A program made the translations under genes and the position numbers. From a virus (lineage: Duplodnaviria > Caudoviricetes): 64,000 nt of DNA. The DNA is taken from IMG/VR virus record IMGVR_UViG_3300031760_000005, positions 64,001-128,000 of that record; one strand, given 5' to 3'. Below, one piece after another: positions 1 through 64,000 of the stretch (within the stretch, counting starts at the first letter, position 1; every line of letters begins with the position of its first letter). The notes beneath the pieces were generated by a model. That model was given only the letters and a program-made list of their open reading frames with translations. It was not told the origin of the DNA and ran no database searches.

Positions 1-309
1 ACCGCATTCCTTAAGAATCTTATGGTTTAATTCTGCATACTTATCTTCAGGGATTGGTCTATCATAAAGATGCATAGAGATTTCACAGCCTATGTCGACC
101 CCCACAGTGCGAGGATCAATGTACTTTCCAAAAGTTGAACAAAAACCAATGACTGAACCCTTTCCACAATGAGAATCTGGTTGAATTACAATTTTACAGC
201 CCTCATAAGCTTTACAATTAACAATACTATGAATTTGTTGAACAGCTTCTTGTTCAATATTATCATTAGTAACTAATGCTGATGTGTATTTACCTTTTAA
301 TGTGTACAT
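1..309 (-). CDS. rtcB: RtcB family RNA ligase (5' part; runs off window start)
   Basis: Manual translation from ATG at 309: MYTLKGKYTSALVTNDNIEQEAVQQIHSIVNCKAYEGCKIVIQPDSHCGKGSVIGF...TVGVDIGCEIS. PDxHxGKG and VGVDIGC are RtcB signature motifs. Not in the ORF track because it is truncated. Confidence 0.92.
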   Translation of the reverse strand, partial: MYTLKGKYTSALVTNDNIEQEAVQQIHSIVNCKAYEGCKIVIQPDSHCGKGSVIGFCSTFGKYIDPRTVGVDIGCEISMHLYDRPIPEDKYAELNHKILKECG

Positions 310-395
310 AATTTAAAATTTTATTTCTTTATCACAATTTGGACAAGTCTTTACAAATTCACAATTATCTAAATTACCTATGATTTTAGTCATAT

Positions 396-527
396 TTAAA
401 GTTTTGATTTTGCAAATTCTATTAATGAATCTAATGCCTCTATATCTGGATCACGATATGGATCAGGATATTCAAGTATTCCATCCATATACTCTTCCAT
501 TACTTTGATTGCTTCTTTTATATCCAT
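396..527 (-). CDS. small hypothetical protein (43 aa)
   Basis: Manual translation MDIKEAIKVMEEYMDGILEYPDPYRDPDIEALDSLIEFAKSKL*; fills a gap in the co-oriented run. Confidence 0.6.
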   Translation of the reverse strand: MDIKEAIKVMEEYMDGILEYPDPYRDPDIEALDSLIEFAKSKL

Positions 528-598
528 TTTATTAATTATTTACTCATTATTAAAACTATTAAGTAATACCATAATATCTCCAAATGTCTTTTTCCATA

Positions 599-808
599 TT
601 AATTTGATTTACTACCAAATAATATTCTGACAATAATATTAACAAGGAATAGTATTCCAATTGATTGCCAAATTGTTAGTATTGGAGCAGATGTCCAAAA
701 CATAGGAGTCAACCAATTCCAGAGTAACATAAATATCCATCCTTCAAATATTGCCATTAATGCAATAAATATAATAGCAATAACACATCCAAATAAAAAT
801 TCTTTCAT
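599..808 (-). CDS. small two-TM membrane protein
   Basis: Two hydrophobic segments; LWNWLxP motif common in small phage membrane proteins. Confidence 0.75.
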   Translation of the reverse strand: MKEFLFGCVIAIIFIALMAIFEGWIFMLLWNWLTPMFWTSAPILTIWQSIGILFLVNIIVRILFGSKSN

Positions 809-820
809 ATTACTTTTTTA

Positions 821-1645
821 TTAAATTTCTTTTAAAATTGACATTAACTTATATTTATCTGTGTCACCCCAATTCCAATGTTCAATTTCATGCTTAACTC
901 GGCAAAGATATTTCTTTGTTTTGTCAAAGTTTACACAATGTTCATAGATATTAAGATCAAGAAAATCATCATCTTTATATCTAACATATCCAGGATTACA
1001 CAATACTTCACCTGATACTTCTACTTCTTCGCAATCAAGAAGGCTATCAGTACCTGTGATTACAAATACATCTTCCCATTTCTTATCACGAATCCATCTT
1101 TCAGTTTCTTCAAATTCATTATCTTTTATATTTTGATCCTTGAAATTGGCAAATGACTTATTGATACGTTCTATTACATCACAATGCATTTCTGCAAAAG
1201 TGAAACTTGGCTCATGATTAAAGCTATATTTACCATCGCAGTAATATGCCTCACCATAATGAAGAGGAAGAACATTTTCATTGGGTTTTACAAGAAGTTC
1301 ATTGAAATATTTTATTTCAATATTTGAGATAATATTGCGATAATGAAGAATGATTGCATCCTCAAAATCAATACCTTCATGATAATACCACTCATCTCTA
1401 CGCTTTATTTCATTTACTTCATTCCAAAAATATGATAAATCAAGTTGATGTTTATTTGGAAAATTCTCATCATTACGCATATCATCCATACGATGCATGC
1501 ACCAAGTAACAACATCATTCTTTGACCAAAGTGACCAACCATCTGCATTTATGCAATGGAGCATGTCCATCCACATATTCTTCATCAGCCCGGGACGCAT
1601 TTGATACCATCCCTTACAATACAATGCTACATTTCCAAATTTCAT
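821..1645 (-). CDS. hypothetical protein
   Basis: 274 aa ORF; ATGA overlap with upstream gene. Confidence 0.8.
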   Translation of the reverse strand: MKFGNVALYCKGWYQMRPGLMKNMWMDMLHCINADGWSLWSKNDVVTWCMHRMDDMRNDENFPNKHQLDLSYFWNEVNEIKRRDEWYYHEGIDFEDAIILHYRNIISNIEIKYFNELLVKPNENVLPLHYGEAYYCDGKYSFNHEPSFTFAEMHCDVIERINKSFANFKDQNIKDNEFEETERWIRDKKWEDVFVITGTDSLLDCEEVEVSGEVLCNPGYVRYKDDDFLDLNIYEHCVNFDKTKKYLCRVKHEIEHWNWGDTDKYKLMSILKEI

Positions 1646-1950
1646 GACAAAATATATTCTGATTTAAATTTAACAATATCTGAATTACTTCTCCAAGCTT
1701 TGGTTGGTTTTGATGAGAAGATTAATGTATCTTCTTTATCCTGTTCATAATATTTCTTATTACAATACAAACGACCATCATCATATTCAACTAAAACTTC
1801 ACAATAAAAATGATCTTTATAATTCCAACGAGGATTTCGAAAATCTTTAATAAATCCCTTTCGATATGATGCATCAGTTTTAGGTACAAGAATCAAAACC
1901 ATATCTCCTACCTTAAGTGGATTACCAATTCTATCAAAATAGTCTTCCAT
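1642..1950 (-). CDS. hypothetical protein (SH3/KOW-like N-terminus)
   Basis: Likely start MEDYFDRIGNPLKVGDMV at 1950; the longer ORF-track start overlaps the upstream gene. Confidence 0.7.
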   Translation of the reverse strand: MEDYFDRIGNPLKVGDMVLILVPKTDASYRKGFIKDFRNPRWNYKDHFYCEVLVEYDDGRLYCNKKYYEQDKEDTLIFSSKPTKAWRSNSDIVKFKSEYILS

Positions 1951-1954
1951 AATT

Positions 1955-2260
1955 TTAATATCTATTTCTAATTTCTTCAGCAACGCTTTCAATAATACTA
2001 TCAATTGCTATCTGTGTCCAACTACCATATTTCCATCCAAAATCTGTACAAGCTAATTCTTCAACAATTTGTCGAATGCAATATTCAATCATTTCAAATG
2101 CATCACTACTATCTTCTTCTATATCCTCAACTTCATAATTATTATCTTTGAAATATTCTAGCATTTCATTTACGACAAATTCAAAATCAGTATCATCTAA
2201 ATACTCATTTTTTATATGTCCATTATGTCTTAAACTTCCGCAATAATATTCGTTTTTCAT
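1955..2260 (-). CDS. acidic hypothetical protein
   Basis: Likely start MKNEYYCG at 2260, just after the stop of the upstream gene. Confidence 0.7.
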   Translation of the reverse strand: MKNEYYCGSLRHNGHIKNEYLDDTDFEFVVNEMLEYFKDNNYEVEDIEEDSSDAFEMIEYCIRQIVEELACTDFGWKYGSWTQIAIDSIIESVAEEIRNRY

Positions 2261-2264
2261 ATTT

Positions 2265-2447
2265 TTAAATATCCAAAATGTCAAACAAATAATCAGGTTC
2301 AAGATCAAGTTGATCCTGAATAACATAATCTGCTTCACAAGGATTCTTCAACTTTAAAAGCAAATCACGAGTTTCTTTTACTAAATCTTCAGCATCTTCA
2401 CGAGTCATATTATCTCGCTTCATTAAAATCTTAACGACTTTATTCAT
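2265..2447 (-). CDS. small hypothetical phage protein
   Basis: 60 aa, ILMKRD...LEPDY pattern, co-oriented in operon. Confidence 0.75.
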   Translation of the reverse strand: MNKVVKILMKRDNMTREDAEDLVKETRDLLLKLKNPCEADYVIQDQLDLEPDYLFDILDI

Positions 2448-2452
2448 ATGAT

Positions 2453-2662
2453 TTAATTATTTATTGCTTCAATCCAAATAGTTTTATTTTTATCACAAAT
2501 ATAAAGATCATCTTCTTTTAAAGGAATTTCAGAAAGAGTTACTTCTTGAATTTATCCGCACATGACATCATATACCAATTCTGAATTACAAACCATATAA
2601 TCACCGATATTTTTAGTATCTCTGATTTCAATTAATTTATTTATGAAATCATTAAGTGTCAT
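2453..2662 (-). pseudogene. 69-codon ORF interrupted by in-frame TAA at codon 37
   Basis: MTLNDFINKLIEIRDTKNIGDYMVCNSELVYDVMCG*IQEVTLSEIPFKEDDLYICDKNKTIWIEAINN*; internal stop at 2552-2554; the frame continues to 5 nt before the next start. Confidence 0.6.
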
Positions 2663-2700
2663 ATTATTTAATCATTTTAATCTGTATTATATTTATATTG

Positions 2701-3003
2701 TTAAAATTTTGTTTCAATCATTACAAAACCGAACTCATCCACGTTGGGGCAATTATCAAAAATACTACCTTTATAGGAACCAATCATTTTCATCATAGGC
2801 AATATAGAACCATTTATTTCGCAAAGAGTTGTAACTCGGTCATAAAATGTTACATTATCACTATTTATAGATTCCAGAATAATATCCTTAGGATCATCAA
2901 ATCCCATATAATATGTGTGATTTTCTGTACTATAATCTGTGAGATTACCAAAAGTTACAGATTCAACCTTTTTGTAATGATCAACAGGGATAAAATTCTT
3001 CAT
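2701..3003 (-). CDS. hypothetical protein
   Basis: 100 aa ORF directly downstream of a TTGAA-N17-CTATATT motif. Confidence 0.75.
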   Translation of the reverse strand: MKNFIPVDHYKKVESVTFGNLTDYSTENHTYYMGFDDPKDIILESINSDNVTFYDRVTTLCEINGSILPMMKMIGSYKGSIFDNCPNVDEFGFVMIETKF

Positions 3004-3031
3004 ATTATTGTTTGTTTTGATTTACATATTT

Positions 3032-3060
3032 AATATAGAAACGTTATGGGAAAAATTCAA
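3032..3060 (-). promoter_or_regulatory. putative class-I (early/middle) promoter TTGAA-N17-CTATATT
   Basis: Motif recurs upstream of many non-structural operons in this window. Confidence 0.6.
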
Positions 3061-3086
3061 ACAATATATAAAAATTATGATAAAAA

Positions 3087-3112
3087 AGAAAGAGGTTGTA
3101 TAACCTCTTTCT
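3087..3112 (-). terminator. intrinsic terminator
   Basis: AGAAAGAGGTT-GTAT-AACCTCTTTCT hairpin followed by a T-run on the minus strand, downstream of GMP reductase. Confidence 0.75.
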
Positions 3113-3219
3113 ATATTCATGTTAAATTTAATTTTCACTTTTACATCATCATTTATAAACATAGAACATTATGCATATCTATAAAATGTTTATGATTATA
3201 TAAAATTAAATTGTATATA

Positions 3220-4482
3220 TTATTTATTTACTGCGTGAATTTCAGATATACTATTTATAATTAAATCAGGCGTTCCAATAAATTCATCTAATGTAGAACA
3301 ATTTGTATATGACATAGCAGAACGTAAATAACTAATCATATTATCTACCCAGCCTTTAAGAGTATATTTTACTGGTAAATATTTTGTAATTCCTTCTGCT
3401 GTTTTTGTTTTTTCGCCAGAAATTGATTTTTGTCCATCTGATGAAGCCATTCCAAAAAATTTAACGTAAATCTTTCCCAATATATCTTCACCATAATTTT
3501 TTTTAAAAATATTTATATTTTTATCTAAATTTTTATTATTTCCATTAAATATTTGTAAATACTTATTTTTTAAAGTTATTTCATTTAATATTCCTTTCCA
3601 TGATTCTCCATTACAACATACAAAATTTTCATATTCATCTATTTTAATTGGAGTTTTACCATCTTCTACAAATTTCTCTCCAGCGGATTCTATACATTGT
3701 GCAAATAAACTACCTATCATCACATAATCTGCACCAAGAGCAAGAGCTTTAATTACATGATCATAATTACGAATACCTCCATCGGCAACAATTTTAGGTA
3801 ATAAAGCTTTATTATATTTAGGTTCACCTAAGTTATCATGTAATGTTAATAGTGAACGTTTTACTTTATAACATTCATCAATAAGTGATGCTTGTGGATA
3901 ATGAATTGAGACATTTGACGTAGTGATACATCCAGAACCGCCCCCGACCCCAACTCTTATATAATCAATAATTGTATCTCCACATAGTCGGTTAAAATTA
4001 CATATCCATGCATAAGTTTCTGGATTTGCAATATTACCTGTCATTATAGTTAATTCATAATTATTTTCTATAGCCAATTTTTTGGCTTCATAACATTTAG
4101 AATACAATGACTCCATGTGACCATTGGCAATATCTACACAAATATAATAATGAACATCAGAGTTATTAATTCTATCTATATAATTATTTATAAATAAATC
4201 TTCAAATTCTTTTAATGATAATGCTACCCATTGTTTATCATTCATTATTTTTTTACGAACTTCTAAACTAATATTTCTTGGTAAAATAGGAATAATACCA
4301 TTACTATTAAAATTATCTAAATTCTTTTCATTAACAACACTTGCCATAGGTGCTGTAAAAATTGGTAATAGATTATTCTCATTAATAAATGGATTACACT
4401 CTGAACGAGAAGATATCTTAGAAATTACTGAAGGTATAATAGTGAGATCATTATATGAATAACCAGTTATGTTTTTTATCAT
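3220..4482 (-). CDS. guaC: GMP reductase / IMPDH family protein
   Basis: YNDLTIIP, VDIANGH, VGVGGGSGCITT (catalytic Cys loop), IVADGGI, KALALGADYVMIG, FFGMAS, TAEG, LRSAMSYT; no CBS domains. Confidence 0.85.
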   Translation of the reverse strand: MIKNITGYSYNDLTIIPSVISKISSRSECNPFINENNLLPIFTAPMASVVNEKNLDNFNSNGIIPILPRNISLEVRKKIMNDKQWVALSLKEFEDLFINNYIDRINNSDVHYYICVDIANGHMESLYSKCYEAKKLAIENNYELTIMTGNIANPETYAWICNFNRLCGDTIIDYIRVGVGGGSGCITTSNVSIHYPQASLIDECYKVKRSLLTLHDNLGEPKYNKALLPKIVADGGIRNYDHVIKALALGADYVMIGSLFAQCIESAGEKFVEDGKTPIKIDEYENFVCCNGESWKGILNEITLKNKYLQIFNGNNKNLDKNINIFKKNYGEDILGKIYVKFFGMASSDGQKSISGEKTKTAEGITKYLPVKYTLKGWVDNMISYLRSAMSYTNCSTLDEFIGTPDLIINSISEIHAVNK

Positions 4483-4510
4483 ATTAATATATTTATAAAT
4501 TTAACATAAT

Positions 4511-4541
4511 AATATAGATAATATAAAGATAAAAATTTCAA
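4511..4541 (-). promoter_or_regulatory. putative class-I promoter TTGAA-N19-CTATATT
   Basis: Recurrent motif upstream of guaC. Confidence 0.5.
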
Positions 4542-4544
4542 AAA

Positions 4545-4570
4545 TGAGCACCTTTGTGAAAAGGTGCTCA
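4545..4570 (-). terminator. intrinsic terminator
   Basis: TGAGCACCTTT/AAAGGTGCTCA stem with T-run on the minus strand. Confidence 0.75.
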
Positions 4571-4583
4571 ACCGCAATTTAAT

Positions 4584-4655
4584 TTCATTCTCGTTCACTT
4601 AAATTTAATACATATATAGTTTTATTAAATTCATATTTAAGTGAACGAGAATGAA
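4584..4655. repeat. 21-bp perfect inverted repeat with 30-nt spacer
   Basis: TTCATTCTCGTTCACTTAAAT (4584-4604) / ATTTAAGTGAACGAGAATGAA (4635-4655). Confidence 0.9.
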
Positions 4656-4682
4656 TGAGAATAAACGTATAATAGGTTTAAA

Positions 4683-5339
4683 TTAGTTTCCTGTTTCTAT
4701 TTGAACTTCACTTTTAATTTCTGGATCAATTTCCAAAAATTCAAAATCAAAATTAGAATATTTAAATTCTACTTTAAAAGTATCTGATTGTGCAACTGGT
4801 TGTGAATAATCAAAGTCAAGCATATCCATACTATTTACTAATGGAGAATCTAAAAGTATTCTAGAATATATAGAACCTTTTTCATTAAATATATCAATAA
4901 CAATTTTAGGTATTAATTCCTTATAATATCTATCACGAGTAAATTGATAAAAGAAATTTTCAAATAATAAAAAATAATTTAAATAACCTAATGTATGTCT
5001 AAATGTTATATTCAATGTTTTGTCTATAATGTTAATTGGAGAATCAGGGGCACGATATGAATAATCACTATGTGGATATTGAAATGCATTTTCTGCATAA
5101 CGATTAGTATTTAATAAAGGTTTAATACCTGAACTAGATTGTTGTTGTTGAAAAGTACCATTTTCAAATCCAAATACTTGCACAGTTTGAATTGTTTCAT
5201 TTAAAAAATCAATTGGTTTATGATAAAAACTATTTTTAGATTTTAAAATAGTTTCATATTTTTCTTCAATTTCTGGGCATATAAACTCTTTAGGTAACGT
5301 TATCTTAAACGCATCTCTTCTTCCTTTTAATGCGAACAT
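4683..5339 (-). CDS. tail tube-family protein (T4 gp19/gp3/gp54-like)
   Basis: Pattern F-I-LP...IQTVQV-GF...LNITFR...LDFDYS...TFKVEFKYSNF resembles the tail-tube fold; downstream of tape-measure-like gene. Confidence 0.55.
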   Translation of the reverse strand: MFALKGRRDAFKITLPKEFICPEIEEKYETILKSKNSFYHKPIDFLNETIQTVQVFGFENGTFQQQQSSSGIKPLLNTNRYAENAFQYPHSDYSYRAPDSPINIIDKTLNITFRHTLGYLNYFLLFENFFYQFTRDRYYKELIPKIVIDIFNEKGSIYSRILLDSPLVNSMDMLDFDYSQPVAQSDTFKVEFKYSNFDFEFLEIDPEIKSEVQIETGN

Positions 5340-5357
5340 ATTTTACTCTATATATAT

Positions 5358-5534
5358 TTAAACAATAATGGTTTTAACTACTCTTATATCTTTAGTGGAA
5401 ATTTTAGTCATTTGTTGATTATAACGATTTTTCTTCCATACATGTTCATTTTCCATTATTTTTACTACTTCTTCTGGTGATAGTGGTTTACTATTGAGCA
5501 AACCACTATCTGAATATAAATTATAATAAGTCAT
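5358..5534 (-). CDS. small hypothetical protein (58 aa), translationally coupled to tape measure gene
   Basis: MTYYNLYSDSGLLNSKPLSPEEVVKIMENEHVWKKNRYNQQMTKISTKDIRVVKTIIV*; TAATG overlap with the upstream stop. Confidence 0.7.
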   Translation of the reverse strand: MTYYNLYSDSGLLNSKPLSPEEVVKIMENEHVWKKNRYNQQMTKISTKDIRVVKTIIV

Positions 5535-8500
5535 TATATTTGTCCTGATAAATCATTTTTTAATTTAGTTATACTAGTTTCAATACTTGACGATTTTGTT
5601 ATTAATTGATCCATTCTATTTAAAATAGTTTTAAATTTATTTTCTACAGTATCATTAGATGAAGTTTTTTGTGAATCTTTCTTATTTTTACTTTCTGAAC
5701 TACTATTTCCTTTAGTTGATGTTGCATTATCGTCAGATGCTTTAGGCATTGTTCCACCACTTGAACTTAAACTTGAATTAGTGTCATTAGAACTTGGTTT
5801 AGATGATGCATTGTTTCCACCTCCACCTTGTGGTGTTTGACTATTTCCATTTCCATTTCCTCCATCATTAGTAAGAGATGATGTATCATCTACTTTAACA
5901 ATATTTATTTGAAGTGGATCTTTCATTATAGTTTGAATTTTTGTAATTGATTCTGAAATTAATTGATGACGTTTAGTTTGAATAGATTCCGCTTTGTCAA
6001 TTGTATCTTTAGAAAGAGCTAATTCTTCTGTAAGTTTATCAAGTATTTTAGATAAATTAGCTTCGAAATTTTTAGCAAAAGTATCTAAATCTCCAAATTT
6101 AGTAGCTAATGCATTCATAGAATTAGCCATATGTGTAATCTTGTCAATCTTACTTGTATTAAGAGAATTTATAGAACGTACATATTTAGATAATGCTTCT
6201 ACATGTTCTTTAAAATTTTTATTATTTCCAATATTATTTGTAGATGTATAAACATCGTCTATACCTTCTGAAATATTATCATAACCATCTGTACCTATAT
6301 TTTTAGCGTATTCTGATAATGATATGAAGTCATTTATTGTTTGTAAATAATTTGTAAATAAATTGTTTTCATCTTCAGAATTTTCCTTTTCTGCTATTTG
6401 TTTCTTAACTGTATATATAAATGTAATAAAATCACTTATTGTTTTAAATAATTCTCCATTCTTACTAAAGTCAACTGCTCCTATAAATGATTGTTTTATA
6501 TTTTCAATTGAGATAAGTAATTGTTTAATTATTGCTTCATCATGTGTAAATTGTTCAGTTAAATTATTATTAAATTTGTTTTTAAATAATTTACTTGTAA
6601 ATGAATTTAATCCATTATTAATTATACTACTAAGATTATTATAATCAGTAAATAATTTAGTTATTTTACTAAATATATTATTATCACCATTTTCGCCAAA
6701 ATCTGTTGTATTTTCAAATGAATTAATGATAGTCTTCATTGAAATAACTAAACCATCAATAATTTCTTTATTATTTTCGAATTGTTCTTTTATTTTATCT
6801 AATTTATTAACATATTGTTTATCTGCTGAAATTAATTGATTATTAATAATGTTATTAAGTGATTTATAATCTTCAAATAATTTAGTTATTTTACTAAATT
6901 TATTATTATCATCATTTTCAGCATTATATTTACTAACTATTTGATTTACTCTATTAATAAAATTAATTAAAGCATTAAAAATATTAATGTCAGTTTTAAC
7001 GTTATTAAGTTCTATAACTTTTTTATTAAAATTATTTGCAGATAATACATTATGTATAATGCTATATATATTAACACAATTTAATACAAATTTTTTAATT
7101 TTATCAATATTAGATTTTGCGCCATTAATTTTTTCATTATTTTCTTCATATAAATTATTAATACTAATAATACTTTTAAACATGGTATTTATAGTTTGAT
7201 AAGTTGAATTAATAGCATCAACATCTATATTAGTTTTATTAAAATTATTATATATGTTATCAATAAATCCATTTAAAATATTATTAATTCTTTCAAATAT
7301 ATTTAACACGTGTTGTTCAATTTTAATGGTTGGTACAAAATCTATAATTTCATCATTAAGTTGTTTAAGATTTTCAATCGAATTTTCTGATGCTGATACA
7401 ATACTGCTAAATATTGTATTCATTTTATTTATTTCATTTACATTTAAATTATTAAATTTAGTGAAATTATCATTTTTATCAAATATGGATGATAAACTTA
7501 AAATGCCACCTTTTGTATCACTACCATATATAATATTTTTAATATTTTGTATAATGGTATCTATATTATTTGATATATTGTTTTCTTGGTCAATTTCATT
7601 AAATACTTTAATTTCTTCAGCAATATTATTAATAATTCCAACTATATTAGTTATTCCTTCTATCACTGAATTAGCTAATGATTTTCCATTTTTATCTAAT
7701 TCAAAATTGGATAAATCTATTTTTTCTTTTCCTATACTAGCTTGTCCACTAATTACAGATATTAATGAACTTAATAACTTAACTATATTTTTTCTAGCTG
7801 CATCTATATCTAAATTTATTGTTTTTCCATTTTCATCAACAATATTTCCATTAGCATAAATTGAAAGTATTTTAGCTATTTCAGCAATTGGTGAAACCAT
7901 CATACTAATAGCTTTTGCAGCTACTAATGCAGGTATATTTGATTCAGAAGATTTTTTTCCTACTGCCCAATCCCAAAATCCTTGTTTTCCAAATAAATCT
8001 GCATTATCACCAATAGCATCAACAATACCTCTACCAATTGCAGTAATTATTTTTTGAATACGATCAATTGCTCCGTCAATTACTGTACTATTTATAGATA
8101 TAACATTACCATTTTCATCTATATATTTTTCTGAAGCAAATAATTTTATTGTTCCAACAATTGATGCTAAAGAACTTCCAATATTCTTATATAATAATGA
8201 TATATTCTTAGCAACTGGTGCAAATTTTGTAAATGCTGGATGTTCTGAAATTTCTAATATTTTATTTCCAATTATCATAAGAACATTTCCAATATTATTA
8301 CCTGCATTTGTAAAATCTTGTTCTGTTAATTGTCTATAAGCTGTTGGATTACCTTTATCGTCAAATGATATAGGCATAGCTAATTTAGAATAATCGCTGA
8401 TTCCTTTACTAATTATACCAATTACTTTACTAATTGATATTATTGAATCTATAATATTTGGTAAATTATCATTTTTTAATAAATCTGAATCTATTCCAGC

Positions 8501-11500
8501 AATAGAATTACCTAATGTTGTAATAATTTTTCCAATATTATTTGCTGCTGTTTCAAAATCAAATTTATTTAATGTAACATTATCTGATATTTTTTTACCA
8601 GTTTCGTCATATAATGGAACTGTTAAATTAGCATAATTTTTAATACTTTGAGCAATATTATTAATTACTCTACCCATCGATGCAGCACCTTTTATAATGT
8701 TGTCAAAATTAGTATTTTCTTTTCCATCAAACCAATCTTTATGTTTCTCAAATGTTGTCATTAAAGCATTACCAATAGTATCAATAATTGTGCTAATATT
8801 TGTTCCTGCATTTGTAAAATCACTTTTATCTAAACGTACAATTTTACCTGTTGGATAACCATTACTGTCATATTCTGGAACTTGCATAGATGCAAAATCT
8901 TTAACTGATTCAGCTATAACAGAAATCATATTGCCCATAGCCATACATGATTGAACAATTCTAATAAATTTATTATCAGAATCTTCGCCAAAAATGAGTC
9001 CTTTTAAACTTTTTGGTCCAGGTATATCAAACATTTCAGCTGCTCTAGGGTCATTAGATAAATCCAATATAGCTCCACCAATTACTCTAATAATTTTTTT
9101 AATATTATCAGCAGCAGCAGTAAAATCTGGGTCTTTCATTTTAGTATATTCAGCAATAGTACCATCAGGATTCCATCTAAGAGGTATATTAAGCATTGAA
9201 TATTCTTTTAAACCACTTGCAATTGAACCAATCATTTGACCCATACCTAAAACAGATTCACTTACCTTTTTAAATAATGAGTCATTTCCATCTTCAAACC
9301 AATCAGTGTTTTCATTAAATACTTGTATAATACTTTTACCTAAAGTAGAAATTATAAGAGCAATATTATCTGCTGCATTTTCAAAATCTTTTTTATCAAG
9401 CATTTTATATTCATTTTCTTTAATGGCTTTAGTATTTGGATCATAAACCGGGAATTTTAATTCTGAATATAATTTAACACCATTAGCAATATTTGAAATC
9501 ATATTACCCATATTTGAAAGTGAATCACATGTTTGAGCAAAAACGGAATCTTTTCCATCTTCAAACCAATCTTTATGTTCTTTACTAACACTAATTATTG
9601 TATTTCCTAAAATACTTATAACTGTACTAATATTTTTTGAAGCATTTATAAAATCTTTATTAGAAAGTGTTCTATTACCTTTTAACTGACCAGTTTTTTC
9701 GTCATATATAGGCATAGTTAAATTTGAAAAATCTTTAATTCCTGACGCAATTTTTGAAATTAGATTAGCCAATTTTGTATTAGCATTAATTGTATTAGTA
9801 AATGGAGAATTACCACCAATTAAGCCTTTTTCATCATACATATCTTTATTTGAATTATATGTGGCTATAATAGATGCACCTAATGTAGATAATATTAACT
9901 TAATATTATTTGATGCTTTAATAAAATCAGAACTATCAAGTGTTCTATTACCTTTTAATTGGCCAGTTTTTTCGTCATATATAGGTACAGTAAAATTAGC
10001 ATAATCTTTAACTGCACGTGCTATAGTTGATATTAATGATGCTAATTTCATATTAGCACTAATAGTTCTAGTAAATGGTGATGAACCGCCAAATCCAAAT
10101 ATACCTCCAGTTGTTTCATAATAATCTGGATGTAATTCATATGCTTTTATAATAGCACCACCAAGCATAGTAATTATTGATGTTATACATGCAGAAGCTT
10201 CTTTAAAATGTGATTCACTAAGTCTTTCTTTACCTACTAATTCGCCTTTTTCATTATATTTTGGTACAGTAAAATTAGCATAATCTTTAACTGCACGCGC
10301 TATAGTTGATATTAATGATGCTAATTTCATATTAGCACTAATAGTTCTAGTAAATGGTGATGAACCACCAAATCCAAATATACCTCCAGTTGTTTCGTAA
10401 TAATCTGGATGTGCTTTATATGCATCTATAATAGCATTACCAAGCACAGAAATTATTGTTGATATACATGTAGAAGCTTTTGTAAAATGTGATTCACCAA
10501 TGCTTTCTTTACCTATTAATTGACCAGTTTTTTCATCATATATAGGTGCTGTAAAATTCGCATAATCTTTAATACCACTTGATATTCTAGATATTAATGA
10601 ACCTAATTTACTTAATGCCATAGTAACTTTAGCAAATTTAGATCTGCCATACCAATTAGTTTCAAACATTTCAGGATTATTATCATATACAGATACAACA
10701 GCTTTACTTAATGTTGTTATAACAATTCCTATATTTTTTGCGGCGTTTTCAAAATCTGTTTTATCTAATTTATTATATTTAACTATTTTTGTACCATTAT
10801 ATTCAGGTACAACTAAACTTGCATAATTTTTAACTGAACGTGCAATTTTAGATAATAAATTTCCTAATGTAGATATTGATGTTACGATCATCGCAAATTT
10901 AAATCCTTTAAATAATTTTGGATTTTTATTATAAGTATTTAATACAGCATTTCCTAATGTAGTAATTACAATAGATACATTTGTACTTGCATTTTTAAAA
11001 TCTTCTGTTTTAAGAGATCTATAACCAACAATTTTTGTTCCTTCATATATTGGAACTCTTAATGATGCATAATCTTTAACAGATTTAGCAATTTTACTTA
11101 ATGCATTACTTAAAGAAATAATAGTATAAGAAGCTATAGATATTATTGGTGAAATTCCAATAATAGATTTTAATGAAAATGCAATTTCCATAAATCCTTT
11201 AATTCCATTAATAATTGGTTTAGGATTAAATCCCTTAACCTTTTCCATTGCAACCATAGAATCTGCTATCATCTTCATAGCTTTACCAGCATAATAAACT
11301 ATTGCAACTATAGCACCAAGCGCAGCTATACCAGCAATTAAAGCTGCAGTACCAAAACCACTTAATGTTAATGCACCTAATCCTATAGCTAATGCTGTTA
11401 CTCCTAAAATAATTGTACCCATTTGAAGTAAAACCATCCATGTTTTCTTTAAATCATAGTCTTGACCAATTTTTGCAATTTTACCAATAACTGTTGCGCA

Positions 11501-14500
11501 TAATAAAGATATAACAGATATAGCAAGTAATGCTAATATTCCTTGAATTAATTTAATTTTATCAATTTTACTTAATCTCCATACAATTAAAGCAAATCCA
11601 CCAACTAATACAAAAGTAGCAAATGTAAAACCTACTATATGTTCGGCACCATTTGGATATTTATCCATAAATAATATACCAATACTTAATGCCAATGAAG
11701 ATAACATTACAATTATACCTAATGCCACAGCTGATGGAATTGATTGAATTATTTCTCTTCCTAATTTTTTATATATAAATGTTATGCCCCAAATAAAACC
11801 TGCTAATATAAATCCATATCCAATAATTTGTAAAGGAGCCCAACCATCCTTCATTATATATATAGCAGGTAATAATGCTATACTTGACAATAATATCAAT
11901 ACACCTAATTGCATAGCGTAATTAATATTATTTCTTATATCTTTTCCATATTCTGTATATATATGAGTTATTCCCCAAATGAAAAGTCCCAATATAACAG
12001 CAAAACCAATAACATTTGCAGGAGATGCTAATTTCATAACTATTGCGCCAGCCATTAATATAGCACCTGATATTCCAACAATTAATGCAAAATCTTTAGC
12101 TGCATTTTTTATATCTTGTGATTTTTTGGCTAGAACATAATAAACTCCTCCAACAGTAACTATTAATACAGAAAGCATTACTCCAAAAGCTACAACATCT
12201 TCCCAACCAACAATTGAACTTATTAATGAACCTAACATAAGAATAGAACTAGACACAACTATCAATTTTAAAAATTCATTAGGTATAAATTTACCGTCGT
12301 TATTTAATTCTTTTAACTTTTCACCTGCATACATCCATATTCTCAATAAACCAATAATAAAAACACATTCTGCAGCAACAAATAATACTACATCATACCA
12401 TTTGACAAATTTAAATATTAAAGAACCAGCTATAAGAAGAGCTCCAGATATAGCTACTAATTTTGTTAAACTATTAATTGTATTAAATAAATCTTTATTT
12501 ATACTTTTACTTGCTTGGGCAAATATAAATAATAATCCAAAAACAAATACTCCTAATGTTACTGTAAATCCAAATAAACCGTCTAATGGTAAATATTTAT
12601 ATATGAATGCTCCCAAAATAAGGATAGCTGCTGATTTCATTACAAGATCTGAAATTGATTTTACAGAATCTAATGCATTTTCAATATTTTTGCCCACTGA
12701 ACGTATTGCTAATATTATACCTATTAAAAATGTACCTAATGCTATTGTAAATTCTGCTAAATTACTTTTATCTATAAAATTCATAATGAATGAACCAAGT
12801 AAAAGAACTCCACCAGCAGTTAAAATAAGTAGACTCATACCTTTAGCCCCGTCTAATGATTCTTTTAAACTATCTTTAAACCATTTAAGGCCAAATATAC
12901 CCATAACTCCAGCAATTAATCCAAATAAACACCCAGTAAATGTTATTAAACCCATAGGATTTATTAATGCTGAAACCATACTAGCAGTTACAAGAACAAG
13001 AGAAGAAGCAGTTAATATTAATGTAAATGATTTTAATACATCAATTGATTTTTTTAATTGTTTCTCATCAATTTTACCTAATTTATCAATTATTCCTTTA
13101 ATTGTATCAGCTTCTTTATCTAAAACAGCAAATCCAGCGGTTGGAAATTTCAAATTACCTATAACACGTAATCGTTTAGAAATTTTTTCTAATTCATCAA
13201 TAGATTTTAATAATGACTTTAATTTTACAATATTTACAATATTTAAATTATTAATATTGGTAATTAACGTATCAATTTTAGGTAACAACTTTAATAATGA
13301 TTCAATTTTTGCATTTACCGCACGACCTAATTCTATCTTTTTAATATTAATGATTAAGTTATTTAATTCATCATTTATTAAAGAATTAAGAATTCCTAAT
13401 TTTAACCACATTTTAGTTGTTTTTACTACTCCAGGTATATTATCATTTAATTCAGTATAAAAATTAAATAAATCCTCAAATACATCTAAAATTGGAATAA
13501 CATTATTTACCTTTTCTGATAAATCATTTAAGTTATCTAATATAGAAGATATTGCATCATTAACTATTAAATTTATAAGACTAGTTTTTACTGGAATAGT
13601 CACAACAATTTTAAACAGACTTATATCTGCAATTTTTCCAATTGACTCAAAAAATTCAGATAAATTAGATATTAATTTTGCTCCATTTTCATTTGCATCT
13701 TTAGAAGCGTCATTTAATGCAGAAATTATTTCAGCAACAGATTTAACAATATAATCATGTATATATTGTATATTACGATATGCATTTCTTCGTTGTTTAC
13801 TATCCCACGAAACAACATTTGATAATGCTGTCATGAAATTAGAAAATATTTTAAAATCAATTTCATTTTTAGTTATTTCACTAGCTTTTTCATTTAATAA
13901 TTTAATAATTTCAGTTACATCATCTATTAAGAAATGTTTAATAAACCAAACATTAAATTTAGTTTTTATAATATTAATATTTGTCGCTTCAGTTAGTGTT
14001 TCAAATAAAGTATTAATTAAATCAAGTTTATCTTTTACATCATTAGTTTTAATTTCAATTTTATTAAATGCATTCATTGATTTACACAATGCCAATAAAC
14101 TATCTTTATCTTTATCATTAGTAACAATATCTTTGATTTTACGTAAATTACGTTTTACTAAATCTAATGTTTTTTCTTCATTATTAATTTCAGAAATTGT
14201 TTTAATTAAACCAATTACATTAACAGCAGTATCTGTTAAATATTTTATTTTTATAATATTATCATCTAGTGTAATATCATTAAATATCTTTAGTATTGCT
14301 TTAAATAGATCAGTAAGTTTGCCAATTTCTTTTTCATTAGGTAAACTAATATTAGATATACTACTAAATACTGTTTCTAATGAAGTAAATATATTTTCGT
14401 CATTAAATTTTGTAATTTCATCTTTATTATTTACATCATTAATAAATACATTTAATGATTCTTTAAATGTAGAAATATCAGGAAATTTAGTTTCAAAAAT

Positions 14501-16717
14501 TCCTTTATTTTGATTAATAGTATTAATTACATTATTTACATTAGTAAATATTGTATTAAATCTTTCTTGTGCTTTAGTATCAATATCTGTTTTAATATCA
14601 TTAAGTTTTTTTTGTATGCTTTCAATCGCACTAATATAACTATTAATATTATCAATTGTTTGCATATCAATTTTATTATTAATACTTTGTATAGAAGTTA
14701 CAAAATTTCGTATATTTTCACTTATTTTATTAAGTGTTGCTGTGTATACATCTAAATATAATATATTTGATTGTTCACTTTTTTTACCCTTCTTACCATT
14801 ATTACCTTTTATTTCATTATTTATAAGATTTAATATATTATTTATACCTTTAAATATATTAGCTACTTTAGCTTGTACATCTTCACCATTTTCTATATTG
14901 AATTTAATAGTTATAGGTAACTCTTTATTAGCGTTTATTTCATCTATAAGAGTTTTTACATTATTTATATCACCTGTAAACTTAACGTCTATAGTTGGAT
15001 TTTCTTGTGATAATACAGATAATATATTTTTTACACTATCATCATTACCATTAAATGTAACAGTTATAGGTAATTCATTATTAGTGTTTATTTTATTTAT
15101 AAGCTCATTTATATTATTTATATTACCTGTAAACTTAACATCTATAGTTGGATTTTCTTTTGATAATACAGATAATATATTTTTTACACTATCATCATTA
15201 CCATTAAATGTAACAGTTATAGGTAACTCTTTATTAGCGTTTATTTCATCTATAAGAGTTTTTACATTATTTATATCACCTGTAAACTTAACATCTATAG
15301 TTGGATTTTCTTGTGATAATACAGATAATATGCTATTTACACTATCATCGTTACCATTAAATGTAACATTTATAGTTGGATTTTCTTTTGATAATATAGA
15401 TAATATGCTATTTACACTATCATCATTACCATTAAATGTAACAGTTATAGGTAATTCATTATTAGTGTTTATTTTATTTATAAGCTCATTTATATTATTT
15501 ATATTACCTGTAAACTTAACATCTATAGTTGGATTTTCTTTTGATAATACAGATAATATATTTTTTACACTATCATCATTACCATTAAATGTAACAGTTA
15601 TAGGTAACTCTTTATTAGCGTTTATTTCATCTATAAGAGTTTTTACATTATTTATATCACCTGTAAACTTAACATCTATAGTTGGATTTTCTTGTGATAA
15701 TACAGATAATATGCTATTTACACTATCATCGTTACCATTAAATGTAACAATTATAGGTAATTCATTATTAGTGTTTATTCTATTTATAAGCTCATTTATA
15801 TTATTTATATCACCTGTAAACTTAACGTCTATAGTTGGATTTTCTTGTAATAATACAGATAATATATTTTTTACATTATCATCGTTACCATTAAACGTAA
15901 CATTTATAGTTGGATTTTCTTTTGATAATACAGATAATATGCTATTTACACTATCATCATTACCATTAAATGTAACAGTTATAGGTAACTCTTTATTAGC
16001 GTTTATTTCATCTATAAAAGTTTTTATATTACTTGTATCACCTGTAAATGTAACAGTTATAGTTGGTTTGTTTTGTGATAATGATTCCAATATTTGTATT
16101 ATATTATCATTATTACCATTAAATGTAACAGTTATAGGTAATTCATTATTATCATTTATTTTATTTATAAGTTTACTTATATTACTTATATCACCATTAA
16201 TCTCTAATTTTAATGGATTTTTATTTATATCTTTAATAGAATCTTCAATAGTATTACATATAAAACTAGTACTATTTTCAATAGCACCTGTAATTGTAGA
16301 AATTGCCACCATAATATTGGCTTTATTTTCTATTAATTGATTTTTTACACCATTTATATATACATCATTAGATAATGTACTAGTATTATTTATTTTTGGA
16401 AAATCATTTGTTTGCTTATTAATAGTTTCTTTATTATCTTTAATCGCTTTTGATATTTCAGATATACCATGTAATAAGCCAATAAATCCTCCATCACTAC
16501 CAATACCTGATATTATAGATTTTGCGGCACCAGATTTATCTTTGCCACTCATTATTTTATTACCAGCATTTGGTCCACCAATTAATGCAGCAATAAGACC
16601 ATTAAGTGTAGTTAATACGCCTAATGATTCTTCTTCTGTATTTTTATCTCCACTTGGTGTATTAGTTGGTCTTACACGACTAACAAAGCCTAAATGTTTT
16701 CTTTTTTCTTCAGCCAT
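5534..16717 (-). CDS. tape measure protein-like giant virion protein (3727 aa)
   Basis: Very long helical repetitive ORF; central block of many hydrophobic segments; ~90-aa quasi-repeats (..KDYANxxxPxYD..G); next to tail-tube-like gene; preceded by class-II motif. Confidence 0.75.
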   Translation of the reverse strand: MAEEKRKHLGFVSRVRPTNTPSGDKNTEEESLGVLTTLNGLIAALIGGPNAGNKIMSGKDKSGAAKSIISGIGSDGGFIGLLHGISEISKAIKDNKETINKQTNDFPKINNTSTLSNDVYINGVKNQLIENKANIMVAISTITGAIENSTSFICNTIEDSIKDINKNPLKLEINGDISNISKLINKINDNNELPITVTFNGNNDNIIQILESLSQNKPTITVTFTGDTSNIKTFIDEINANKELPITVTFNGNDDSVNSILSVLSKENPTINVTFNGNDDNVKNILSVLLQENPTIDVKFTGDINNINELINRINTNNELPIIVTFNGNDDSVNSILSVLSQENPTIDVKFTGDINNVKTLIDEINANKELPITVTFNGNDDSVKNILSVLSKENPTIDVKFTGNINNINELINKINTNNELPITVTFNGNDDSVNSILSILSKENPTINVTFNGNDDSVNSILSVLSQENPTIDVKFTGDINNVKTLIDEINANKELPITVTFNGNDDSVKNILSVLSKENPTIDVKFTGNINNINELINKINTNNELPITVTFNGNDDSVKNILSVLSQENPTIDVKFTGDINNVKTLIDEINANKELPITIKFNIENGEDVQAKVANIFKGINNILNLINNEIKGNNGKKGKKSEQSNILYLDVYTATLNKISENIRNFVTSIQSINNKIDMQTIDNINSYISAIESIQKKLNDIKTDIDTKAQERFNTIFTNVNNVINTINQNKGIFETKFPDISTFKESLNVFINDVNNKDEITKFNDENIFTSLETVFSSISNISLPNEKEIGKLTDLFKAILKIFNDITLDDNIIKIKYLTDTAVNVIGLIKTISEINNEEKTLDLVKRNLRKIKDIVTNDKDKDSLLALCKSMNAFNKIEIKTNDVKDKLDLINTLFETLTEATNINIIKTKFNVWFIKHFLIDDVTEIIKLLNEKASEITKNEIDFKIFSNFMTALSNVVSWDSKQRRNAYRNIQYIHDYIVKSVAEIISALNDASKDANENGAKLISNLSEFFESIGKIADISLFKIVVTIPVKTSLINLIVNDAISSILDNLNDLSEKVNNVIPILDVFEDLFNFYTELNDNIPGVVKTTKMWLKLGILNSLINDELNNLIINIKKIELGRAVNAKIESLLKLLPKIDTLITNINNLNIVNIVKLKSLLKSIDELEKISKRLRVIGNLKFPTAGFAVLDKEADTIKGIIDKLGKIDEKQLKKSIDVLKSFTLILTASSLVLVTASMVSALINPMGLITFTGCLFGLIAGVMGIFGLKWFKDSLKESLDGAKGMSLLILTAGGVLLLGSFIMNFIDKSNLAEFTIALGTFLIGIILAIRSVGKNIENALDSVKSISDLVMKSAAILILGAFIYKYLPLDGLFGFTVTLGVFVFGLLFIFAQASKSINKDLFNTINSLTKLVAISGALLIAGSLIFKFVKWYDVVLFVAAECVFIIGLLRIWMYAGEKLKELNNDGKFIPNEFLKLIVVSSSILMLGSLISSIVGWEDVVAFGVMLSVLIVTVGGVYYVLAKKSQDIKNAAKDFALIVGISGAILMAGAIVMKLASPANVIGFAVILGLFIWGITHIYTEYGKDIRNNINYAMQLGVLILLSSIALLPAIYIMKDGWAPLQIIGYGFILAGFIWGITFIYKKLGREIIQSIPSAVALGIIVMLSSLALSIGILFMDKYPNGAEHIVGFTFATFVLVGGFALIVWRLSKIDKIKLIQGILALLAISVISLLCATVIGKIAKIGQDYDLKKTWMVLLQMGTIILGVTALAIGLGALTLSGFGTAALIAGIAALGAIVAIVYYAGKAMKMIADSMVAMEKVKGFNPKPIINGIKGFMEIAFSLKSIIGISPIISIASYTIISLSNALSKIAKSVKDYASLRVPIYEGTKIVGYRSLKTEDFKNASTNVSIVITTLGNAVLNTYNKNPKLFKGFKFAMIVTSISTLGNLLSKIARSVKNYASLVVPEYNGTKIVKYNKLDKTDFENAAKNIGIVITTLSKAVVSVYDNNPEMFETNWYGRSKFAKVTMALSKLGSLISRISSGIKDYANFTAPIYDEKTGQLIGKESIGESHFTKASTCISTIISVLGNAIIDAYKAHPDYYETTGGIFGFGGSSPFTRTISANMKLASLISTIARAVKDYANFTVPKYNEKGELVGKERLSESHFKEASACITSIITMLGGAIIKAYELHPDYYETTGGIFGFGGSSPFTRTISANMKLASLISTIARAVKDYANFTVPIYDEKTGQLKGNRTLDSSDFIKASNNIKLILSTLGASIIATYNSNKDMYDEKGLIGGNSPFTNTINANTKLANLISKIASGIKDFSNLTMPIYDEKTGQLKGNRTLSNKDFINASKNISTVISILGNTIISVSKEHKDWFEDGKDSVFAQTCDSLSNMGNMISNIANGVKLYSELKFPVYDPNTKAIKENEYKMLDKKDFENAADNIALIISTLGKSIIQVFNENTDWFEDGNDSLFKKVSESVLGMGQMIGSIASGLKEYSMLNIPLRWNPDGTIAEYTKMKDPDFTAAADNIKKIIRVIGGAILDLSNDPRAAEMFDIPGPKSLKGLIFGEDSDNKFIRIVQSCMAMGNMISVIAESVKDFASMQVPEYDSNGYPTGKIVRLDKSDFTNAGTNISTIIDTIGNALMTTFEKHKDWFDGKENTNFDNIIKGAASMGRVINNIAQSIKNYANLTVPLYDETGKKISDNVTLNKFDFETAANNIGKIITTLGNSIAGIDSDLLKNDNLPNIIDSIISISKVIGIISKGISDYSKLAMPISFDDKGNPTAYRQLTEQDFTNAGNNIGNVLMIIGNKILEISEHPAFTKFAPVAKNISLLYKNIGSSLASIVGTIKLFASEKYIDENGNVISINSTVIDGAIDRIQKIITAIGRGIVDAIGDNADLFGKQGFWDWAVGKKSSESNIPALVAAKAISMMVSPIAEIAKILSIYANGNIVDENGKTINLDIDAARKNIVKLLSSLISVISGQASIGKEKIDLSNFELDKNGKSLANSVIEGITNIVGIINNIAEEIKVFNEIDQENNISNNIDTIIQNIKNIIYGSDTKGGILSLSSIFDKNDNFTKFNNLNVNEINKMNTIFSSIVSASENSIENLKQLNDEIIDFVPTIKIEQHVLNIFERINNILNGFIDNIYNNFNKTNIDVDAINSTYQTINTMFKSIISINNLYEENNEKINGAKSNIDKIKKFVLNCVNIYSIIHNVLSANNFNKKVIELNNVKTDINIFNALINFINRVNQIVSKYNAENDDNNKFSKITKLFEDYKSLNNIINNQLISADKQYVNKLDKIKEQFENNKEIIDGLVISMKTIINSFENTTDFGENGDNNIFSKITKLFTDYNNLSSIINNGLNSFTSKLFKNKFNNNLTEQFTHDEAIIKQLLISIENIKQSFIGAVDFSKNGELFKTISDFITFIYTVKKQIAEKENSEDENNLFTNYLQTINDFISLSEYAKNIGTDGYDNISEGIDDVYTSTNNIGNNKNFKEHVEALSKYVRSINSLNTSKIDKITHMANSMNALATKFGDLDTFAKNFEANLSKILDKLTEELALSKDTIDKAESIQTKRHQLISESITKIQTIMKDPLQINIVKVDDTSSLTNDGGNGNGNSQTPQGGGGNNASSKPSSNDTNSSLSSSGGTMPKASDDNATSTKGNSSSESKNKKDSQKTSSNDTVENKFKTILNRMDQLITKSSSIETSITKLKNDLSGQI
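9984..10412 (-). repeat. ~150-nt near-identical internal duplication in tape measure gene
   Basis: 9984-10133 vs 10263-10412 (offset 279 nt = 93 codons), both encoding HPDYYETTGGIFGFGGSSPFTRTISANMKLASLISTIARAVKDYANFTVP. Confidence 0.85.
14905..16160 (-). repeat. tandem near-identical coding repeats (~25-aa units) in tape measure N-terminus
   Basis: Alternating units ELPITVTFNGNDDSVxxILSVLSxE / NPTIDVKFTGxINNxxxLIxxINxNx, near-identical at DNA level. Confidence 0.9.
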
Positions 16718-16745
16718 TTATTATTAAAGATATTTTAAATACTAA

Positions 16746-16759
16746 TTTATTAAAAATAA
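16746..16759 (-). promoter_or_regulatory. putative class-II (late) promoter TTATTTTTAATAAA
   Basis: Same motif upstream of several structural, lysis and capsid-tag genes. Confidence 0.55.
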
Positions 16760-16793
16760 AACACACATCTAAATATTTTTATTATATTAAAAG

Positions 16794-16821
16794 AAAAAGA
16801 CTAACATAAGTTAGTCTTTTT
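16794..16821 (-). terminator. intrinsic terminator
   Basis: AAAAAGACTAAC-ATAA-GTTAGTCTTTTT. Confidence 0.75.
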
Positions 16822-16839
16822 ATATATTATTTTTTTATT

Positions 16840-17445
16840 TTATTTTTTATACCATTTAGGTGGATTATTTTCTAACGGTGAATTATTAAACATCTCCCTC
16901 ATATCTATAACATTACTAACATCCCAATCCGATATATCTTTATTAAATTCAGAACTCATAAACATTCCATACATATTAGTTACATTACTTACATCCCATT
17001 CAGATATATTTCCATTAAAATCTGAATTATAAAACATATCCTCCATATTAGTTACATTACTTACATCCCATTTAGATATATCCTGGTTAAATTCAGTATA
17101 TTTAAACATCTCACTCATATCTATAACATTACTTACATCCCATTCAGATATATCACCATTAAAATCTGAATTATAAAACATATCCCCCATATTAGTTACA
17201 TTAGATACATCCCATTTTGATATATCGCCATTAAAATCCGAATCATAAAATAATTCATTCATATCCGTTATTTTACTAACATCTATATCATTTAAATCAG
17301 CTTCATTACCACGTTCTTTTATAAGTTGTTTAATTAATTTTTCTAATTCATTACTAGTTTTTGGATGATAACTATATTTATCACCCAATTTAGTATTAGA
17401 TCCAATTTGCAATTTTTCCGTTATATAATTATTTATTCTTTTCAT
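16840..17445 (-). CDS. DUF285/BspA-like repeat protein (5 x 24-aa modules) with N-terminal capsid-targeting-like peptide
   Basis: Repeats FNGDISxWDVSNVxxMxxMFxxSx; paralogue of the 42775-45240 array; starts [10 protein letters not shown]. Confidence 0.9.
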
Positions 17446-17455
17446 ATTATATTTA

Positions 17456-17695
17456 TTATTCGTAATATGAAATCCATTTAAATTGTTTTACTTTATCAAT
17501 ATATTTTAACAGCATTATAATTCGTAAATCTATAAGTTGTAAAAATGTCACAAGTATAGAATTACCTTTAAATAAAATTTTAGGCAATGTTTTATTTAGA
17601 ATTCCATAATGAGCATAATCATATTTATTACCTCCTAGAAATTCATATTGTTTAAAATCATTTGTTCTATAATTTGTTGCTTGTTTAATATCCAT
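17456..17695 (-). CDS. hypothetical protein
   Basis: Likely start MDIKQ at 17695, 1 nt after the upstream stop. Confidence 0.6.
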
Positions 17696-17696
17696 G

Positions 17697-17954
17697 TTAA
17701 CATATTTGCATAATTTCTCCAATTCCAGAAACATTAACATTTCTTTGGGTAAATTTACTATTATCTATTAAATTAGAGTTTTCGTTATGTATTGCTTTAT
17801 ATTTATCATAACTTTTAAAATAATTATAAATATCTTTTTCATTTGGTGATAATGAATCTACTACATTATTTTTATTACCATTAATGATATCCCCATATGT
17901 TTGGTTTGGATTATTTCTTGTAAAGTAATCATTTATATATTTAAATAAATTCAT
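17697..17954 (-). CDS. hypothetical protein
   Basis: 85 aa ORF behind class-II motif. Confidence 0.65.
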   Translation of the reverse strand: MNLFKYINDYFTRNNPNQTYGDIINGNKNNVVDSLSPNEKDIYNYFKSYDKYKAIHNENSNLIDNSKFTQRNVNVSGIGEIMQIC

Positions 17955-17971
17955 AATTATTACTCTATATA

Positions 17972-17985
17972 TTTATTAAAAATAA
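17972..17985 (-). promoter_or_regulatory. putative class-II promoter TTATTTTTAATAAA
   Basis: Fused to the T-run of the ompA terminator. Confidence 0.5.
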
Positions 17986-18015
17986 AAAAGACTGACTTTT
18001 AAAAGTCAGTCTTTT
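17986..18015 (-). terminator. intrinsic terminator after OmpA gene
   Basis: AAAAGACTGACTTTT/AAAAGTCAGTCTTTT palindrome with T-run. Confidence 0.8.
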
Positions 18016-18041
18016 CATAAAAATAATAATTAATTATTTAA

Positions 18042-19094
18042 TTACTGAATAGTAACAATAGCTACTCGACCAGATGCATCACCAGCTACACCCTTACCTT
18101 CAGCGCTTTCTACAACTACACCCTTATTCTCAAGGTAAGATTTAACTGCATCAGCTCTACGTTGTGAAAGGTTTTGATTATATCTTTCTACACCTTCAGG
18201 AGAAGCATAAGCTACAATAGAAACTGTATCTTTAATTTCATCAAGAGTTGCCTTAGCTTCATCTGTCAACTCATCAGAATCAAATGCGAAGAAAATGTAA
18301 GTTGTTTGAGGAGTAGTATTAACTGCAACTGTGTCAGTAACAATAACTTCTTTAATTACTTCAACTTCCTTAGGCTTCTTAGCAAGCTCTTCATTCAAAG
18401 CGGCGATTTCAGCATTCATTGCACCAATATCATATGTCTTGAAATGATGTGTACCATTTGAAGTCTTGAAATGGTATGTATATCCAAGACCAAGATAAAG
18501 TTGTGCAAAATCAGAACTCATAGCGAGTTGTCTAGGAGCAGTTGGAGTAACATTCCAAACTACAGCAGGACGAATACTCAAAGTATGAGCCTTTGCCTTA
18601 CCAAGATTAAAGGCGAAATCAAGACCAGTCTTAAATCCAAGACCATTAATATCATTGTCATCACCTTTAAGATAACGATGAGTCCAACCCATACCCAAAA
18701 CTGTATTTACTTCAAATAGGCGTGGAGCTCCACGATATCCTGCAAATAGATTTGAAAGATTAATCAAACCGTTTACACCTACATAATGACCACGGATAAA
18801 TCCAAAATTCAAATCTTCATTCTGTGGTACATTAAAACCTCCACCATTTGATTCAAATCCCCAAAGAGTACCTTCCAATTCAGCACCCCATACAGGAGTA
18901 AACCACTTACCTACTGCAATACCTGCACTTGGGTTAAGAGGAGTAACGTTATCAAAATTAAGGGGCATGCCAAAACCACCATTAATAGTGATATACGTAT
19001 TGTCAAGCAACTTAGGATTTTCAATCGCAATTTGTGCATTAGCACTAAACATTGTGGCAAATACAAATGCCAACATCAAAATAAATTTTCTCAT
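18042..19094 (-). CDS. OmpA-family outer membrane protein (Bacteroidales type)
   Basis: Signal peptide (SANA-Q); beta-barrel strands (AVGKWFTPVWG, LGLGYTYHF); coiled coil; OmpA C-domain FFAFDS...YASPEG..YNQNLSQRRADAV. Confidence 0.9.
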   Translation of the reverse strand: MRKFILMLAFVFATMFSANAQIAIENPKLLDNTYITINGGFGMPLNFDNVTPLNPSAGIAVGKWFTPVWGAELEGTLWGFESNGGGFNVPQNEDLNFGFIRGHYVGVNGLINLSNLFAGYRGAPRLFEVNTVLGMGWTHRYLKGDDNDINGLGFKTGLDFAFNLGKAKAHTLSIRPAVVWNVTPTAPRQLAMSSDFAQLYLGLGYTYHFKTSNGTHHFKTYDIGAMNAEIAALNEELAKKPKEVEVIKEVIVTDTVAVNTTPQTTYIFFAFDSDELTDEAKATLDEIKDTVSIVAYASPEGVERYNQNLSQRRADAVKSYLENKGVVVESAEGKGVAGDASGRVAIVTIQ

Positions 19095-19155
19095 AATTAA
19101 AATTTTAATAAATTAAGTTAAAAAATATTTTTTGATACTTTATCGTACCATTTTT

Positions 19156-19185
19156 AATATAGATATGTTGTTTAAAATTTTTCAA
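19156..19185 (-). promoter_or_regulatory. putative class-I promoter TTGAA-N18-CTATATT
   Basis: Recurrent motif upstream of the OmpA gene. Confidence 0.6.
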
Positions 19186-19462
19186 AATTTGTAGTAAGAT
19201 AAATTCGTATAAAAATACATATGGCACTCGAATTACCATTATAATTAGGATTACTACAATTCCAATGCTGATATGAGTATGAAACAGAGTGTACTTTATA
19301 TCCACTATATAGCTTAACATTATCTCCAAGTAAAGAAATGTCTACAGAATCTCCTGTATGAGGAATAGGATATGATGACAAATCTACATTATCTATAGTA
19401 TCAATAGTCTTACCTTCTGGTGTAGATATATCAATATATGAAACTCTATTATTATTTTTCAT
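19172..19462 (-). CDS. hypothetical protein
   Basis: 96 aa, in overlapping co-oriented run. Confidence 0.65.
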   Translation of the reverse strand: MKNNNRVSYIDISTPEGKTIDTIDNVDLSSYPIPHTGDSVDISLLGDNVKLYSGYKVHSVSYSYQHWNCSNPNYNGNSSAICIFIRIYLTTNFEKF

Positions 19463-19793
19463 CTTTTTCTAATGTAATTTCTTTAAAATATGCTAAAGGA
19501 TGATTGAATTTATATTTAGTGTCTTTAATTACTCCTTCTGAACAACACATACGATATGTGATATCATTCAAATCATCTGCTAATCTTTCACAATCATCTG
19601 CTAATTCGCATTTTTCTTCACAAACTTTTCTACTAGTTTTAATAAATGATTTGAAATATGGACAATCTAACTGTCCCCCAAAACATTGCTCTGCTGTAAA
19701 ATCACACTTTTCACATTCCATTGAAGGATCTTCTAAATCATCGTCTTTCCAATCATTTAGATAAAACTTTCCATATAATCTATTCTTATCCAT
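19452..19793 (-). CDS. Cys-rich hypothetical protein
   Basis: Two CExC motifs plus further Cys. Confidence 0.7.
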   Translation of the reverse strand: MDKNRLYGKFYLNDWKDDDLEDPSMECEKCDFTAEQCFGGQLDCPYFKSFIKTSRKVCEEKCELADDCERLADDLNDITYRMCCSEGVIKDTKYKFNHPLAYFKEITLEKDEK

Positions 19794-20148
19794 TTTTTAT
19801 AATAAGATGCGTTATTTTAATATTCTTTACAACAAAATTATGGGGGCAATATTCACCAACAAATAATGTGTTAATATGTGAATTAATCAATTTCAATTTA
19901 CATTCATCTATTAGTCTATTTGGATTTGTACCTTCAAAAATCCAAGCCATATTAACAAATATCTTGAAAAATTCCCTTATACAACTAATAATTGCATTAT
20001 CTACAATTAGCTTATTACTATCGAACAATACATTACGAAGATATCTCAAATTCCACTTTACATCATATTCAAGATAACAATAAAACTTCTTATTATCCTT
20101 TGTTGGAAGATCAAACATAATATTGTGATGCTTATAAAACATAATCAA
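19786..20148 (-). CDS. hypothetical protein
   Basis: ATGA overlap with upstream gene. Confidence 0.6.
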   Translation of the reverse strand: MIMFYKHHNIMFDLPTKDNKKFYCYLEYDVKWNLRYLRNVLFDSNKLIVDNAIISCIREFFKIFVNMAWIFEGTNPNRLIDECKLKLINSHINTLFVGEYCPHNFVVKNIKITHLIIKNG

Positions 20149-20510
20149 TTTTCGTATGAAGGTTTAATATTTGTAATTTCAAATTCGTTAATATTAATTC
20201 CATTTTTTCTCAAATCGAATTTAATATAATTGAATATTGACCTTTCCAATTTTTTTGCTTGAATTTTGTATGTTTTTGCTAGATTTTGCTTCAAACGTCC
20301 ACTTTTTGAAAATACCGCAGCAATATGATAATGTACAATATCATCAACAGAAATATTTCTAACTGAAAAATACTTCCAAAATGGATAACTAACTTTAATC
20401 TTATACGTAATATCATACGTCAAAAGAAAAGAATTAACACAATTAAAAGTGTTTGTGTAAATTTTAGAAATAGTAAACATATAAATATCAGTTTTTGTCA
20501 AATTTTCCAT
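20145..20510 (-). CDS. hypothetical protein
   Basis: 121 aa, overlapping run. Confidence 0.6.
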   Translation of the reverse strand: MENLTKTDIYMFTISKIYTNTFNCVNSFLLTYDITYKIKVSYPFWKYFSVRNISVDDIVHYHIAAVFSKSGRLKQNLAKTYKIQAKKLERSIFNYIKFDLRKNGININEFEITNIKPSYEN

Positions 20511-20853
20511 TAATAATATGATTAGGAATATGTAATGCCCAATTCAAATATTTTACAAATGCCTCAAAATCATAATCAAAAATTTTAATACATGAATTGT
20601 CATAACGACTTAATTCATCTTTGGTAAGTGTATTGATATGAAAATAAATATTTCCTACGTATGAAGCGCTAATACCAAACATAATATATTCTTCAGATTC
20701 ATCCCAAAAATTAGGAAACTCATCCAATTTGTTTTGATAATTATCATGAATCCATTGACATACTTCTGGGGTATTCCTAATCACTGGGCATTTAGGAAGA
20801 TACTTACCCTTGGTATATTTATTCTTATACAAATTAAAAGGAGGTTTTGTCAT
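20488..20853 (-). CDS. hypothetical protein
   Basis: Likely start MTKPPF at 20853. Confidence 0.65.
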   Translation of the reverse strand: MTKPPFNLYKNKYTKGKYLPKCPVIRNTPEVCQWIHDNYQNKLDEFPNFWDESEEYIMFGISASYVGNIYFHINTLTKDELSRYDNSCIKIFDYDFEAFVKYLNWALHIPNHIINGKFDKN

Positions 20854-20913
20854 AATATTTATTTTACATTTCAAATATAAGATAGAAATAATATTTAAAA
20901 AATTTAATATTGT

Positions 20914-21213
20914 TTATTTATTTTTATATTTATATTGTTCATCCTTTTCAATAGGACCTCTCCATCTTGTTGATTTAGAAAAATCTACATAACTTGGACT
21001 ACCATCAGATCTAAAATTATAAATATTGGAAACATCTTTAATATCATTTACTTTAAACTCATCTTCTTTAGATATTAAAGTTTCTTTTTCATTAATATGT
21101 TCATGACGGCGGAATTTACGATTGGCCAAACGCTTATCCTTTTTATTAGAATTTCCACACCATTTAATTTTTACACCATTTTTATTATGGCGATTTCTTA
21201 TAGATCTGCTCAT
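20914..21213 (-). CDS. small basic protein (MSRS...KRLANRKFRR type)
   Basis: Highly basic N-terminus; ATGA overlap. Confidence 0.7.
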   Translation of the reverse strand: MSRSIRNRHNKNGVKIKWCGNSNKKDKRLANRKFRRHEHINEKETLISKEDEFKVNDIKDVSNIYNFRSDGSPSYVDFSKSTRWRGPIEKDEQYKYKNK

Positions 21214-21461
21214 TTTGTTAATCGTTTTATTTCATAATAGAAATTTCCATATCTACCAAGCTTATCCCAAGCGGCAAGGTATTCAATATACTCACAAAGC
21301 TTTCCAATAATAATTGATGGAATTTCTACAATATATTCATTCTGATTATGATTATTCAATTCATTAATAAGCTGCTTAGAATATGAAAACTTCATATCAT
21401 CCTTTTCAATCAACCAAGCAACTATATTTCTCAGAACTTTTACAGGAACTTTTATGTTCAT
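21210..21461 (-). CDS. hypothetical protein
   Basis: 83 aa ORF in operon. Confidence 0.7.
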   Translation of the reverse strand: MNIKVPVKVLRNIVAWLIEKDDMKFSYSKQLINELNNHNQNEYIVEIPSIIIGKLCEYIEYLAAWDKLGRYGNFYYEIKRLTK

Positions 21462-21472
21462 AATATTTCAAC

Positions 21473-21766
21473 TTAAATAACTTCAAAAAGGTTATTTACC
21501 AGATTCTTAACATTACGATGATTGTTGAGAATATCATAATTCTCCAAAATATTTTTAATGCACTTGGCTGTATACTTACGATTACCATCCAAAGAATAAC
21601 CTGTGATATATTCGGAAAGAGGATTCATTTCAATTCCCATTTCCTCCCAAGAATAAAACAAATCCTTAGTGGCTTTCTTAATTTTCTTGAGAATCTTACC
21701 AAAATCATCATTGGCACGTTCTTCCCAAAGCTTCATTTCTTCATCAAGTGTCATTTTGTTATTCAT
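21473..21766 (-). CDS. hypothetical protein
   Basis: 97 aa; first gene behind class-I motif. Confidence 0.7.
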   Translation of the reverse strand: MNNKMTLDEEMKLWEERANDDFGKILKKIKKATKDLFYSWEEMGIEMNPLSEYITGYSLDGNRKYTAKCIKNILENYDILNNHRNVKNLVNNLFEVI

Positions 21767-21789
21767 ATTTTTTTATTTTTATATATATG

Positions 21790-21818
21790 AATATAGTATA
21801 ATACATATAAAAATTCAA
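21790..21818 (-). promoter_or_regulatory. putative class-I promoter TTGAA-N17-CTATATT
   Basis: Recurrent motif in a divergent intergenic region. Confidence 0.6.
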
Positions 21819-21835
21819 ATAATATTAAAAAATTT

Positions 21836-23461
21836 ATGAAAAATATATCTCAATGTATATTTGAAGCTTCTGGTAAGCCTTCAGATCTTAAGAAATATAA
21901 AAGAACAGAACGTAAAGAGACTGTTCATTTTAGGGGCAGTGATATGTATGACTTAAAAGATCCAGGATATGATGATGAGTTTTCATATTTTGACGGTTCA
22001 GGTAATGGTTATATAAAAGATAAACAAGGTCACGTATATGATGTTGTTGCAACTGATAGAGCAGGAGATGCTGGTTACATTGCTGGCGGTGCGCATGACT
22101 ATTATGTAACTATTAAGAAAGCTAATGGTACAGATGATTTCCATGTTCATGGTTGGATTGCTATTATGTCAAAGGGTAGTAATACAGGATGTATAGAAGA
22201 TATTAAAGCAGGTCACTATCTTGAAGATTATATTGCTAAATATTGGAATGACTGGGATGATAAAGATGGTAAGTTCAAAGAATTAGCAGAAAAAGGAGAC
22301 AAGAATGCTAAAGCTTATGATGATCAAAAAGCAGAAAAAATCCAAAATAAAAAAGTAGAATTTGATACAAGATACATCACTATTCCGGAAAGAATTTCAT
22401 GGGAAATTATTGATGGTAATTTTAACATTAATAATCTAAATCTTACAAGTGGTTCCATAAAAGAACTTGAAAATAAACGTTCTGAATGGCTCAGTAAAAA
22501 TCGTTTAAAATCTTGGGAAGCGGAAGATAATCCAGAATTTGCAAAAATGAAAGAAGAAATTTCTGCAAAGTCTAAAGAACTAAAAGAAACTATTATGGAT
22601 GTACTAAAACCAGTACTTATTGATAGATTACAGAAAGTATTTAAAACTAAAGATTTGAAATCACTTTCAGGTTTAACAGGTTCATTTGTATATGAACATA
22701 AACTTGCTAAAGGAAAAACTTTTGGTTATATAAGACTTGCTATAGATACAAAGAAAAAAGAATTTGTTTTTAAAGATGAAGTTAACTACAAAATAGTTGA
22801 TAGTGATATTGAATTACAGCTTAATGATAATATAGCTGTCTTTAGAGATAGAGCTTCTGATAAAATGCTTGAGTTATTCAAGAAAGTTTCTGATGCATGG
22901 AAAAAGGCTAATGGAAGAAAACAAAGTGAATATGTAAAAGACCATTGGGAGAAGATTTATCATGATTCGGCTGGTGGTTATATTTATGGTAACCATTCAA
23001 AGACAAAAGGACAAGCTAAAGAAGAAGCTAAACAAGATTTTGAAAAAATAGTTAAGGATCATGATTTTAGTAATATTTCAAAAAATAGATTTGATTATTC
23101 ATTAGCATTAGTACAAGTTTATGTTGAAGGCGATATGGAACCTGATGCAGAACCAGTAGAAAAACCACTTGAAAATCCAGAACCAAAAGAAAAGAAGGAA
23201 CGTGGTAAAGATACAAAAATGAGTAAAGGTGCCAATGCTGCAGCTTATGATAAGATGAAAGCATGGCATGAAGGTACTCGTAAGCAAAATCTTTCAAATT
23301 GTTCTGACGCTAAACTTAAAATGAATTATAAAGTTTGTAAAGAACTTGGTTATGAAGCCGAAATGAAGCAAATTGAGGCAGAAGCTAAAAAACGTGATAT
23401 CGTTCTTGAAAGCATTTCATTGAATGATATTGTTTTAGCTGATAATGAAATTGATTTATAA
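21836..23461 (+). CDS. putative internal virion protein (capsid-targeting-like N-terminus)
   Basis: 541 aa; MKNISQCIFE|A; additional IVLE|S near the C-terminus. Confidence 0.7.
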   Translation: MKNISQCIFEASGKPSDLKKYKRTERKETVHFRGSDMYDLKDPGYDDEFSYFDGSGNGYIKDKQGHVYDVVATDRAGDAGYIAGGAHDYYVTIKKANGTDDFHVHGWIAIMSKGSNTGCIEDIKAGHYLEDYIAKYWNDWDDKDGKFKELAEKGDKNAKAYDDQKAEKIQNKKVEFDTRYITIPERISWEIIDGNFNINNLNLTSGSIKELENKRSEWLSKNRLKSWEAEDNPEFAKMKEEISAKSKELKETIMDVLKPVLIDRLQKVFKTKDLKSLSGLTGSFVYEHKLAKGKTFGYIRLAIDTKKKEFVFKDEVNYKIVDSDIELQLNDNIAVFRDRASDKMLELFKKVSDAWKKANGRKQSEYVKDHWEKIYHDSAGGYIYGNHSKTKGQAKEEAKQDFEKIVKDHDFSNISKNRFDYSLALVQVYVEGDMEPDAEPVEKPLENPEPKEKKERGKDTKMSKGANAAAYDKMKAWHEGTRKQNLSNCSDAKLKMNYKVCKELGYEAEMKQIEAEAKKRDIVLESISLNDIVLADNEIDL

Positions 23462-23486
23462 AAATATATTGTAAAATAATAAAAAT

Positions 23487-23870
23487 ATGAAAAATTTAAA
23501 AGATTTTTTAATAACTGAATCACAAAAGTGGTCAGCACAAGAGGTTTATGATTTTGTTGATGACATCATAAATGGAGATCATGGTGATATAGATGGTGCA
23601 GATGAATATTATGATGAAAAATCAGATGAACTAGATGAGTGGTTAAAAAATAATAAATCAAAAAAATTCATTTGTAAAACATCATCTCCTGATTATTGGG
23701 GATTTAGTTCATCAGAATGCGAAGAAGTTGATGACGATTATATTGATGAGATAGATGGACCTGAAGATAACTGTGGTTTATATATTGGTGATTCTGATAT
23801 TATGGGTCATGTTGTTCCTAATGGATATATGAACATGGATTATTTCGATTTTGCTTTTGAAGAAGAATAA
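23487..23870 (+). CDS. very acidic putative internal virion protein
   Basis: MKNLKDFLITE|S; D/E-rich body. Confidence 0.7.
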   Translation: MKNLKDFLITESQKWSAQEVYDFVDDIINGDHGDIDGADEYYDEKSDELDEWLKNNKSKKFICKTSSPDYWGFSSSECEEVDDDYIDEIDGPEDNCGLYIGDSDIMGHVVPNGYMNMDYFDFAFEEE

Positions 23871-23890
23871 TTATAATATAACTTAATAAC

Positions 23891-23919
23891 AAAGGGGAAG
23901 CTTTAAAACTTCCCCTTTT
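23891..23919. terminator. intrinsic terminator between convergent genes
   Basis: AAAGGGGAAG...CTTCCCCTTTT. Confidence 0.8.
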
Positions 23920-23980
23920 ATTTTATGTATTAATATTTCTCTAAAATTCATTTTATTCATAAAAATAATTTTGACATAAT

Positions 23981-24754
23981 TCAATGTTTAACATCTTGAC
24001 TGCCAAAACCGTTATCTCCACGATTTGATTCTGCCATTATTTTATTATATTCATTTTCATCTGTTTCATTATATGATGTATGGAATACAGGAATTAACAT
24101 CATTTGAGTTAATTTATCTCCACAATAAATAATATTTTGTGTAGAATGTTCAAGTGTTTCTTTTGTGAATGCTTGAGATAAATGTACAAATCCTGAATAA
24201 TCTTCATCTACTAAACATGCGCGAACATCCCATCCTTTATTACCCATACCTGATTTATTAACGTAAAGACCAGCAACGCCTATATTAAGAGCTCTAAAAA
24301 TATCAACTTCTTCATTTCCGTGTTCTTGTAAAACAGTATCTAATGCAATTTTAATACCTGAATTAATGAATAAAGTATCATTAACACGAACTTTTACGCC
24401 TACTTTATCATTATTTTTATCGTAAACTAAAAATTCATCTACAAATAAATAAACTCCTTGTATTTGTGAATATTGTTTTCTTTCTTCCAAAAATATATCA
24501 TAAAGAGCTAAAAACAAATGAATCATATTTGGTATTTGATATGTTGGAATTTCTGGATGTAATTCATTTATTACAATATTAAATTGTTCATTTAATGTTT
24601 TAATATCTTCAGATGTTTGTTTATAAGATTTTTCAAATGCTTTAAATGCCTTTTCAATTTTTTCTGGTGTATCTAAATTTGGAATATAATAATCTGATCC
24701 TGCTGATGTAAATGAATTTGATGGTTTTATACCGAATGAATTATATATTTTCAT
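23981..24754 (-). CDS. dut: trimeric dUTPase with large insertion
   Basis: SAGSD (motif I), NKSG (II), VDEDYSG (III), GDKLTQM (IV), RGDNGFGS (V). Confidence 0.85.
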   Translation of the reverse strand: MKIYNSFGIKPSNSFTSAGSDYYIPNLDTPEKIEKAFKAFEKSYKQTSEDIKTLNEQFNIVINELHPEIPTYQIPNMIHLFLALYDIFLEERKQYSQIQGVYLFVDEFLVYDKNNDKVGVKVRVNDTLFINSGIKIALDTVLQEHGNEEVDIFRALNIGVAGLYVNKSGMGNKGWDVRACLVDEDYSGFVHLSQAFTKETLEHSTQNIIYCGDKLTQMMLIPVFHTSYNETDENEYNKIMAESNRGDNGFGSQDVKH

Positions 24755-24779
24755 ATTTTAATTAAGATATATTTATATT

Positions 24780-24809
24780 AATATAGAAAAAAAAGAATCA
24801 GGAATTCAA
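24780..24809 (-). promoter_or_regulatory. putative class-I promoter overlapping a terminator hairpin
   Basis: TTGAA-N18-CTATATT; overlaps the AAAGAATCAGGAA/TTCCTGATTCTTT stem (24792-24823). Confidence 0.55.
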
Positions 24810-25759
24810 TTTCCTGATTCTTTATCATTTTCTAAATTATATGTTATTTTCTCCCAATCATTCGGATAAACATATTTTAGCATTTTTGTATTAAGAGCTG
24901 ACAATTCATTAAAACCAGGATCATCACTAGTTTTTCCTGACAATACTGCTTCAAAATCAATCATTGCTCTACTATACAATGAATTAACAATTATTGGATA
25001 ATTTTTGAAATTTTCACATAATTCAGCTAATGCTGTACATGTACCTAAACGTGTTTCAATATTATTTGAACGAATAATAGAATTTGCATTAGCTCTCCAA
25101 TTGACTTCTATTGATGGTTGTACAATAATTTTTGCAGCATTTTGAATCCAAAATGGGATTGTTCTAATATCTTCATATGTACGAGTTGTATCATAAGGAT
25201 ATGAATGAACTATATATGAAGTATATATTTTATTCCATACATTAAATCTAAGCAAACCATCTTTAAATAATGCAATTAACGCAACAGTAGCATTATCTAT
25301 TAATATTTGTCTTGGGGCTCCAGCTTTAATTTGTTTACCTGATGTTGCGTCATTAATATAAATACCATATTCAACAATATCTGCTTCATATGTTTTAATA
25401 TCATTATATGCTCTATTTATAAAATCTGTATTAACATAATAATCATCTGCATCTAAGAACATAAAATAATCTCCAGTAGCTTGGTCAATACCATATTTTC
25501 TAGCTCCGCCGCATCCTAAATTTTCATTAGGTTGAAATAATTTAACTTCAATACCATTTTTAAATGTATTAGGTGAATTAACAAATTCATTAACTATTTG
25601 CGCAGAATTATCTGTTGACATATCATCTACAATAATATATTCAACATCAATATCTTCTGAAATTATTTGTTGACTTATACTATTTAATGCTGTAGTAATA
25701 AACTTTTCACAATTATAATATGTTGTGATTATACTTACTTTATCTCGTTTTTCTGACAT
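24806..25759 (-). CDS. GT2 family glycosyltransferase
   Basis: VSIITTYYN, IIVDDMSTD, NLGCGGAR, FLDADD (DxD), VWNKIY, YED. Confidence 0.9.
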   Translation of the reverse strand: MSEKRDKVSIITTYYNCEKFITTALNSISQQIISEDIDVEYIIVDDMSTDNSAQIVNEFVNSPNTFKNGIEVKLFQPNENLGCGGARKYGIDQATGDYFMFLDADDYYVNTDFINRAYNDIKTYEADIVEYGIYINDATSGKQIKAGAPRQILIDNATVALIALFKDGLLRFNVWNKIYTSYIVHSYPYDTTRTYEDIRTIPFWIQNAAKIIVQPSIEVNWRANANSIIRSNNIETRLGTCTALAELCENFKNYPIIVNSLYSRAMIDFEAVLSGKTSDDPGFNELSALNTKMLKYVYPNDWEKITYNLENDKESGN

Positions 25760-25760
25760 A

Positions 25761-26360
25761 TTATTTAACTAATATAATTATACTCTTTTCCGAAAATCTT
25801 TCAATAACATAATAACTATATTTTGCTTTAGCTGTAGCTGGTATTGCTGTTCCAAATAGATTTTCATCTTTACCATTATAAGGCATACACATTTTACCTG
25901 GTGTGCATTTACCATTATCTATAACAATAGCTTTTCCACACAATGTAACTCTATTCCATTCAGGTCTACCTAAACGTTGTACATATTCTTTTGATGGATC
26001 ATATTTTTCATTTAGTAATGGTACATATTTATATGATTTAGCAGTCATAATAAATGGTCGTTCATTAACTTCATCGTATTGTTTAATACCAACTGCTAAA
26101 TTTTCATGTTTCATGTATGTATCACCAAATTCATTACATAAAAATTTGTTTGGCCATTCAGTATAATAATCTGATATTTCAACTGAATTAACTGTAGTTA
26201 CTCCTATAATATTATTTGAATTTGGTTTAAATAAACATATTTTTCCAGGATTATCATTATCAAACCCAACAAATCGACCAAGCTTATTTTCTTCAGGATT
26301 AGCAAACTCATAAAGTTCAGCGTATCCCATTTTTTTAAGTAAATTTCCTTGTTGTTGCAT
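25761..26360 (-). CDS. stand-alone Peptidase_G2/IMC-like chaperone domain protein
   Basis: YAELYEF...GRFVGF...IIGVT...W..KFL.NEFG...YDP...YV.R..RPEW..V.L.GK...DNG.C pattern. Confidence 0.7.
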   Translation of the reverse strand: MQQQGNLLKKMGYAELYEFANPEENKLGRFVGFDNDNPGKICLFKPNSNNIIGVTTVNSVEISDYYTEWPNKFLCNEFGDTYMKHENLAVGIKQYDEVNERPFIMTAKSYKYVPLLNEKYDPSKEYVQRLGRPEWNRVTLCGKAIVIDNGKCTPGKMCMPYNGKDENLFGTAIPATAKAKYSYYVIERFSEKSIIILVK

Positions 26361-26362
26361 AT

Positions 26363-26794
26363 TTAACGGTTATAAATTTTTAGATTTTGTCCAGCTGTCA
26401 TAATTTCTTGACGTGTCTTAATAAATTCTAATTTCATACCTGCAATGTACCAATTCATCATAGCAGAAAATATATAATTATTAATATTATCTGGAACACT
26501 ATTAAATATAATATCTGGATTATTCAAAGCATGTTCTTGTGCAACTTCATATGATATTTGCTTATTACATTTTGTATCACATGGATGTTGCTTAGCTATG
26601 CCACACACTAAAATACGATTGTTATGATGATCTTCATAAAGATTACCTATAATAGTTACTGATTGTTCAGTACCATATTTTTCGTAATCACGACCATTTA
26701 TTTTAACATATTTTGAAGACTCTCTATTTTTGTCAATTGTAGTATAACAAAATGAATTAACTAATTGTTTTGTTGTAAAATCAAATTTTTCCAT
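26363..26794 (-). CDS. hypothetical protein
   Basis: 143 aa ORF in operon. Confidence 0.75.
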   Translation of the reverse strand: MEKFDFTTKQLVNSFCYTTIDKNRESSKYVKINGRDYEKYGTEQSVTIIGNLYEDHHNNRILVCGIAKQHPCDTKCNKQISYEVAQEHALNNPDIIFNSVPDNINNYIFSAMMNWYIAGMKLEFIKTRQEIMTAGQNLKIYNR

Positions 26795-26812
26795 ATTTAC
26801 TTTATGTTTGAA

Positions 26813-27286
26813 TTAATTTTTAAATTTAATGTTTTTATAATATCTATCTTTACATTCTTTTATAATCTCTTTAGGGATATATGGTTGATTTATATCGCAA
26901 TAATCACAAGAGTCCGCATTATTAAAAAGCTTTGTAAGTGATATTTCTTTTAATTCAACAACTTCGTTATCAAAGTATATGCAGAAAAGCTTTGATAAAC
27001 CTTTACTATAACACTCTAATTCTTCTTCAACTACTTTATAACCAAGTGATTCTAATAATTTAATATCTTCATAATCAAATTTACAAATATTAAATAAAAA
27101 ATATTTAAAAGCGTTGAATGAAATAAATGCAAACATGGCATCATTATAATATGCTACTGCATGTGTATATGGACGTATTGTCTTTGTACCATGATTAAGT
27201 TTAGTCAATATTGCATTATGATTAAAATTATCTACACCAAAAATAATTTCATCATTTGTTGTATTTATTAATCTATAAGCTTTCAT
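26813..27286 (-). CDS. hypothetical protein
   Basis: 157 aa ORF in operon. Confidence 0.7.
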   Translation of the reverse strand: MKAYRLINTTNDEIIFGVDNFNHNAILTKLNHGTKTIRPYTHAVAYYNDAMFAFISFNAFKYFLFNICKFDYEDIKLLESLGYKVVEEELECYSKGLSKLFCIYFDNEVVELKEISLTKLFNNADSCDYCDINQPYIPKEIIKECKDRYYKNIKFKN

Positions 27287-27318
27287 AATTATTTTAAAAT
27301 AACTTGTTAAATTTCTTA

Positions 27319-27675
27319 TTATTTATTTATCGGTATGCATTGTTTCCAAAATTTTAAAAAATCTTCTTGTTCTTTAATTGTTAAATTTTCTGTTTGATAT
27401 ATATCGTTTATGGAATGAATTTTTAATTTATCATTATTTTTCGTATTAAATAAATAATAGAAAGCAACACCATTTTTATATTCTGAATCTAATAAAATTT
27501 TATCAAAAGTTGCTTCTAAATATGGTTCTTCTTCTAAACTATTTAATTTATTTCTAATAATAAATTTATCGCCATGTTGTGGATCTGGACGATTATGAAA
27601 ATCTTCCCAAACACTACAAATAAATGGATTAAAACATTGTACGAATTTATAGAATTCTTTAAATTGCTTATTCAT
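27319..27675 (-). CDS. hypothetical protein
   Basis: 118 aa; behind class-I motif. Confidence 0.7.
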   Translation of the reverse strand: MNKQFKEFYKFVQCFNPFICSVWEDFHNRPDPQHGDKFIIRNKLNSLEEEPYLEATFDKILLDSEYKNGVAFYYLFNTKNNDKLKIHSINDIYQTENLTIKEQEDFLKFWKQCIPINK

Positions 27676-27704
27676 AATTTATTTAATTAAAGATATCTTA
27701 ATTC

Positions 27705-27734
27705 AAAATAGATATTTATTATATACATATTCAA
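27705..27734 (-). promoter_or_regulatory. putative class-I promoter TTGAA-N18-CTATTTT
   Basis: Variant of the recurrent motif. Confidence 0.5.
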
Positions 27735-27735
27735 A

Positions 27736-28704
27736 TTATATTATTAATTCATTTTTAAAATAAGATATTGTTTCTTTTAATCCATAATCTAATGTTATAT
27801 TAGGTTGCCATCCAGTTTTATTTTTTAATTTATTAATATTTGCTTTACGTTGCATTGGATCATCTATAGGTAAATCTTCAAATATAAGTTTAGACTTTGA
27901 ATTAGTATATTTAATTACCATTTTTGCTAATTCTAATATTGTGAATTCAAAATCAGTCCCAATATTAACCGGTCCTGTAAATTCATCTTCAGTATTCATC
28001 ATCGCTTCTATACCATTTAATAAATCATCTATATATTGAAATGATCTAGTTTGAGAACCATCCCCATAAATAGTTATTGGTTTATTTTGTATTGCTTGAC
28101 AAATAAAATTAGAAATAACACGACCATCATTAGGATCCATATAAGGTCCATATGTATTGAATATTCTAATTAATTTTACTTTGCATCCACATTTTGAATA
28201 TTCATATATAATAGTTTCTGCAATACGTTTACCTTCATCATAACAAGCACGTGGGCCAAAAGTATTAACATTACCTTTATATTCTTCAGTTTGTGGATGT
28301 ACTAAAGGATCTCCATAAACTTCAGAAGTTGATGCATGTAATAATTTTGCATTATATTTAATAGTTAAATCACATATATATTCAATAGCTAAAGAACAAT
28401 GAACAGTATATAAAGGATTGATTTGATATTTTGGTGGAGAAGCCGGACAAGCTAAATTATAAATTTCATCAACATAGTCATTTAAAAAATTTTTAATAAT
28501 ATTATTTAATTCATCCCAAATGTTTACAGTAACATCACCATAAAAAAAATAATAATTAGAAAATCCTAAAAATTGATCTACGTTTTGTTTTTTACTTGTA
28601 TAAAAATTATCAATACATAATATCTTATGTCCTTGATTTAATAATTTTTTAGTTAAATTTGTTCCAATAAAACCAGCACCTCCAAATATAATAATATTTT
28701 TCAT
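27736..28704 (-). CDS. UDP-glucuronate decarboxylase (UDP-xylose synthase), extended SDR
   Basis: GGAGFIG, YNLACPASP, ASTSEVYGDP, GPRACYDEGKR, RIFNTYGP, DGRVISNF, GDGSQTRSFQY; likely start MKNII at 28704. Confidence 0.92.
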   Translation of the reverse strand: MKNIIIFGGAGFIGTNLTKKLLNQGHKILCIDNFYTSKKQNVDQFLGFSNYYFFYGDVTVNIWDELNNIIKNFLNDYVDEIYNLACPASPPKYQINPLYTVHCSLAIEYICDLTIKYNAKLLHASTSEVYGDPLVHPQTEEYKGNVNTFGPRACYDEGKRIAETIIYEYSKCGCKVKLIRIFNTYGPYMDPNDGRVISNFICQAIQNKPITIYGDGSQTRSFQYIDDLLNGIEAMMNTEDEFTGPVNIGTDFEFTILELAKMVIKYTNSKSKLIFEDLPIDDPMQRKANINKLKNKTGWQPNITLDYGLKETISYFKNELII

Positions 28705-28738
28705 TAAATACAATTATATATTTATATTAAAATAGAAA

Positions 28739-28764
28739 AAAGGTAGGAAATAATTCCTACCTTT
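28739..28764 (-). terminator. intrinsic terminator
   Basis: AAAGGTAGGAA/TTCCTACCTTT stem with T-run on the minus strand. Confidence 0.75.
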
Positions 28765-28795
28765 ATATAAATAAATTTAAATTAATAAATTATTC

Positions 28796-29017
28796 TTATT
28801 CAGCATTATTTTTTGGTTTTTGTTGAATACTTGATTTTTTTTCTTTTTTAACTGTGCATTTATTATCTTCACATTCGGCATTCAACTTTTCTTTAATTTT
28901 ATTAGCTTCATCTTCAGATTCAAAGAAATTATACATAGTACCATCATTAAAATATACAGTATAAACATCATCATCTGAAGATTGTTCTTCTAAAATAAAT
29001 TCTTTTAAAGTCTTCAT
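28796..29017 (-). CDS. putative internal virion protein
   Basis: MKTLKEFILE|E, the closest match in the window to T4 IP capsid-targeting peptides. Confidence 0.75.
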   Translation of the reverse strand: MKTLKEFILEEQSSDDDVYTVYFNDGTMYNFFESEDEANKIKEKLNAECEDNKCTVKKEKKSSIQQKPKNNAE

Positions 29018-29036
29018 GATATTTCTATATATTTAT

Positions 29037-30113
29037 TTATAACAAATCAGAATCATCTCCTCTATCATCATCAGACTCAGAATCATCGGAATCATCTTTT
29101 GTAGATTTATCATTTTCTGATTTATCATTTTCTGATTTATCTTTATTTTCGTCTTTATCTTTATTTTCTTTATCTTCGTCGTCCTTCTTTTCTTCGCGTG
29201 ATTTTTTCTCACCAGTTAATTTAAATACTGCTGGATCATCTGTTTTATCTGCTTCTAACATATCAAGTACAGATTCAATAAGTTTTTTAACCTCATCTGG
29301 AAGTTTTACGAGAGAGTCTTTAGCAAAGTCTTGCACCCATATTTTTTTATCATCACCAGCAAATATATGCATAAGAGAACGTATATTTTCAGAAGATTGT
29401 CCTGTAGGAAGTTTTTTAGTATATTTCCAACGAAGAGCAATGGCTTCTTCTCCATTTTTAAATTTAATAGCAGCAAAATAATATTCACGAGGAAGTTCTA
29501 TTTGTTGAGATACAAGAAGTTCAAGTTGTTTAGCTGCTTTAACTTTATCTTTCATATTAATAAGTTCCATAACCTTTTCAAGAGTAACATCTTTCATTTC
29601 TTCTTCAGCGTCATCTTCTTTAATTATAGAACTTACCTCAAATTCGTCATAAAGTGATTCTTTTGTTTCAACTGGAATAGCCCATTCTCCATAACCCGTA
29701 GAAACTGATACTGCATTAGGTTCTTGTTGTACTGGAGCTATAGCAGTTTTAATATCTTCAGGAGAGAAATAAACAACATAATACATACCAAGATTAATCT
29801 TAGTAATTTTTGTTAATCCTTGTTCAATTATATATGAAGCTAAAGTTTTTCCATCATTAAACAAAGGTTCATTTAATACATTATTTATTGATTCTTCATT
29901 TACAAATTTTGAACTATGAAGTTTAATTGATACACCATCTTCACCTAATCCAACAACTACGCCAAGATGTACAGCAAATAAGTTTTTAACATTTGTAATT
30001 ATATTTTGAATAGGTGTATAATGATTAGTTACGCCTGTTCCAATAACACCATTACCTGGATTAGTATCTGATGTTTTACAATGTTCAACCAATAATTGAG
30101 TTAGTTTTTTCAT
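29037..30113 (-). CDS. putative internal/prohead core protein with acidic low-complexity tail
   Basis: MKKLTQLLVE|H; internal IIKE|D; D/E/K-rich C-terminus with DKSEN repeat. Confidence 0.65.
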   Translation of the reverse strand: MKKLTQLLVEHCKTSDTNPGNGVIGTGVTNHYTPIQNIITNVKNLFAVHLGVVVGLGEDGVSIKLHSSKFVNEESINNVLNEPLFNDGKTLASYIIEQGLTKITKINLGMYYVVYFSPEDIKTAIAPVQQEPNAVSVSTGYGEWAIPVETKESLYDEFEVSSIIKEDDAEEEMKDVTLEKVMELINMKDKVKAAKQLELLVSQQIELPREYYFAAIKFKNGEEAIALRWKYTKKLPTGQSSENIRSLMHIFAGDDKKIWVQDFAKDSLVKLPDEVKKLIESVLDMLEADKTDDPAVFKLTGEKKSREEKKDDEDKENKDKDENKDKSENDKSENDKSTKDDSDDSESDDDRGDDSDLL

Positions 30114-30144
30114 ATTTTATACTATTATATAATTTATGTTTATG

Positions 30145-30157
30145 TAATTAAAAATAA
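30145..30157 (-). promoter_or_regulatory. putative class-II promoter TTATTTTTAATTA
   Basis: Recurrent motif upstream of capsid-tagged genes. Confidence 0.5.
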
Positions 30158-30165
30158 CTATAAAT

Positions 30166-30831
30166 TTAAAATTGTCTCCAAAAATGAAATATTTGTTGGA
30201 GTGTAGCTTTTGAAAAGTGCCCTTCAGTAAAACACGCTGTTGGAATTAAACGTGTTGGTAATACATATGAAGCGCCTCTTAAAACTGGAATATACATTTT
30301 AACGCCAAATCCAATTTTTGCATTTGTTTTTGCTAAATGTTTTACTGCTTGATAAGATATCCATGTATTTGGTTTACCAGTAACTTCATTGAAATTTTTA
30401 TCAAAAAATGGTTTAAAATGCTGATAAACTGCTTCAATAATTCTTGTTCTGGTAAATGGTGGATAATAATGTAAATTAATACCAACTTCGCGAATATTAC
30501 CGTCATCCGTTCTTGTTATTCCACAAAATAATGTTAAAGGAGTAGCGTCATAATATTCAAGTTCTTCTTTAAATTTTGGTTGAGAATAATGAAATAATAC
30601 AATTTGACCAGGAAGAAGATATCTTTTTGTTGGTTTATTCAATTTTAATAATTCTTGATATGCTAATTTAGAACGAATAACAGTTGGACGTTTAGCTAAT
30701 GGATGATTATCAATAGCTTCATTAATGTGAAAATCTTTAATCTCATCTTCACTATATATTTTTCTATCTAAATCTTTTAGATTAAATACATGTCCTAATG
30801 TTGTTTGTTCTGGTTTATAAATTATTGGCAT
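30166..30831 (-). CDS. T4 gp2-like DNA end protector protein
   Basis: PGQIVLFHY.....K..L.YYD..PL...GINLHYYPP pattern typical of the gp2 family. Confidence 0.7.
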   Translation of the reverse strand: MPIIYKPEQTTLGHVFNLKDLDRKIYSEDEIKDFHINEAIDNHPLAKRPTVIRSKLAYQELLKLNKPTKRYLLPGQIVLFHYSQPKFKEELEYYDATPLTLFCGITRTDDGNIREVGINLHYYPPFTRTRIIEAVYQHFKPFFDKNFNEVTGKPNTWISYQAVKHLAKTNAKIGFGVKMYIPVLRGASYVLPTRLIPTACFTEGHFSKATLQQIFHFWRQF

Positions 30832-31142
30832 ACTAAAATCATTAAAATATTTATAAATGTACCTATAACTGAACCAATTATATCAGCTACAATATCTTTA
30901 AATTCAACTTTAGTTTTACGTAATTTTAAATCAATAATATATTCTTTAAATATTCCTATTAAAACTGTTATAACAAATGATATGCCTAAACTTATATAAG
31001 GATTTAATTTAAAACTTAAAAAAATTATAAATAATATATTAGTAATTAATGTTGAACAATATGAATGTAAAAATACATCTTTAGTAGTTGAATCTACAAA
31101 ATTATATATTTTATCAATAATTTTTAATAAAAATTCTTTCAT
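30822..31142 (-). CDS. small multi-TM membrane protein (VanZ/YfiM-like)
   Basis: Three hydrophobic segments with KE..D and DIVADIIG motifs. Confidence 0.6.
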   Translation of the reverse strand: MKEFLLKIIDKIYNFVDSTTKDVFLHSYCSTLITNILFIIFLSFKLNPYISLGISFVITVLIGIFKEYIIDLKLRKTKVEFKDIVADIIGSVIGTFINILMILVCQ

Positions 31143-31616
31143 TTATTTATCATAATATTTTTGAATATAATGAAATACATCTGATATATATTTCCCTTGA
31201 TTTTCTTTTATTGATTCTTTGCCAAACCATTTATATTCAGTATGTTCTTTCGACAATTTTATTTCTGGTTTAGATTCCATTTCTATAATAAAATATTCAG
31301 TATAAGAAACTACTTTATCATCATTACCAGGTCCTAAATGTTCCTGTTTTCCAAAATATTTCATTGAATATTCTTCATTAAATGATAATGTTATTCCAGT
31401 TTCTTCTTTTATTTCTCTAATTAGTGCATCTTTAGTTGTTTTATCTGATTCATTTACTGAACCTCCAACAAACCCCCATTTACCTTTAAATAAATCTACA
31501 TAATTAGATCTTTTAAGTAAAAGAATTTCGTCAGTATCTTTATTGACTAATATTCCATCTACATAATGTTTTATTTCATCTTTACTTTCTTTTATATAGT
31601 CAATTAATTGTTTCAT
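31143..31616 (-). CDS. Nudix hydrolase with capsid-targeting-like N-terminus
   Basis: Nudix box GG.V...D.....A..REIKEETGI and LSKEHTEYKW; starts MKQLIDYIKE|S. Confidence 0.88.
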   Translation of the reverse strand: MKQLIDYIKESKDEIKHYVDGILVNKDTDEILLLKRSNYVDLFKGKWGFVGGSVNESDKTTKDALIREIKEETGITLSFNEEYSMKYFGKQEHLGPGNDDKVVSYTEYFIIEMESKPEIKLSKEHTEYKWFGKESIKENQGKYISDVFHYIQKYYDK

Positions 31617-31632
31617 TATCTATTATATTTAT

Positions 31633-32058
31633 TTAATATCCAATACATAAACTCATGTCATATGTATTAAATGGATCTTCAACTGTACCAGCAGCATGAC
31701 AATTAAGTGTTCCTACCATAAATGGATTTTCAGAACCTTTAACAAATATTTCTACTTTATATTGTTTCCATTGAGACATTCCATCCTTTGATTTACGATA
31801 TCCGCCATCATCTGGAGCTACCGAAACATCATATTCATGCTCAGGATTTTTTATAGTTTTTAAAGCGTCATCAATATCTTGTCTAACTAATTTAACACCA
31901 GCCCAATTATCATCGTGATAATAATGACCTGTGGTTTTAGTTTTATCTAATTGTTTATAGATGGCATTTTGAATTTTTTTCTTTTCTGGAGCTTTAATAG
32001 ATTTATCCAATTCTCCATTAGAATATGATTCAAAAATTTTATCTTTTAATGTTTTCAT
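31633..32058 (-). CDS. putative internal virion protein
   Basis: MKTLKDKIFE|S. Confidence 0.7.
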   Translation of the reverse strand: MKTLKDKIFESYSNGELDKSIKAPEKKKIQNAIYKQLDKTKTTGHYYHDDNWAGVKLVRQDIDDALKTIKNPEHEYDVSVAPDDGGYRKSKDGMSQWKQYKVEIFVKGSENPFMVGTLNCHAAGTVEDPFNTYDMSLCIGY

Positions 32059-32089
32059 TGACGTTATTCAATATTTTTTTATAAATCTT

Positions 32090-33259
32090 TTAATCCATTG
32101 CACCAAATCCATCTACAGGTTTGCCATCATCACCATCTAATCCTTTATCTTGTAATTTGACTTTACCATAAGATGTTCCATTAGCGCCAATAACTTCAAA
32201 TTCACATGTTGTATGCATTCCTGAAAGCCAACTACCGGTATTACGTGATAATTCTTTAATTTCAGGCATTTTATTGTCAGATTCTAAATAAGCTTTTGCA
32301 GCTAATTTATAAAGATTATCAACACCCCAAGATATACTAGAATAACTACCGAATGATTTTTCCAAAACCTTTTGAACATCATCTTTAACTTTTTCAATAG
32401 CTTCTGCTAATTTTTTAGCTTCTTCATCTTTCTTTATTTTTTCTGCAAATATCTTTTCCCATTTCTTATAGTTTTGTTCTGTTGCTTCTAAGTCATCTTC
32501 AACTGTATCTAATATAGAAATAATATCTTTATATAAATCTGATTTTTTAAACGCTTCACGTAATTTCTTTATTTTCTTAGAATCTTTTTCATATTCAGCT
32601 TCAGCCTTTTGCCATACTTTATTAGATTTTTTACGCATGGCTTCTTCATTTCTTGAATGAGATGTTTGATCCCACATTTCTTGATATTTACTATTTACCG
32701 AATCAGTTTTTAAAATGTTAAATCTATCATTAAATTCTGGAATATTAACATTATAAGCTTGGGCAATAACACTTAATGCAAGATAAATAGAAAAAGTAAA
32801 TCCTGTTGATTCATACCAGAATAATGTAACATCTTTATCCCATGAATTTCTTTTTTCTGGTTGACGTGCTTTTGTAAAACTTGCAGCTTGAATATCATCT
32901 GTTTCTAATGCAATTCTTGCTTCTTTTGTTGCCTTTTCTACAAAATCAAAGAAATCTTTATTGCCATTTTCATCTTTTCCATAGAAATTATCAAATGTAC
33001 AATTTTGGGCATTAAGAATAAAATTATTATGACCTTGTTTAGAATTCATTGCTGTTTTAAGTTTATCTACAAGAATTTCAAAATTCTCGGTATTTATTTT
33101 AATTACAGATTCTTCATATTCTTTATATTTATTCTTCATTTCTTCCTTTGTATTTTTAGGCATGCCCGGATAGAAAAATGGTTTACTCATTGATTGTGGT
33201 AAATCTAAATATTTACCATCTTCTTTTGATTCAAATAAAAAATCAATTAAATGTTTCAT
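32090..33259 (-). CDS. putative internal virion protein (coiled-coil rich)
   Basis: MKHLIDFLFE|S; 389 aa. Confidence 0.7.
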   Translation of the reverse strand: MKHLIDFLFESKEDGKYLDLPQSMSKPFFYPGMPKNTKEEMKNKYKEYEESVIKINTENFEILVDKLKTAMNSKQGHNNFILNAQNCTFDNFYGKDENGNKDFFDFVEKATKEARIALETDDIQAASFTKARQPEKRNSWDKDVTLFWYESTGFTFSIYLALSVIAQAYNVNIPEFNDRFNILKTDSVNSKYQEMWDQTSHSRNEEAMRKKSNKVWQKAEAEYEKDSKKIKKLREAFKKSDLYKDIISILDTVEDDLEATEQNYKKWEKIFAEKIKKDEEAKKLAEAIEKVKDDVQKVLEKSFGSYSSISWGVDNLYKLAAKAYLESDNKMPEIKELSRNTGSWLSGMHTTCEFEVIGANGTSYGKVKLQDKGLDGDDGKPVDGFGAMD

Positions 33260-33265
33260 TATTTA

Positions 33266-33892
33266 TTATTCAATATTTTTATATCTTTGTTCGACATCAC
33301 CATTTGCTCTAATACGAATACGTTCCTGAACGGATGTATGATTCATTCTTTCTCCTCTAAAAATTGTTTTAATTATTATATCAACCTTTGTACCATTTTC
33401 TTTTATCATCCAAACTGCCCATAAATTCATGGTTCTTGGTCTAGCGCCGCAATATTCAACTTCGCCATTTTTATCTTTGTTATTATTTAACCAGCATTGA
33501 CATTCTATTGTCCATGCATCTACTTTACGTTGTTTATATTCAAATGGCTTAAACTTGCCATCATAGTTCATTTCCATTATGTCATCCCAAGACCATCGGA
33601 ACATATTAACAATTTCGTATTGACCAATTCGCTTACCACCATCACCACCTTTTTCTACTGGTCGATCTTGACGTTGCGTAGCATGATCTCCCATTCTTAA
33701 TTCATCACCATCATTAGATGTCCAAACGACGCGATTTCCACTTTTAGTATGATGCCAATCATTACCTTCTAATATAAATTGTTGGAATTCATCATCAAGT
33801 AATTCTAAAGATGATTCATCCAATTGAAAAATAATTCGACCAAGTTTATTCTCGAAATTATTTCTATTTAAAAATTCGGTAATGTTTTTCAT
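33266..33892 (-). CDS. putative internal virion protein, possible DUF4258/BECR-like RNase domain
   Basis: MKNITEFLN..., FILE|G near residue 40; HA..R..R...I...EI...IIIKTI pattern. Confidence 0.5.
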   Translation of the reverse strand: MKNITEFLNRNNFENKLGRIIFQLDESSLELLDDEFQQFILEGNDWHHTKSGNRVVWTSNDGDELRMGDHATQRQDRPVEKGGDGGKRIGQYEIVNMFRWSWDDIMEMNYDGKFKPFEYKQRKVDAWTIECQCWLNNNKDKNGEVEYCGARPRTMNLWAVWMIKENGTKVDIIIKTIFRGERMNHTSVQERIRIRANGDVEQRYKNIE

Positions 33893-33895
33893 TGT

Positions 33896-34285
33896 TTACC
33901 AACCACATTTTTCGGAATTAGCATAATCCCACTCAATCATGTAATCTTCCTCTTCTTTAGTTAATGTTTCTTGATCACTAACACGGGCTATTAAACTACC
34001 AGTAACAAATTTAGCTAAACGTTTTCTTCCTTCTTTTGATAATTTATTTGTTGCTTTAGTTACTTTAAGAATAGCTTGGCATAATTTAGCTACAACTGAA
34101 GATGATTCAAGTTTTGCAATGTCAAATATACCCTTTTGGTGTTTCTTTATTAAATTTTGAACTAATGGCCAATATTGTTGTTTATATATTGTCTCATTAT
34201 TATCCATCTCCATACATGCATCAAAAATTATCTTATTATCAGCATCTTGAGATGATTCTGTTAAATATGTTTTTATATCTTTCAT
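33896..34285 (-). CDS. putative internal virion protein
   Basis: MKDIKTYLTE|S. Confidence 0.7.
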   Translation of the reverse strand: MKDIKTYLTESSQDADNKIIFDACMEMDNNETIYKQQYWPLVQNLIKKHQKGIFDIAKLESSSVVAKLCQAILKVTKATNKLSKEGRKRLAKFVTGSLIARVSDQETLTKEEEDYMIEWDYANSEKCGW

Positions 34286-34290
34286 AATAA

Positions 34291-34569
34291 TTAAAATATA
34301 CTTGGTATTTTTGATAAAATAGAATTTGAAAAATCAAGATGCCATTTATCGATTTTATCTTTCTTATGAGCTTCACAGTATTTTGATATTTCATCAAATT
34401 CAACATTCATTATTTCAACGCCATCTTTATCGATTTCAGTTACATCTGATTGATCTTTGCCATTACCTTTCCAAATTAGAATTTCACGAACTCTATTTTC
34501 GGTATAATCCCAAAGACACCATTTACCTTTTGGAGTTGATTCATTTATAATATTAGTTAATGTTTTCAT
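34291..34569 (-). CDS. putative internal virion protein
   Basis: MKTLTNIINE|S. Confidence 0.7.
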   Translation of the reverse strand: MKTLTNIINESTPKGKWCLWDYTENRVREILIWKGNGKDQSDVTEIDKDGVEIMNVEFDEISKYCEAHKKDKIDKWHLDFSNSILSKIPSIF

Positions 34570-34586
34570 ATTTAATTTAGATATTT

Positions 34587-35090
34587 TTAATCTTCTAACT
34601 CAACAACTAATTTCTTTGTTAGATTTTCTTTTTGTTTATTTAATTCATTTATATTTTCCATTAATTTAGATATTTCATCATCAATTTCACGAATTTGATC
34701 AGCATATTTTGATTTAATAGCACCAATTACAGCATTTTTTGAAATACCGGCAAAATACCATGTACCATCTCCATGAATTCGTTTAATAGAAAATTCTTTA
34801 TTTTTTTCATTCGGTTGATCAAATATCAAAAAATGGCTAATTTTATATGGATTTGATTCTAAATCAACACATGTTGTATTAATTTTTCCTTTGGCAAATG
34901 AATCTTCTATACCTCTATTTTCAACAGATTTAATTTTTATTTGTGAACATTTATGTTTAGAATTTTCTTTACTAATTCTATCCATAACTTTATCTGTATC
35001 ATGTACAACATATAATATCGTACCTTTATCGATATTTGTATATATGTTTGGCAAATTTCCTTCTTTAATTAAATGACTTAAATTTTTCAT
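34587..35090 (-). CDS. putative internal virion protein with C-terminal coiled coil
   Basis: MKNLSHLIKE|G. Confidence 0.7.
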   Translation of the reverse strand: MKNLSHLIKEGNLPNIYTNIDKGTILYVVHDTDKVMDRISKENSKHKCSQIKIKSVENRGIEDSFAKGKINTTCVDLESNPYKISHFLIFDQPNEKNKEFSIKRIHGDGTWYFAGISKNAVIGAIKSKYADQIREIDDEISKLMENINELNKQKENLTKKLVVELED

Positions 35091-35099
35091 AAATAATAT

Positions 35100-35399
35100 T
35101 TATACTTGTATTTCATTGAAATTTTTAATTTTAAATTTTCCAGATACAGTATCTTCAGCATATAAAGTTACTTCATATTTTGTATCTATATAGTCTCCAA
35201 CAAATACTAATTTATCATCAGATGATTCTTCTTCATCAAAATCAAAACCTAATTTGTACATTACATCTTTAATATCGTCAATTTTGGTCATTTTAAATCC
35301 ATGTTTAATGCTACCAAACTCTCTAAGTGCAAGTCCAATTTCTTCATGAAGATCTTCATCTTGAGTTGATTCTAATATAAATTGTTTAATGTCTTTCAT
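35100..35399 (-). CDS. acidic putative internal virion protein
   Basis: MKDIKQFILE|S. Confidence 0.7.
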   Translation of the reverse strand: MKDIKQFILESTQDEDLHEEIGLALREFGSIKHGFKMTKIDDIKDVMYKLGFDFDEEESSDDKLVFVGDYIDTKYEVTLYAEDTVSGKFKIKNFNEIQV

Positions 35400-35428
35400 A
35401 ATCTTTATTTATATAATTATTTATTGTT

Positions 35429-35857
35429 TTATCTTTTACAATCAAAGAAATAATGAGTATCTGTTTCTGATAAATAAATAAACATTATTTTTTGATAATC
35501 ATCCAATGCACAAACTATTTCAGAAGTATCATCTAATTTATTTTCGGATTTAAGTTTATCAATTATCTTTAAAGCTTTTTTAGGAATTTTTCTATCACCA
35601 TCTTGTATTTTATCTAAAATATTTGTTACTTCGATTACTTTACAATTGTTATTTATCCAGTTTGCCATTTGCGTTGCATCCCACATATGATCTTTATCCA
35701 CTGTGTTTTTGCAATCTCCAAAGTATTTATAATTTCTATAAGATGGTACTCCATCATACATTTCTGGGTTTTCTAATGATGAATCTATAGGAATATTATT
35801 TAAATCAAGTTTTTCAATTAAAAATGATTCAAACATATAATCAATTAAATTTTTCAT
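35429..35857 (-). CDS. putative internal virion protein
   Basis: MKNLIDYMFE|SFLIE|K. Confidence 0.7.
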   Translation of the reverse strand: MKNLIDYMFESFLIEKLDLNNIPIDSSLENPEMYDGVPSYRNYKYFGDCKNTVDKDHMWDATQMANWINNNCKVIEVTNILDKIQDGDRKIPKKALKIIDKLKSENKLDDTSEIVCALDDYQKIMFIYLSETDTHYFFDCKR

Positions 35858-35895
35858 ATTTAATCTTCATATTTTTCCATTTTTTCTAAAGAAGA

Positions 35896-36705
35896 TTATC
35901 TTTTAACAACTAATTTTTCTGCTTGCATTATTTCACGTACTTTTTCTGCGTTAAATACAAATGTTACTAAGAATGTATATAAATCATCAATATTATCAAT
36001 AGAAACATCTAATACTTGTGACCATTTTATATCTGATCTTGACTCAAGTTTACCAAGTAATTTAGCAATTTCTTCTAATGAAGATTTTATTGAATTTTCT
36101 TTACCATTAGTTCCAGTATGTTTAACTGTATAAACTTGTACTTCACCATTAAGTTTTGTTTGGATAGTTGGACAATATAAATCAAATTCAGAAACAATTT
36201 CAGTTACTGCTTTATAAATTTTTTTATTTTGACAAGTTGCTACATCATAAAGTGATTTAACACTTTCTGAATTAGCTTCACTATTTGGCATATCTCCATT
36301 TTCACGATGAATTACTTCACCACACAAATCATAATTTTTATAACCAAAATAAAGTGGAGTAGTATGTGTTTTTTTAACATCTGGTACAAAATTAAATCTA
36401 TCAAATTGATTATGAATATCATAAAGAGTCATTACTTTTGGTGTGGTATCTAATTCACGAGTAACTTCTTCTTCTGAATTAAATCTACCAAATGAATTAC
36501 ATTGTATTTTTACAGGTTCCTCACAAGTAGGACAATCACAACAAGAATTACCACAATCTGGATCTGGAAGGCAATTACAACAACATTCGTTAATTACTTG
36601 TCCTTCTAAATTAGCAATTTTTTCTTTAAGTTCTTCAGAAATTCCATTTAATGAAACTTTTTTAACACTTAAGTTATCTATATATTTAGATAATAATTTT
36701 ATCAT
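35896..36705 (-). CDS. hypothetical protein with Cys-rich segment
   Basis: VINE|CCCNCLPDPDCGNSCCDCPTC. Confidence 0.75.
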   Translation of the reverse strand: MIKLLSKYIDNLSVKKVSLNGISEELKEKIANLEGQVINECCCNCLPDPDCGNSCCDCPTCEEPVKIQCNSFGRFNSEEEVTRELDTTPKVMTLYDIHNQFDRFNFVPDVKKTHTTPLYFGYKNYDLCGEVIHRENGDMPNSEANSESVKSLYDVATCQNKKIYKAVTEIVSEFDLYCPTIQTKLNGEVQVYTVKHTGTNGKENSIKSSLEEIAKLLGKLESRSDIKWSQVLDVSIDNIDDLYTFLVTFVFNAEKVREIMQAEKLVVKR

Positions 36706-36747
36706 AACTTTATATATATTTTTTTAATAATAATTTAATATAGATAA

Positions 36748-37212
36748 TTATTGGAAAAACTTTTCAGTAACGATAATAAATTTAGCATTATGTTTATGTG
36801 CAAATTCATTTGCTGCTTTCCATTTATCTGTATTAACTATCCATGCTTCTTTTAACCATCTAGAATCTTGCTCTACAGGTTTTATTGTTTGATTATATGG
36901 TTTTATTTCTACTATAATTTTAGTTCCATCATAAGTTTCAATAACATAATCTGGATAATAATTTTGCTCCGATTGAGTTAATCTATTATAATATTTAATA
37001 GATATTGGTTCGCTTGCCCAACGTTTAATTTTTGGATTATTTTCACAAAACATAATAAATTGATATTCTAAACCTGAACGATAAATAATGGGTTCATTTT
37101 TACATGATCTAAATATTTTTTTACACATTGATTCATTTATATAACCCTGATGATATTTACTATTTTTTTGTGGTTTTAGATTTTTTATATTGTTATTAAA
37201 TTTCTTAGGCAT
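36748..37212 (-). CDS. T4 gp4-like head completion nuclease (TnsA-like PD-(D/E)xK)
   Basis: IIYRSGLE...FCE.NP.I..WASE...YYPDY...VEIKP...N..KW.AA..FA......F.I.TE. Confidence 0.88.
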   Translation of the reverse strand: MPKKFNNNIKNLKPQKNSKYHQGYINESMCKKIFRSCKNEPIIYRSGLEYQFIMFCENNPKIKRWASEPISIKYYNRLTQSEQNYYPDYVIETYDGTKIIVEIKPYNQTIKPVEQDSRWLKEAWIVNTDKWKAANEFAHKHNAKFIIVTEKFFQ

Positions 37213-37240
37213 TTGAATATTATTAATTATTTATCTATAT
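37213..37240 (+). promoter_or_regulatory. putative class-I promoter TTGAA-N17-CTATAT
   Basis: Recurrent motif upstream of the structured leader and glucosaminidase. Confidence 0.5.
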
Positions 37241-37269
37241 ATTAAAATAATTATTTATTTTTAAATAAA

Positions 37270-37416
37270 TGGTATAGTGATACCAAAATTAGCAACTAGA
37301 TTTTCAAGAGTCAAATAAGTGACCTTTGCTAACAGAATGTTATGTGAAGTTTTGGCTAAGTCGAGTTTATTATATGTGACAGATATAATAAATAAGGCGA
37401 CAAACTAAAAACATAA
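37270..37416 (+). ncRNA. candidate structured RNA / 5' leader of lysis cluster
   Basis: Three predicted stem domains (see findings); more G/C than other intergenic DNA; no family recognised. Confidence 0.45.
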
Positions 37417-37427
37417 ACTTAATAAAT

Positions 37428-38051
37428 ATGGAACAAACTAAACTTAAGAGATTTACGAGAATCTTATTTATAATCCTATTATCAATATGTACATTGGGTG
37501 GATTGTGTTATGCATATAATTATGATGCGGAAGAAACTCCTACCACACCTATTATTAAAGTAACTGAACCAGCAGTTATCGATACAATTTCTACTCAAGA
37601 TAGTATTAGAGATGCTTTAATTTGCGAAGTACGAGATTATCTTAAAAAACAGTCGCCAAATTCGCATAAATTCATTCCAAAGTACATTGTATATGCAGGA
37701 TTAACACATGATATTGATATATGCTTTATGATGGCGCAAACACAAATTGAAACAAATTATGGAACAATGGGCGCCGGAAGAGAATGTAGTAGACGTTCAT
37801 TATTTGGAGTAGCAATACGCCGATATGGAGATTATGAAACAGCTATTAATGATTATTGTATACTGTTAAAAAAATCATATATTGGTAAAGGTCGTACAGA
37901 GAAACATTTAATGACAAAATATGTAACTCATGGTGGTGCACGATATGCAAGCAATCCAAATTATGAAAAAGATTTACAAATAGCGTATAATAATATCAAG
38001 AAAGAAACTAACATTTATAATTTACAAAATGAATGGCGAGAATCTTTCTAA
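37428..38051 (+). CDS. membrane-anchored glucosaminidase (GH73/lysozyme-like) cell wall hydrolase
   Basis: N-terminal TM; AQTQIETNYG (catalytic Glu context), SLFGV, YASNPNY. Confidence 0.75.
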   Translation: MEQTKLKRFTRILFIILLSICTLGGLCYAYNYDAEETPTTPIIKVTEPAVIDTISTQDSIRDALICEVRDYLKKQSPNSHKFIPKYIVYAGLTHDIDICFMMAQTQIETNYGTMGAGRECSRRSLFGVAIRRYGDYETAINDYCILLKKSYIGKGRTEKHLMTKYVTHGGARYASNPNYEKDLQIAYNNIKKETNIYNLQNEWRESF

Positions 38052-38075
38052 AAAATATATGTTTAACTATTAAAA

Positions 38076-38789
38076 ATGAATCTATGGAGTAAAATCATTA
38101 ATTATATTTCATCTATCACAAAAAGAGATGTTATATATACTTTAATCATAATTATATTAATTGGATTATTGAGTTTTTCTGTAAATAAATGTTCAAACGT
38201 ACAATCTGAATATAAAAATAACATAGAAGCCTTGAATGATACAATACGTTATTATCAAGACAAAAATGGAAATTTAGTTGCTACAAAACTTGCGTTTGAA
38301 TCAGATATTAAAACATTAAAATTACTTAATGAAGATTTATATAATAAAATTAAAGATTTAAAAGCCAAAGGTAATGTAACGCATACAACATATTTTGAAG
38401 GTATAATTGAAAATCCTGAACAAGATACTGCGTATGTTGTTATGCATGATACAATAAATAAAGGTTTTAGAAAAGATTTTGCTTTTAATAATGAATATAG
38501 AAGATTAGAAGGAAATGTATCTTATCAAAATGATACTGTTGGAGTACATATTGATAAAGATGAAGTTGAATTTGATTATACTGTAGCAATGGATGAAAAG
38601 AACAATATTTATATTACATCTACTAATCCATATGTTAAGTATAATCAAATAACTGGATTTCAAATTCCTAAACCTAAAAAGAAACATTGGTTTGCTGGTC
38701 CTTCTATAAGTGGTGGATATGATCCAATAAATAATAGAGGAACATTTAACATTGGTGTATCTGTTGGTTATGGATTATTTCAATGGTAA
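38076..38789 (+). CDS. putative spanin-like lysis protein
   Basis: N-terminal TM, coiled coil, C-terminal basic patch plus amphipathic beta-hairpin ending GVSVGYGLFQW; lies between two peptidoglycan hydrolases. Confidence 0.55.
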   Translation: MNLWSKIINYISSITKRDVIYTLIIIILIGLLSFSVNKCSNVQSEYKNNIEALNDTIRYYQDKNGNLVATKLAFESDIKTLKLLNEDLYNKIKDLKAKGNVTHTTYFEGIIENPEQDTAYVVMHDTINKGFRKDFAFNNEYRRLEGNVSYQNDTVGVHIDKDEVEFDYTVAMDEKNNIYITSTNPYVKYNQITGFQIPKPKKKHWFAGPSISGGYDPINNRGTFNIGVSVGYGLFQW

Positions 38790-38844
38790 TTTAATTAAAA
38801 AATTAAATATATTGAATGTAATGATTATAATATCCTTACATTTT

Positions 38845-38859
38845 TTATTTTTAATTAAA
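38845..38859 (+). promoter_or_regulatory. putative class-II promoter TTATTTTTAATTAAA
   Basis: Recurrent motif upstream of the endolysin, fused to a terminator-like hairpin. Confidence 0.55.
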
Positions 38860-38879
38860 TTATTTGTGTAAATATATAT

Positions 38880-39323
38880 ATGGCAACAAAAATAACTCAA
38901 AATTTTTCATTAGAAGAATTATATGCTAGTTCAACTGCTAAAGCAAAAAAAATCGATAATACTCCTACTCCAGAAGTAAAAGCTAATTTAATTAAACTTT
39001 GTAAGGAAGTGTTACAACCAATACGTAATAAATATGGTAGAGCTATTACTATAACATCAGGTTATCGTTCACCAAAATTAAATGCTGCTGTTGGTGGTGT
39101 AAAAAATTCTCAACACGTACTTGGACAAGCAGCAGATATTAAATGTACATCTACATCAAAAGCTGTATTATTTAATGTTATTAAATCTATGATAGAAAAA
39201 GGAGAATTAAAAGTTGGACAACTTATATGGGAATATGGAACAAAACAAGAACCTAATTGGATCCATGTTTCTTTACCATATAGTAAAACTAATCAAATAT
39301 TATATCTATATTCAAAAAAATAA
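38880..39323 (+). CDS. peptidase M15 family endolysin
   Basis: NFSLEEL, ITSGYRS..LN.AVGG...SQH..GQAADI, WIHVS zinc-binding motifs. Confidence 0.92.
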   Translation: MATKITQNFSLEELYASSTAKAKKIDNTPTPEVKANLIKLCKEVLQPIRNKYGRAITITSGYRSPKLNAAVGGVKNSQHVLGQAADIKCTSTSKAVLFNVIKSMIEKGELKVGQLIWEYGTKQEPNWIHVSLPYSKTNQILYLYSKK

Positions 39324-39332
39324 TACAATTAT

Positions 39333-40730
39333 ATGAAAAACTTAGGTCAATTTATTAATGAAAATGATTTAAAAAAAGTTGAAGGTAATGCACCTAAACC
39401 AGATCCAAAGAGTAAAAATAGAATTAAATGGGCACTTGATGAACCAACTAATGATGACGCATCAGATGATATTGATATCCATTCTAAAGAAAATACAAAA
39501 TCTGTAAAACAATTAATTGATAAATTTAGAACAGAAGAACCTTTCTTTATACAAGGTGAAGCTGGTTGGGGTAAAACATCTATCGTAAAAAAACTTGCTA
39601 AAAAATTTGGTAAAAAAGTTATTACAGTATATCTTGATAAAGCTGAGGCAACAGACCTTGGTGGTATACCTGTTCCTGTTGAAGGTAATAAATCAAAAGC
39701 TAAAGTAAAAAATGCTGTAGGTGAATTAGAAGAAAGAGAATTTGCTGCCCAAATTAAGGCTATGCCATCTTGGGCAAAAATAATGTATGATAATCCAGAT
39801 ACAGACTTCTTATTATTCTTTGATGAAATGAACCAAGCTATGCCTGATGTAATGAATGCTCTTATGCCTATTGTTTTGGAAAACGAAATTTGTGAAATTA
39901 AGTTCGACAACTTTTTTGTTGGTGCAGCAGGTAACTATGAACATGAAAACAGAGGAGCTATTTCTGAATTATCTGGACCACTTAAATCTCGTTTCAAACC
40001 AATCATTGAATGGACATCAGGTGAAGAAGCTTGGCCACAAGCATTTAAACATTTACACGCAAAATGGGATAAATATTTGTCAAAAGAATTTATTAACTTA
40101 TTTGAAAAAAATGGCGCTGAAATATTTGAAAACCCACGTGAACTTGAGCATAAAGTATTTCAATATATTTATCGTATAAAAATGACTAATGATGATGGAT
40201 ATGAAGACGATAATGATGCAGAAAAATATTTATGGCGTCTTGAAGATTTAGCTAAAGAAAATTTATCAAGAACAGCAAAAGCTAAATTAAGCGAATTAGC
40301 TGATGCTATGTTTGCATTTGTTGCTGGTACAGATTATAATGGAAAAACATCTAAACCAAAACGTGAATCAAATAAAGATATTAATATGATTCCTGAACAA
40401 GTAAGAGTTACTGTAGAACAAGCAATGAAAACTGGTTATCAAAGTATAAAAGTTGGTGATAAAGAATATAAATTTGGTATTTCTAAAGAAAATATTGGAG
40501 AAATAGTTAATGAGAAAGAGTGTAATGCAGAAATGTTACAAAAACTTATTAAGAATTTAGAATTAGGAGGTAAGAAATTTAAATATGAAAAATCTCCTGA
40601 TTGGAAAAAACTTGGTTTAGAAGATCCATTAGATGATAAATGGAATTTTAAAATTGGCTCAGATACAAAATTAGGTAATAATTCAGAACCTAAAAAGAAA
40701 AAAACTATGAAAGATTACGCAAATTCATAA
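39333..40730 (+). CDS. MoxR-like AAA+ ATPase with capsid-targeting-like N-terminus
   Basis: Walker A GEAGWGKT, DLGGIP, Walker B LLFFDEMN, AAGN, PLKSRF; starts MKNLGQFINE|N. Confidence 0.9.
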   Translation: MKNLGQFINENDLKKVEGNAPKPDPKSKNRIKWALDEPTNDDASDDIDIHSKENTKSVKQLIDKFRTEEPFFIQGEAGWGKTSIVKKLAKKFGKKVITVYLDKAEATDLGGIPVPVEGNKSKAKVKNAVGELEEREFAAQIKAMPSWAKIMYDNPDTDFLLFFDEMNQAMPDVMNALMPIVLENEICEIKFDNFFVGAAGNYEHENRGAISELSGPLKSRFKPIIEWTSGEEAWPQAFKHLHAKWDKYLSKEFINLFEKNGAEIFENPRELEHKVFQYIYRIKMTNDDGYEDDNDAEKYLWRLEDLAKENLSRTAKAKLSELADAMFAFVAGTDYNGKTSKPKRESNKDINMIPEQVRVTVEQAMKTGYQSIKVGDKEYKFGISKENIGEIVNEKECNAEMLQKLIKNLELGGKKFKYEKSPDWKKLGLEDPLDDKWNFKIGSDTKLGNNSEPKKKKTMKDYANS

Positions 40731-40751
40731 AAAATATTTAAGGATTAATAT

Positions 40752-41030
40752 ATGGAAGTTTTAGATAATGTTATCTATTTTGATAACGATGATGAATTTT
40801 ACGATTATTGCGTAGAACCTAAATTAATAACGATTCCATTTGTTGATAAAAATGGTGATACTAGATATTATACAGATTTTAATTTTACTAATGTATATAA
40901 TAATGATGTTAAAGATGGAAAAATTTTTATTATAAAAGATGAAAATTCGCAAATTTATAAACATAAAGCAGTATCATATCGTACTATAACAAAAGAAATT
41001 TCTAATTTAGAACCTTGGTATAAAAATTAA
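40752..41030 (+). CDS. hypothetical protein within AAA-VWA operon
   Basis: 92 aa ORF between the AAA and VWA genes. Confidence 0.7.
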   Translation: MEVLDNVIYFDNDDEFYDYCVEPKLITIPFVDKNGDTRYYTDFNFTNVYNNDVKDGKIFIIKDENSQIYKHKAVSYRTITKEISNLEPWYKN

Positions 41031-41041
41031 TAAGTAAATTT

Positions 41042-42694
41042 ATGGAAATTAAAAGTTCATTACTAAATTCAGATACATTTTCAGAAGTTAAAAAAAGTTT
41101 AATAGAAGTTTCAGAAATTGATAATAGACAGGATTTTAGAGTTGACGTAATAGAATTTATTGACTTCAATTCAGATAATAATGATGACCAATTCTTCTGG
41201 GACATGCTAGAATTTGTAAGATTTCTTAATCCTGCTGATAATAGTGTTGCATACACTACTCCAAATCATTTAATTTATTTAAATGCACCAAGTCATAATT
41301 ATGATACAGAAAACGATTGGGAATTTATATATGATCATGAATGTTTACATCAATTATGGGACACATTTGCTGTAGGTGAGGAAATAAAAACAAATGGAAT
41401 TAAATATGACCATCAAGTATTAAATATCGCATCTGACTGTGTTATTAATGATTATCTCTCATATATTCGTAAAAAGAAAGAACCAGAAGGATTAATAAAT
41501 AGAGAATATTTACAAAATGAATATGGAGTTACATATGATCGTAAAGTAGATACTCAATATAGCTTATATCTTAAATTACTGGAACATGCTGAAGAACTAA
41601 AAAAAGATAAACGTTGTCAAAATGATATTGATCAAAATAATAAAAAGAATGATCAACAAGAAAAAAATAACGGAAATAGTAATAGTAATAATTCAAAAAA
41701 CTCAAATTCAAAAAATAGTAATTCAGATAAAGAAAATAACGGAGGGAAAGAATCAGAAGATAAAAATAATGAAAAAGGTGGTAAAAATACCGATAGTAAG
41801 ACAAATGATAAAGCTGATAAAGAAAAAATAGACAATAATGATAAAGAAAAGGGAGGTAAAGGTAAACAAGCAGGCGAAGGGGCATCTAGTGATACATCTC
41901 AAACATCTTTAGACTTAGATGAAATTCGTAAAAATGCTGAAGCTATTATTAAGAAATATCAAAATAAAATTGGTGGTGATTTTGGTAAGTTTATTGAAAA
42001 ATGTAAATCAGCAAAAACACTTAGAGAATCAGGATTAGTAGTAAAAGTTAATAAAGCTACATCTGCATGGAATAGTTCTCTTCAATCTTATTGTAGTGCA
42101 TTTATAAAAAGTAAAGTATTTGCGTTACATCGTCAATATAAACGTACATATACTCGTGTAAAACGTGGTCATGGTATTGTTAAATTTGGAGAACCTATTA
42201 TTCCAGGCAAGAAGATTTTAGATAATAAATTGTTAATCAAAACTGCATTTTATGTTGATAGATCTGCAAGTATGTCAGGTGTAATTGATGAAGTATTTGA
42301 AGCGGCGTATATTATTGCAGAAGGATTGAAAAAACAATTTAGTAAAGATAAAGTTGTAGAAGATCTTGTATTTAAAATGCTTGCATTTGATGATGATATT
42401 CGTGAAGTTAAATGGGGAAATAAAATGAATGTAGGAGGCGGTACATGTCCATTTGACGCAATTTTGAATTACATTAGAAAGAATACAAATGAATATATGA
42501 TTAATATTATTATTACCGACGCAGAATTTGACATAAACGAAAATAAAATTACTAAATTCTTGCAAGATATTGATGGTTGTGTAATATTCGTTACAAATAG
42601 TACTTCTTCAGATGTTAAAGAAATTGCTCAAAAGAAAGAAAATAAACTTAAATTATTTTATATACAAGCAGATAATAATTTTACAACGGATTAA
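41042..42694 (+). CDS. DUF2201-like HEXXH metallopeptidase + VWA domain protein
   Basis: VAYT, HECLH, NIASDCVIN, low-complexity N/K/D linker, MIDAS VDRSASM, GGGT, IIITD. Confidence 0.88.
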   Translation: MEIKSSLLNSDTFSEVKKSLIEVSEIDNRQDFRVDVIEFIDFNSDNNDDQFFWDMLEFVRFLNPADNSVAYTTPNHLIYLNAPSHNYDTENDWEFIYDHECLHQLWDTFAVGEEIKTNGIKYDHQVLNIASDCVINDYLSYIRKKKEPEGLINREYLQNEYGVTYDRKVDTQYSLYLKLLEHAEELKKDKRCQNDIDQNNKKNDQQEKNNGNSNSNNSKNSNSKNSNSDKENNGGKESEDKNNEKGGKNTDSKTNDKADKEKIDNNDKEKGGKGKQAGEGASSDTSQTSLDLDEIRKNAEAIIKKYQNKIGGDFGKFIEKCKSAKTLRESGLVVKVNKATSAWNSSLQSYCSAFIKSKVFALHRQYKRTYTRVKRGHGIVKFGEPIIPGKKILDNKLLIKTAFYVDRSASMSGVIDEVFEAAYIIAEGLKKQFSKDKVVEDLVFKMLAFDDDIREVKWGNKMNVGGGTCPFDAILNYIRKNTNEYMINIIITDAEFDINENKITKFLQDIDGCVIFVTNSTSSDVKEIAQKKENKLKLFYIQADNNFTTD

Positions 42695-42717
42695 TATTTA
42701 GTATTATAATATATATG

Positions 42718-42748
42718 AAACTGGTACATTTTTATGTACCAGTTTTTT
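42718..42748 (+). terminator. intrinsic terminator
   Basis: AAACTGGTACAT/ATGTACCAGTTT stem with T-run. Confidence 0.8.
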
Positions 42749-42761
42749 ATTTTTAATTAAA
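42747..42761 (+). promoter_or_regulatory. putative class-II promoter TTATTTTTAATTAAA
   Basis: Recurrent motif directly upstream of the DUF285 array. Confidence 0.55.
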
Positions 42762-42774
42762 AAATAATTTATTT

Positions 42775-43386
42775 ATGAAACAATTAAATAATTATATAAT
42801 AGAAAAATTACAAATTGGTTCTAATACTAAGCTGGGCGATAATTATTATCATCCTAAAACCACAGATGAATTAAAAGAGTTAATTAAAAAACTTATAAAA
42901 GAACGTGGTAATAATGCTGATTTGAATGATATAGATACTTCAAAAATAACTAATATGTCTTATTTATTTTATAAGTCAGATTTTAATGGGAATATATCTC
43001 GATGGGATGTTAGTAATGTTACTACTATGAATGAAATGTTTTATAATTCTAAATTTAATGGAAATATATCAGATTGGGATGTTAGTAAAGTTACTGATAT
43101 GGAATCTATGTTTTATAATTCAGAATTTAATCAAGATATATCAAATTGGGATGTTAGTAATGTTCAATATATGCATGCTATGTTTCAATCTTCTAAATTT
43201 AATGGTGATATATCTAAATGGGATGTAAGTAATGTTAAAGATATGACTTCTATGTTTAATGATTCAAAATTTAATCAAGATATATCAAACTGGAATGTTA
43301 ATAATGTTAAATATATGATTAACATATTTAAAAATTCTCCATTAGAAAAAAATACACCTAAATGGTATAATGAAAAGAATAAATAA
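42775..43386 (+). CDS. DUF285/BspA-like repeat protein A (5 modules)
   Basis: 24-aa repeats FNxxISxWDVSxVxxMxxMFxxSx; MKQLNNYIIE|K. Confidence 0.9.
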   Translation: MKQLNNYIIEKLQIGSNTKLGDNYYHPKTTDELKELIKKLIKERGNNADLNDIDTSKITNMSYLFYKSDFNGNISRWDVSNVTTMNEMFYNSKFNGNISDWDVSKVTDMESMFYNSEFNQDISNWDVSNVQYMHAMFQSSKFNGDISKWDVSNVKDMTSMFNDSKFNQDISNWNVNNVKYMINIFKNSPLEKNTPKWYNEKNK

Positions 43387-44200
43387 TTATATAATAGAAA
43401 AATTACAAATTGGTTCTAATACTAAGCTGGGCAATAACTATAATTATTGCCCTAAAACTAAAGATGAACTAAAAGAGTTAGTGCAAAAATTAATTAAAGA
43501 ACGTGGTAATGAAGCTGATTTAAATGATATTGACACATCAGAAATAACTGATATGTGTGGAATATTTATAAATTCTCAATTTAATGGTGACATATCAAAA
43601 TGGGATGTTAGTAATGTTACTACTATGAATGAAATGTTTTATAAGTCTGAATTTAACAGTGACATATCAAAGTGGGATGTCAGCAATGTTAAAAATATGA
43701 GTTGGATGTTTAAAAACTCTCAATTTAATGGCGATATAAAAAATTGGGATGTTAGTAATGTTACTACTATGAATGAAATGTTTTATAATTCTAAATTTAA
43801 TGGAAATATATCAGATTGGGATGTTAGTAATGTTATTGATATGTGTGGTATGTTTGCAAAATCTAATTTTAATGGTAATATTTCTAGTTGGGATGTTAGT
43901 AAAGTTACTGATATGCGTGGTATGTTTCATAAATCAAAATTTAATGGAAATATATCTAAATGGGATGTTAGTAAAGTTACTCATATGAAAACTATGTTTT
44001 GTGACTCTGAATTTAACGGCGATATATCAAAGTGGGACGTTAGTAATGTTACTGATATGTGGTTTATGTTTACGGGTTCTAAATTTAATAAAGATATATC
44101 AAACTGGGATGTAAGTAAAGTTACTGATATGGAGGGGATGTTTAATGTTTCTCCATTAGAAAAAAATCCGCCTAAATGGTATAATGAAAAGAATAAATAA
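43370..44200 (+). CDS. DUF285/BspA-like repeat protein B (8 modules)
   Basis: Same caps, 8 repeats; 17-nt overlap with upstream paralogue. Confidence 0.9.
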
Positions 44201-44726
44201 TTATATAATAGAAAAATTACAAATTGGTTCTAATACTAAATTTGGTGATAATTATAATTATCACCCTAAAACTAGAGATGAATTATATGATTTAATTGAA
44301 AAACTCATAGAAGAACGTGGTAATGAAGCTGATTTGAATGATATAGATGTTAGTAAAATAACGGATATGAATGAATTATTTTATGATTCGGATTTTAATG
44401 GCGATATATCAAACTGGGATGTTAGTAATGTTACTGATATGGGTTGGATGTTCGCATATTCAAAATTTAATAGCGATATATCCCAATGGGATGTAAGTAA
44501 AGTTACTGATATGAGAGGTATGTTTTGTGATAGCAAATTTAATGGTGATATATTTAAATGGGATGTTAGTAATGTAACTAATATGGAGGATATGTTTTAT
44601 AATTCAGATTTTAATGGTGATATAAAAGATTGGGATGTTAATAATGTAAAAAATATGGAAGATATATTTTTAAATTCTCCTTTAGAAAAAAATCCACCTA
44701 AATGGTATAATGAAAAGAATAACTAA
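44184..44726 (+). CDS. DUF285/BspA-like repeat protein C (4 modules)
   Basis: Same caps, 4 repeats; 17-nt overlap. Confidence 0.9.
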
Positions 44727-45240
44727 TTATATAACGGAGAAATTACAAATCGGTTCTAATACTAAGCTGGGCAATAACTATAATTATTGCCCTAAAACAC
44801 GAGATGAATTAAAAGAATTACTTAAACAACTTATAAAAAAACGTGGTAATGAAGCTGATTTGAATGATATAGATACATCTAAAATAACTGATATGTCAAG
44901 TTTGTTTCAACTTAGCGTATTTAATGGTGATATATCAGAATGGAATGTTAGTAATGTAACTAATATGAAATATATGTTTGCATATGCAAGATTTAACGGA
45001 GATATATCTAAATGGAATGTTTCTAAATTAAATAATATGTTTGAAATTTTTTATAATTCGGAATTTAATGGAGATATATCACAATGGGATGTTAGCAATG
45101 TTACTAATATGACTTACGCATTTTATGGGTCTAAATTTGATGGCGATATATCAGAATGGAATGTTAAAAATGTTAAAAATATGGAAGATATATTTTTAAA
45201 TTCTCCATTAGAAAAAAATCCACCTAAATGGTATAAATAA
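44710..45240 (+). CDS. DUF285/BspA-like repeat protein D (4 modules)
   Basis: Same caps, 4 repeats; 17-nt overlap. Confidence 0.9.
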
Positions 45241-45266
45241 AAAAGAGGAACAAAAGTTCCTCTTTT
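45241..45266. terminator. bidirectional intrinsic terminator
   Basis: AAAAGAGGAAC-AAAA-GTTCCTCTTTT between convergent genes. Confidence 0.8.
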
Positions 45267-45267
45267 C

Positions 45268-46383
45268 TTATGCTAATTCAAATACTGGGCGAGTATTACA
45301 TTTAATAATGTTACCTTTCTTATTATATATGAATGCATCTTTTCCTTCTTGAATTTCAAATTCAGAAATTTTTACTTTAACCTTATCTCCTGGTTTATAA
45401 TCAAGTAAATCAATTGCATCCACAGGCATAAGACCAGTAATATAAATATTATCTAATTCAATAAAAATACCTGTCTTCTTAGCGGAATTAATAATACCTG
45501 TAACTGTACCATTCATAGGTTCTGGATTATATGTTACATTATCATTCTTTGAAAGCATAAATTTAGCATATAAATCAGCCAAATTTTTAATACCTAAAAT
45601 TTGTAATACTCTCTTTCTTGAACCAACTAATGAATTTTCAACTTCACCAGTCTTATAATTTTTACGGAATTCTACAAACTTTTGTGGAATAATTGTAACA
45701 TCTTTTCCAATCCATTTTTCAAAATCATGTTCAATATTGAGAACAATATGTGAACCAGGAATGAATACTGAATGTGTATAATTTCTTCCAGTCAATTCAT
45801 TAAGAGGTTTAATGTCTGTATGACAAATATAACCACCTTGTACCAAATCATCAATATGAACGTCTATTCCATTTTCATGTTGAATATTACGATTCATTTG
45901 GTTAACCCAATTATTGTAATACGCAGTAATTATAGAAACAATATATTTATTATCTTTCTTCTCACGTACTTCAAAAAGTAATTTATTATTATGTGTTAAA
46001 AGATATTGTTGAATATTGTCAATACATGATGTTAAATTCTCTTTAGAAATTATTTCTTCCTTTACACCAGGTAAACTAAATGAAATATAAGTTTTTGTTA
46101 TTTCTTTTACTGTACCTGTATAGGTCGAACCAACATTAATGATATTAACTTGATTTATAGTCTTATCAGATTTAATCTCTGGTGAAAGTTCAAGACCATA
46201 ATAAATTCCAAATGATTTTGCTAAAGACATATTACCATATGCTTTTGTCATATAAGCAATACGCTCTCTATCATTTTTAAAATAAGGAAAATCGTTATCT
46301 TTGGTTACGTCTGCAAATGTTAGCAAACGTTGCTTTGTAATATTTTTATTGTTTTGCATTTGTATATTTGTTTTGTGTACCAT
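45268..46383 (-). CDS. ribosomal protein S1-like protein (about three S1/OB domains)
   Basis: VGSTYTGTVKEI; GGY...VFIPGSHI...VGSRK (S1 domain-2-like FxPxS...VxSRK); GTVTGI...GIFIEL...TGL...PGDKVKVKI; start may be 46359. Confidence 0.8.
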   Translation of the reverse strand: MVHKTNIQMQNNKNITKQRLLTFADVTKDNDFPYFKNDRERIAYMTKAYGNMSLAKSFGIYYGLELSPEIKSDKTINQVNIINVGSTYTGTVKEITKTYISFSLPGVKEEIISKENLTSCIDNIQQYLLTHNNKLLFEVREKKDNKYIVSIITAYYNNWVNQMNRNIQHENGIDVHIDDLVQGGYICHTDIKPLNELTGRNYTHSVFIPGSHIVLNIEHDFEKWIGKDVTIIPQKFVEFRKNYKTGEVENSLVGSRKRVLQILGIKNLADLYAKFMLSKNDNVTYNPEPMNGTVTGIINSAKKTGIFIELDNIYITGLMPVDAIDLLDYKPGDKVKVKISEFEIQEGKDAFIYNKKGNIIKCNTRPVFELA

Positions 46384-46424
46384 GCAAACGGTACTGGTTA
46401 ATAAAAAAGTTAATTATATAATTT

Positions 46425-46454
46425 AATATAGATCAAATCTATAGAAATATTCAA
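46425..46454 (-). promoter_or_regulatory. putative class-I promoter TTGAA-N18-CTATATT
   Basis: Recurrent motif upstream of the S1-like gene. Confidence 0.6.
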
Positions 46455-46477
46455 TATATTTTTCGAATTTAATATTT

Positions 46478-46795
46478 TTAATCAGCTTTAACAAGCATAT
46501 CTGATTGATCTGGTTTTTTAGGATTACCAAATTTATCAAGTGCTTTAATACACATTCCTGAATCATCCCAGTCATACTCAAATAGTTTAGTGTCCATTTT
46601 AACTTGACCATGAATAATATTGGGAACTTCTTTATAATCCACACTTGTAATAATTGCTTGACGACCATCTTTTGTCATTACTGGTTTTTCATCTTGAATC
46701 CATTGGTCATCAATAGGTTCGCCTTTTTGTTCGAAAACTTTATTAGATCTAACTCTAAATAATTCTTCTTTAAGTATATCTTCAATATTTCTCAT
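46478..46795 (-). CDS. putative internal virion protein
   Basis: MRNIEDILKE|E; PVMTKDGRQAII small phage domain; class-II motif at 46811-46824. Confidence 0.65.
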   Translation of the reverse strand: MRNIEDILKEELFRVRSNKVFEQKGEPIDDQWIQDEKPVMTKDGRQAIITSVDYKEVPNIIHGQVKMDTKLFEYDWDDSGMCIKALDKFGNPKKPDQSDMLVKAD

Positions 46796-46831
46796 AATAC
46801 TAAATAAATATTTATTAAAAATAATTCAATA

Positions 46832-47470
46832 TTATTTTGTCATATTATTTATTTCTTTTAAATAGTCGTGATATCCATATTTAAATGCGCTATCTTTATA
46901 TAAACCTTCATTCATACACCATCTATCTAATTCAAACCAGTCAATAATTTGACATTTTTCTCCAAATTTATTAACTATTGGAAGTTTTTTAATTCCAATA
47001 GCATGATCATCAATAATATAATCAGCATATATTTTGCGAGAATGATCATCTATAATTTTATCCCATAAAGGATTTTCATTTACTGAATAAAATTTAATAC
47101 CATTATCTTCACATAATTTTATTACAGGATCTATTAAATCTATTTCTGAATAATCTAATGTATGAAAATTAATTTTTTTAAGATAATTTATAGAAATAGG
47201 ATTACCATTTAAATATCTTGTACCATTATATGTTGGATCAGTATAAATATCAAATAAGCTTTTACAACATACTGGATATTTATAATTACGTTGTGTAAAT
47301 AAAATAAGTTTATGTCCAGCATTTTGTAAAGCATTTAATACTTCAAATGCTCCAGGAATAATTGGACCAATATAAGGCCATTCATCTAAACATATTGTAT
47401 TATCAAAATCAATACAAATTACTTTAGAATCTCCTATTTTATCATAATATTCATCTGCTCTATATTTCAT
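46832..47470 (-). CDS. HAD-superfamily hydrolase (BT0820-like)
   Basis: ICIDFDNTIC, GHKLILFTQR, VNENP, SRKIYADYIIDD. Confidence 0.85.
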   Translation of the reverse strand: MKYRADEYYDKIGDSKVICIDFDNTICLDEWPYIGPIIPGAFEVLNALQNAGHKLILFTQRNYKYPVCCKSLFDIYTDPTYNGTRYLNGNPISINYLKKINFHTLDYSEIDLIDPVIKLCEDNGIKFYSVNENPLWDKIIDDHSRKIYADYIIDDHAIGIKKLPIVNKFGEKCQIIDWFELDRWCMNEGLYKDSAFKYGYHDYLKEINNMTK

Positions 47471-47488
47471 AATTATTATAAATAAAAT

Positions 47489-47815
47489 TTAACATTTAAT
47501 TATTTTATCTTTTATATCTTCATACATTACATAGTTTACTTGTGCAGCAGAAATCGGTACTGATATCCACCAATTTTTTCCATATAACTCTTTATGTATT
47601 TTATCAATTAAATCATTTTCTTCTTTTGTATAATCTTTTATCCATGGGCCACAAAGATCATTACCTTGTGTTTTTTCGAACCATTCATTATATCCGGCTT
47701 TAGCCTTTTCTTCAATCCTCTTCCATAACTCTATTTCATTTCCTTTAAGAGTATATGTTACATTAAAAAGATCTATTCCAAAAAATTTAGCTATCTTTTT
47801 TAAAAATTTTATCAT
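47489..47815 (-). CDS. hypothetical protein
   Basis: 108 aa; ATGA overlap. Confidence 0.7.
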   Translation of the reverse strand: MIKFLKKIAKFFGIDLFNVTYTLKGNEIELWKRIEEKAKAGYNEWFEKTQGNDLCGPWIKDYTKEENDLIDKIHKELYGKNWWISVPISAAQVNYVMYEDIKDKIIKC

Positions 47816-48006
47816 ATTTCTTTATTTAACCAATTATTAAATTTTTTATTGCAAATTTTAAATAATGTTAAAATACCAAACAACGATATCATAACAATAT
47901 TAAATATGAAAATACTAATATCGGTAAAAAATGAAACGATTATACCTAAATATAACCAAATAGTTACAATTATTATAAATATTACATCTTTATTTGTTTT
48001 AATCAT
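47812..48006 (-). CDS. small two-TM membrane protein
   Basis: Two hydrophobic helices. Confidence 0.65.
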   Translation of the reverse strand: MIKTNKDVIFIIIVTIWLYLGIIVSFFTDISIFIFNIVMISLFGILTLFKICNKKFNNWLNKEI

Positions 48007-48208
48007 TTTTCTCTAATATAAATGTCCAATCACTACCATTTTTTGATTTAGCCATTTTCCAATCTTTAATAGTCCATCCTTCATTTAAGAATTTTTCTAA
48101 TATTGGGCTTTCATAATAAGCATAATCTGACCATCTATTTGTTTTTTTGGGATCTAAATAATGTGTTTCCCAACCTAAATTACCATCAATATCTATTACT
48201 TTTATCAT
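47999..48208 (-). CDS. small hypothetical protein
   Basis: 69 aa; L..GW.I motif; overlaps neighbours. Confidence 0.7.
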   Translation of the reverse strand: MIKVIDIDGNLGWETHYLDPKKTNRWSDYAYYESPILEKFLNEGWTIKDWKMAKSKNGSDWTFILEKND

Positions 48209-48888
48209 AATCTAAATTTACTTCCAAAAACTTGCATTAATGTATTAAATTCCCATACACTATCAATATCCGCAGTACCTATCGTATCACAATCACAATT
48301 ATCAATATGTACATGCCATTCAGTACCACGATTATTCTCTTTATTATCAATCTCGATTTTTATTGGTGAATAATCGTTTGTTGTCCATTTACGAAATGCA
48401 TTATAATTATCAAATGTTTGGTCAATTATATCCGAAAATCCGGCTTCATATAACATTTCTTTAGTTATTTGTGTTTCTTTATCTTCTTGAGCCTTTTCTG
48501 AAGTTATATACTCAATAAACTTTAATTGATTATCATATTCCTCATTATATTGTCTATATTCATATGATGTCATTAATCTAACTTCAACATCATCTTTTTC
48601 TAATGTTCCTTTATCTAAAATGCAAGCTAACTTCAAAGCTATATCAGGAAATTCAGTAACCAATATTGATTTGATGTTTTCACCATAAATTAAATTAATT
48701 GCATCTTTCATTGTTGTAACATCTGTATAATCTTTTATAACATCATACAATAATGCATATGCAAGTAATTTTACTTCAAAATCTTTATTAAGTAATAAAT
48801 TAATTGATCCTAAATATTTATCTTGATATTTTGAACCAACTTGAAATATACCGAAGAAATAATTATGCTGTTTTATTTCCATTCTCAT
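48205..48888 (-). CDS. hypothetical protein
   Basis: 227 aa ORF in operon. Confidence 0.75.
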   Translation of the reverse strand: MRMEIKQHNYFFGIFQVGSKYQDKYLGSINLLLNKDFEVKLLAYALLYDVIKDYTDVTTMKDAINLIYGENIKSILVTEFPDIALKLACILDKGTLEKDDVEVRLMTSYEYRQYNEEYDNQLKFIEYITSEKAQEDKETQITKEMLYEAGFSDIIDQTFDNYNAFRKWTTNDYSPIKIEIDNKENNRGTEWHVHIDNCDCDTIGTADIDSVWEFNTLMQVFGSKFRL

Positions 48889-49672
48889 ATTCCTTTTTAA
48901 TTTTTGCTAATTTTTCTTCTTGTTCACGTTTCTTGGCATCAATTTCATCTTTCCATTCTTTATCTAGAGCTTCTTTCCAATTTGGACCAAGATCTTCAAA
49001 TTCATATGCTAAATCTTCATCAGTATATCCCTCATCTCTATACCAAAATAATTTAGGATTACGTTCTTCTATTTCTATATCTTTGCCTGTCTTTTCTTTC
49101 CAGTATTTTTTTACTGTTTCAGGATTGGATGTTGGCGAAGCTCCTAAAGCACATGTAATTCTAAATGATGAATCTTCATTGTCAAATCTATAAAAATCTT
49201 TACATTCGCCAATAAGTTCCATTACTTTATTAGTAACATCTTTAGCTACACGTTCTGCAATTTCACCATTACCATCATATTCATCATAAATTATATCAAA
49301 CACGTGTTCTTTCAATGGTGCAACCTTTTCATATCCTCTATGACCACATTCAATTAAATTACCTTCTTCATCAAATTGATCAGGAATATATTTATCCTTT
49401 GTACCACCTTTAGTCAAATATTCTTCAACAACACTAACATCATCTCTCCAATGAGGAGTAATATTATATGCTTCGAGATATTTATTTACAATATATGTAT
49501 ATTCTTCTTGTGACAAATAATGTTGTTCATATACACGTTCATCTTTGTCACGTATACCATCTTTAAATTCTTGAACTATTTGATCCCAATCCGCAGATGG
49601 TTGAGCTTTAGCATACATTTCTTTATAACAATCATGTATGGCTTTATTTAATACTTCTTTTCTTGTTAACAT
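48863..49672 (-). CDS. hypothetical protein
   Basis: 269 aa ORF in operon. Confidence 0.8.
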   Translation of the reverse strand: MLTRKEVLNKAIHDCYKEMYAKAQPSADWDQIVQEFKDGIRDKDERVYEQHYLSQEEYTYIVNKYLEAYNITPHWRDDVSVVEEYLTKGGTKDKYIPDQFDEEGNLIECGHRGYEKVAPLKEHVFDIIYDEYDGNGEIAERVAKDVTNKVMELIGECKDFYRFDNEDSSFRITCALGASPTSNPETVKKYWKEKTGKDIEIEERNPKLFWYRDEGYTDEDLAYEFEDLGPNWKEALDKEWKDEIDAKKREQEEKLAKIKKEYENGNKTA

Positions 49673-49684
49673 AACTTTAATATT

Positions 49685-50044
49685 TTAAATTATATCTTCT
49701 TCATGTATATTATCTTTGTCGTTAATATATCGAATATTAATTGACTTACATGCTTCTTCAGCAGTATTGAATAAAATATCCGAAGTAAACCAAACAGGCA
49801 TATCAAATTCCCCTTTATAATCAGGTGTATATTTGTCGTTATTGTTTATAAAGCCAGATTTATCAGTCTTATATTCACCTAATCTATATAACTCCAAAGA
49901 TTCTTTTACAAATGGATTAATATGAGAAATTCCATTAGTATAACGTTCTATACATCTTACTTCAATAATTATAGCCTGATATATCTCGTATTCTCCAACA
50001 AAATATACCACATCTCCTAAATTAAATTTAGTATTTTTATCCAT
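49685..50044 (-). CDS. hypothetical protein (SH3-like, KFNLGDVVY)
   Basis: 119 aa. Confidence 0.7.
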   Translation of the reverse strand: MDKNTKFNLGDVVYFVGEYEIYQAIIIEVRCIERYTNGISHINPFVKESLELYRLGEYKTDKSGFINNNDKYTPDYKGEFDMPVWFTSDILFNTAEEACKSINIRYINDKDNIHEEDII

Positions 50045-50155
50045 TTAATTCCAAATAAAAGTTGTTAATATGAAATATATTAATGTAAGTACAGCCCAAA
50101 TACAAAGTACTTGAGCTATAGCTTTTATATATATGTTATCAAACCATTTAATCAT
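50045..50155 (-). CDS. small single-TM protein (36 aa)
   Basis: MIKWFDNIYIKAIAQVLCIWAVLTLIYFILTTFIWN*; ATGA overlap with the YqeY stop; abuts the next start. Confidence 0.55.
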   Translation of the reverse strand: MIKWFDNIYIKAIAQVLCIWAVLTLIYFILTTFIWN

Positions 50156-50580
50156 ACCAATTTTGCTCTAACGCATTCAGATACTAATTTTCCATCAGCG
50201 CCAAGTAATGCATCTTTAACTTCTTTAATTACTAATCCCATTGATTTCTTTTCAATACCACTTGGATAATATTGTTGAAGATATTCAATAATATCTTCCT
50301 TAGTAGGTAATGATGGCATCAATGTTTCAAGAACTGCTGATTGAGCCAATTCTACTTCAGCTAATTCAGGACGATTATTATCCATATAAATTTGAGCAGT
50401 ATTCTTACGCTCTTCAATCATCTTTTTAATAAGATTTATTTCCTCAGCATCGTTATATGGCTTTGCATTCTTTGCTGTATTAAATTCAAGAATCTTAGCT
50501 TTTAAAAGCTTATATGTTTCAGAAGCAACCTTATCTTTTGATTTCATTGCTTCCATAATTTTTGCATTAATATCTATCAT
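50152..50580 (-). CDS. GatB/YqeY domain protein
   Basis: AMKSKDK...KMIEERK.....Y....RPELA..E......MP...MG.VIK......ADGK.VS. Confidence 0.88.
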   Translation of the reverse strand: MIDINAKIMEAMKSKDKVASETYKLLKAKILEFNTAKNAKPYNDAEEINLIKKMIEERKNTAQIYMDNNRPELAEVELAQSAVLETLMPSLPTKEDIIEYLQQYYPSGIEKKSMGLVIKEVKDALLGADGKLVSECVRAKLV

Positions 50581-50582
50581 AA

Positions 50583-50996
50583 TTATTGTATTCTTCTAAC
50601 ATTATATACCCACATTACATCGGCAAAATCTATATAAACTTGCGAATTACCATTTGATTCAATTCTAAGTCTCATTGTACCTCTATCAAAATCCTGGTCA
50701 ACGAAATTTAATTCAACCTGATTACCTCCAGAATTATCTCTATAATTTCTTACATATTTAGTAATTTTATAAATCTGGGTTTTAGGTGAATAAATTTTGA
50801 CAATATCATTACTAAAATCAATTGTCATAAGCATATCAGAACTTTGCCAATCTGTCCAATCTGTCCATCTACCATTACTAACATACTTTTGCGCATATGC
50901 AGTTGTCCGATATTTATAAGTTTGTGCATCAACTAATTGAGGTAATGCAAAACTCATCGCAAAAAATAAAATAAAAATTAAAAAATACTTTTTCAT
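50583..50996 (-). CDS. secreted beta-rich protein
   Basis: Signal peptide ending VDA-Q (Gln at +1 is typical of Bacteroidota exported proteins). Confidence 0.7.
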   Translation of the reverse strand: MKKYFLIFILFFAMSFALPQLVDAQTYKYRTTAYAQKYVSNGRWTDWTDWQSSDMLMTIDFSNDIVKIYSPKTQIYKITKYVRNYRDNSGGNQVELNFVDQDFDRGTMRLRIESNGNSQVYIDFADVMWVYNVRRIQ

Positions 50997-51000
50997 AGGT

Positions 51001-51744
51001 TTAATTGTTAATAAATTGTTTAATATATTCTTTTGTTGATTTTAAAAAATTAGATTTATCAGAAACACACCATTGTAAATAATTTTGATCAATATTTGAA
51101 ATATATTCTATTGATATACCTTTATATTTTCCAATACTAAAACATGGTTTAATTTCTCCACAAAATTCCATATCCATTATCACATTATCTTCACCATACA
51201 TACGTTGAGGTTTATACGGCTCATTTTTTTGTTGAGCTACAAAAATAGAATATGTACCTTTAATGTCTGAAAATGCATTATGCGCTGTAAGCCCACTTTC
51301 TTCCATAGTTTTACCTTTATAACGTAAATATGTATTATCTAATGAAATACCATTACGACGTTTTTCTTCTAAAAATGCATCATAACAATTCTTTTTAGTA
51401 AAATCAATATCATACCCATATTTGTTTAATTCAACTTTCAAAAATGGAATGTCAAATGAATTACCATTATATGTAAGAATATTATCAGATTTATTCATAA
51501 AATCTATAATATTTGGAGCAACATCTTTAAAAAAAGGTTTATCCTTTAATAGTTCTGGTGTAATTTTATGTTTGAAATATGCACCTAATGAAATATTATA
51601 ATCCCCAATTGGTTGTATATATTGATCCATACTATCAATAATTTTATGATTATCTGAATCAATTAACAATCCAGCAAATTGTATAATCTGGTCTTTTTCT
51701 TTAACTAAACCAGTTGTTTCTAAATCGAATACTATAAATTGCAT
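51001..51744 (-). CDS. DEDDh 3'-5' exonuclease (DnaQ/ExoX-like)
   Basis: FDLETTG, YNGNSFDIPFL, AHNAFSD; C-terminal IGKYKG...YLQW subdomain. Confidence 0.9.
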   Translation of the reverse strand: MQFIVFDLETTGLVKEKDQIIQFAGLLIDSDNHKIIDSMDQYIQPIGDYNISLGAYFKHKITPELLKDKPFFKDVAPNIIDFMNKSDNILTYNGNSFDIPFLKVELNKYGYDIDFTKKNCYDAFLEEKRRNGISLDNTYLRYKGKTMEESGLTAHNAFSDIKGTYSIFVAQQKNEPYKPQRMYGEDNVIMDMEFCGEIKPCFSIGKYKGISIEYISNIDQNYLQWCVSDKSNFLKSTKEYIKQFINN

Positions 51745-51862
51745 AATTTAAATTAATTAAAATTCTTATATTTAAATAGACAAATATTTTTGATAATTCA
51801 TTAATATAAAAGATTTTTTTCATTTTTTAATGAAATAATAATGGTAAAAAAATCATGAAAAA

Positions 51863-51876
51863 TTATTTTTAATAAA
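51863..51876 (+). promoter_or_regulatory. putative class-II promoter TTATTTTTAATAAA
   Basis: Upstream of the structural gene block. Confidence 0.55.
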
Positions 51877-51906
51877 ATAGAAAGATTTTAGAAATAAATC
51901 ATACAT

Positions 51907-53154
51907 ATGAAAAGAAAAACTAATTTATTTTATACAACTGGTCCAGATAGTAAATTTTTAACTTTTAGCAACTATACTGAATCATTAACTGGTAATTTTG
52001 TTAGTACAGATCATAAATTATTTCCATCAAAATTTATTTGTTTAAATATACCTGAACTTTGTCCAGATGGAAAACATTTAGATGATGATAAAAAAGCAAA
52101 TTTAATTAAAATGCTTGCTGCATATTATGAAAATAAAATGGCGGTATTACGTGATGATAGTATAGAAAAAAACAAAAATATTGAAGAGCACTGTCATCCA
52201 TTAGCATATTTATTAGAATGTTTATTAAATTATTATTCTAATGATGGTGTAAATATTCCTTATGTTGGAGATATAACTGAAGAAGATTATGACGGTACAT
52301 ATACAGATATGATTTGTTTTATTAATCTTGAAAATGTGGATTTTAATAAATCTTGGAAAATAATTTCAAAAGATACTGATAATATTATTGATGTTGATAA
52401 AACTGAAATTGAATTAGGAGACAAATTATATGGGTGGGATGATAATATATTAGATATTTATGAAGGTGTAAACGCTATTTATGATTCTCCTTCAACGGTT
52501 GAAAACTATTATAATTATACAACTACATTAGAAAAATTATCTAAAATTAATTCAAAACGCAATCCAATTACAGTTAATAATCAAAATTTTATAGAGTTTA
52601 ATATTATTATTCCTTTATATGATTTAGTAAATATTAATTATAAAAGTAATTCATCTTCACTTGTTGAAAGTGATGACATAAACTTATCTGAAAATGATGT
52701 TGATTATATATCTAATGTACCTTTAGGAATGTGGATTTCAGATACAGTAAAATTAGAAGTAGATAATGATACTAAAATGAGTCCAACATGGTCGCTTTTA
52801 ATATCTTCTCAATTTAAAGCTTTACCGTATTATAGTAAAAATGTAATTAATGAAAATAATGATAAAATATTAGAGACATCTGCTCCTAAACAATATAATA
52901 CATTTGCATCTATTATTACAAGACAAAATCAATTAATTAATAAATTTCTTGAGATACAAAATCAAATTTATGATATGAATGAACGTCTTACTAAATTAAC
53001 TACAACAGTTAATAATATAAATACTACAGAAAATATAGATTCATTACATATTGAACAAACTAATTTTGAAATCGATATGAAAAAAACTATGGAAGAATTT
53101 AAAACTGAAGTAAAAGATTTATTCCAAAACTTAGCTTGGAAGGCAACAATATAA
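51907..53154 (+). CDS. putative virion structural (baseplate-region) protein
   Basis: 415 aa, C-terminal coiled coil; first gene of the long-gene block. Confidence 0.55.
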   Translation: MKRKTNLFYTTGPDSKFLTFSNYTESLTGNFVSTDHKLFPSKFICLNIPELCPDGKHLDDDKKANLIKMLAAYYENKMAVLRDDSIEKNKNIEEHCHPLAYLLECLLNYYSNDGVNIPYVGDITEEDYDGTYTDMICFINLENVDFNKSWKIISKDTDNIIDVDKTEIELGDKLYGWDDNILDIYEGVNAIYDSPSTVENYYNYTTTLEKLSKINSKRNPITVNNQNFIEFNIIIPLYDLVNINYKSNSSSLVESDDINLSENDVDYISNVPLGMWISDTVKLEVDNDTKMSPTWSLLISSQFKALPYYSKNVINENNDKILETSAPKQYNTFASIITRQNQLINKFLEIQNQIYDMNERLTKLTTTVNNINTTENIDSLHIEQTNFEIDMKKTMEEFKTEVKDLFQNLAWKATI

Positions 53155-53166
53155 TTATAATGCGAT

Positions 53167-56100
53167 ATGAATAATAGTAAAGATTCATTAAAAGAATATT
53201 ATGTAAATCTACAATCATTATATAATAATGCAGTAAATATGCTTACTGCTATAAATCAAAGTTTAGCATCTACATCATCAGAAATTACTGTTAGTGTAGC
53301 AGATACTGATGATGCTATTACAAAAATTAGAATTCCATCATTTTTATATTTAGAAAATAAAATTGAACAGTTAAGTAATAATTTTAATCATTTATTTGAA
53401 ATGCCTTCTTCTGGTCAAGCATGGTTTTCTAATGAAAATAATATGTTTAAACTTAAAATGGTGCAAAGTAATATTGCACCAATTACACCGTCAATAGATT
53501 CAACAAATGTTGTTGCATCAATTAAAGATAATAATTTTTTAAAAGATTTAGTTAATCCTAAAACATATCTTAAACTTAATGTCAATAATATTCCTAATAA
53601 TATTGAAAAGGTTTATATGAAAAAAATCGTCATTTTAGACGATAATGTATATAATGAATTAGAATCAATAAAAGATACTCTTACTTCATATCAAGATTAT
53701 GTAGCTGCTTTATCAAATCTTACTAAGGGCGTACAATATGAAGAATATGAAAATACTCTTAATATGCCTATTCGTCGCGATAAATTTGATTCTGAATTTA
53801 AAATTATAGAAATTCCTACATTAGATGGTGGAAATCCATATGTAAATACAAATAGTGATGAATATTATAATCATGCTGAAACGCATTTAATATACGAAGT
53901 TAGATTAGATACATTAATTTATCATGATCATGAAGATCCATCAATAGAATATCAATTAAAAGTTGGAGATTATTTGACATTAATTGATAATTTTACTGTT
54001 TTTAAAATAAAAAATATTTCTAAATACAAAGATTCAATTACAAATTCTATTGTTACTTTAGAAGAAATTAGTGGACATACAGCATTACAAGATGTTACAG
54101 CCAATAATAATATGGTGTTAAAATTATATCAACATAATTATTCTGATTATAATTATGTAGAAGTACCATTAGAAGAAAATCCTTATATTATAATATTTTT
54201 ATGTTTTATAGATTCTAATATTCGCAGTACATTTTCTAATCCAATCTTTTTGAATTTAAATGATATTTACATGTACAATTCAGATGGTACATTAATGAAA
54301 AATCCAAAAGATGGAACTAATATAACTTATATGTCATATTACAATCAATATTGTACTAATATTGGTGATATAATTCAAGGCATTTCTAATGTAATATATC
54401 CACAATTTACTAATATAAATAATGATGCATTAAATATTTTAGAAAATAGTGAAAGTCTTAAACAACTTGTAACAAATTCTATAAATAAAGAAAATATTGA
54501 AGTTTCTTGTATAAATAATCATATATTTGACGATGAAGCTTCAGAAAAAATAAATACACTTAATGCAGAAAAGAACAAGTATAAAGTTAGCATAACAGAT
54601 ATGCAAGCTAATATTGATAACATATATAATCAATTAACAAATACAGATTTTAATAATGATTTAAGTATAACACAAGAATCACTTAAAACAAAACTTGATC
54701 AATATTATACAGAAAGAACTCATTTAAACAAAGAATATATTAATTGTGTAAATCTTATTGCTGCGGCTAAAGCAGAAAATAATATTACTAATACATCTAA
54801 ATATAGAATAAGAGGTTTATTTGATGATAGTATTGTAAGTGATTACATTAAAGCAAATGTTTCTTCAAAATGTGAATTAATTGGAATAGATGTTGAATAT
54901 AAATATATTACAGTATCATCTAATCAATCTAATGTTACGCAAATAAACAATAGCATATTTACTAATTGGAATAAATATAAATCAATAGACAAAGAACGTA
55001 TATTAAAATTTGATGAAAATAATTTATATACTATTGAATATGATGAACGTCCATTTTCAGATAATTCCGTAAAATGGAATCAAATAGATATTCCTATTAA
55101 TCAAGGTGAAGATGTTGTAATAAGAATACGTTATAAATATAACATTGGTCAACCATTTATGAATTTATATTCTCCATGGTCAGATAATGTTACATTTAGT
55201 TTTCCTGAAAAATTCACTTCAAAAAATGAAATAATAGATATTATTGCCGAAAATGACAATGATGTAATTAATGCTAAGTTCTTAGGAACTCTTATTAATG
55301 ATGGTTATCAAGAACACGTAAACAATAAGATTATTGATAATTCCCAAGTATATTATCATATGCCTGAAAATATATATTCTGGTTTTAATACACCAGAAAA
55401 TAAATTAATATCATTAAAAGATAAACTTATTAGTATGTCTAATGATATTGACAAATATAAAAATACATTAAATAGTTCAACAAATAATAATTATAAAGTT
55501 TATTTAGAGTATGATAATAACTTAATAGAATTACATAATTCTAAAGAAAACATTATTAACTTTAATAATTCTGATGTTACATTATCTGAATTGTTTACAA
55601 AGAAAACTATGAATATTATCATTAAAAATATTGGAGAAACTTCTCTTAATTTATATAGTATATTTAGTGGTAATATGTCAGTTCCTCTTTTAAATACTAA
55701 TGTGACATATATAAATAATACAGTTGAACATTATCAAAGAGTACCAATACTTATTAATGGTGATAATGATATTAATACATCAGTATATGCGCAAACACTT
55801 GGTCAATGGATATATTTTAGAGAAAATAATCCATATACATTAAAAGATGTATATTATAATAGTAATTCACAATTATATAGTGATACAAATATATTCTTAG
55901 CGAATATAAGTAATACAGAAAATCAAACTAATTATCAATTTAAATCATCGCTTAAAGATTATTTAAAAACTGCATATCAAGTACTTTTACCTTACAAACC
56001 TAAAACTACAAATTATCAAAGTGTTGATATATTATTTAATGCAGTTAGAAATAAAATAATGAGTGGAAATTATTCAACATCTGGTTCAATTGATATTAGT

Positions 56101-56676
56101 GAAAATGGTACATATAATATAATATTAGATACAACAGAAATTAATTCTAATATTTTACAAAGTATCAATATATTAAATAGTGATTCATTTACTAAATATG
56201 ATATTAATCAATTAGATAATAAGTATGTATTAAAATATGAACATATTATGACATTAGATGGCAAATATTTAACAAGCTCTACAGATATTGATGAATTTAT
56301 TACTAATAATGAAATATCTAATATTACTAGTAGTACTGAATTAGAAGGTATGTTCTTATATCCAGAAATACCATTAAATACATATTTGCAATGTAATACT
56401 AATGAATTAAATTGCCAATATTATACTGTAGCTGTTGGTAATACAATATCTGTTCCAGTAATATGTGAATATTATTTATCAAATAAAATAACTAAAAACA
56501 GAACATTATCAAAAACAATATGTTTTGATTTAAAACCATCAATTGATAAAGATTTAGATCACTACATTATTACAATAAATGTTAACCAAGCTGCTTCTGA
56601 TGAAATAATTAATGAAGCAATAAGTGAAACAGTAAATACTGACTATAATACTGATTCAATTACTGATACTGAATAA
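53167..56676 (+). CDS. large putative virion structural protein
   Basis: 1169 aa; beta-rich with coiled coils and an FN3-like YSPWS motif. Confidence 0.55.
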   Translation: MNNSKDSLKEYYVNLQSLYNNAVNMLTAINQSLASTSSEITVSVADTDDAITKIRIPSFLYLENKIEQLSNNFNHLFEMPSSGQAWFSNENNMFKLKMVQSNIAPITPSIDSTNVVASIKDNNFLKDLVNPKTYLKLNVNNIPNNIEKVYMKKIVILDDNVYNELESIKDTLTSYQDYVAALSNLTKGVQYEEYENTLNMPIRRDKFDSEFKIIEIPTLDGGNPYVNTNSDEYYNHAETHLIYEVRLDTLIYHDHEDPSIEYQLKVGDYLTLIDNFTVFKIKNISKYKDSITNSIVTLEEISGHTALQDVTANNNMVLKLYQHNYSDYNYVEVPLEENPYIIIFLCFIDSNIRSTFSNPIFLNLNDIYMYNSDGTLMKNPKDGTNITYMSYYNQYCTNIGDIIQGISNVIYPQFTNINNDALNILENSESLKQLVTNSINKENIEVSCINNHIFDDEASEKINTLNAEKNKYKVSITDMQANIDNIYNQLTNTDFNNDLSITQESLKTKLDQYYTERTHLNKEYINCVNLIAAAKAENNITNTSKYRIRGLFDDSIVSDYIKANVSSKCELIGIDVEYKYITVSSNQSNVTQINNSIFTNWNKYKSIDKERILKFDENNLYTIEYDERPFSDNSVKWNQIDIPINQGEDVVIRIRYKYNIGQPFMNLYSPWSDNVTFSFPEKFTSKNEIIDIIAENDNDVINAKFLGTLINDGYQEHVNNKIIDNSQVYYHMPENIYSGFNTPENKLISLKDKLISMSNDIDKYKNTLNSSTNNNYKVYLEYDNNLIELHNSKENIINFNNSDVTLSELFTKKTMNIIIKNIGETSLNLYSIFSGNMSVPLLNTNVTYINNTVEHYQRVPILINGDNDINTSVYAQTLGQWIYFRENNPYTLKDVYYNSNSQLYSDTNIFLANISNTENQTNYQFKSSLKDYLKTAYQVLLPYKPKTTNYQSVDILFNAVRNKIMSGNYSTSGSIDISENGTYNIILDTTEINSNILQSINILNSDSFTKYDINQLDNKYVLKYEHIMTLDGKYLTSSTDIDEFITNNEISNITSSTELEGMFLYPEIPLNTYLQCNTNELNCQYYTVAVGNTISVPVICEYYLSNKITKNRTLSKTICFDLKPSIDKDLDHYIITINVNQAASDEIINEAISETVNTDYNTDSITDTE

Positions 56677-56693
56677 TATTAAATAATTTAACA

Positions 56694-58472
56694 ATGGAAA
56701 ATACTACTGAAAAACTTTTAAACATAAATGGTGAATATATAAAATTTTATGTAACAACTAATGATAAACTTTCAAAGTTGTTAGCTAATAGTGGTGCAGC
56801 AATTATATATCATAACACCAAAAATAAATTAAATTATATTTATGTTGGTGGCCAACTTATTGCTTCTGGTTACGGATTTGATATTAATGATCACGATAAA
56901 TTAAAAGAATTATTAGAGAAATATTATTTGGAAATAAAAGACATAATAGATAATAAAAAAATACAAACATCGTATAATAATTTATCTAATTATGTAAATG
57001 ATACGTTTGTTAAAAAATCTGAAGGAGATATTTCTTATACATATATTCATAATGATTTTAAAAAATTATTTTATAATCCAACATCATATAGTAATGAATT
57101 AAATATAACTTCTAAAGATATATATAATTATATTGAAGATATAAAATATAAACGTTTTGAAATTACTGATTTATGTTATATTATTGAATATAAATTAGAT
57201 AGTGATAGTAGTTCTCCTAAAATAATGAAAATATGTTTTAGACAAAACGATAAAATTGCATTACCTGTAAATAGTTTAATTACTTCATTAACTGTTAATG
57301 CGTTAATTACATTAAATGATAATGGAGGAAGTAATAACATTAAAATGACATATTTAAAATCTAATAAAAATCCTGAGCAACTTAAATATGGAATAGTCAA
57401 TGTTAATAAAAATAATCCAATAAATGATAATGTAATAAATAATATTAATATAATAAAAAATAAAGATGGTAATATCAATGATTTAGAAATATTAAATGAA
57501 TCAATTTATAATATATATAATGATTTTGGTGTAATTACTGATGAATATTATGTATTTAAAATTGTTTATAATGGAAATGCTGATAATTTAATAAAAATTA
57601 ATGAAGGTAATAATAAAATTATAAAAGATATTAATTTATCTATAACAGGTACTCCAAAAGAAAAATATAAGAGTTTTACTTTCAATCAAGATATAAAATC
57701 TATAAAAAATATTTTAAATAATGAAGAAGTAAGTATAAAAAATGAAATGCAAATACAAGATTCTGAACCATTATTAAATATTGTAGGTGCTCATGAAATT
57801 TTTGTAATAAATTCTAATAATCAATTATTTGATGAAAAAAATAAATTTAAATATGATATTACTTCTGTAATTAATCCTAATAGTTTAAACAGTAATAATT
57901 ATCCGCAAGGATGTTTATTATCAACAATATTTAAAACATTAAAAAACGAATCATTTAGAATTGTACCATCAAATTATGTATTTAATAACAAATTTTCATT
58001 TACTATTAATGAAAAAAATTATGCAATATTTTTTACAATTCCATCTATATATGAAATAAAACGTATTTATTATATAAATCAAGATGGTACTGAAAGTGAT
58101 ATAATTGGTTATTTTATATATTGTGGTAATCAAAAATATGAAGATGATACAAATGTACTATTTAATAAAGATGGACATGATTATAAATTAACTAATAATA
58201 CTAAATTATTTTATATGTATTCTGTTTCTCGATTTAATAATGCATATACTGTATATGTAGAATTAATTAGACTTAAAAATGAAGATTTACCTGATCCAGA
58301 TACACGAGTTAATATTATTCCAGTAGATGGCCATCAAATTTTACATCAATATAATTTTGATATAAATCATTGGTATAATTATCCAGCAATCATAAATATG
58401 GCTGGTAATTCATTTAATAATTCTTATACATTGTTAGAAAATTATATTAAGATGACTGCTCAATATTTATAA
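56694..58472 (+). CDS. putative virion structural protein
   Basis: 592 aa, Asn/Ile-rich. Confidence 0.5.
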   Translation: MENTTEKLLNINGEYIKFYVTTNDKLSKLLANSGAAIIYHNTKNKLNYIYVGGQLIASGYGFDINDHDKLKELLEKYYLEIKDIIDNKKIQTSYNNLSNYVNDTFVKKSEGDISYTYIHNDFKKLFYNPTSYSNELNITSKDIYNYIEDIKYKRFEITDLCYIIEYKLDSDSSSPKIMKICFRQNDKIALPVNSLITSLTVNALITLNDNGGSNNIKMTYLKSNKNPEQLKYGIVNVNKNNPINDNVINNINIIKNKDGNINDLEILNESIYNIYNDFGVITDEYYVFKIVYNGNADNLIKINEGNNKIIKDINLSITGTPKEKYKSFTFNQDIKSIKNILNNEEVSIKNEMQIQDSEPLLNIVGAHEIFVINSNNQLFDEKNKFKYDITSVINPNSLNSNNYPQGCLLSTIFKTLKNESFRIVPSNYVFNNKFSFTINEKNYAIFFTIPSIYEIKRIYYINQDGTESDIIGYFIYCGNQKYEDDTNVLFNKDGHDYKLTNNTKLFYMYSVSRFNNAYTVYVELIRLKNEDLPDPDTRVNIIPVDGHQILHQYNFDINHWYNYPAIINMAGNSFNNSYTLLENYIKMTAQYL

Positions 58473-58475
58473 GAA

Positions 58476-58489
58476 TTATTTTTAATAAA
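58476..58489 (+). promoter_or_regulatory. putative class-II promoter TTATTTTTAATAAA
   Basis: Upstream of fibre-region genes. Confidence 0.55.
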
Positions 58490-58520
58490 GAATTAAACAA
58501 ATTTAATATATAAAATACTT

Positions 58521-60536
58521 ATGGCATTTAATGTAGAAAATAGACAAAGAATAATATTTATATCTGACGCTGTAGAAAGCGAAAATTTAAAGACATTATC
58601 TAAACAATATCCAAACGTTGTATTTTTTACTAATACTCCAGATACAAAACAACAATTTGTTATAGGTCAATATAATGAACGTTTTAATATAATAAAAGGA
58701 GGTAAAAAATATATTAACGTACAAGGTATAAATCCTGAACGTCAATCAGTATTAGTAGGCGATAAATTACTTATGTTAACCTATGATTCAGAAACAGGTT
58801 TAATAGGTTTGTCAATCGGTACTAATATTAATACAGTTAGAATATTGGGTATAGTTCCAATTAATAAAGATGACATTGCTGATAAAAGCAATTATGCTAG
58901 AGGTGGTTATTATGATAATAATACATATAAACAATTTTCATTACATAATTTTGATGGCGTATATAAATATTTAGTAAGTTCTAATGTAAATAAATTTGCT
59001 TTATATTTAGCTATACAACCAAATAGTGAAGGCGATTATAATAATAGTTTTGAATTTAATAATTATGAAGATATTTGTATTGGATCATCAAATAAAACAT
59101 TAAGTGCCAAAAAAATTGACAGTGTAAGTGATCTCGCTATTGATTTAGGACTTAATAATATTGATCATATTAATTCAGTATTGTTATATAATAGTACAAC
59201 TATACAAGATTTATTAGATGGAAAAACTGAAAATGATAATGAATTAAAAGTAAAATATCAAATATGTCGTTATGATATAGATTTTAATAAACAATTTGGT
59301 GGAATAGATGATGAAAGTTCTGATGATGAAAGTTCTTCTTTAACAATTTATCCAAGTTCTATAACTAATACAGCAAGTACATATAGATTATTTATTACTC
59401 CAGATGATGAAAATCCAATAATTGCAAATGCAGATAATTCAAATATTCCTAATATTATTATTGAACCATTTGTTAATAAATTTATAACAAAACAATATGA
59501 AGAAGTTGCTATACAAAATAATGCAGAATTAACTGCATTTAATCTTAAATTAATATTTGATAATGATAATGCTGACCTTAATGAGTTATATACTAATATA
59601 ATTAAAAAATATTTAAGTGACAAGGATAGTAATGGTAATAGTAATAGTAATTTTGGTTTAAATTTATATGTAGCAGGAAGAGATATTAATGATGGTATAA
59701 CAAGGTTTGTATCTATTGATGAAGTAAACATAAAATATAAAGAATTATATGGAGAAAATAATATTGGTATAGAATTTTCAATATTAGATCGTGATAATGT
59801 TGATTCTATTATTACAGAGGTTAAATTATATAGAGGTGTTACATCAGCATTATTGAATGTATTACATATAGAAAATGTTAAAAACTTATCATCTTTGGTA
59901 TTTGAAATTAAACCTATTATATTAAATGATGGAGATTCATGGAATTTTAAAATTTCAGAAAATTATGCGATAAATAATAAATATGCGTCTAATGAATTTA
60001 TAACTTATGTAGATGATAATAGAATATTTATTAATGATCCAATTTATAAATTTGGTTTATTTATTGGTGATAATAATGAAAATACTTATTCTACTATTAA
60101 AAACTTATTAACAAAAACAGGTTCATCAGATATAGAAATAAATACTAATCAAGTAAAACATATAAATTCTATAAATGATATAACAAATGGTATTGAATCT
60201 GAATATGTATTATCTGATAATTATAGATTACCTGATAATACTGGTGATTATGTATATATAACATTACCTAAAGAATTGTATTATAAAGACATAACTGAAG
60301 GACATGTACTTGAAAATATATGTTTATACATATCAAACTTTATATCATATGATTATGATGATTTTGGTAATACAAGTACTGCTTATTTTGTAACATTACC
60401 ACAAGTTATTGAAGAGTTTGAAGACGTAAATGATGGAATAGAATATGTATTATTAATGATAGATTCTCCTGTAACTAATAAGATTTTATTATTAAATAAT
60501 AAAGATAATAAAATTTACAATAAAATTACTTTTTAA
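58521..60536 (+). CDS. putative virion structural protein
   Basis: 671 aa, beta-rich. Confidence 0.5.
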   Translation: MAFNVENRQRIIFISDAVESENLKTLSKQYPNVVFFTNTPDTKQQFVIGQYNERFNIIKGGKKYINVQGINPERQSVLVGDKLLMLTYDSETGLIGLSIGTNINTVRILGIVPINKDDIADKSNYARGGYYDNNTYKQFSLHNFDGVYKYLVSSNVNKFALYLAIQPNSEGDYNNSFEFNNYEDICIGSSNKTLSAKKIDSVSDLAIDLGLNNIDHINSVLLYNSTTIQDLLDGKTENDNELKVKYQICRYDIDFNKQFGGIDDESSDDESSSLTIYPSSITNTASTYRLFITPDDENPIIANADNSNIPNIIIEPFVNKFITKQYEEVAIQNNAELTAFNLKLIFDNDNADLNELYTNIIKKYLSDKDSNGNSNSNFGLNLYVAGRDINDGITRFVSIDEVNIKYKELYGENNIGIEFSILDRDNVDSIITEVKLYRGVTSALLNVLHIENVKNLSSLVFEIKPIILNDGDSWNFKISENYAINNKYASNEFITYVDDNRIFINDPIYKFGLFIGDNNENTYSTIKNLLTKTGSSDIEINTNQVKHINSINDITNGIESEYVLSDNYRLPDNTGDYVYITLPKELYYKDITEGHVLENICLYISNFISYDYDDFGNTSTAYFVTLPQVIEEFEDVNDGIEYVLLMIDSPVTNKILLLNNKDNKIYNKITF

Positions 60537-60545
60537 AAATTAGAT

Positions 60546-62240
60546 ATGGCAAATACAGATAATATTACTTTAACTGGTCGTTTTAATGTTAAACCACGTC
60601 CAAATGGTATGTCAACAGCTGAAATTCATAATATTTATGGATTAAGATCAGAAGATTTAGCAGAATATAACACAGTTATTGGTTCAACAAGTTATGATAA
60701 ATATGATGAATATGATTCTGGAAATGATGCACCAGCATTATTAATACATGCTGCTGATATATTCTGGGGAGACGCTAAGTTAAGTTATTTGGCTAGTGAT
60801 AATTTAGATTTTGATGGATCATTTGGAAATAAATTATTCTTTCCTAATAAAACTGGTGATAGAGAAGGTGAAAAATCTTATCATATTAGAACATCTCAAG
60901 ATATTATTGCAGTTCTTGAATATCTTTTAGAACATATATCAGCTCCAGAGTTAACGATTACTCCATCACCTGAAAAACGTATAACTGCTTCTGAAGTAGT
61001 AACTGCAACTATTGCAAATTCTTCTGGAGTAGTTGAATGGATTCTTACTGAAAATGAAGGTACTAGTGGTCAAACATTTAGAAAGGACGTTGATGTTAAT
61101 AATGGCAATCGTGTAACAATAACACCTAATGATGATAGTCAGCCTGCCTCTAATAATGGTACAATATCAGTTAATATTGATAATTCAAGTTCTGGTAAAG
61201 CTATTATTACAGGAGAATTTAATAGAGGTGAAACATCATATAATGAATATGCAACCACAGTAACAGCTAAGTATAATGGTATTAATAAATCAGTTAGATT
61301 AATATTTAGTAAATCAACTCCATCCAAAACTGAAGGTACATGGACAATTTCATATAATGATGGTAGTACTTTACCACGCAATCTTGAAATAAATCAGGAT
61401 TTACCATTTAGTTTTACTGGTAATTTTGATAATACAAGATTTAAAGTTACAAATACTAGTTATGATTCAAATATTACATTACCAGCCAATACATTTAAAT
61501 TTACAAATAGTAGTGCAGAAAATAATATATATAATGCATCAATTAGTATTAAACATAAAGCTAAAAGTAATCCTACACTTACAATAAATGATCATGCTAA
61601 TAAAATAGCAGATGGTGAATCTATAGAAATTATTATTACTTCTAATACTACAGGTAACCTATCATTAGATACTTATAATGTTAATGGATGGGAAGCAGAG
61701 TGTACTAGCACTGGTGAAAAAACTCATAAAATTAGAATTACCAATTTGAGCACTGTTTCATCTGCTGGTTCTATTCCAACAAATGATATAAAAGCAACAT
61801 TTACACCAAATGGTACTAATGCTAAAGCATATAATACATTAACTAATCAAAATGTATTAAAGCAAGCAATTACTTTAAGTGCAGTAGTAATAAATTATTA
61901 TTGGTATGTTGGTTATAATCAAGATGCTTTTGTTAATCCTGAATCATTTAAAGCAAATATGTATACAACAAATACTAATGCTATTCCAACACAATATAGT
62001 AAATCTGGTGATAATGGATTAGATGTTTCAGTAACTGGTACTAGACCAAACTATCTTATTATGATTATACCATCAACATGGAGTACACCTAAAATATATG
62101 GTCAACTAAAAGATGCAGAAATTACGATGACATTAGAAAAACAAAATGTTACAATAACAGGTATATCTAATGAAACATTTAATGTATATAGTGGTACTGG
62201 TGAAATTTCAGATAGTAAAGTATTTATAAATTTAAATTAA
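60546..62240 (+). CDS. putative tail/fibre protein with Ig-like domains
   Basis: Thr/Ser/Asn-rich beta-sandwich-like segments; YYWYVG..., IIPSTW C-terminal module. Confidence 0.6.
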   Translation: MANTDNITLTGRFNVKPRPNGMSTAEIHNIYGLRSEDLAEYNTVIGSTSYDKYDEYDSGNDAPALLIHAADIFWGDAKLSYLASDNLDFDGSFGNKLFFPNKTGDREGEKSYHIRTSQDIIAVLEYLLEHISAPELTITPSPEKRITASEVVTATIANSSGVVEWILTENEGTSGQTFRKDVDVNNGNRVTITPNDDSQPASNNGTISVNIDNSSSGKAIITGEFNRGETSYNEYATTVTAKYNGINKSVRLIFSKSTPSKTEGTWTISYNDGSTLPRNLEINQDLPFSFTGNFDNTRFKVTNTSYDSNITLPANTFKFTNSSAENNIYNASISIKHKAKSNPTLTINDHANKIADGESIEIIITSNTTGNLSLDTYNVNGWEAECTSTGEKTHKIRITNLSTVSSAGSIPTNDIKATFTPNGTNAKAYNTLTNQNVLKQAITLSAVVINYYWYVGYNQDAFVNPESFKANMYTTNTNAIPTQYSKSGDNGLDVSVTGTRPNYLIMIIPSTWSTPKIYGQLKDAEITMTLEKQNVTITGISNETFNVYSGTGEISDSKVFINLN

Positions 62241-62263
62241 AAATATTTAAGTAAAATACAAAT

Positions 62264-64000
62264 ATGGCAATTTTATTAAATTCAGAAAGTGGAATTCAAT
62301 TTTCTAATGTAACATTACCTGGAGCAACAACAGGTAATAAACGTACTAATTCTACATATAAAGATAAATCAACTGGTAATAATGCATCTGCGCGTTCAAC
62401 AACAGAAATTAGTGAACCAACAGCAAGATTTGTCAATGCAATAGATATTGATTGGAATGGAGCAGAATGGCCAAGTTCTATACCATCTGCGCCAACAATA
62501 ATTAATACAACTGGTGATTTAATTAATGCAATTAAATATTCTGCAAACGCGCCCCACTCGCACGGCAATTATTTGACTGCTCATCAAAGTTTAGCTCACT
62601 CTCACACAGATTATATAACAACTGCAAGTACTGGTTTAACTAAAAGTGGTCAAACAATTAGTTTAAATAAAGCAGCTATTGATTCTGATTCATCATCTCC
62701 TCGTTTATTAGGTGGTATTTTACCATATAATGCATATAATTATGATATGTTAAATTATATTCAAAATATTACACCTAATAGTGGTAATCATAATTATGGT
62801 ATAACAGTAGATGAAAATGGTCTTGCATTTGTAGGATTACCTGAGTTTTCGTTAACAAGTCACTCTCACAGTCAATATTTGACAAGTTTAGCACACTCAC
62901 ATAGTCAATATGCAACAACTAGTCATGCGCACACTCAATATATAACAACAGCAGGTACTGGTTTAACTAAAAGTGGTCAAACACTTGGTTTAAACCAAGC
63001 AACAGAAGCACTATTAGGTGGTGTAATGGTTTCTTATCATTATACTTCAGTATTAAATAATATACAGGATGTTCATGCGGAGGGTGAAAGCTCTGAGATG
63101 CTTGACTCTCATTATCAATATCATTTTGGTTTACAATCAGATAGTACAGGTAAAGCATTTGTAAATATACCTCAGTTAGCATATTTAGGTACAAAATTAT
63201 ATTCTGTAAATTATAGTAATGGTAAACTTACAACAAATATAGATGAAAATTCAGGTTCTACAGAAGTAGTATCAGCATCTCAAATTGTTACTGATGGCGG
63301 TGGTATAAAATCATTAGCACACTCACATAGTCAGTATGCAACAACTAGTCATTCGCATTCCGATTATATAACAACTAATGGTACTGGCTTAAGTAAAAAT
63401 GGTCAAACACTTAGTTTAAAAACTGCATCAACTACTGAAATTGGTGGTATTAAAGCATCAATAGATAATGAAGAAATTGCAAGAATTTATCCAACTATAG
63501 CTGTTTCAAATGGTTTTGCATATGTAACTGGTGCAGCAAAAGACGATCATAATCACGATGATATATATTATACAGAAACAGAAGTTGATACTAAACTTAC
63601 CACAAAAGCAGATACAACTACTGTGCCTACTGATTTACAATTAGTTGGTAGCAACATAAAATTAAAAATTAATGGTTCTAGTTCTGGCACTGGTGTTAAT
63701 GCATCTACTATTGTAACAAGCGGTATTAATTCAAATGGAGCTAAACCAAAAGTTACAGATACTGGTCATGGTATTGAACGTACATTAGGTGCCATTAAAG
63801 TTAATGCTGTAAATGAAGGTAATGTTGATTTAACAACAGCATCATATGTTAGTGGTGATACTGTACAAAATTATGGAGTGGAAATCGATAGTACTGGTTT
63901 AGCATATGTACCATTAGCTGCAAATAAAATAGCAGAAGCTGGTGGAGGTTTGTTACATATAAAAGATGAAGTTTATGCAGATAACATAATGAATGGTGCA
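62264..64000 (+). CDS. tail fibre protein (5' part; runs off window end)
   Basis: Manual translation MAILLNSESGIQFSNVTLPG...VNAIDIDWNGA...; repeated HSH/HAH motifs, TGLTKSGQT repeats and LGG/IGG fibre motifs; open to window end. Confidence 0.8.
   Translation, partial: MAILLNSESGIQFSNVTLPGATTGNKRTNSTYKDKSTGNNASARSTTEISEPTARFVNAIDIDWNGAEWPSSIPSAPTIINTTGDLINAIKYSANAPHSHGNYLTAHQSLAHSHTDYITTASTGLTKSGQTISLNKAAIDSDSSSPRLLGGILPYNAYNYDMLNYIQNITPNSGNHNYGITVDENGLAFVGLPEFSLTSHSHSQYLTSLAHSHSQYATTSHAHTQYITTAGTGLTKSGQTLGLNQATEALLGGVMVSYHYTSVLNNIQDVHAEGESSEMLDSHYQYHFGLQSDSTGKAFVNIPQLAYLGTKLYSVNYSNGKLTTNIDENSGSTEVVSASQIVTDGGGIKSLAHSHSQYATTSHSHSDYITTNGTGLSKNGQTLSLKTASTTEIGGIKASIDNEEIARIYPTIAVSNGFAYVTGAAKDDHNHDDIYYTETEVDTKLTTKADTTTVPTDLQLVGSNIKLKINGSSSGTGVNASTIVTSGINSNGAKPKVTDTGHGIERTLGAIKVNAVNEGNVDLTTASYVSGDTVQNYGVEIDSTGLAYVPLAANKIAEAGGGLLHIKDEVYADNIMNGA

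Follow-up and report, generated by a model that had tools for sequence, protein, structure and literature searches.

An N-terminal tag resembling the T4 capsid-targeting sequence is shared by many unrelated proteins of an uncultured giant phage

Results

Tagged genes lie between and around head genes

The window analysed here is a 64,000-nucleotide stretch (positions 64,001 to 128,000) of the IMG/VR virus record IMGVR_UViG_3300031760_000005, a 157.7-kb contig from an uncultured giant T4-like phage that is approximately 55% complete. Nine genes whose products begin with a common tag of about ten residues lie on one strand between two untagged head genes. The gp2- and gp4-like character of these neighbors, proposed earlier in a sequence-only reading of the window, was confirmed by profile matches to a DNA end protector (30166..30831, minus strand; phrog_429, E=5.9e-18) and to a head-closure protein that carries a TnsA-like N-terminal domain (36748..37212, minus strand; phrog_218, E=1.3e-32). 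The nine minus-strand genes encode a NUDIX hydrolase (MKQLIDYIKE; 31143..31616), whose NUDIX domain begins at residue 21, and proteins of 141 aa (MKTLKDKIFE; 31633..32058), 389 aa (MKHLIDFLFE; 32090..33259), 208 aa (MKNITEFLNR, a variant without Glu10; 33266..33892), 129 aa (MKDIKTYLTE; 33896..34285), 92 aa (MKTLTNIINE; 34291..34569), 167 aa (MKNLSHLIKE; 34587..35090), 99 aa (MKDIKQFILE; 35100..35399) and 142 aa (MKNLIDYMFE; 35429..35857). On the other side of the end protector gene, also on the minus strand, are a 358-aa tagged protein that belongs to a large conserved family (MKKLTQLLVE; 29037..30113) and a 73-aa tagged protein (MKTLKEFILE; 28796..29017).

Further tagged genes are dispersed through the window. 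A 541-aa protein (MKNISQCIFE; 21836..23461, plus strand) gave no match in family and atlas searches and is followed by an 11-residue variant of the tag, MKNLKDFLITE, that retains the I-T-E end (23487..23870, plus strand). An AAA_5-type ATPase of 465 aa (MKNLGQFINE; 39333..40730, plus strand) and a 105-aa protein conserved in both large relatives (MRNIEDILKE; 46478..46795, minus strand) are also tagged, as are five DUF285 leucine-rich-repeat proteins. One of these, of 201 aa, continues with KLQIGS after its tag (16840..17445, minus strand; PF03382, E=1e-54), and the other four are encoded in tandem (42775..45240, plus strand; 42775-43386, 43370-44200, 44184-44726 and 44710-45240). All N-termini quoted in the earlier reading, which had counted about 20 tagged proteins, were found, giving 18 strict tags and two variants. 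For minus-strand genes that reading cited the 3' end, which has the lower coordinate; MKTLKEFILE, for instance, belongs to ORF 28796-29017(-), with its start codon at 29017. In each case the tagged methionine was the first ATG, GTG or TTG downstream of the preceding stop.

The tag is enriched and conserved as a peptide

Over the whole contig, 33 of 207 ORFs start with M-[KR]-x-[LI]-x-x-x-[LIMF]-x-E, compared to 0.07 expected from amino-acid composition. The strict pattern was absent from all 865 internal methionine positions and from the 753 other, non-selected ORFs, and a stricter DNA-level pattern matched 22 times compared to none for the same pattern read backwards. Other AT-rich large phages contained between zero and five matches per genome (PTm1, 0; pT24, 2; Lak-B4, 1; PAU, 0; XacN1, 0; LR756500, 5; LR756504, 1). 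Conservation fell on positions 2, 4, 7, 8 and 10; residues 8 to 10 read [LIMF]-x-E in 33/33 tags, and the 9- and 11-residue variants retained [LIVF]-x-E. The tag is far more frequent than in these controls. The proteins that carry it are mostly unrelated, as had been proposed: 25 of the 33 bodies showed no mutual similarity (blastp, E<1e-3), and the remaining eight are DUF285 paralogs.

Codons at tag positions 4 and 8 were variable (TTA/CTT/CTA/ATA/ATT) and no shared nucleotide motif was found upstream of tagged genes; the conservation therefore lies in the peptide. The same pattern was present in relatives: a 410-kb relative has it in 80-86 of its 517 ORFs and a second relative in 35 of 237, and orthologs retained it at 29-50% identity of the protein body. 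Among the 120 best homologs of the 358-aa protein, 117 carried a 9-11-residue tag ending in [LIVF]-x-E. Among 120 NUDIX homologs, 104 carried the strict tag, approximately eight more had Tyr at position 4 and three had no tag. Tag length ranged from 9 to 11 residues among homologs while the [LIVF]-x-E end was constant. The tag is present and selected at the protein level. For about half of the tagged genes, the two large relatives contained no homolog. A search for cultured members of the clade found none, and the nearest cultured phages, pT24, PTm1 and PAU, showed no tag expansion.

The tag profile retrieves T4 internal proteins

A position-specific scoring matrix (PSSM) trained on 25 tags from the contig was scanned over the N-termini of all 271 T4 ORFs. 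The top three were gp61.1, ipII and ipIII, in that order, with gp24 ranked 6th and ipI 11th. The capsid-targeting sequence (CTS) of T4 IPII and IPIII is MKTYQEFIAE (Mullaney & Black 1996, cited in PMC8442874). Targeting in T4 depends on positions 4 and 7 and processing on positions 8 and 10, and Asp at position 10 blocks processing and not targeting (PMC9026906, section 2.6). By analogy, the 208-aa protein of 33266..33892, whose tag has no Glu10, may be targeted yet uncleaved. The positions conserved here (4, 7, 8 and 10) coincide with the functional positions of T4, and the end of the tag is the L/I-x-E motif after which T4 gp21 cleaves (PMC9026906, section 2.5).

Relatives encode a gp21-type protease fused to a repeat-bearing scaffold

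The S77 prohead protease and major capsid protein (MCP) genes were not found on this approximately 55%-complete contig, which holds only a catalytically dead, diverged protease paralog. The protease of this phage is therefore inferred from relatives with 65-79% portal identity, whose clade has an S77 enzyme. The clade protease matched PF03420 (46.8 bits) and phrog_207 (E=1.5e-41), with T4 gp21 (5jbl) as its best PDB profile match. The His of GELEHPN and the Ser of ISSRGAGS are invariant, and its own N-terminus ends in an invariant Glu10. It is fused to a scaffold that contains 6-11 [FYW][LIV]xE motifs, compared to approximately 1.2 expected and a maximum of 4-6 in 500 shuffles. Most of these lie in exact 12-residue tandem repeats (W[IV]xEEFAPEVQN), and the T4 scaffold gp22 is likewise enriched for its own motif (16 observed, 5.8 expected). 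Some tags read D-W-I-N-E, and WINE is also found in the scaffold.

Tagged genes also accompany head genes in the relatives. In the 410-kb relative, the tag or a variant of it heads 21 of the 25 ORFs directly upstream of the protease and MCP genes, and a tagged block upstream of the protease is found in most other relatives. MCP N-termini in the clade retain W-x-[KQ]-[MIL]-L-x-E near residue 17.

The cargo is diverse and mostly acidic

The tag heads at least 26 unrelated families on the contig, including the NUDIX hydrolase, the AAA ATPase, the DUF285 repeat proteins and many of no assigned family, and tagged proteins occupy approximately 13% of contig coding capacity. Ferritin-like, HAD and PRTase proteins are also tagged in relatives. 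Small, highly basic cargo is typical of the T4-type system without defining it, and was not what we found: mature tagged proteins were mostly acidic (median pI ~5.4; pI >8 in 8%), whereas T4 internal proteins are highly basic (PMC8442874). Like T4 internal proteins, tagged proteins have one site each, at the N-terminus, rather than many. Internal [LI]xE was weakly depleted in tagged bodies (observed/expected ~1.0, compared to 1.19 in untagged proteins; pooled z ~-2.3), and the four-residue cleavage motif showed no consistent depletion.

Discussion

Retrieval of ipII and ipIII by the PSSM, the cleavage motif, the clade protease and the gene context together support the earlier proposal that this phage may use a portable T4-type capsid-targeting tag. 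We consider it likely that the N-terminal M-K-x-[LI]-x-x-[YFW]-[ILV]-x-E serves as a capsid-targeting propeptide of the kind known from T4, is cut after Glu10 and has been placed on a much larger and different cargo. During head assembly the tag would attach its protein to the prohead's scaffolding core, and the gp21-type (S77) protease of the clade would cut after Glu10, at an [ILV]-x-E site that has an aromatic residue in P4. The tag would then depart, the mature protein would be retained in the capsid, and it would enter the host together with the DNA. We infer docking, cleavage, retention, ejection and action of the cargo in the host from sequence patterns. On this reading, infection probably brings dozens of different phage proteins into the host along with the DNA, a set that can be read from sequence. 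The untagged ortholog of the AAA ATPase (39333..40730) in the 410-kb relative counts against capsid targeting and indicates that this ATPase does not always need the tag. The mostly acidic cargo, the weak depletion of internal [LI]xE sites and the lack of protease and MCP genes on the contig also count against it, and packaging of 16-17% of all gene products would, to our knowledge, exceed every described example by far.

The likeness to T4 is extensive. As with the CTS of IPII/IPIII, IPI and Alt, a 10-residue N-terminal tag stands on unrelated proteins (PMC8442874; PMC9026906; PMC3012670); positions 2, 4, 7, 8 and 10 are conserved, the end reads [LI]-x-E, relatives encode a gp21-family protease, and, as for T4 ipI, tagged genes are found close to head genes 2 and 4. 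Propeptides of the T4-type system are short, spanning about 10-19 residues. The systems differ in scale, with 33 genes on half a genome, and the 80-86 of the 410-kb relative, compared to a handful in T4. Position 4 is usually Leu/Ile here and Tyr in T4, the scaffold joined to the clade protease bears tandem W-[IV]-x-E repeats, and the cargo is mostly acidic and includes enzymes and large DUF285 repeat families. The T4 CTS was defined by experiment and the tag of this clade by sequence. [quoted passage not shown] The clusters here are far larger, with several per genome, and they belong to distant uncultured jumbo phages without Shine-Dalgarno sequences. No publication on an expanded tag in such phages was found in the literature.

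Other phages also load proteins into the head. In P1, loading of the Dar proteins depends on a hierarchy of partner proteins and is not known to use a common short cleavable tag. These anti-restriction proteins resemble the cargo proposed here in that they counter host defence, are loaded in the capsid and are delivered with the DNA (PMC9024508, PMC12810830). In phiKZ, 201phi2-1 and SPN3US, tens of different packaged proteins include ejection or inner-body proteins processed by gp21-related proteases (PMC5694885, PMC7411985, PMC10052503). There, too, the cut follows the Glu of a three-residue motif, and SPN3US, like this contig, has a diverged protease paralog. The motif in phiKZ-type phages is S/A-x-E, however, whereas P3 here is Ile/Leu/Val/Met and never Ser/Ala, and their propeptides are mostly 79 to >100 residues and unshared, whereas here a 10-mer is shared (PMC5694885). 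The P3 residues and the shared propeptide do not fit phiKZ/SPN3US-type processed ejection proteins, whose packaged set is not readable from the N-terminus.

The same tag could direct proteins to the prohead core for cleavage while most of the cargo takes part in assembly, forming the core or scaffold or determining size, or is degraded and expelled, and is not delivered. In T4, the protease also acts on the core proteins gp67, gp68 and gp22, which are largely lost from the head (PMC9026906, section 2.5; PMC5694885). Among the tagged proteins of this phage many are small and acidic, and the scaffold itself bears tag-like sites. We nevertheless regard an assembly role for most of the cargo as unlikely. 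Folded enzymes and binder domains (NUDIX, AAA ATPase and DUF285 repeats, with ferritin-like, HAD and PRTase in relatives) have no plausible place in assembly, the absence of half of the tagged genes from the two large relatives is a turnover atypical of assembly components, and one N-terminal site per protein matches T4 internal proteins.

A signal for a process outside the capsid seems quite improbable. With its hydrophobic residues at 4, 7 and 8, the tag might fold into an amphipathic helix suited to many kinds of receptor, whether a modifying enzyme, a chaperone, a membrane or other cellular location or a degradation system, but the motif is the one that experiments defined as the T4 CTS, and the protease-scaffold protein repeats its last four residues in a tandem array. 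Tagged genes are also grouped with head genes, and a non-systematic look showed no other partner gene consistently beside them. That the tag has no targeting function at all, and merely reflects cassettes recombining at a common gene start or selection for efficient translation initiation in an AT-rich genome, we find very hard to credit. The AAA (Lys) codon is common at position 2 in AT-rich genomes, many untagged genes of the contig also start with MK, and shared gene starts could aid shuffling in hyperplastic regions, an idea drawn from T-even internal-protein loci. Yet conservation follows amino-acid class and not nucleotides, there is no common upstream element, and the pattern is maintained in relatives of 25-35% GC whose proteases are close to 50% identical. 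Other AT-rich large phages have no tag expansion, and Glu10 and the position-8 residue are retained through changes in tag length.

A broader reading goes beyond the targeting propeptide, and we offer it tentatively, as possible but doubtful. The tag would define a sequence-readable injected proteome of up to 86 proteins (~17% of genes) in the complete 410-kb relative, including approximately 45 hypervariable leucine-rich-repeat binders. It would imitate the 12-residue scaffold repeat (aromatic-[IV]-x-E), so that cargo docks at the scaffold-repeat site and is released by the same protease, and head assembly would serve as a general, evolvable delivery system in an abundant gut/rumen phage clade.

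If the tag works as in T4, the proteins injected by widespread uncultured giant phages could be listed from sequence alone. This would open the first minutes of infection, otherwise hard to study where a phage cannot be cultured. Candidate proteins for host takeover and anti-defence, most without a known fold or family, would also become available as a large, pre-sorted pool, and the tag is near enough to that of T4 for T4 to be a test bed and delivery vehicle for tagged proteins. What is known as a mechanism of a few proteins in T4 would then prove able to expand to approximately 13% of the coding capacity of a genome.

A recurrent N-terminal tag on the contig

The window covers bases 64001-128000 of one IMG/VR virus contig of 157,695 bp (GC 25.9%; completeness about 55% by CheckV), which encodes a T4-type portal and large terminase. 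By tblastn the portal has more than 1,700 relatives among T4-like phages, and within GenBank it comes closest to uncultured huge phages, Sphingomonas phage PAU and Tenacibaculum phages (31-41% identity); no near-identical DNA was found among GenBank phages. A Shine-Dalgarno-like motif (GGAG, GAGG or AGGA at -20 to -4) precedes just 7 of the 207 genes on the whole contig, a scarcity that we take to suggest a host without such initiation, for example one of the Bacteroidota.

The sequence-only reading had proposed that a T4-type tag of ten residues loads many proteins into the head. All the N-termini it quoted were present, the positions it gave for minus-strand genes being ORF 3' ends, and the frequency of the tag stood out clearly from the controls. 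The strict pattern M-[KR]-x-[LI]-x-x-x-[LIMF]-x-E starts 33 of the 207 ORFs on the whole contig, compared to about 0.07 expected from composition, 0/865 internal Met positions and 0/753 other ORFs, and at the DNA level the pattern gave 22 matches compared to none for the reversed control. The tagged Met was the earliest possible start after the upstream stop in every tagged gene. Eight of the tagged proteins are DUF285 paralogs, one of whose genes lies directly upstream of a single ORF of 3,727 aa (5534-16717, minus strand); the remaining 25 have no detectable likeness to each other outside the tag. Positions 2, 4, 7, 8 and 10 were conserved and 3, 5, 6 and 9 free, with Ser frequent at position 11. 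Two proteins carry an 11-residue form still ending in I-x-E, and one lacks Glu10. A polar linker after Glu10 was considered and set aside as a small effect. The Leu/Ile residues at positions 4 and 8 are encoded by several different codons, and no shared promoter or upstream motif was found for the tagged genes: TATAAATA was not enriched upstream of them, and k-mers enriched in the relatives traced to tandem DUF285 genes. The varied codons together with the lack of a common upstream motif argue for selection on the peptide.

The tag matches the T4 capsid targeting sequence

Internal proteins of T4 bear the capsid targeting sequence (CTS) MKTYQEFIAE (PMC8442874), in which targeting depends on residues 4 and 7 and processing on residues 8 and 10 (PMC9026906, section 2.6); the prohead protease gp21 cleaves after L/I-x-E (PMC9026906, section 2.5). 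We built a PSSM from the 25 non-DUF285 tags of this contig alone and scanned the N-termini of all 271 T4 ORFs. Only gp61.1 (MKTFKEFIKE), ipII and ipIII scored at least 8 bits, with gp24 ranked 6th, ipI 11th and the median of the 271 at about -18 bits. Judged by this likeness, the tag is the T4 motif. The top T4 score, above those of ipII and ipIII, belonged to gp61.1, a 54-aa hypothetical protein (gene 61.1; NC_000866 18966-19130, minus strand), which by its N-terminus may be an unrecognised CTS-bearing protein.

The tag is retained across a clade of large phages

Among the relatives found with the portal are two contigs, one of 410,106 bp (97% complete) and one of 163 kb, in which 80/517 and 35/237 ORFs, respectively, bear strict tags. 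The PSSM found 86 and 32 tagged N-termini in the same two genomes and matched about 0.03% of internal positions. Orthologs retained the tag pattern even as its letters changed and the protein bodies fell to 29-50% identity, and about half of the tagged (cargo) genes of this contig have no homolog in either relative. For the tagged 358-aa protein (29037-30113, minus strand), 117 of the 120 best database homologs were tagged, with lengths of 9, 10 or 11 residues and always ending in [LIVF]-x-E. The tagged NUDIX protein (31143-31616, minus strand) had a strict tag in 104/120 homologs, while about 8 more carried tags with Tyr4 and Trp7 (MKRYTNWITE), to which the T4 CTS is closer than to the tags of this window; such tags occur among homologs P0176, P0187, P0196, P0207 and P0238. 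Three of the 120 are untagged and begin directly with the NUDIX fold. The existence of NUDIX homologs with and without the tag shows that it is a separable module. This pattern of retention marks the tag as a selected feature of the clade.

We found no cultured relative with the expansion. The DNA tag pattern gave 0-5 matches each in Tenacibaculum phages PTm1 and pT24, Sphingomonas phage PAU, Xanthomonas phage XacN1, Lak-B4 and two other huge phages, the five named ones standing at background counts, which makes the expansion specific to this clade.

Tagged genes lie beside head genes

Window positions 28796-37212 hold a compact gene run on a single strand, in the order gp4-like head closure gene, one unknown, nine tagged genes, one small gene, gp2-like DNA end protector gene and two tagged genes. 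This order bears out the earlier statement that nine tagged genes lie beside gp2- and gp4-like genes. T4 has its genes 2 and 4 side by side, with ipI at a distance of about 2 kb. Adjoining the tagged genes is a gene for an NAD-dependent epimerase/dehydratase, GDP-mannose 4,6-dehydratase-like (27736-28704, minus strand; E=2e-42), part of an untagged minus-strand run at 23981-28704. In the 410-kb relative, the 15 kb upstream of the protease gene hold 25 ORFs, of which 21 bear the tag or a close variant, and most other relatives have tagged genes at the same place.

The clade protease and its scaffold carry the putative cleavage motif

This contig gave no match to PF03420 or to gp23. Its sole protease-like gene encodes a diverged protease-domain copy of 144 aa, in which the catalytic His and Ser are both replaced (contig 60552-60986, L004:552-986, minus strand, about 3 kb before the window; hhalign to the clade protease profile, E=4e-5). 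This paralog has a conserved counterpart with 42% identity in the 163-kb relative, and a diverged protease paralog has been reported in SPN3US too (PMC5694885). In the 410-kb relative, an S77 domain (46.8 bits; phrog_207, E=1.5e-41) sits in a protein of 565 aa, whose gene is followed by those for the major capsid, sheath and tube proteins. Nine clade proteases aligned well, with His76 (GELEHPN) and the Ser of ISSRGAGS invariant and the N-terminus M-x-x-K-x-C-[ML]-[VI]-[FY]-E10-T; T4 gp21 similarly has LIE-9 near its own N-terminus (PMC9026906). The top PDB profile match of the clade protease was T4 gp21 (entry 5jbl, E=0.0018), a profile being required, as PDB searches with single sequences of the clade protease and major capsid protein gave no matches.

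The C-terminal scaffold part fused to the clade protease contains 6-11 [FYW][LIV]xE motifs compared to about 1.2 expected and at most 6 in 500 shuffles. These motifs are spaced exactly 12 residues apart in the repeat W[IV]xEEFAPEVQN, of which 6-10 exact tandem copies occur in the fusion (L064:10001-11695, residues about 345-432; alignment A1); the same place in the cultured Tenacibaculum phages pT24 and PTm1 holds degenerate W-containing repeats only. As a positive control, the T4 scaffold gp22 has 16 [LI]xE motifs compared to 5.8 expected, and T4 internal proteins have exactly one each. By this comparison the last four residues of the tag, aromatic-[ILV]-x-E, are the repeat unit of the protein that the protease would have to dice. 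The clade major capsid proteins also retain L-x-E near residue 17.

The predicted cargo is diverse

Cargo on this contig comprises the NUDIX hydrolase (Nudt16-like matches), an AAA_5 ATPase (39333-40730, plus strand), the eight DUF285 repeat proteins and about 22 unknowns, in which Pfam and PHROGs recognised nothing further. Pfam searches of 86 tagged proteins from the three genomes, excluding the main DUF285 paralog families, added three further DUF285 proteins as well as domains of the ferritin/rubrerythrin, HAD and phosphoribosyltransferase types, and left the rest unassigned. Tagged proteins of 389 and 541 aa had no usable ESM Atlas match. The AF2 model of the 358-aa protein (pLDDT 67) gave nothing under E=0.1 by Foldseek against the PDB, with PC4 in the top row, and a wide VIA-align comparison gave a best Z of 6.1, to a generic alpha/beta domain. 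The ATPase ortholog in the 410-kb relative is untagged. The ATPase gene forms a three-gene module with genes for 92-aa and 550-aa proteins (39333-42694, plus strand), also kept in that relative; the 550-aa protein weakly matches the HNH-endonuclease family phrog_1314.

Mature tagged proteins average 22 kDa, and one copy of each would amount to 0.7 MDa for this contig and 1.9 MDa for the 410-kb relative, about 13% of coding capacity. The cargo is mostly acidic, unlike the T4 internal proteins. Depletion of internal cleavage motifs in the cargo bodies was weak and inconsistent and was discarded as support.

Discussion

The CTS has been proposed in reviews as a general protein-loading route of T4-like phages (PMC9026906). 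In the literature searched, we found no paper linking capsid targeting with megaphage, jumbo, huge or uncultured giant phages, and the Jug-phage paper is silent on N-terminal tags. From the tag, its relation to the scaffold repeats and its likeness to the T4 CTS, we infer that the tagged proteins would be packaged into the head, cleaved and ejected. We regard the system as a known mechanism in a new and much enlarged form.

Follow-up and report, generated by a model that had tools for sequence, protein, structure and literature searches.

A family of tagged, hypervariable DUF285/PARCEL proteins with a predicted leucine-rich repeat fold in a large T4-like phage

What use would a phage have for a row of related genes that code for small repeat proteins, each beginning with the same short N-terminal sequence? 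The question is raised by a four-gene array in the window, the stretch of 64,000 nucleotides analysed here (positions 64,001 to 128,000 of the 158-kb record IMGVR_UViG_3300031760_000005), whose source is a large T4-like phage of the gut or rumen. The first-pass annotation described four tandem paralogues together with a fifth at 16840-17445, and the ORFs are found at exactly these positions. The array, its boundaries and the fifth gene are organized as follows.

42717-42746, both strands: terminator-like hairpin of 13 pairs, G+C-poor with T-runs on both strands, at the end of the upstream 550-aa gene and forming the boundary to the array
42775-43386, + strand: paralogue 1, ORF of 203 aa (DUF285 E 6e-52), with leader (residues 1-21), N-cap helix, module 0, five 24-aa modules and C-cap SPLEKNTPKWY
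43370-44200, + strand: paralogue 2, 276 aa, eight modules (DUF285 E 3e-81)
44184-44726, + strand: paralogue 3, 180 aa, four modules, chosen for the structure model
44710-45240, + strand: paralogue 4, 176 aa, four modules, closing the array (DUF285 E 1e-41)
45244-45263, no strand assigned: hairpin AGAGGAAC-AAAA-GTTCCTCT, between the array and the convergent 371-aa gene
16840-17445, - strand: orphan paralogue 5, 201 aa, five modules (DUF285 E 1e-54)

Neighbouring array genes (1/2, 2/3 and 3/4) overlap by an identical 17 nt, ATGAAAAGAATAAATAA. Orphan paralogue 5 is flanked by a 94-aa ORF and a 3727-aa gene, and three more paralogues outside the window (genome positions 31060-32049, 32053-32736 and 43826-44362) give the record a total of eight copies. 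Terminator-like sites on both strands, as at the upstream boundary, number two against 0.4 expected in shuffles; the hairpin at 45244-45263, recognized by direct reading and absent from the output of the consensus terminator scan, is probably a terminator common to the array and the 371-aa gene. No Shine-Dalgarno-like sequences were found upstream of the tagged genes, and k-mer enrichment for a late-promoter motif in the same regions was weak (at most 3.4-fold, for A/T-rich words). Enrichment of TAAATGG is uninformative because the word belongs to the conserved C-cap coding sequence upstream of array genes; a recurring TAGAAA-17-TATAAT was rejected as a promoter, its sites falling inside C-cap coding sequence too, and a sigma-70-type scan returned fewer sites than in shuffles. 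The array is positioned at a synteny break, with an array-type neighbour of the 371-aa gene missing in seven of seven related viral loci and 62 of 65 metagenome loci. As these loci are at most 72% identical and only three have a DUF285 gene nearby, the four-gene array is without a usable orthologue.

All five proteins in the window match Pfam DUF285 (PF03382; E 1e-41 to 3e-81, 142-270 bits against a curated cut-off of 25), and for the NCBIfam PARCEL repeat (TIGR02167) the scores are 79-127 bits, where the cut-off is 30. From W to W the modules measure exactly 24 residues, which bears out the earlier count of 5, 8, 4, 4 and 5 modules (26 in total), and Tandem Repeats Finder reports a 72-nt period. 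The modules share the fixed framework D-I-S-x-W-D-V-S-N-V-x-x-M-x-x-M-F-x-x-S-x-F-N-G. The constant caps also stand: an N-terminal part of ~73 residues and an 11-residue C-cap are both conserved among the paralogues. Each protein is built, in order, of a 10-residue tag, a flexible linker of ~12 residues, a capping helix, the modules and the fixed C-cap, with one cap-associated module and a variable number of others (4-8 in the window and 1-9 in a 410-kb relative, G002).

Structure prediction, which had been named among the checks, returns an LRR solenoid with caps. In the AlphaFold2 model of paralogue 3 (pLDDT 89.2), residues 1-22 score below 50 and are predicted to be disordered, the fold takes in residues 23-180, residues 31-48 form a helix, and the solenoid runs up to residue 172. 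The best 50 structural matches from VIA-align are all LRR proteins (Z 7.3-10 over 110-158 residues), including the variable lymphocyte receptor (VLR) structures 6bxa (Z 8.0) and 2o6q (Z 7.8). Foldseek against the PDB gives nothing at E <=0.001, and every match listed is an LRR protein but weak (E > 0.1); a search of the PDB by sequence gave no match. We conclude that these genes constitute a phage-specific multigene family coding for small, soluble proteins that are predicted to be DUF285/PARCEL LRR solenoids.

The family extends well beyond this record. The 410-kb relative codes for 44 copies, occupying ~7% of its genome, and the leader and N-cap recur in 207 metagenome proteins. Among 1.84 billion representatives there are at least 217 clusters at 50% identity with leader and N-cap, nearly all of which match starting at residue 1, and none of 13 matches in cellular species genomes covers residues 1-22. 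Matches in the Vibrio phage C-ZP2022 and the Shewanella phage SXP01 were rejected as family members, being giant repeat proteins and not of the small tagged type. No cultured relative of the phage was found, and the literature searched contains no description of the phage family.

Within the modules, variation is concentrated around the M...MF core, much as the first reading had it: the individual strings that it quoted are present, and Shannon entropy is 2.7-3.5 bits at module positions 14, 15, 18 and 19 but below 1 bit at most framework positions. Over 272 modules, entropy at these four positions rises to 3.5-3.9 bits. Over-represented here are W, C, R, H, Y and G, residues with codons richer in G+C than the genome prefers; L, I, V, M and P are under-represented. 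From this sequence pattern we infer that the hypervariable positions stack into a solvent-exposed stripe, which may serve as a binding surface.

In comparisons among paralogues, framework pN stays at 0.12-0.14 throughout the bins, while pS is 0.27-0.64 in the three most diverged, and the framework is under strong purifying selection (pN 0.03-0.14 against pS of ~0.3-0.6). Hypervariable pN is ~0.65 in every bin and is saturated. Paralogue dN/dS, for modules or for genes, was rejected as a test of selection and is uninformative because the sites are saturated (a pS of 0.3-0.6 is itself near A+T-biased saturation) and binning by framework pS is circular. Between proteins at least 80% identical, hypervariable sites differ about seven times as often as framework sites.

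A positional orthologue of orphan paralogue 5 is present on a bovine metagenome contig (L032), where its flanks are ~91% identical and it has three modules against five here. For this pair, hypervariable pN is 0.54-0.69 against a framework pS of 0.26-0.33 and a flanking-gene pS of 0.10-0.26, although an excess in a single orthologue pair could reflect gene conversion and not positive selection. Exact DNA tracts are also shared between copies: 86 nt of paralogue 2 (43745-43830) recur unchanged in paralogue 1 (43003-43088), where they occupy a different module position, and a 77-nt tract is common to paralogue 3 and orphan paralogue 5. The difference in module number and the shared tracts agree with the recombinational diversification proposed at the outset. 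We envisage that the family grows and changes by tandem duplication, that whole modules would be gained and lost through unequal recombination, and that patchy gene conversion among copies may accompany a fast turnover of the hypervariable positions.

Such mobility could itself account for the array, if it arose mainly by the selfish spread of PARCEL repeat DNA, with little or no specific function and no constraint on the variable positions. PARCEL repeats are known to be patchily distributed, variable in copy number and mobilised within genomes (PMC2996958), and the number of phage copies ranges from none in a 200-kb relative to 44 in the 410-kb relative, with one in Lak-B8 (a TAG-recoded DUF285 region). 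The synteny break at the array would also fit, as would a weak dyad symmetry in the repeat DNA, where there are only short overlapping arms, 78% complementary, around GATATATC (I15 and related pairs). Selfish spread as the main cause is nevertheless improbable: all eight copies in the record and all 44 in the relative are complete, intact ORFs with leader, caps and modules, the framework is strongly constrained, and leader and caps are conserved over the 217 or more clusters. The hypervariable residues, moreover, are non-random, with W, R, H, Y, G and C enriched against the A+T bias and with aliphatics and Pro almost absent.

If the proteins are binders, where would they act? One answer is outside the phage or the cell, as virion-surface or secreted adhesins of the BspA, PARCEL or internalin LRR type, which would help the phage to bind cells, mucus or polysaccharide. 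Among DUF285/BspA proteins that have been characterised, the majority are at the surface (judging from NCBIfam names), large DUF285 proteins adjoin structural genes in the Vibrio and Shewanella jumbo phages, and two DUF285 proteins have been found in AaV particles (PMC7507832). The proteins described here are just 176-276 aa long and, on direct reading, have a hydrophilic N-terminus without Cys, showing neither an N-terminal hydrophobic stretch nor a lipobox Cys; the lack of a signal peptide, lipobox or anchor was correctly annotated. The C-terminus finishes PPKWYK without a membrane or wall anchor, and no capsid or tail attachment domain is present. A role as adhesins is therefore highly improbable, and the T4-type tag described below would in any case put the proteins inside the head, not outside it.

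The tag consists of the first 10 codons of each gene, and its copies on the family genes of the window are:

42775-42804, + strand: tag copy
43370-43399, + strand: tag copy
44184-44213, + strand: 10-codon N-terminal tag of paralogue 3, as an example
44710-44739, + strand: tag copy
17416-17445, - strand: tag copy

Although the 22-residue leader is confined in the record to the eight family genes, the 10-residue tag is also present on ~25 other ORFs. It begins 33 ORFs, and all 33 occurrences are at the first Met, among 1005 Met positions. The logo of these ORFs reads M1 K2 [L/I]4 [Y/F]7 [I/L]8 E10, with L/I at position 4 in 33 of 33, Y/F at position 7 in 22 of 33 and I/L at position 8 in 32 of 33; the search pattern left position 7 free, and Y/F emerged there without being required. 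The motif is in register 26 times, compared with 0-2 when the register is shifted (44 compared with 0-3 in the 410-kb relative), and the tag is retained in orthologues that are 45-63% identical. In the 410-kb relative, the same 19-residue leader is found on three non-LRR bodies. These tag statistics are established here, along with the family, its architecture, its predicted fold and its variation pattern.

As judged by sequence likeness, the tag resembles the capsid-targeting sequence of phage T4 at its functional positions 4, 7, 8 and 10. The first 10 residues of T4 IPIII suffice for packaging, positions 4 and 7 being required for targeting and 8 and 10 for processing (PMC9026906), and the T4 internal proteins are diverse, anti-restriction proteins that have only the targeting sequence in common (PMC3012670). 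Of the T4-type head genes, the portal (PF07230) is present in the record (E 8e-79), and a gp21-type protease and a gp23-type capsid gene were not detected in it (CheckV 55% complete). The 410-kb relative codes for both a Peptidase_S77 (gp21-type) prohead protease and a Gp23 capsid protein, with 17 tagged ORFs directly upstream of them. This phage presumably has a protease and a capsid gene as well, judging from the relative with a neighbouring gene 58% identical.

Given the fit of the tag, its position at 33 first Mets, the portal and the protease and capsid genes of the relative, packaging and injection of the family proteins are plausible and, as first suggested, may reasonably be inferred. 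The tag would act as a T4-type capsid-targeting sequence, carrying the proteins to the core of the prohead; cleavage after Glu10 by a gp21-type prohead protease would remove it, and the mature binders would leave the head with the DNA and bind variable host proteins, as T4 IPI* blocks a restriction enzyme. This explanation as a whole, from tagged hypervariable LRR family to packaged, cleaved and ejected binders, is the best available and we consider its chances to be about even. Which host proteins would be bound is speculative, and a role in neutralising defence proteins is likewise a speculation, drawn by analogy with T4 IPI*.

Three features sit less easily with packaging. The conserved N-terminus continues for ~12 residues beyond Glu10, for which a plain tag of 10 residues has no need, and in some members of the 410-kb relative it is preceded by a second tag; the tag is also carried by two enzymes that would less readily be expected as cargo of the head, an AAA_5 ATPase and a NUDIX hydrolase; and the family proteins are acidic, with a net charge between -19 and +1 and a median of -7, whereas the classical T4 internal proteins are basic.

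The tagged enzymes and the acidic charge would be in keeping with hypervariable LRR binders that the infected cell produces and that work in its cytoplasm, without packaging. The tag could then serve initiation in a host lacking Shine-Dalgarno sites, regulated proteolysis or some other localisation, which would fit the absence of Shine-Dalgarno-like sequences before the tagged genes, and MK- starts are frequent in A+T-rich genomes; nor was a prohead protease detected in the record. What such a role leaves unexplained is that the tag is conserved as protein, with variable residues between positions 4, 7, 8 and 10, and that these are the very positions that matter in T4. The register specificity, the clustering of tagged genes beside the protease and capsid genes in the 410-kb relative, and a leader that is predicted to be disordered and detachable also argue against it, and we regard purely cytoplasmic action as a possible but unlikely alternative.

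If the tag truly loads heads, T4-like huge phages would deliver dozens of different repeat-scaffold binders at infection, a far broader version of the single-inhibitor strategy of T4 IPI*. A more ambitious proposal, which we offer tentatively and with considerable doubt, is that huge T4-like phages of gut and rumen Bacteroidota carry a head-loaded germline repertoire of up to ~44 hypervariable LRR binders, delivered by the tag and ejected with the DNA, as an antibody-like anti-defence library renewed by module recombination. Even if unpackaged, the family is still among the largest paralogue expansions in a phage genome (~7% of 410 kb). It would also supply, from nature, LRR scaffolds that are small, soluble and poor in cysteine, with the four variable positions of each module mapped, and the leader is a short, portable candidate for loading cargo into phage heads.

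The family can be compared with four known systems. The likeness to lamprey and hagfish VLRs, noted in the first-pass annotation, holds for the architecture, as in both cases LRR modules of 24 residues, variable in number, stand between an N-cap and a C-cap. It fails beyond this because every phage copy is a complete germline gene, with no somatic assembly and with no incomplete germline genes or donor cassettes among the eight copies here and the 44 in the 410-kb relative, and because the caps are without a Cys-knot: the N-cap, a single helix, has at most one Cys and the C-cap none, and the proteins lack a stalk and a membrane anchor. Variation falls in the M-x-x-M-F-x-x-S segment and not in the canonical LxxLxL strand, and apart from the LRR fold the sequences are unrelated. 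The T4 internal proteins IPI, IPII and IPIII share with the family the 10-residue tag, in which residue 2 is a conserved Lys, residues 4 and 7 are hydrophobic or aromatic, residue 8 is Ile/Leu and residue 10 is Glu, as well as its use on many unrelated, fast-evolving small proteins, and the T4 head genes have counterparts in the portal of the record and the protease and capsid protein of the relative. The T4 proteins are small and basic, whereas the phage family, known here from sequence, is far larger and consists of acidic predicted LRR solenoids. AaV also has a virus-encoded DUF285 expansion, which is found in 13% of its coding regions with two members in virions (PMC7507832), but AaV is a eukaryotic giant virus and its proteins have other architectures and sizes and no T4-type tag. 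The fourth system is that of the PARCEL/DUF285 proteins in general, for which hydrophilic positions that are hypervariable within a conserved hydrophobic framework are already known, as are a variable repeat number and shuffling within genomes (Roske et al. 2010, PMC2996958). The phage family shares these features together with the repeat motif, the organization in paralogue families and a capping helix before the repeats (the match to a Mycoplasma lipoprotein model begins at residue 25-28), but its proteins are without a membrane-targeting sequence and much smaller than most; they are phage-encoded, carry a 22-residue leader that the cellular matches lack, and reach 44 copies per genome.

The linear record (157,695 bp, 26% G+C, an IMG/VR virus with a CheckV completeness of 55%), in which the window spans positions 64001-128000, codes for a family of small repeat proteins, four in a tandem array of overlapping genes, a fifth, the orphan, elsewhere in the window, and others outside it.

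Window and record features of the repeat family
42717-42746, strong hairpin with T-runs on both strands, upstream of the array
42775-43386, +, paralogue 1, ORF of 203 residues
43370-44200, +, paralogue 2, ORF of 276 residues
44184-44726, +, paralogue 3, ORF of 180 residues
44710-45240, +, paralogue 4, ORF of 176 residues
45244-45263, second hairpin, read from the sequence, between the array and a convergent 371-aa gene
16840-17445, -, orphan paralogue 5, ORF of 201 residues
genome 31060-32049, 32053-32736 and 43826-44362, three further paralogues outside the window

All five window proteins match Pfam DUF285 (E values 1e-42 to 3e-81) and the NCBIfam PARCEL repeat TIGR02167. Outside the window, paralogue A (genome 31060-32049, 329 aa) has an extra C-terminal region of ~100 residues beyond degenerate modules, and paralogue B (genome 32053-32736) has a divergent, Cys-containing C-cap. 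An identical 17-nt overlap, ATGAAAAGAATAAATAA, is present at all three array junctions (43370-43386, 44184-44200, 44710-44726), read as ...W Y N E K N K stop at the end of the first gene and, in the +1 frame, as M K R I N N at the start of the next; its recurrence suggests that the array genes may be translationally coupled. We note an overlap of equal length in an unrelated metagenome contig carrying the protein P0003 (genes 1-456 and 440-901). A near-perfect 24-nt palindrome, GGGCAATAACTATAATTATTGCCC, lies where paralogues 2 and 4 code for the linker (43429-43452 and 44769-44792), the two copies with Cys replacing His in YNYxP.

The module counts of 5, 8, 4, 4 and 5 in the first-pass annotation are correct, with a Trp-to-Trp distance of exactly 24 residues in the window paralogues and a 72-nt period reported by Tandem Repeats Finder. 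The framework is D-I-S-x-W-D-V-S-N-V-x-x-M-x-x-M-F-x-x-S-x-F-N-G, and the strong variation described around its M...MF core is borne out by entropy peaks at positions 14, 15, 18 and 19 (2.7-3.5 bits among 40 regular modules of this record; 3.5-3.9 bits among 272 modules including those of G002, a relative's genome). In the 40 modules, positions 4, 11, 12, 21 and 24 have 1.7-2.4 bits and the remainder at most ~1.2 bits. The four hypervariable positions are enriched for W (3.1-fold), C, R, H, Y and G, with codons of higher G+C than is favoured in this A+T-rich genome, and are almost devoid of L, I, V, M and P. The M13-x-x-M16-F17-x-x-S20 pattern is amphipathic, and positions 14, 15, 18 and 19 are predicted to face the solvent and to stack into a stripe down the length of the solenoid.

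Paralogue 3 (180 residues) was modelled with AlphaFold2 using 51 family sequences, at a mean pLDDT of 89.2. Residues 1-22 score below 50 and include a short helix (2-11), another helix covers 31-48, and a confident repeat body continues up to residue 172. Leucine-rich repeat (LRR) proteins account for all 50 of the best VIA-align matches (Z 7.3-10), including Leptospira LRRs, the Bacteroides BspA-like 4fs7, TpLRR, PcpA, internalins and VLRs; Foldseek matches are also to LRRs, all weak, and a sequence search matched no solved structure. The capping helix is generic to DUF285 and the family-specific part is residues 1-22 only, because a Mycoplasma PARCEL lipoprotein model aligns from residue 25-28 onward and cellular DUF285 proteins from residue 23 or beyond.

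Module number differs at the orphan's locus in the bovine metagenome contig L032. This contig is ~91% identical to the window through an OmpA-like gene, two small ORFs and into the first part of a 3727-aa gene, and at the orphan's position it codes for a 153-residue protein with three modules rather than five. Between these two proteins the hypervariable codons have pN of 0.54-0.69 and the framework pS of 0.26-0.33 and pN of 0.03-0.05; pS in the flanking genes is 0.10-0.26. There is thus a replacement excess at the four hypervariable positions, although in one pair with 40 non-synonymous sites such an excess is indistinguishable from conversion by other copies. Exchange between paralogues is shown by two exact tracts, one of 86 nt (43003-43088 and 43745-43830, gene 1 module 1-2 versus gene 2 module 3-4) and one of 77 nt (common to gene 3 and the orphan, 27 kb apart). 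Protein pairs at least 80% identical differ at 0.22 per hypervariable site versus 0.03 per framework site; paralogue comparisons are saturated and uninformative for dN/dS.

The array lies at a synteny break, with genes beyond the 371-aa gene kept in relatives, but not the array and its upstream neighbours. Directly upstream is a gene pair (39333-42694), an AAA_5 ATPase followed by a protein of 550 aa, in which a long low-complexity insert (~41570-41900) is rich in K, N, S and D and which weakly matches a PHROG 'HNH endonuclease'; relatives lack this pair at the syntenic site. Near the orphan, long repeats occur within the 3727-aa ORF (5534-16717, -), for which many membrane segments are predicted, and purifying selection is not evident in its N-terminal 257 codons against L032 (pN 0.113, pS 0.095). 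The phage-encoded OmpA-family protein (18042-19094, -) has a signal-peptide-like N-terminus and is conserved in L032 (pS 0.26, pN 0.06).

The first ten residues of the repeat proteins form a tag that is also carried by ~25 non-DUF285 ORFs in the record (window 28796-35857 and elsewhere), ten of them in one minus-strand block. In this record 33 ORFs begin with the pattern M-[KR]-x-[LIVM]-x-x-x-[LIVMF]-x-E, always at the first Met, out of 1005 Met positions followed by 50 or more codons; in G002 it is found at 81 of 863 first Mets versus 8 of 2240 internal ones. When no pattern is presupposed, the frequency of Glu at residue 10 is 2-4 times that at the adjacent positions, and among non-DUF285 ORFs the in-register count of the joint motif is 26, versus 0-2 when shifted (44 versus 0-3 in G002). 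At position 7, free in the pattern, 22 of the 33 have Y or F.

Tagged or leader-bearing proteins with other bodies
31143-31616, -, tagged NUDIX hydrolase
39333-40730, tagged AAA_5 ATPase (MoxR-like), upstream of the array
27106-27648, 53741-54193 and 54197-54700, leader-bearing non-LRR proteins of G002 (stretches L012, L013)

The G002 orthologues of the NUDIX hydrolase and two other proteins keep the tag, with F at position 4. Three G002 proteins with unrelated bodies, adjoining LRR arrays, carry a 19-residue leader, MKKLxxFIxEKFRLSKDNL, also written MKKLxxFIxEKFRLxKDxL, the same as in the LRR family. Two tags stand in tandem in the G002 genes at 250947, 292831 and 139330.

In T4, the first ten residues of IPIII suffice for head loading; targeting depends on residues 4 and 7, and cleavage by the gp21 protease on residues 8 and 10 (PMC9026906). 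The T4 internal proteins are a diverse anti-restriction set with this targeting sequence alone in common (PMC3012670). This record encodes a T4-type portal (E 8e-79), and no prohead protease was found in its 55%-complete sequence; in G002 a Peptidase_S77 protease, with a long [L/I]-x-E-rich segment fused to it, is followed by a Gp23 capsid protein, with 17 tagged ORFs directly upstream of these genes. We infer a T4-type capsid-targeting sequence as the best reading of the tag because of the tag statistics, the match to T4 IPIII, the T4-type head genes and the portability of the leader; as caveats, the LRR proteins are acidic and the conserved leader exceeds ten residues. The reading as a family of binders is well supported, and packaging of the LRR proteins into the head is plausible, the chances being roughly balanced.

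The repeat family of the first-pass annotation is real and was understated, given the three further paralogues, 44 in G002 and at least 217 clusters in metagenomes. G002 (410,106 bp, 97% complete, its neighbouring 371-aa gene 58% identical) devotes ~7% of its genome to these paralogues, with 1-9 modules each and in eight arrays. With residues 1-62 as query, 207 metagenome proteins were matched, each 110-215 residues long and with DUF285, none named by any source, and some on 220-465 kb contigs; the 217 clusters (50% identity) were found with residues 1-54 among 1.84 billion representatives, and almost all of them align from the first residue of their own sequence. Residues 1-22 were covered by none of 13 matches in a search of one genome per prokaryotic species, and no family copies were found in a 200-kb relative. 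Prevotella phage Lak-B8 has one DUF285 region, TAG-recoded; the small tagged form was not found in deposited jumbo phages, where DUF285 repeats sit in giant proteins.

The literature searched holds no description of a small soluble DUF285 family that has a T4-like targeting leader, is specific to huge T4-like phages and reaches dozens of copies. The variation pattern is typical of PARCEL/DUF285 proteins, since repeats of ~25 residues, variable in number and amphipathic with hypervariable hydrophilic positions, were described in 2010, with horizontal transfer and shuffling within genomes as their means of spread (PMC2996958). The giant virus AaV has a DUF285 expansion with two members in virions (PMC7507832). 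The proposed likeness to VLRs is an analogy only: the cap-module-cap build and module length are common to both, but the phage family is without somatic assembly or Cys-knot caps, and its variable residues occupy another part of the repeat.
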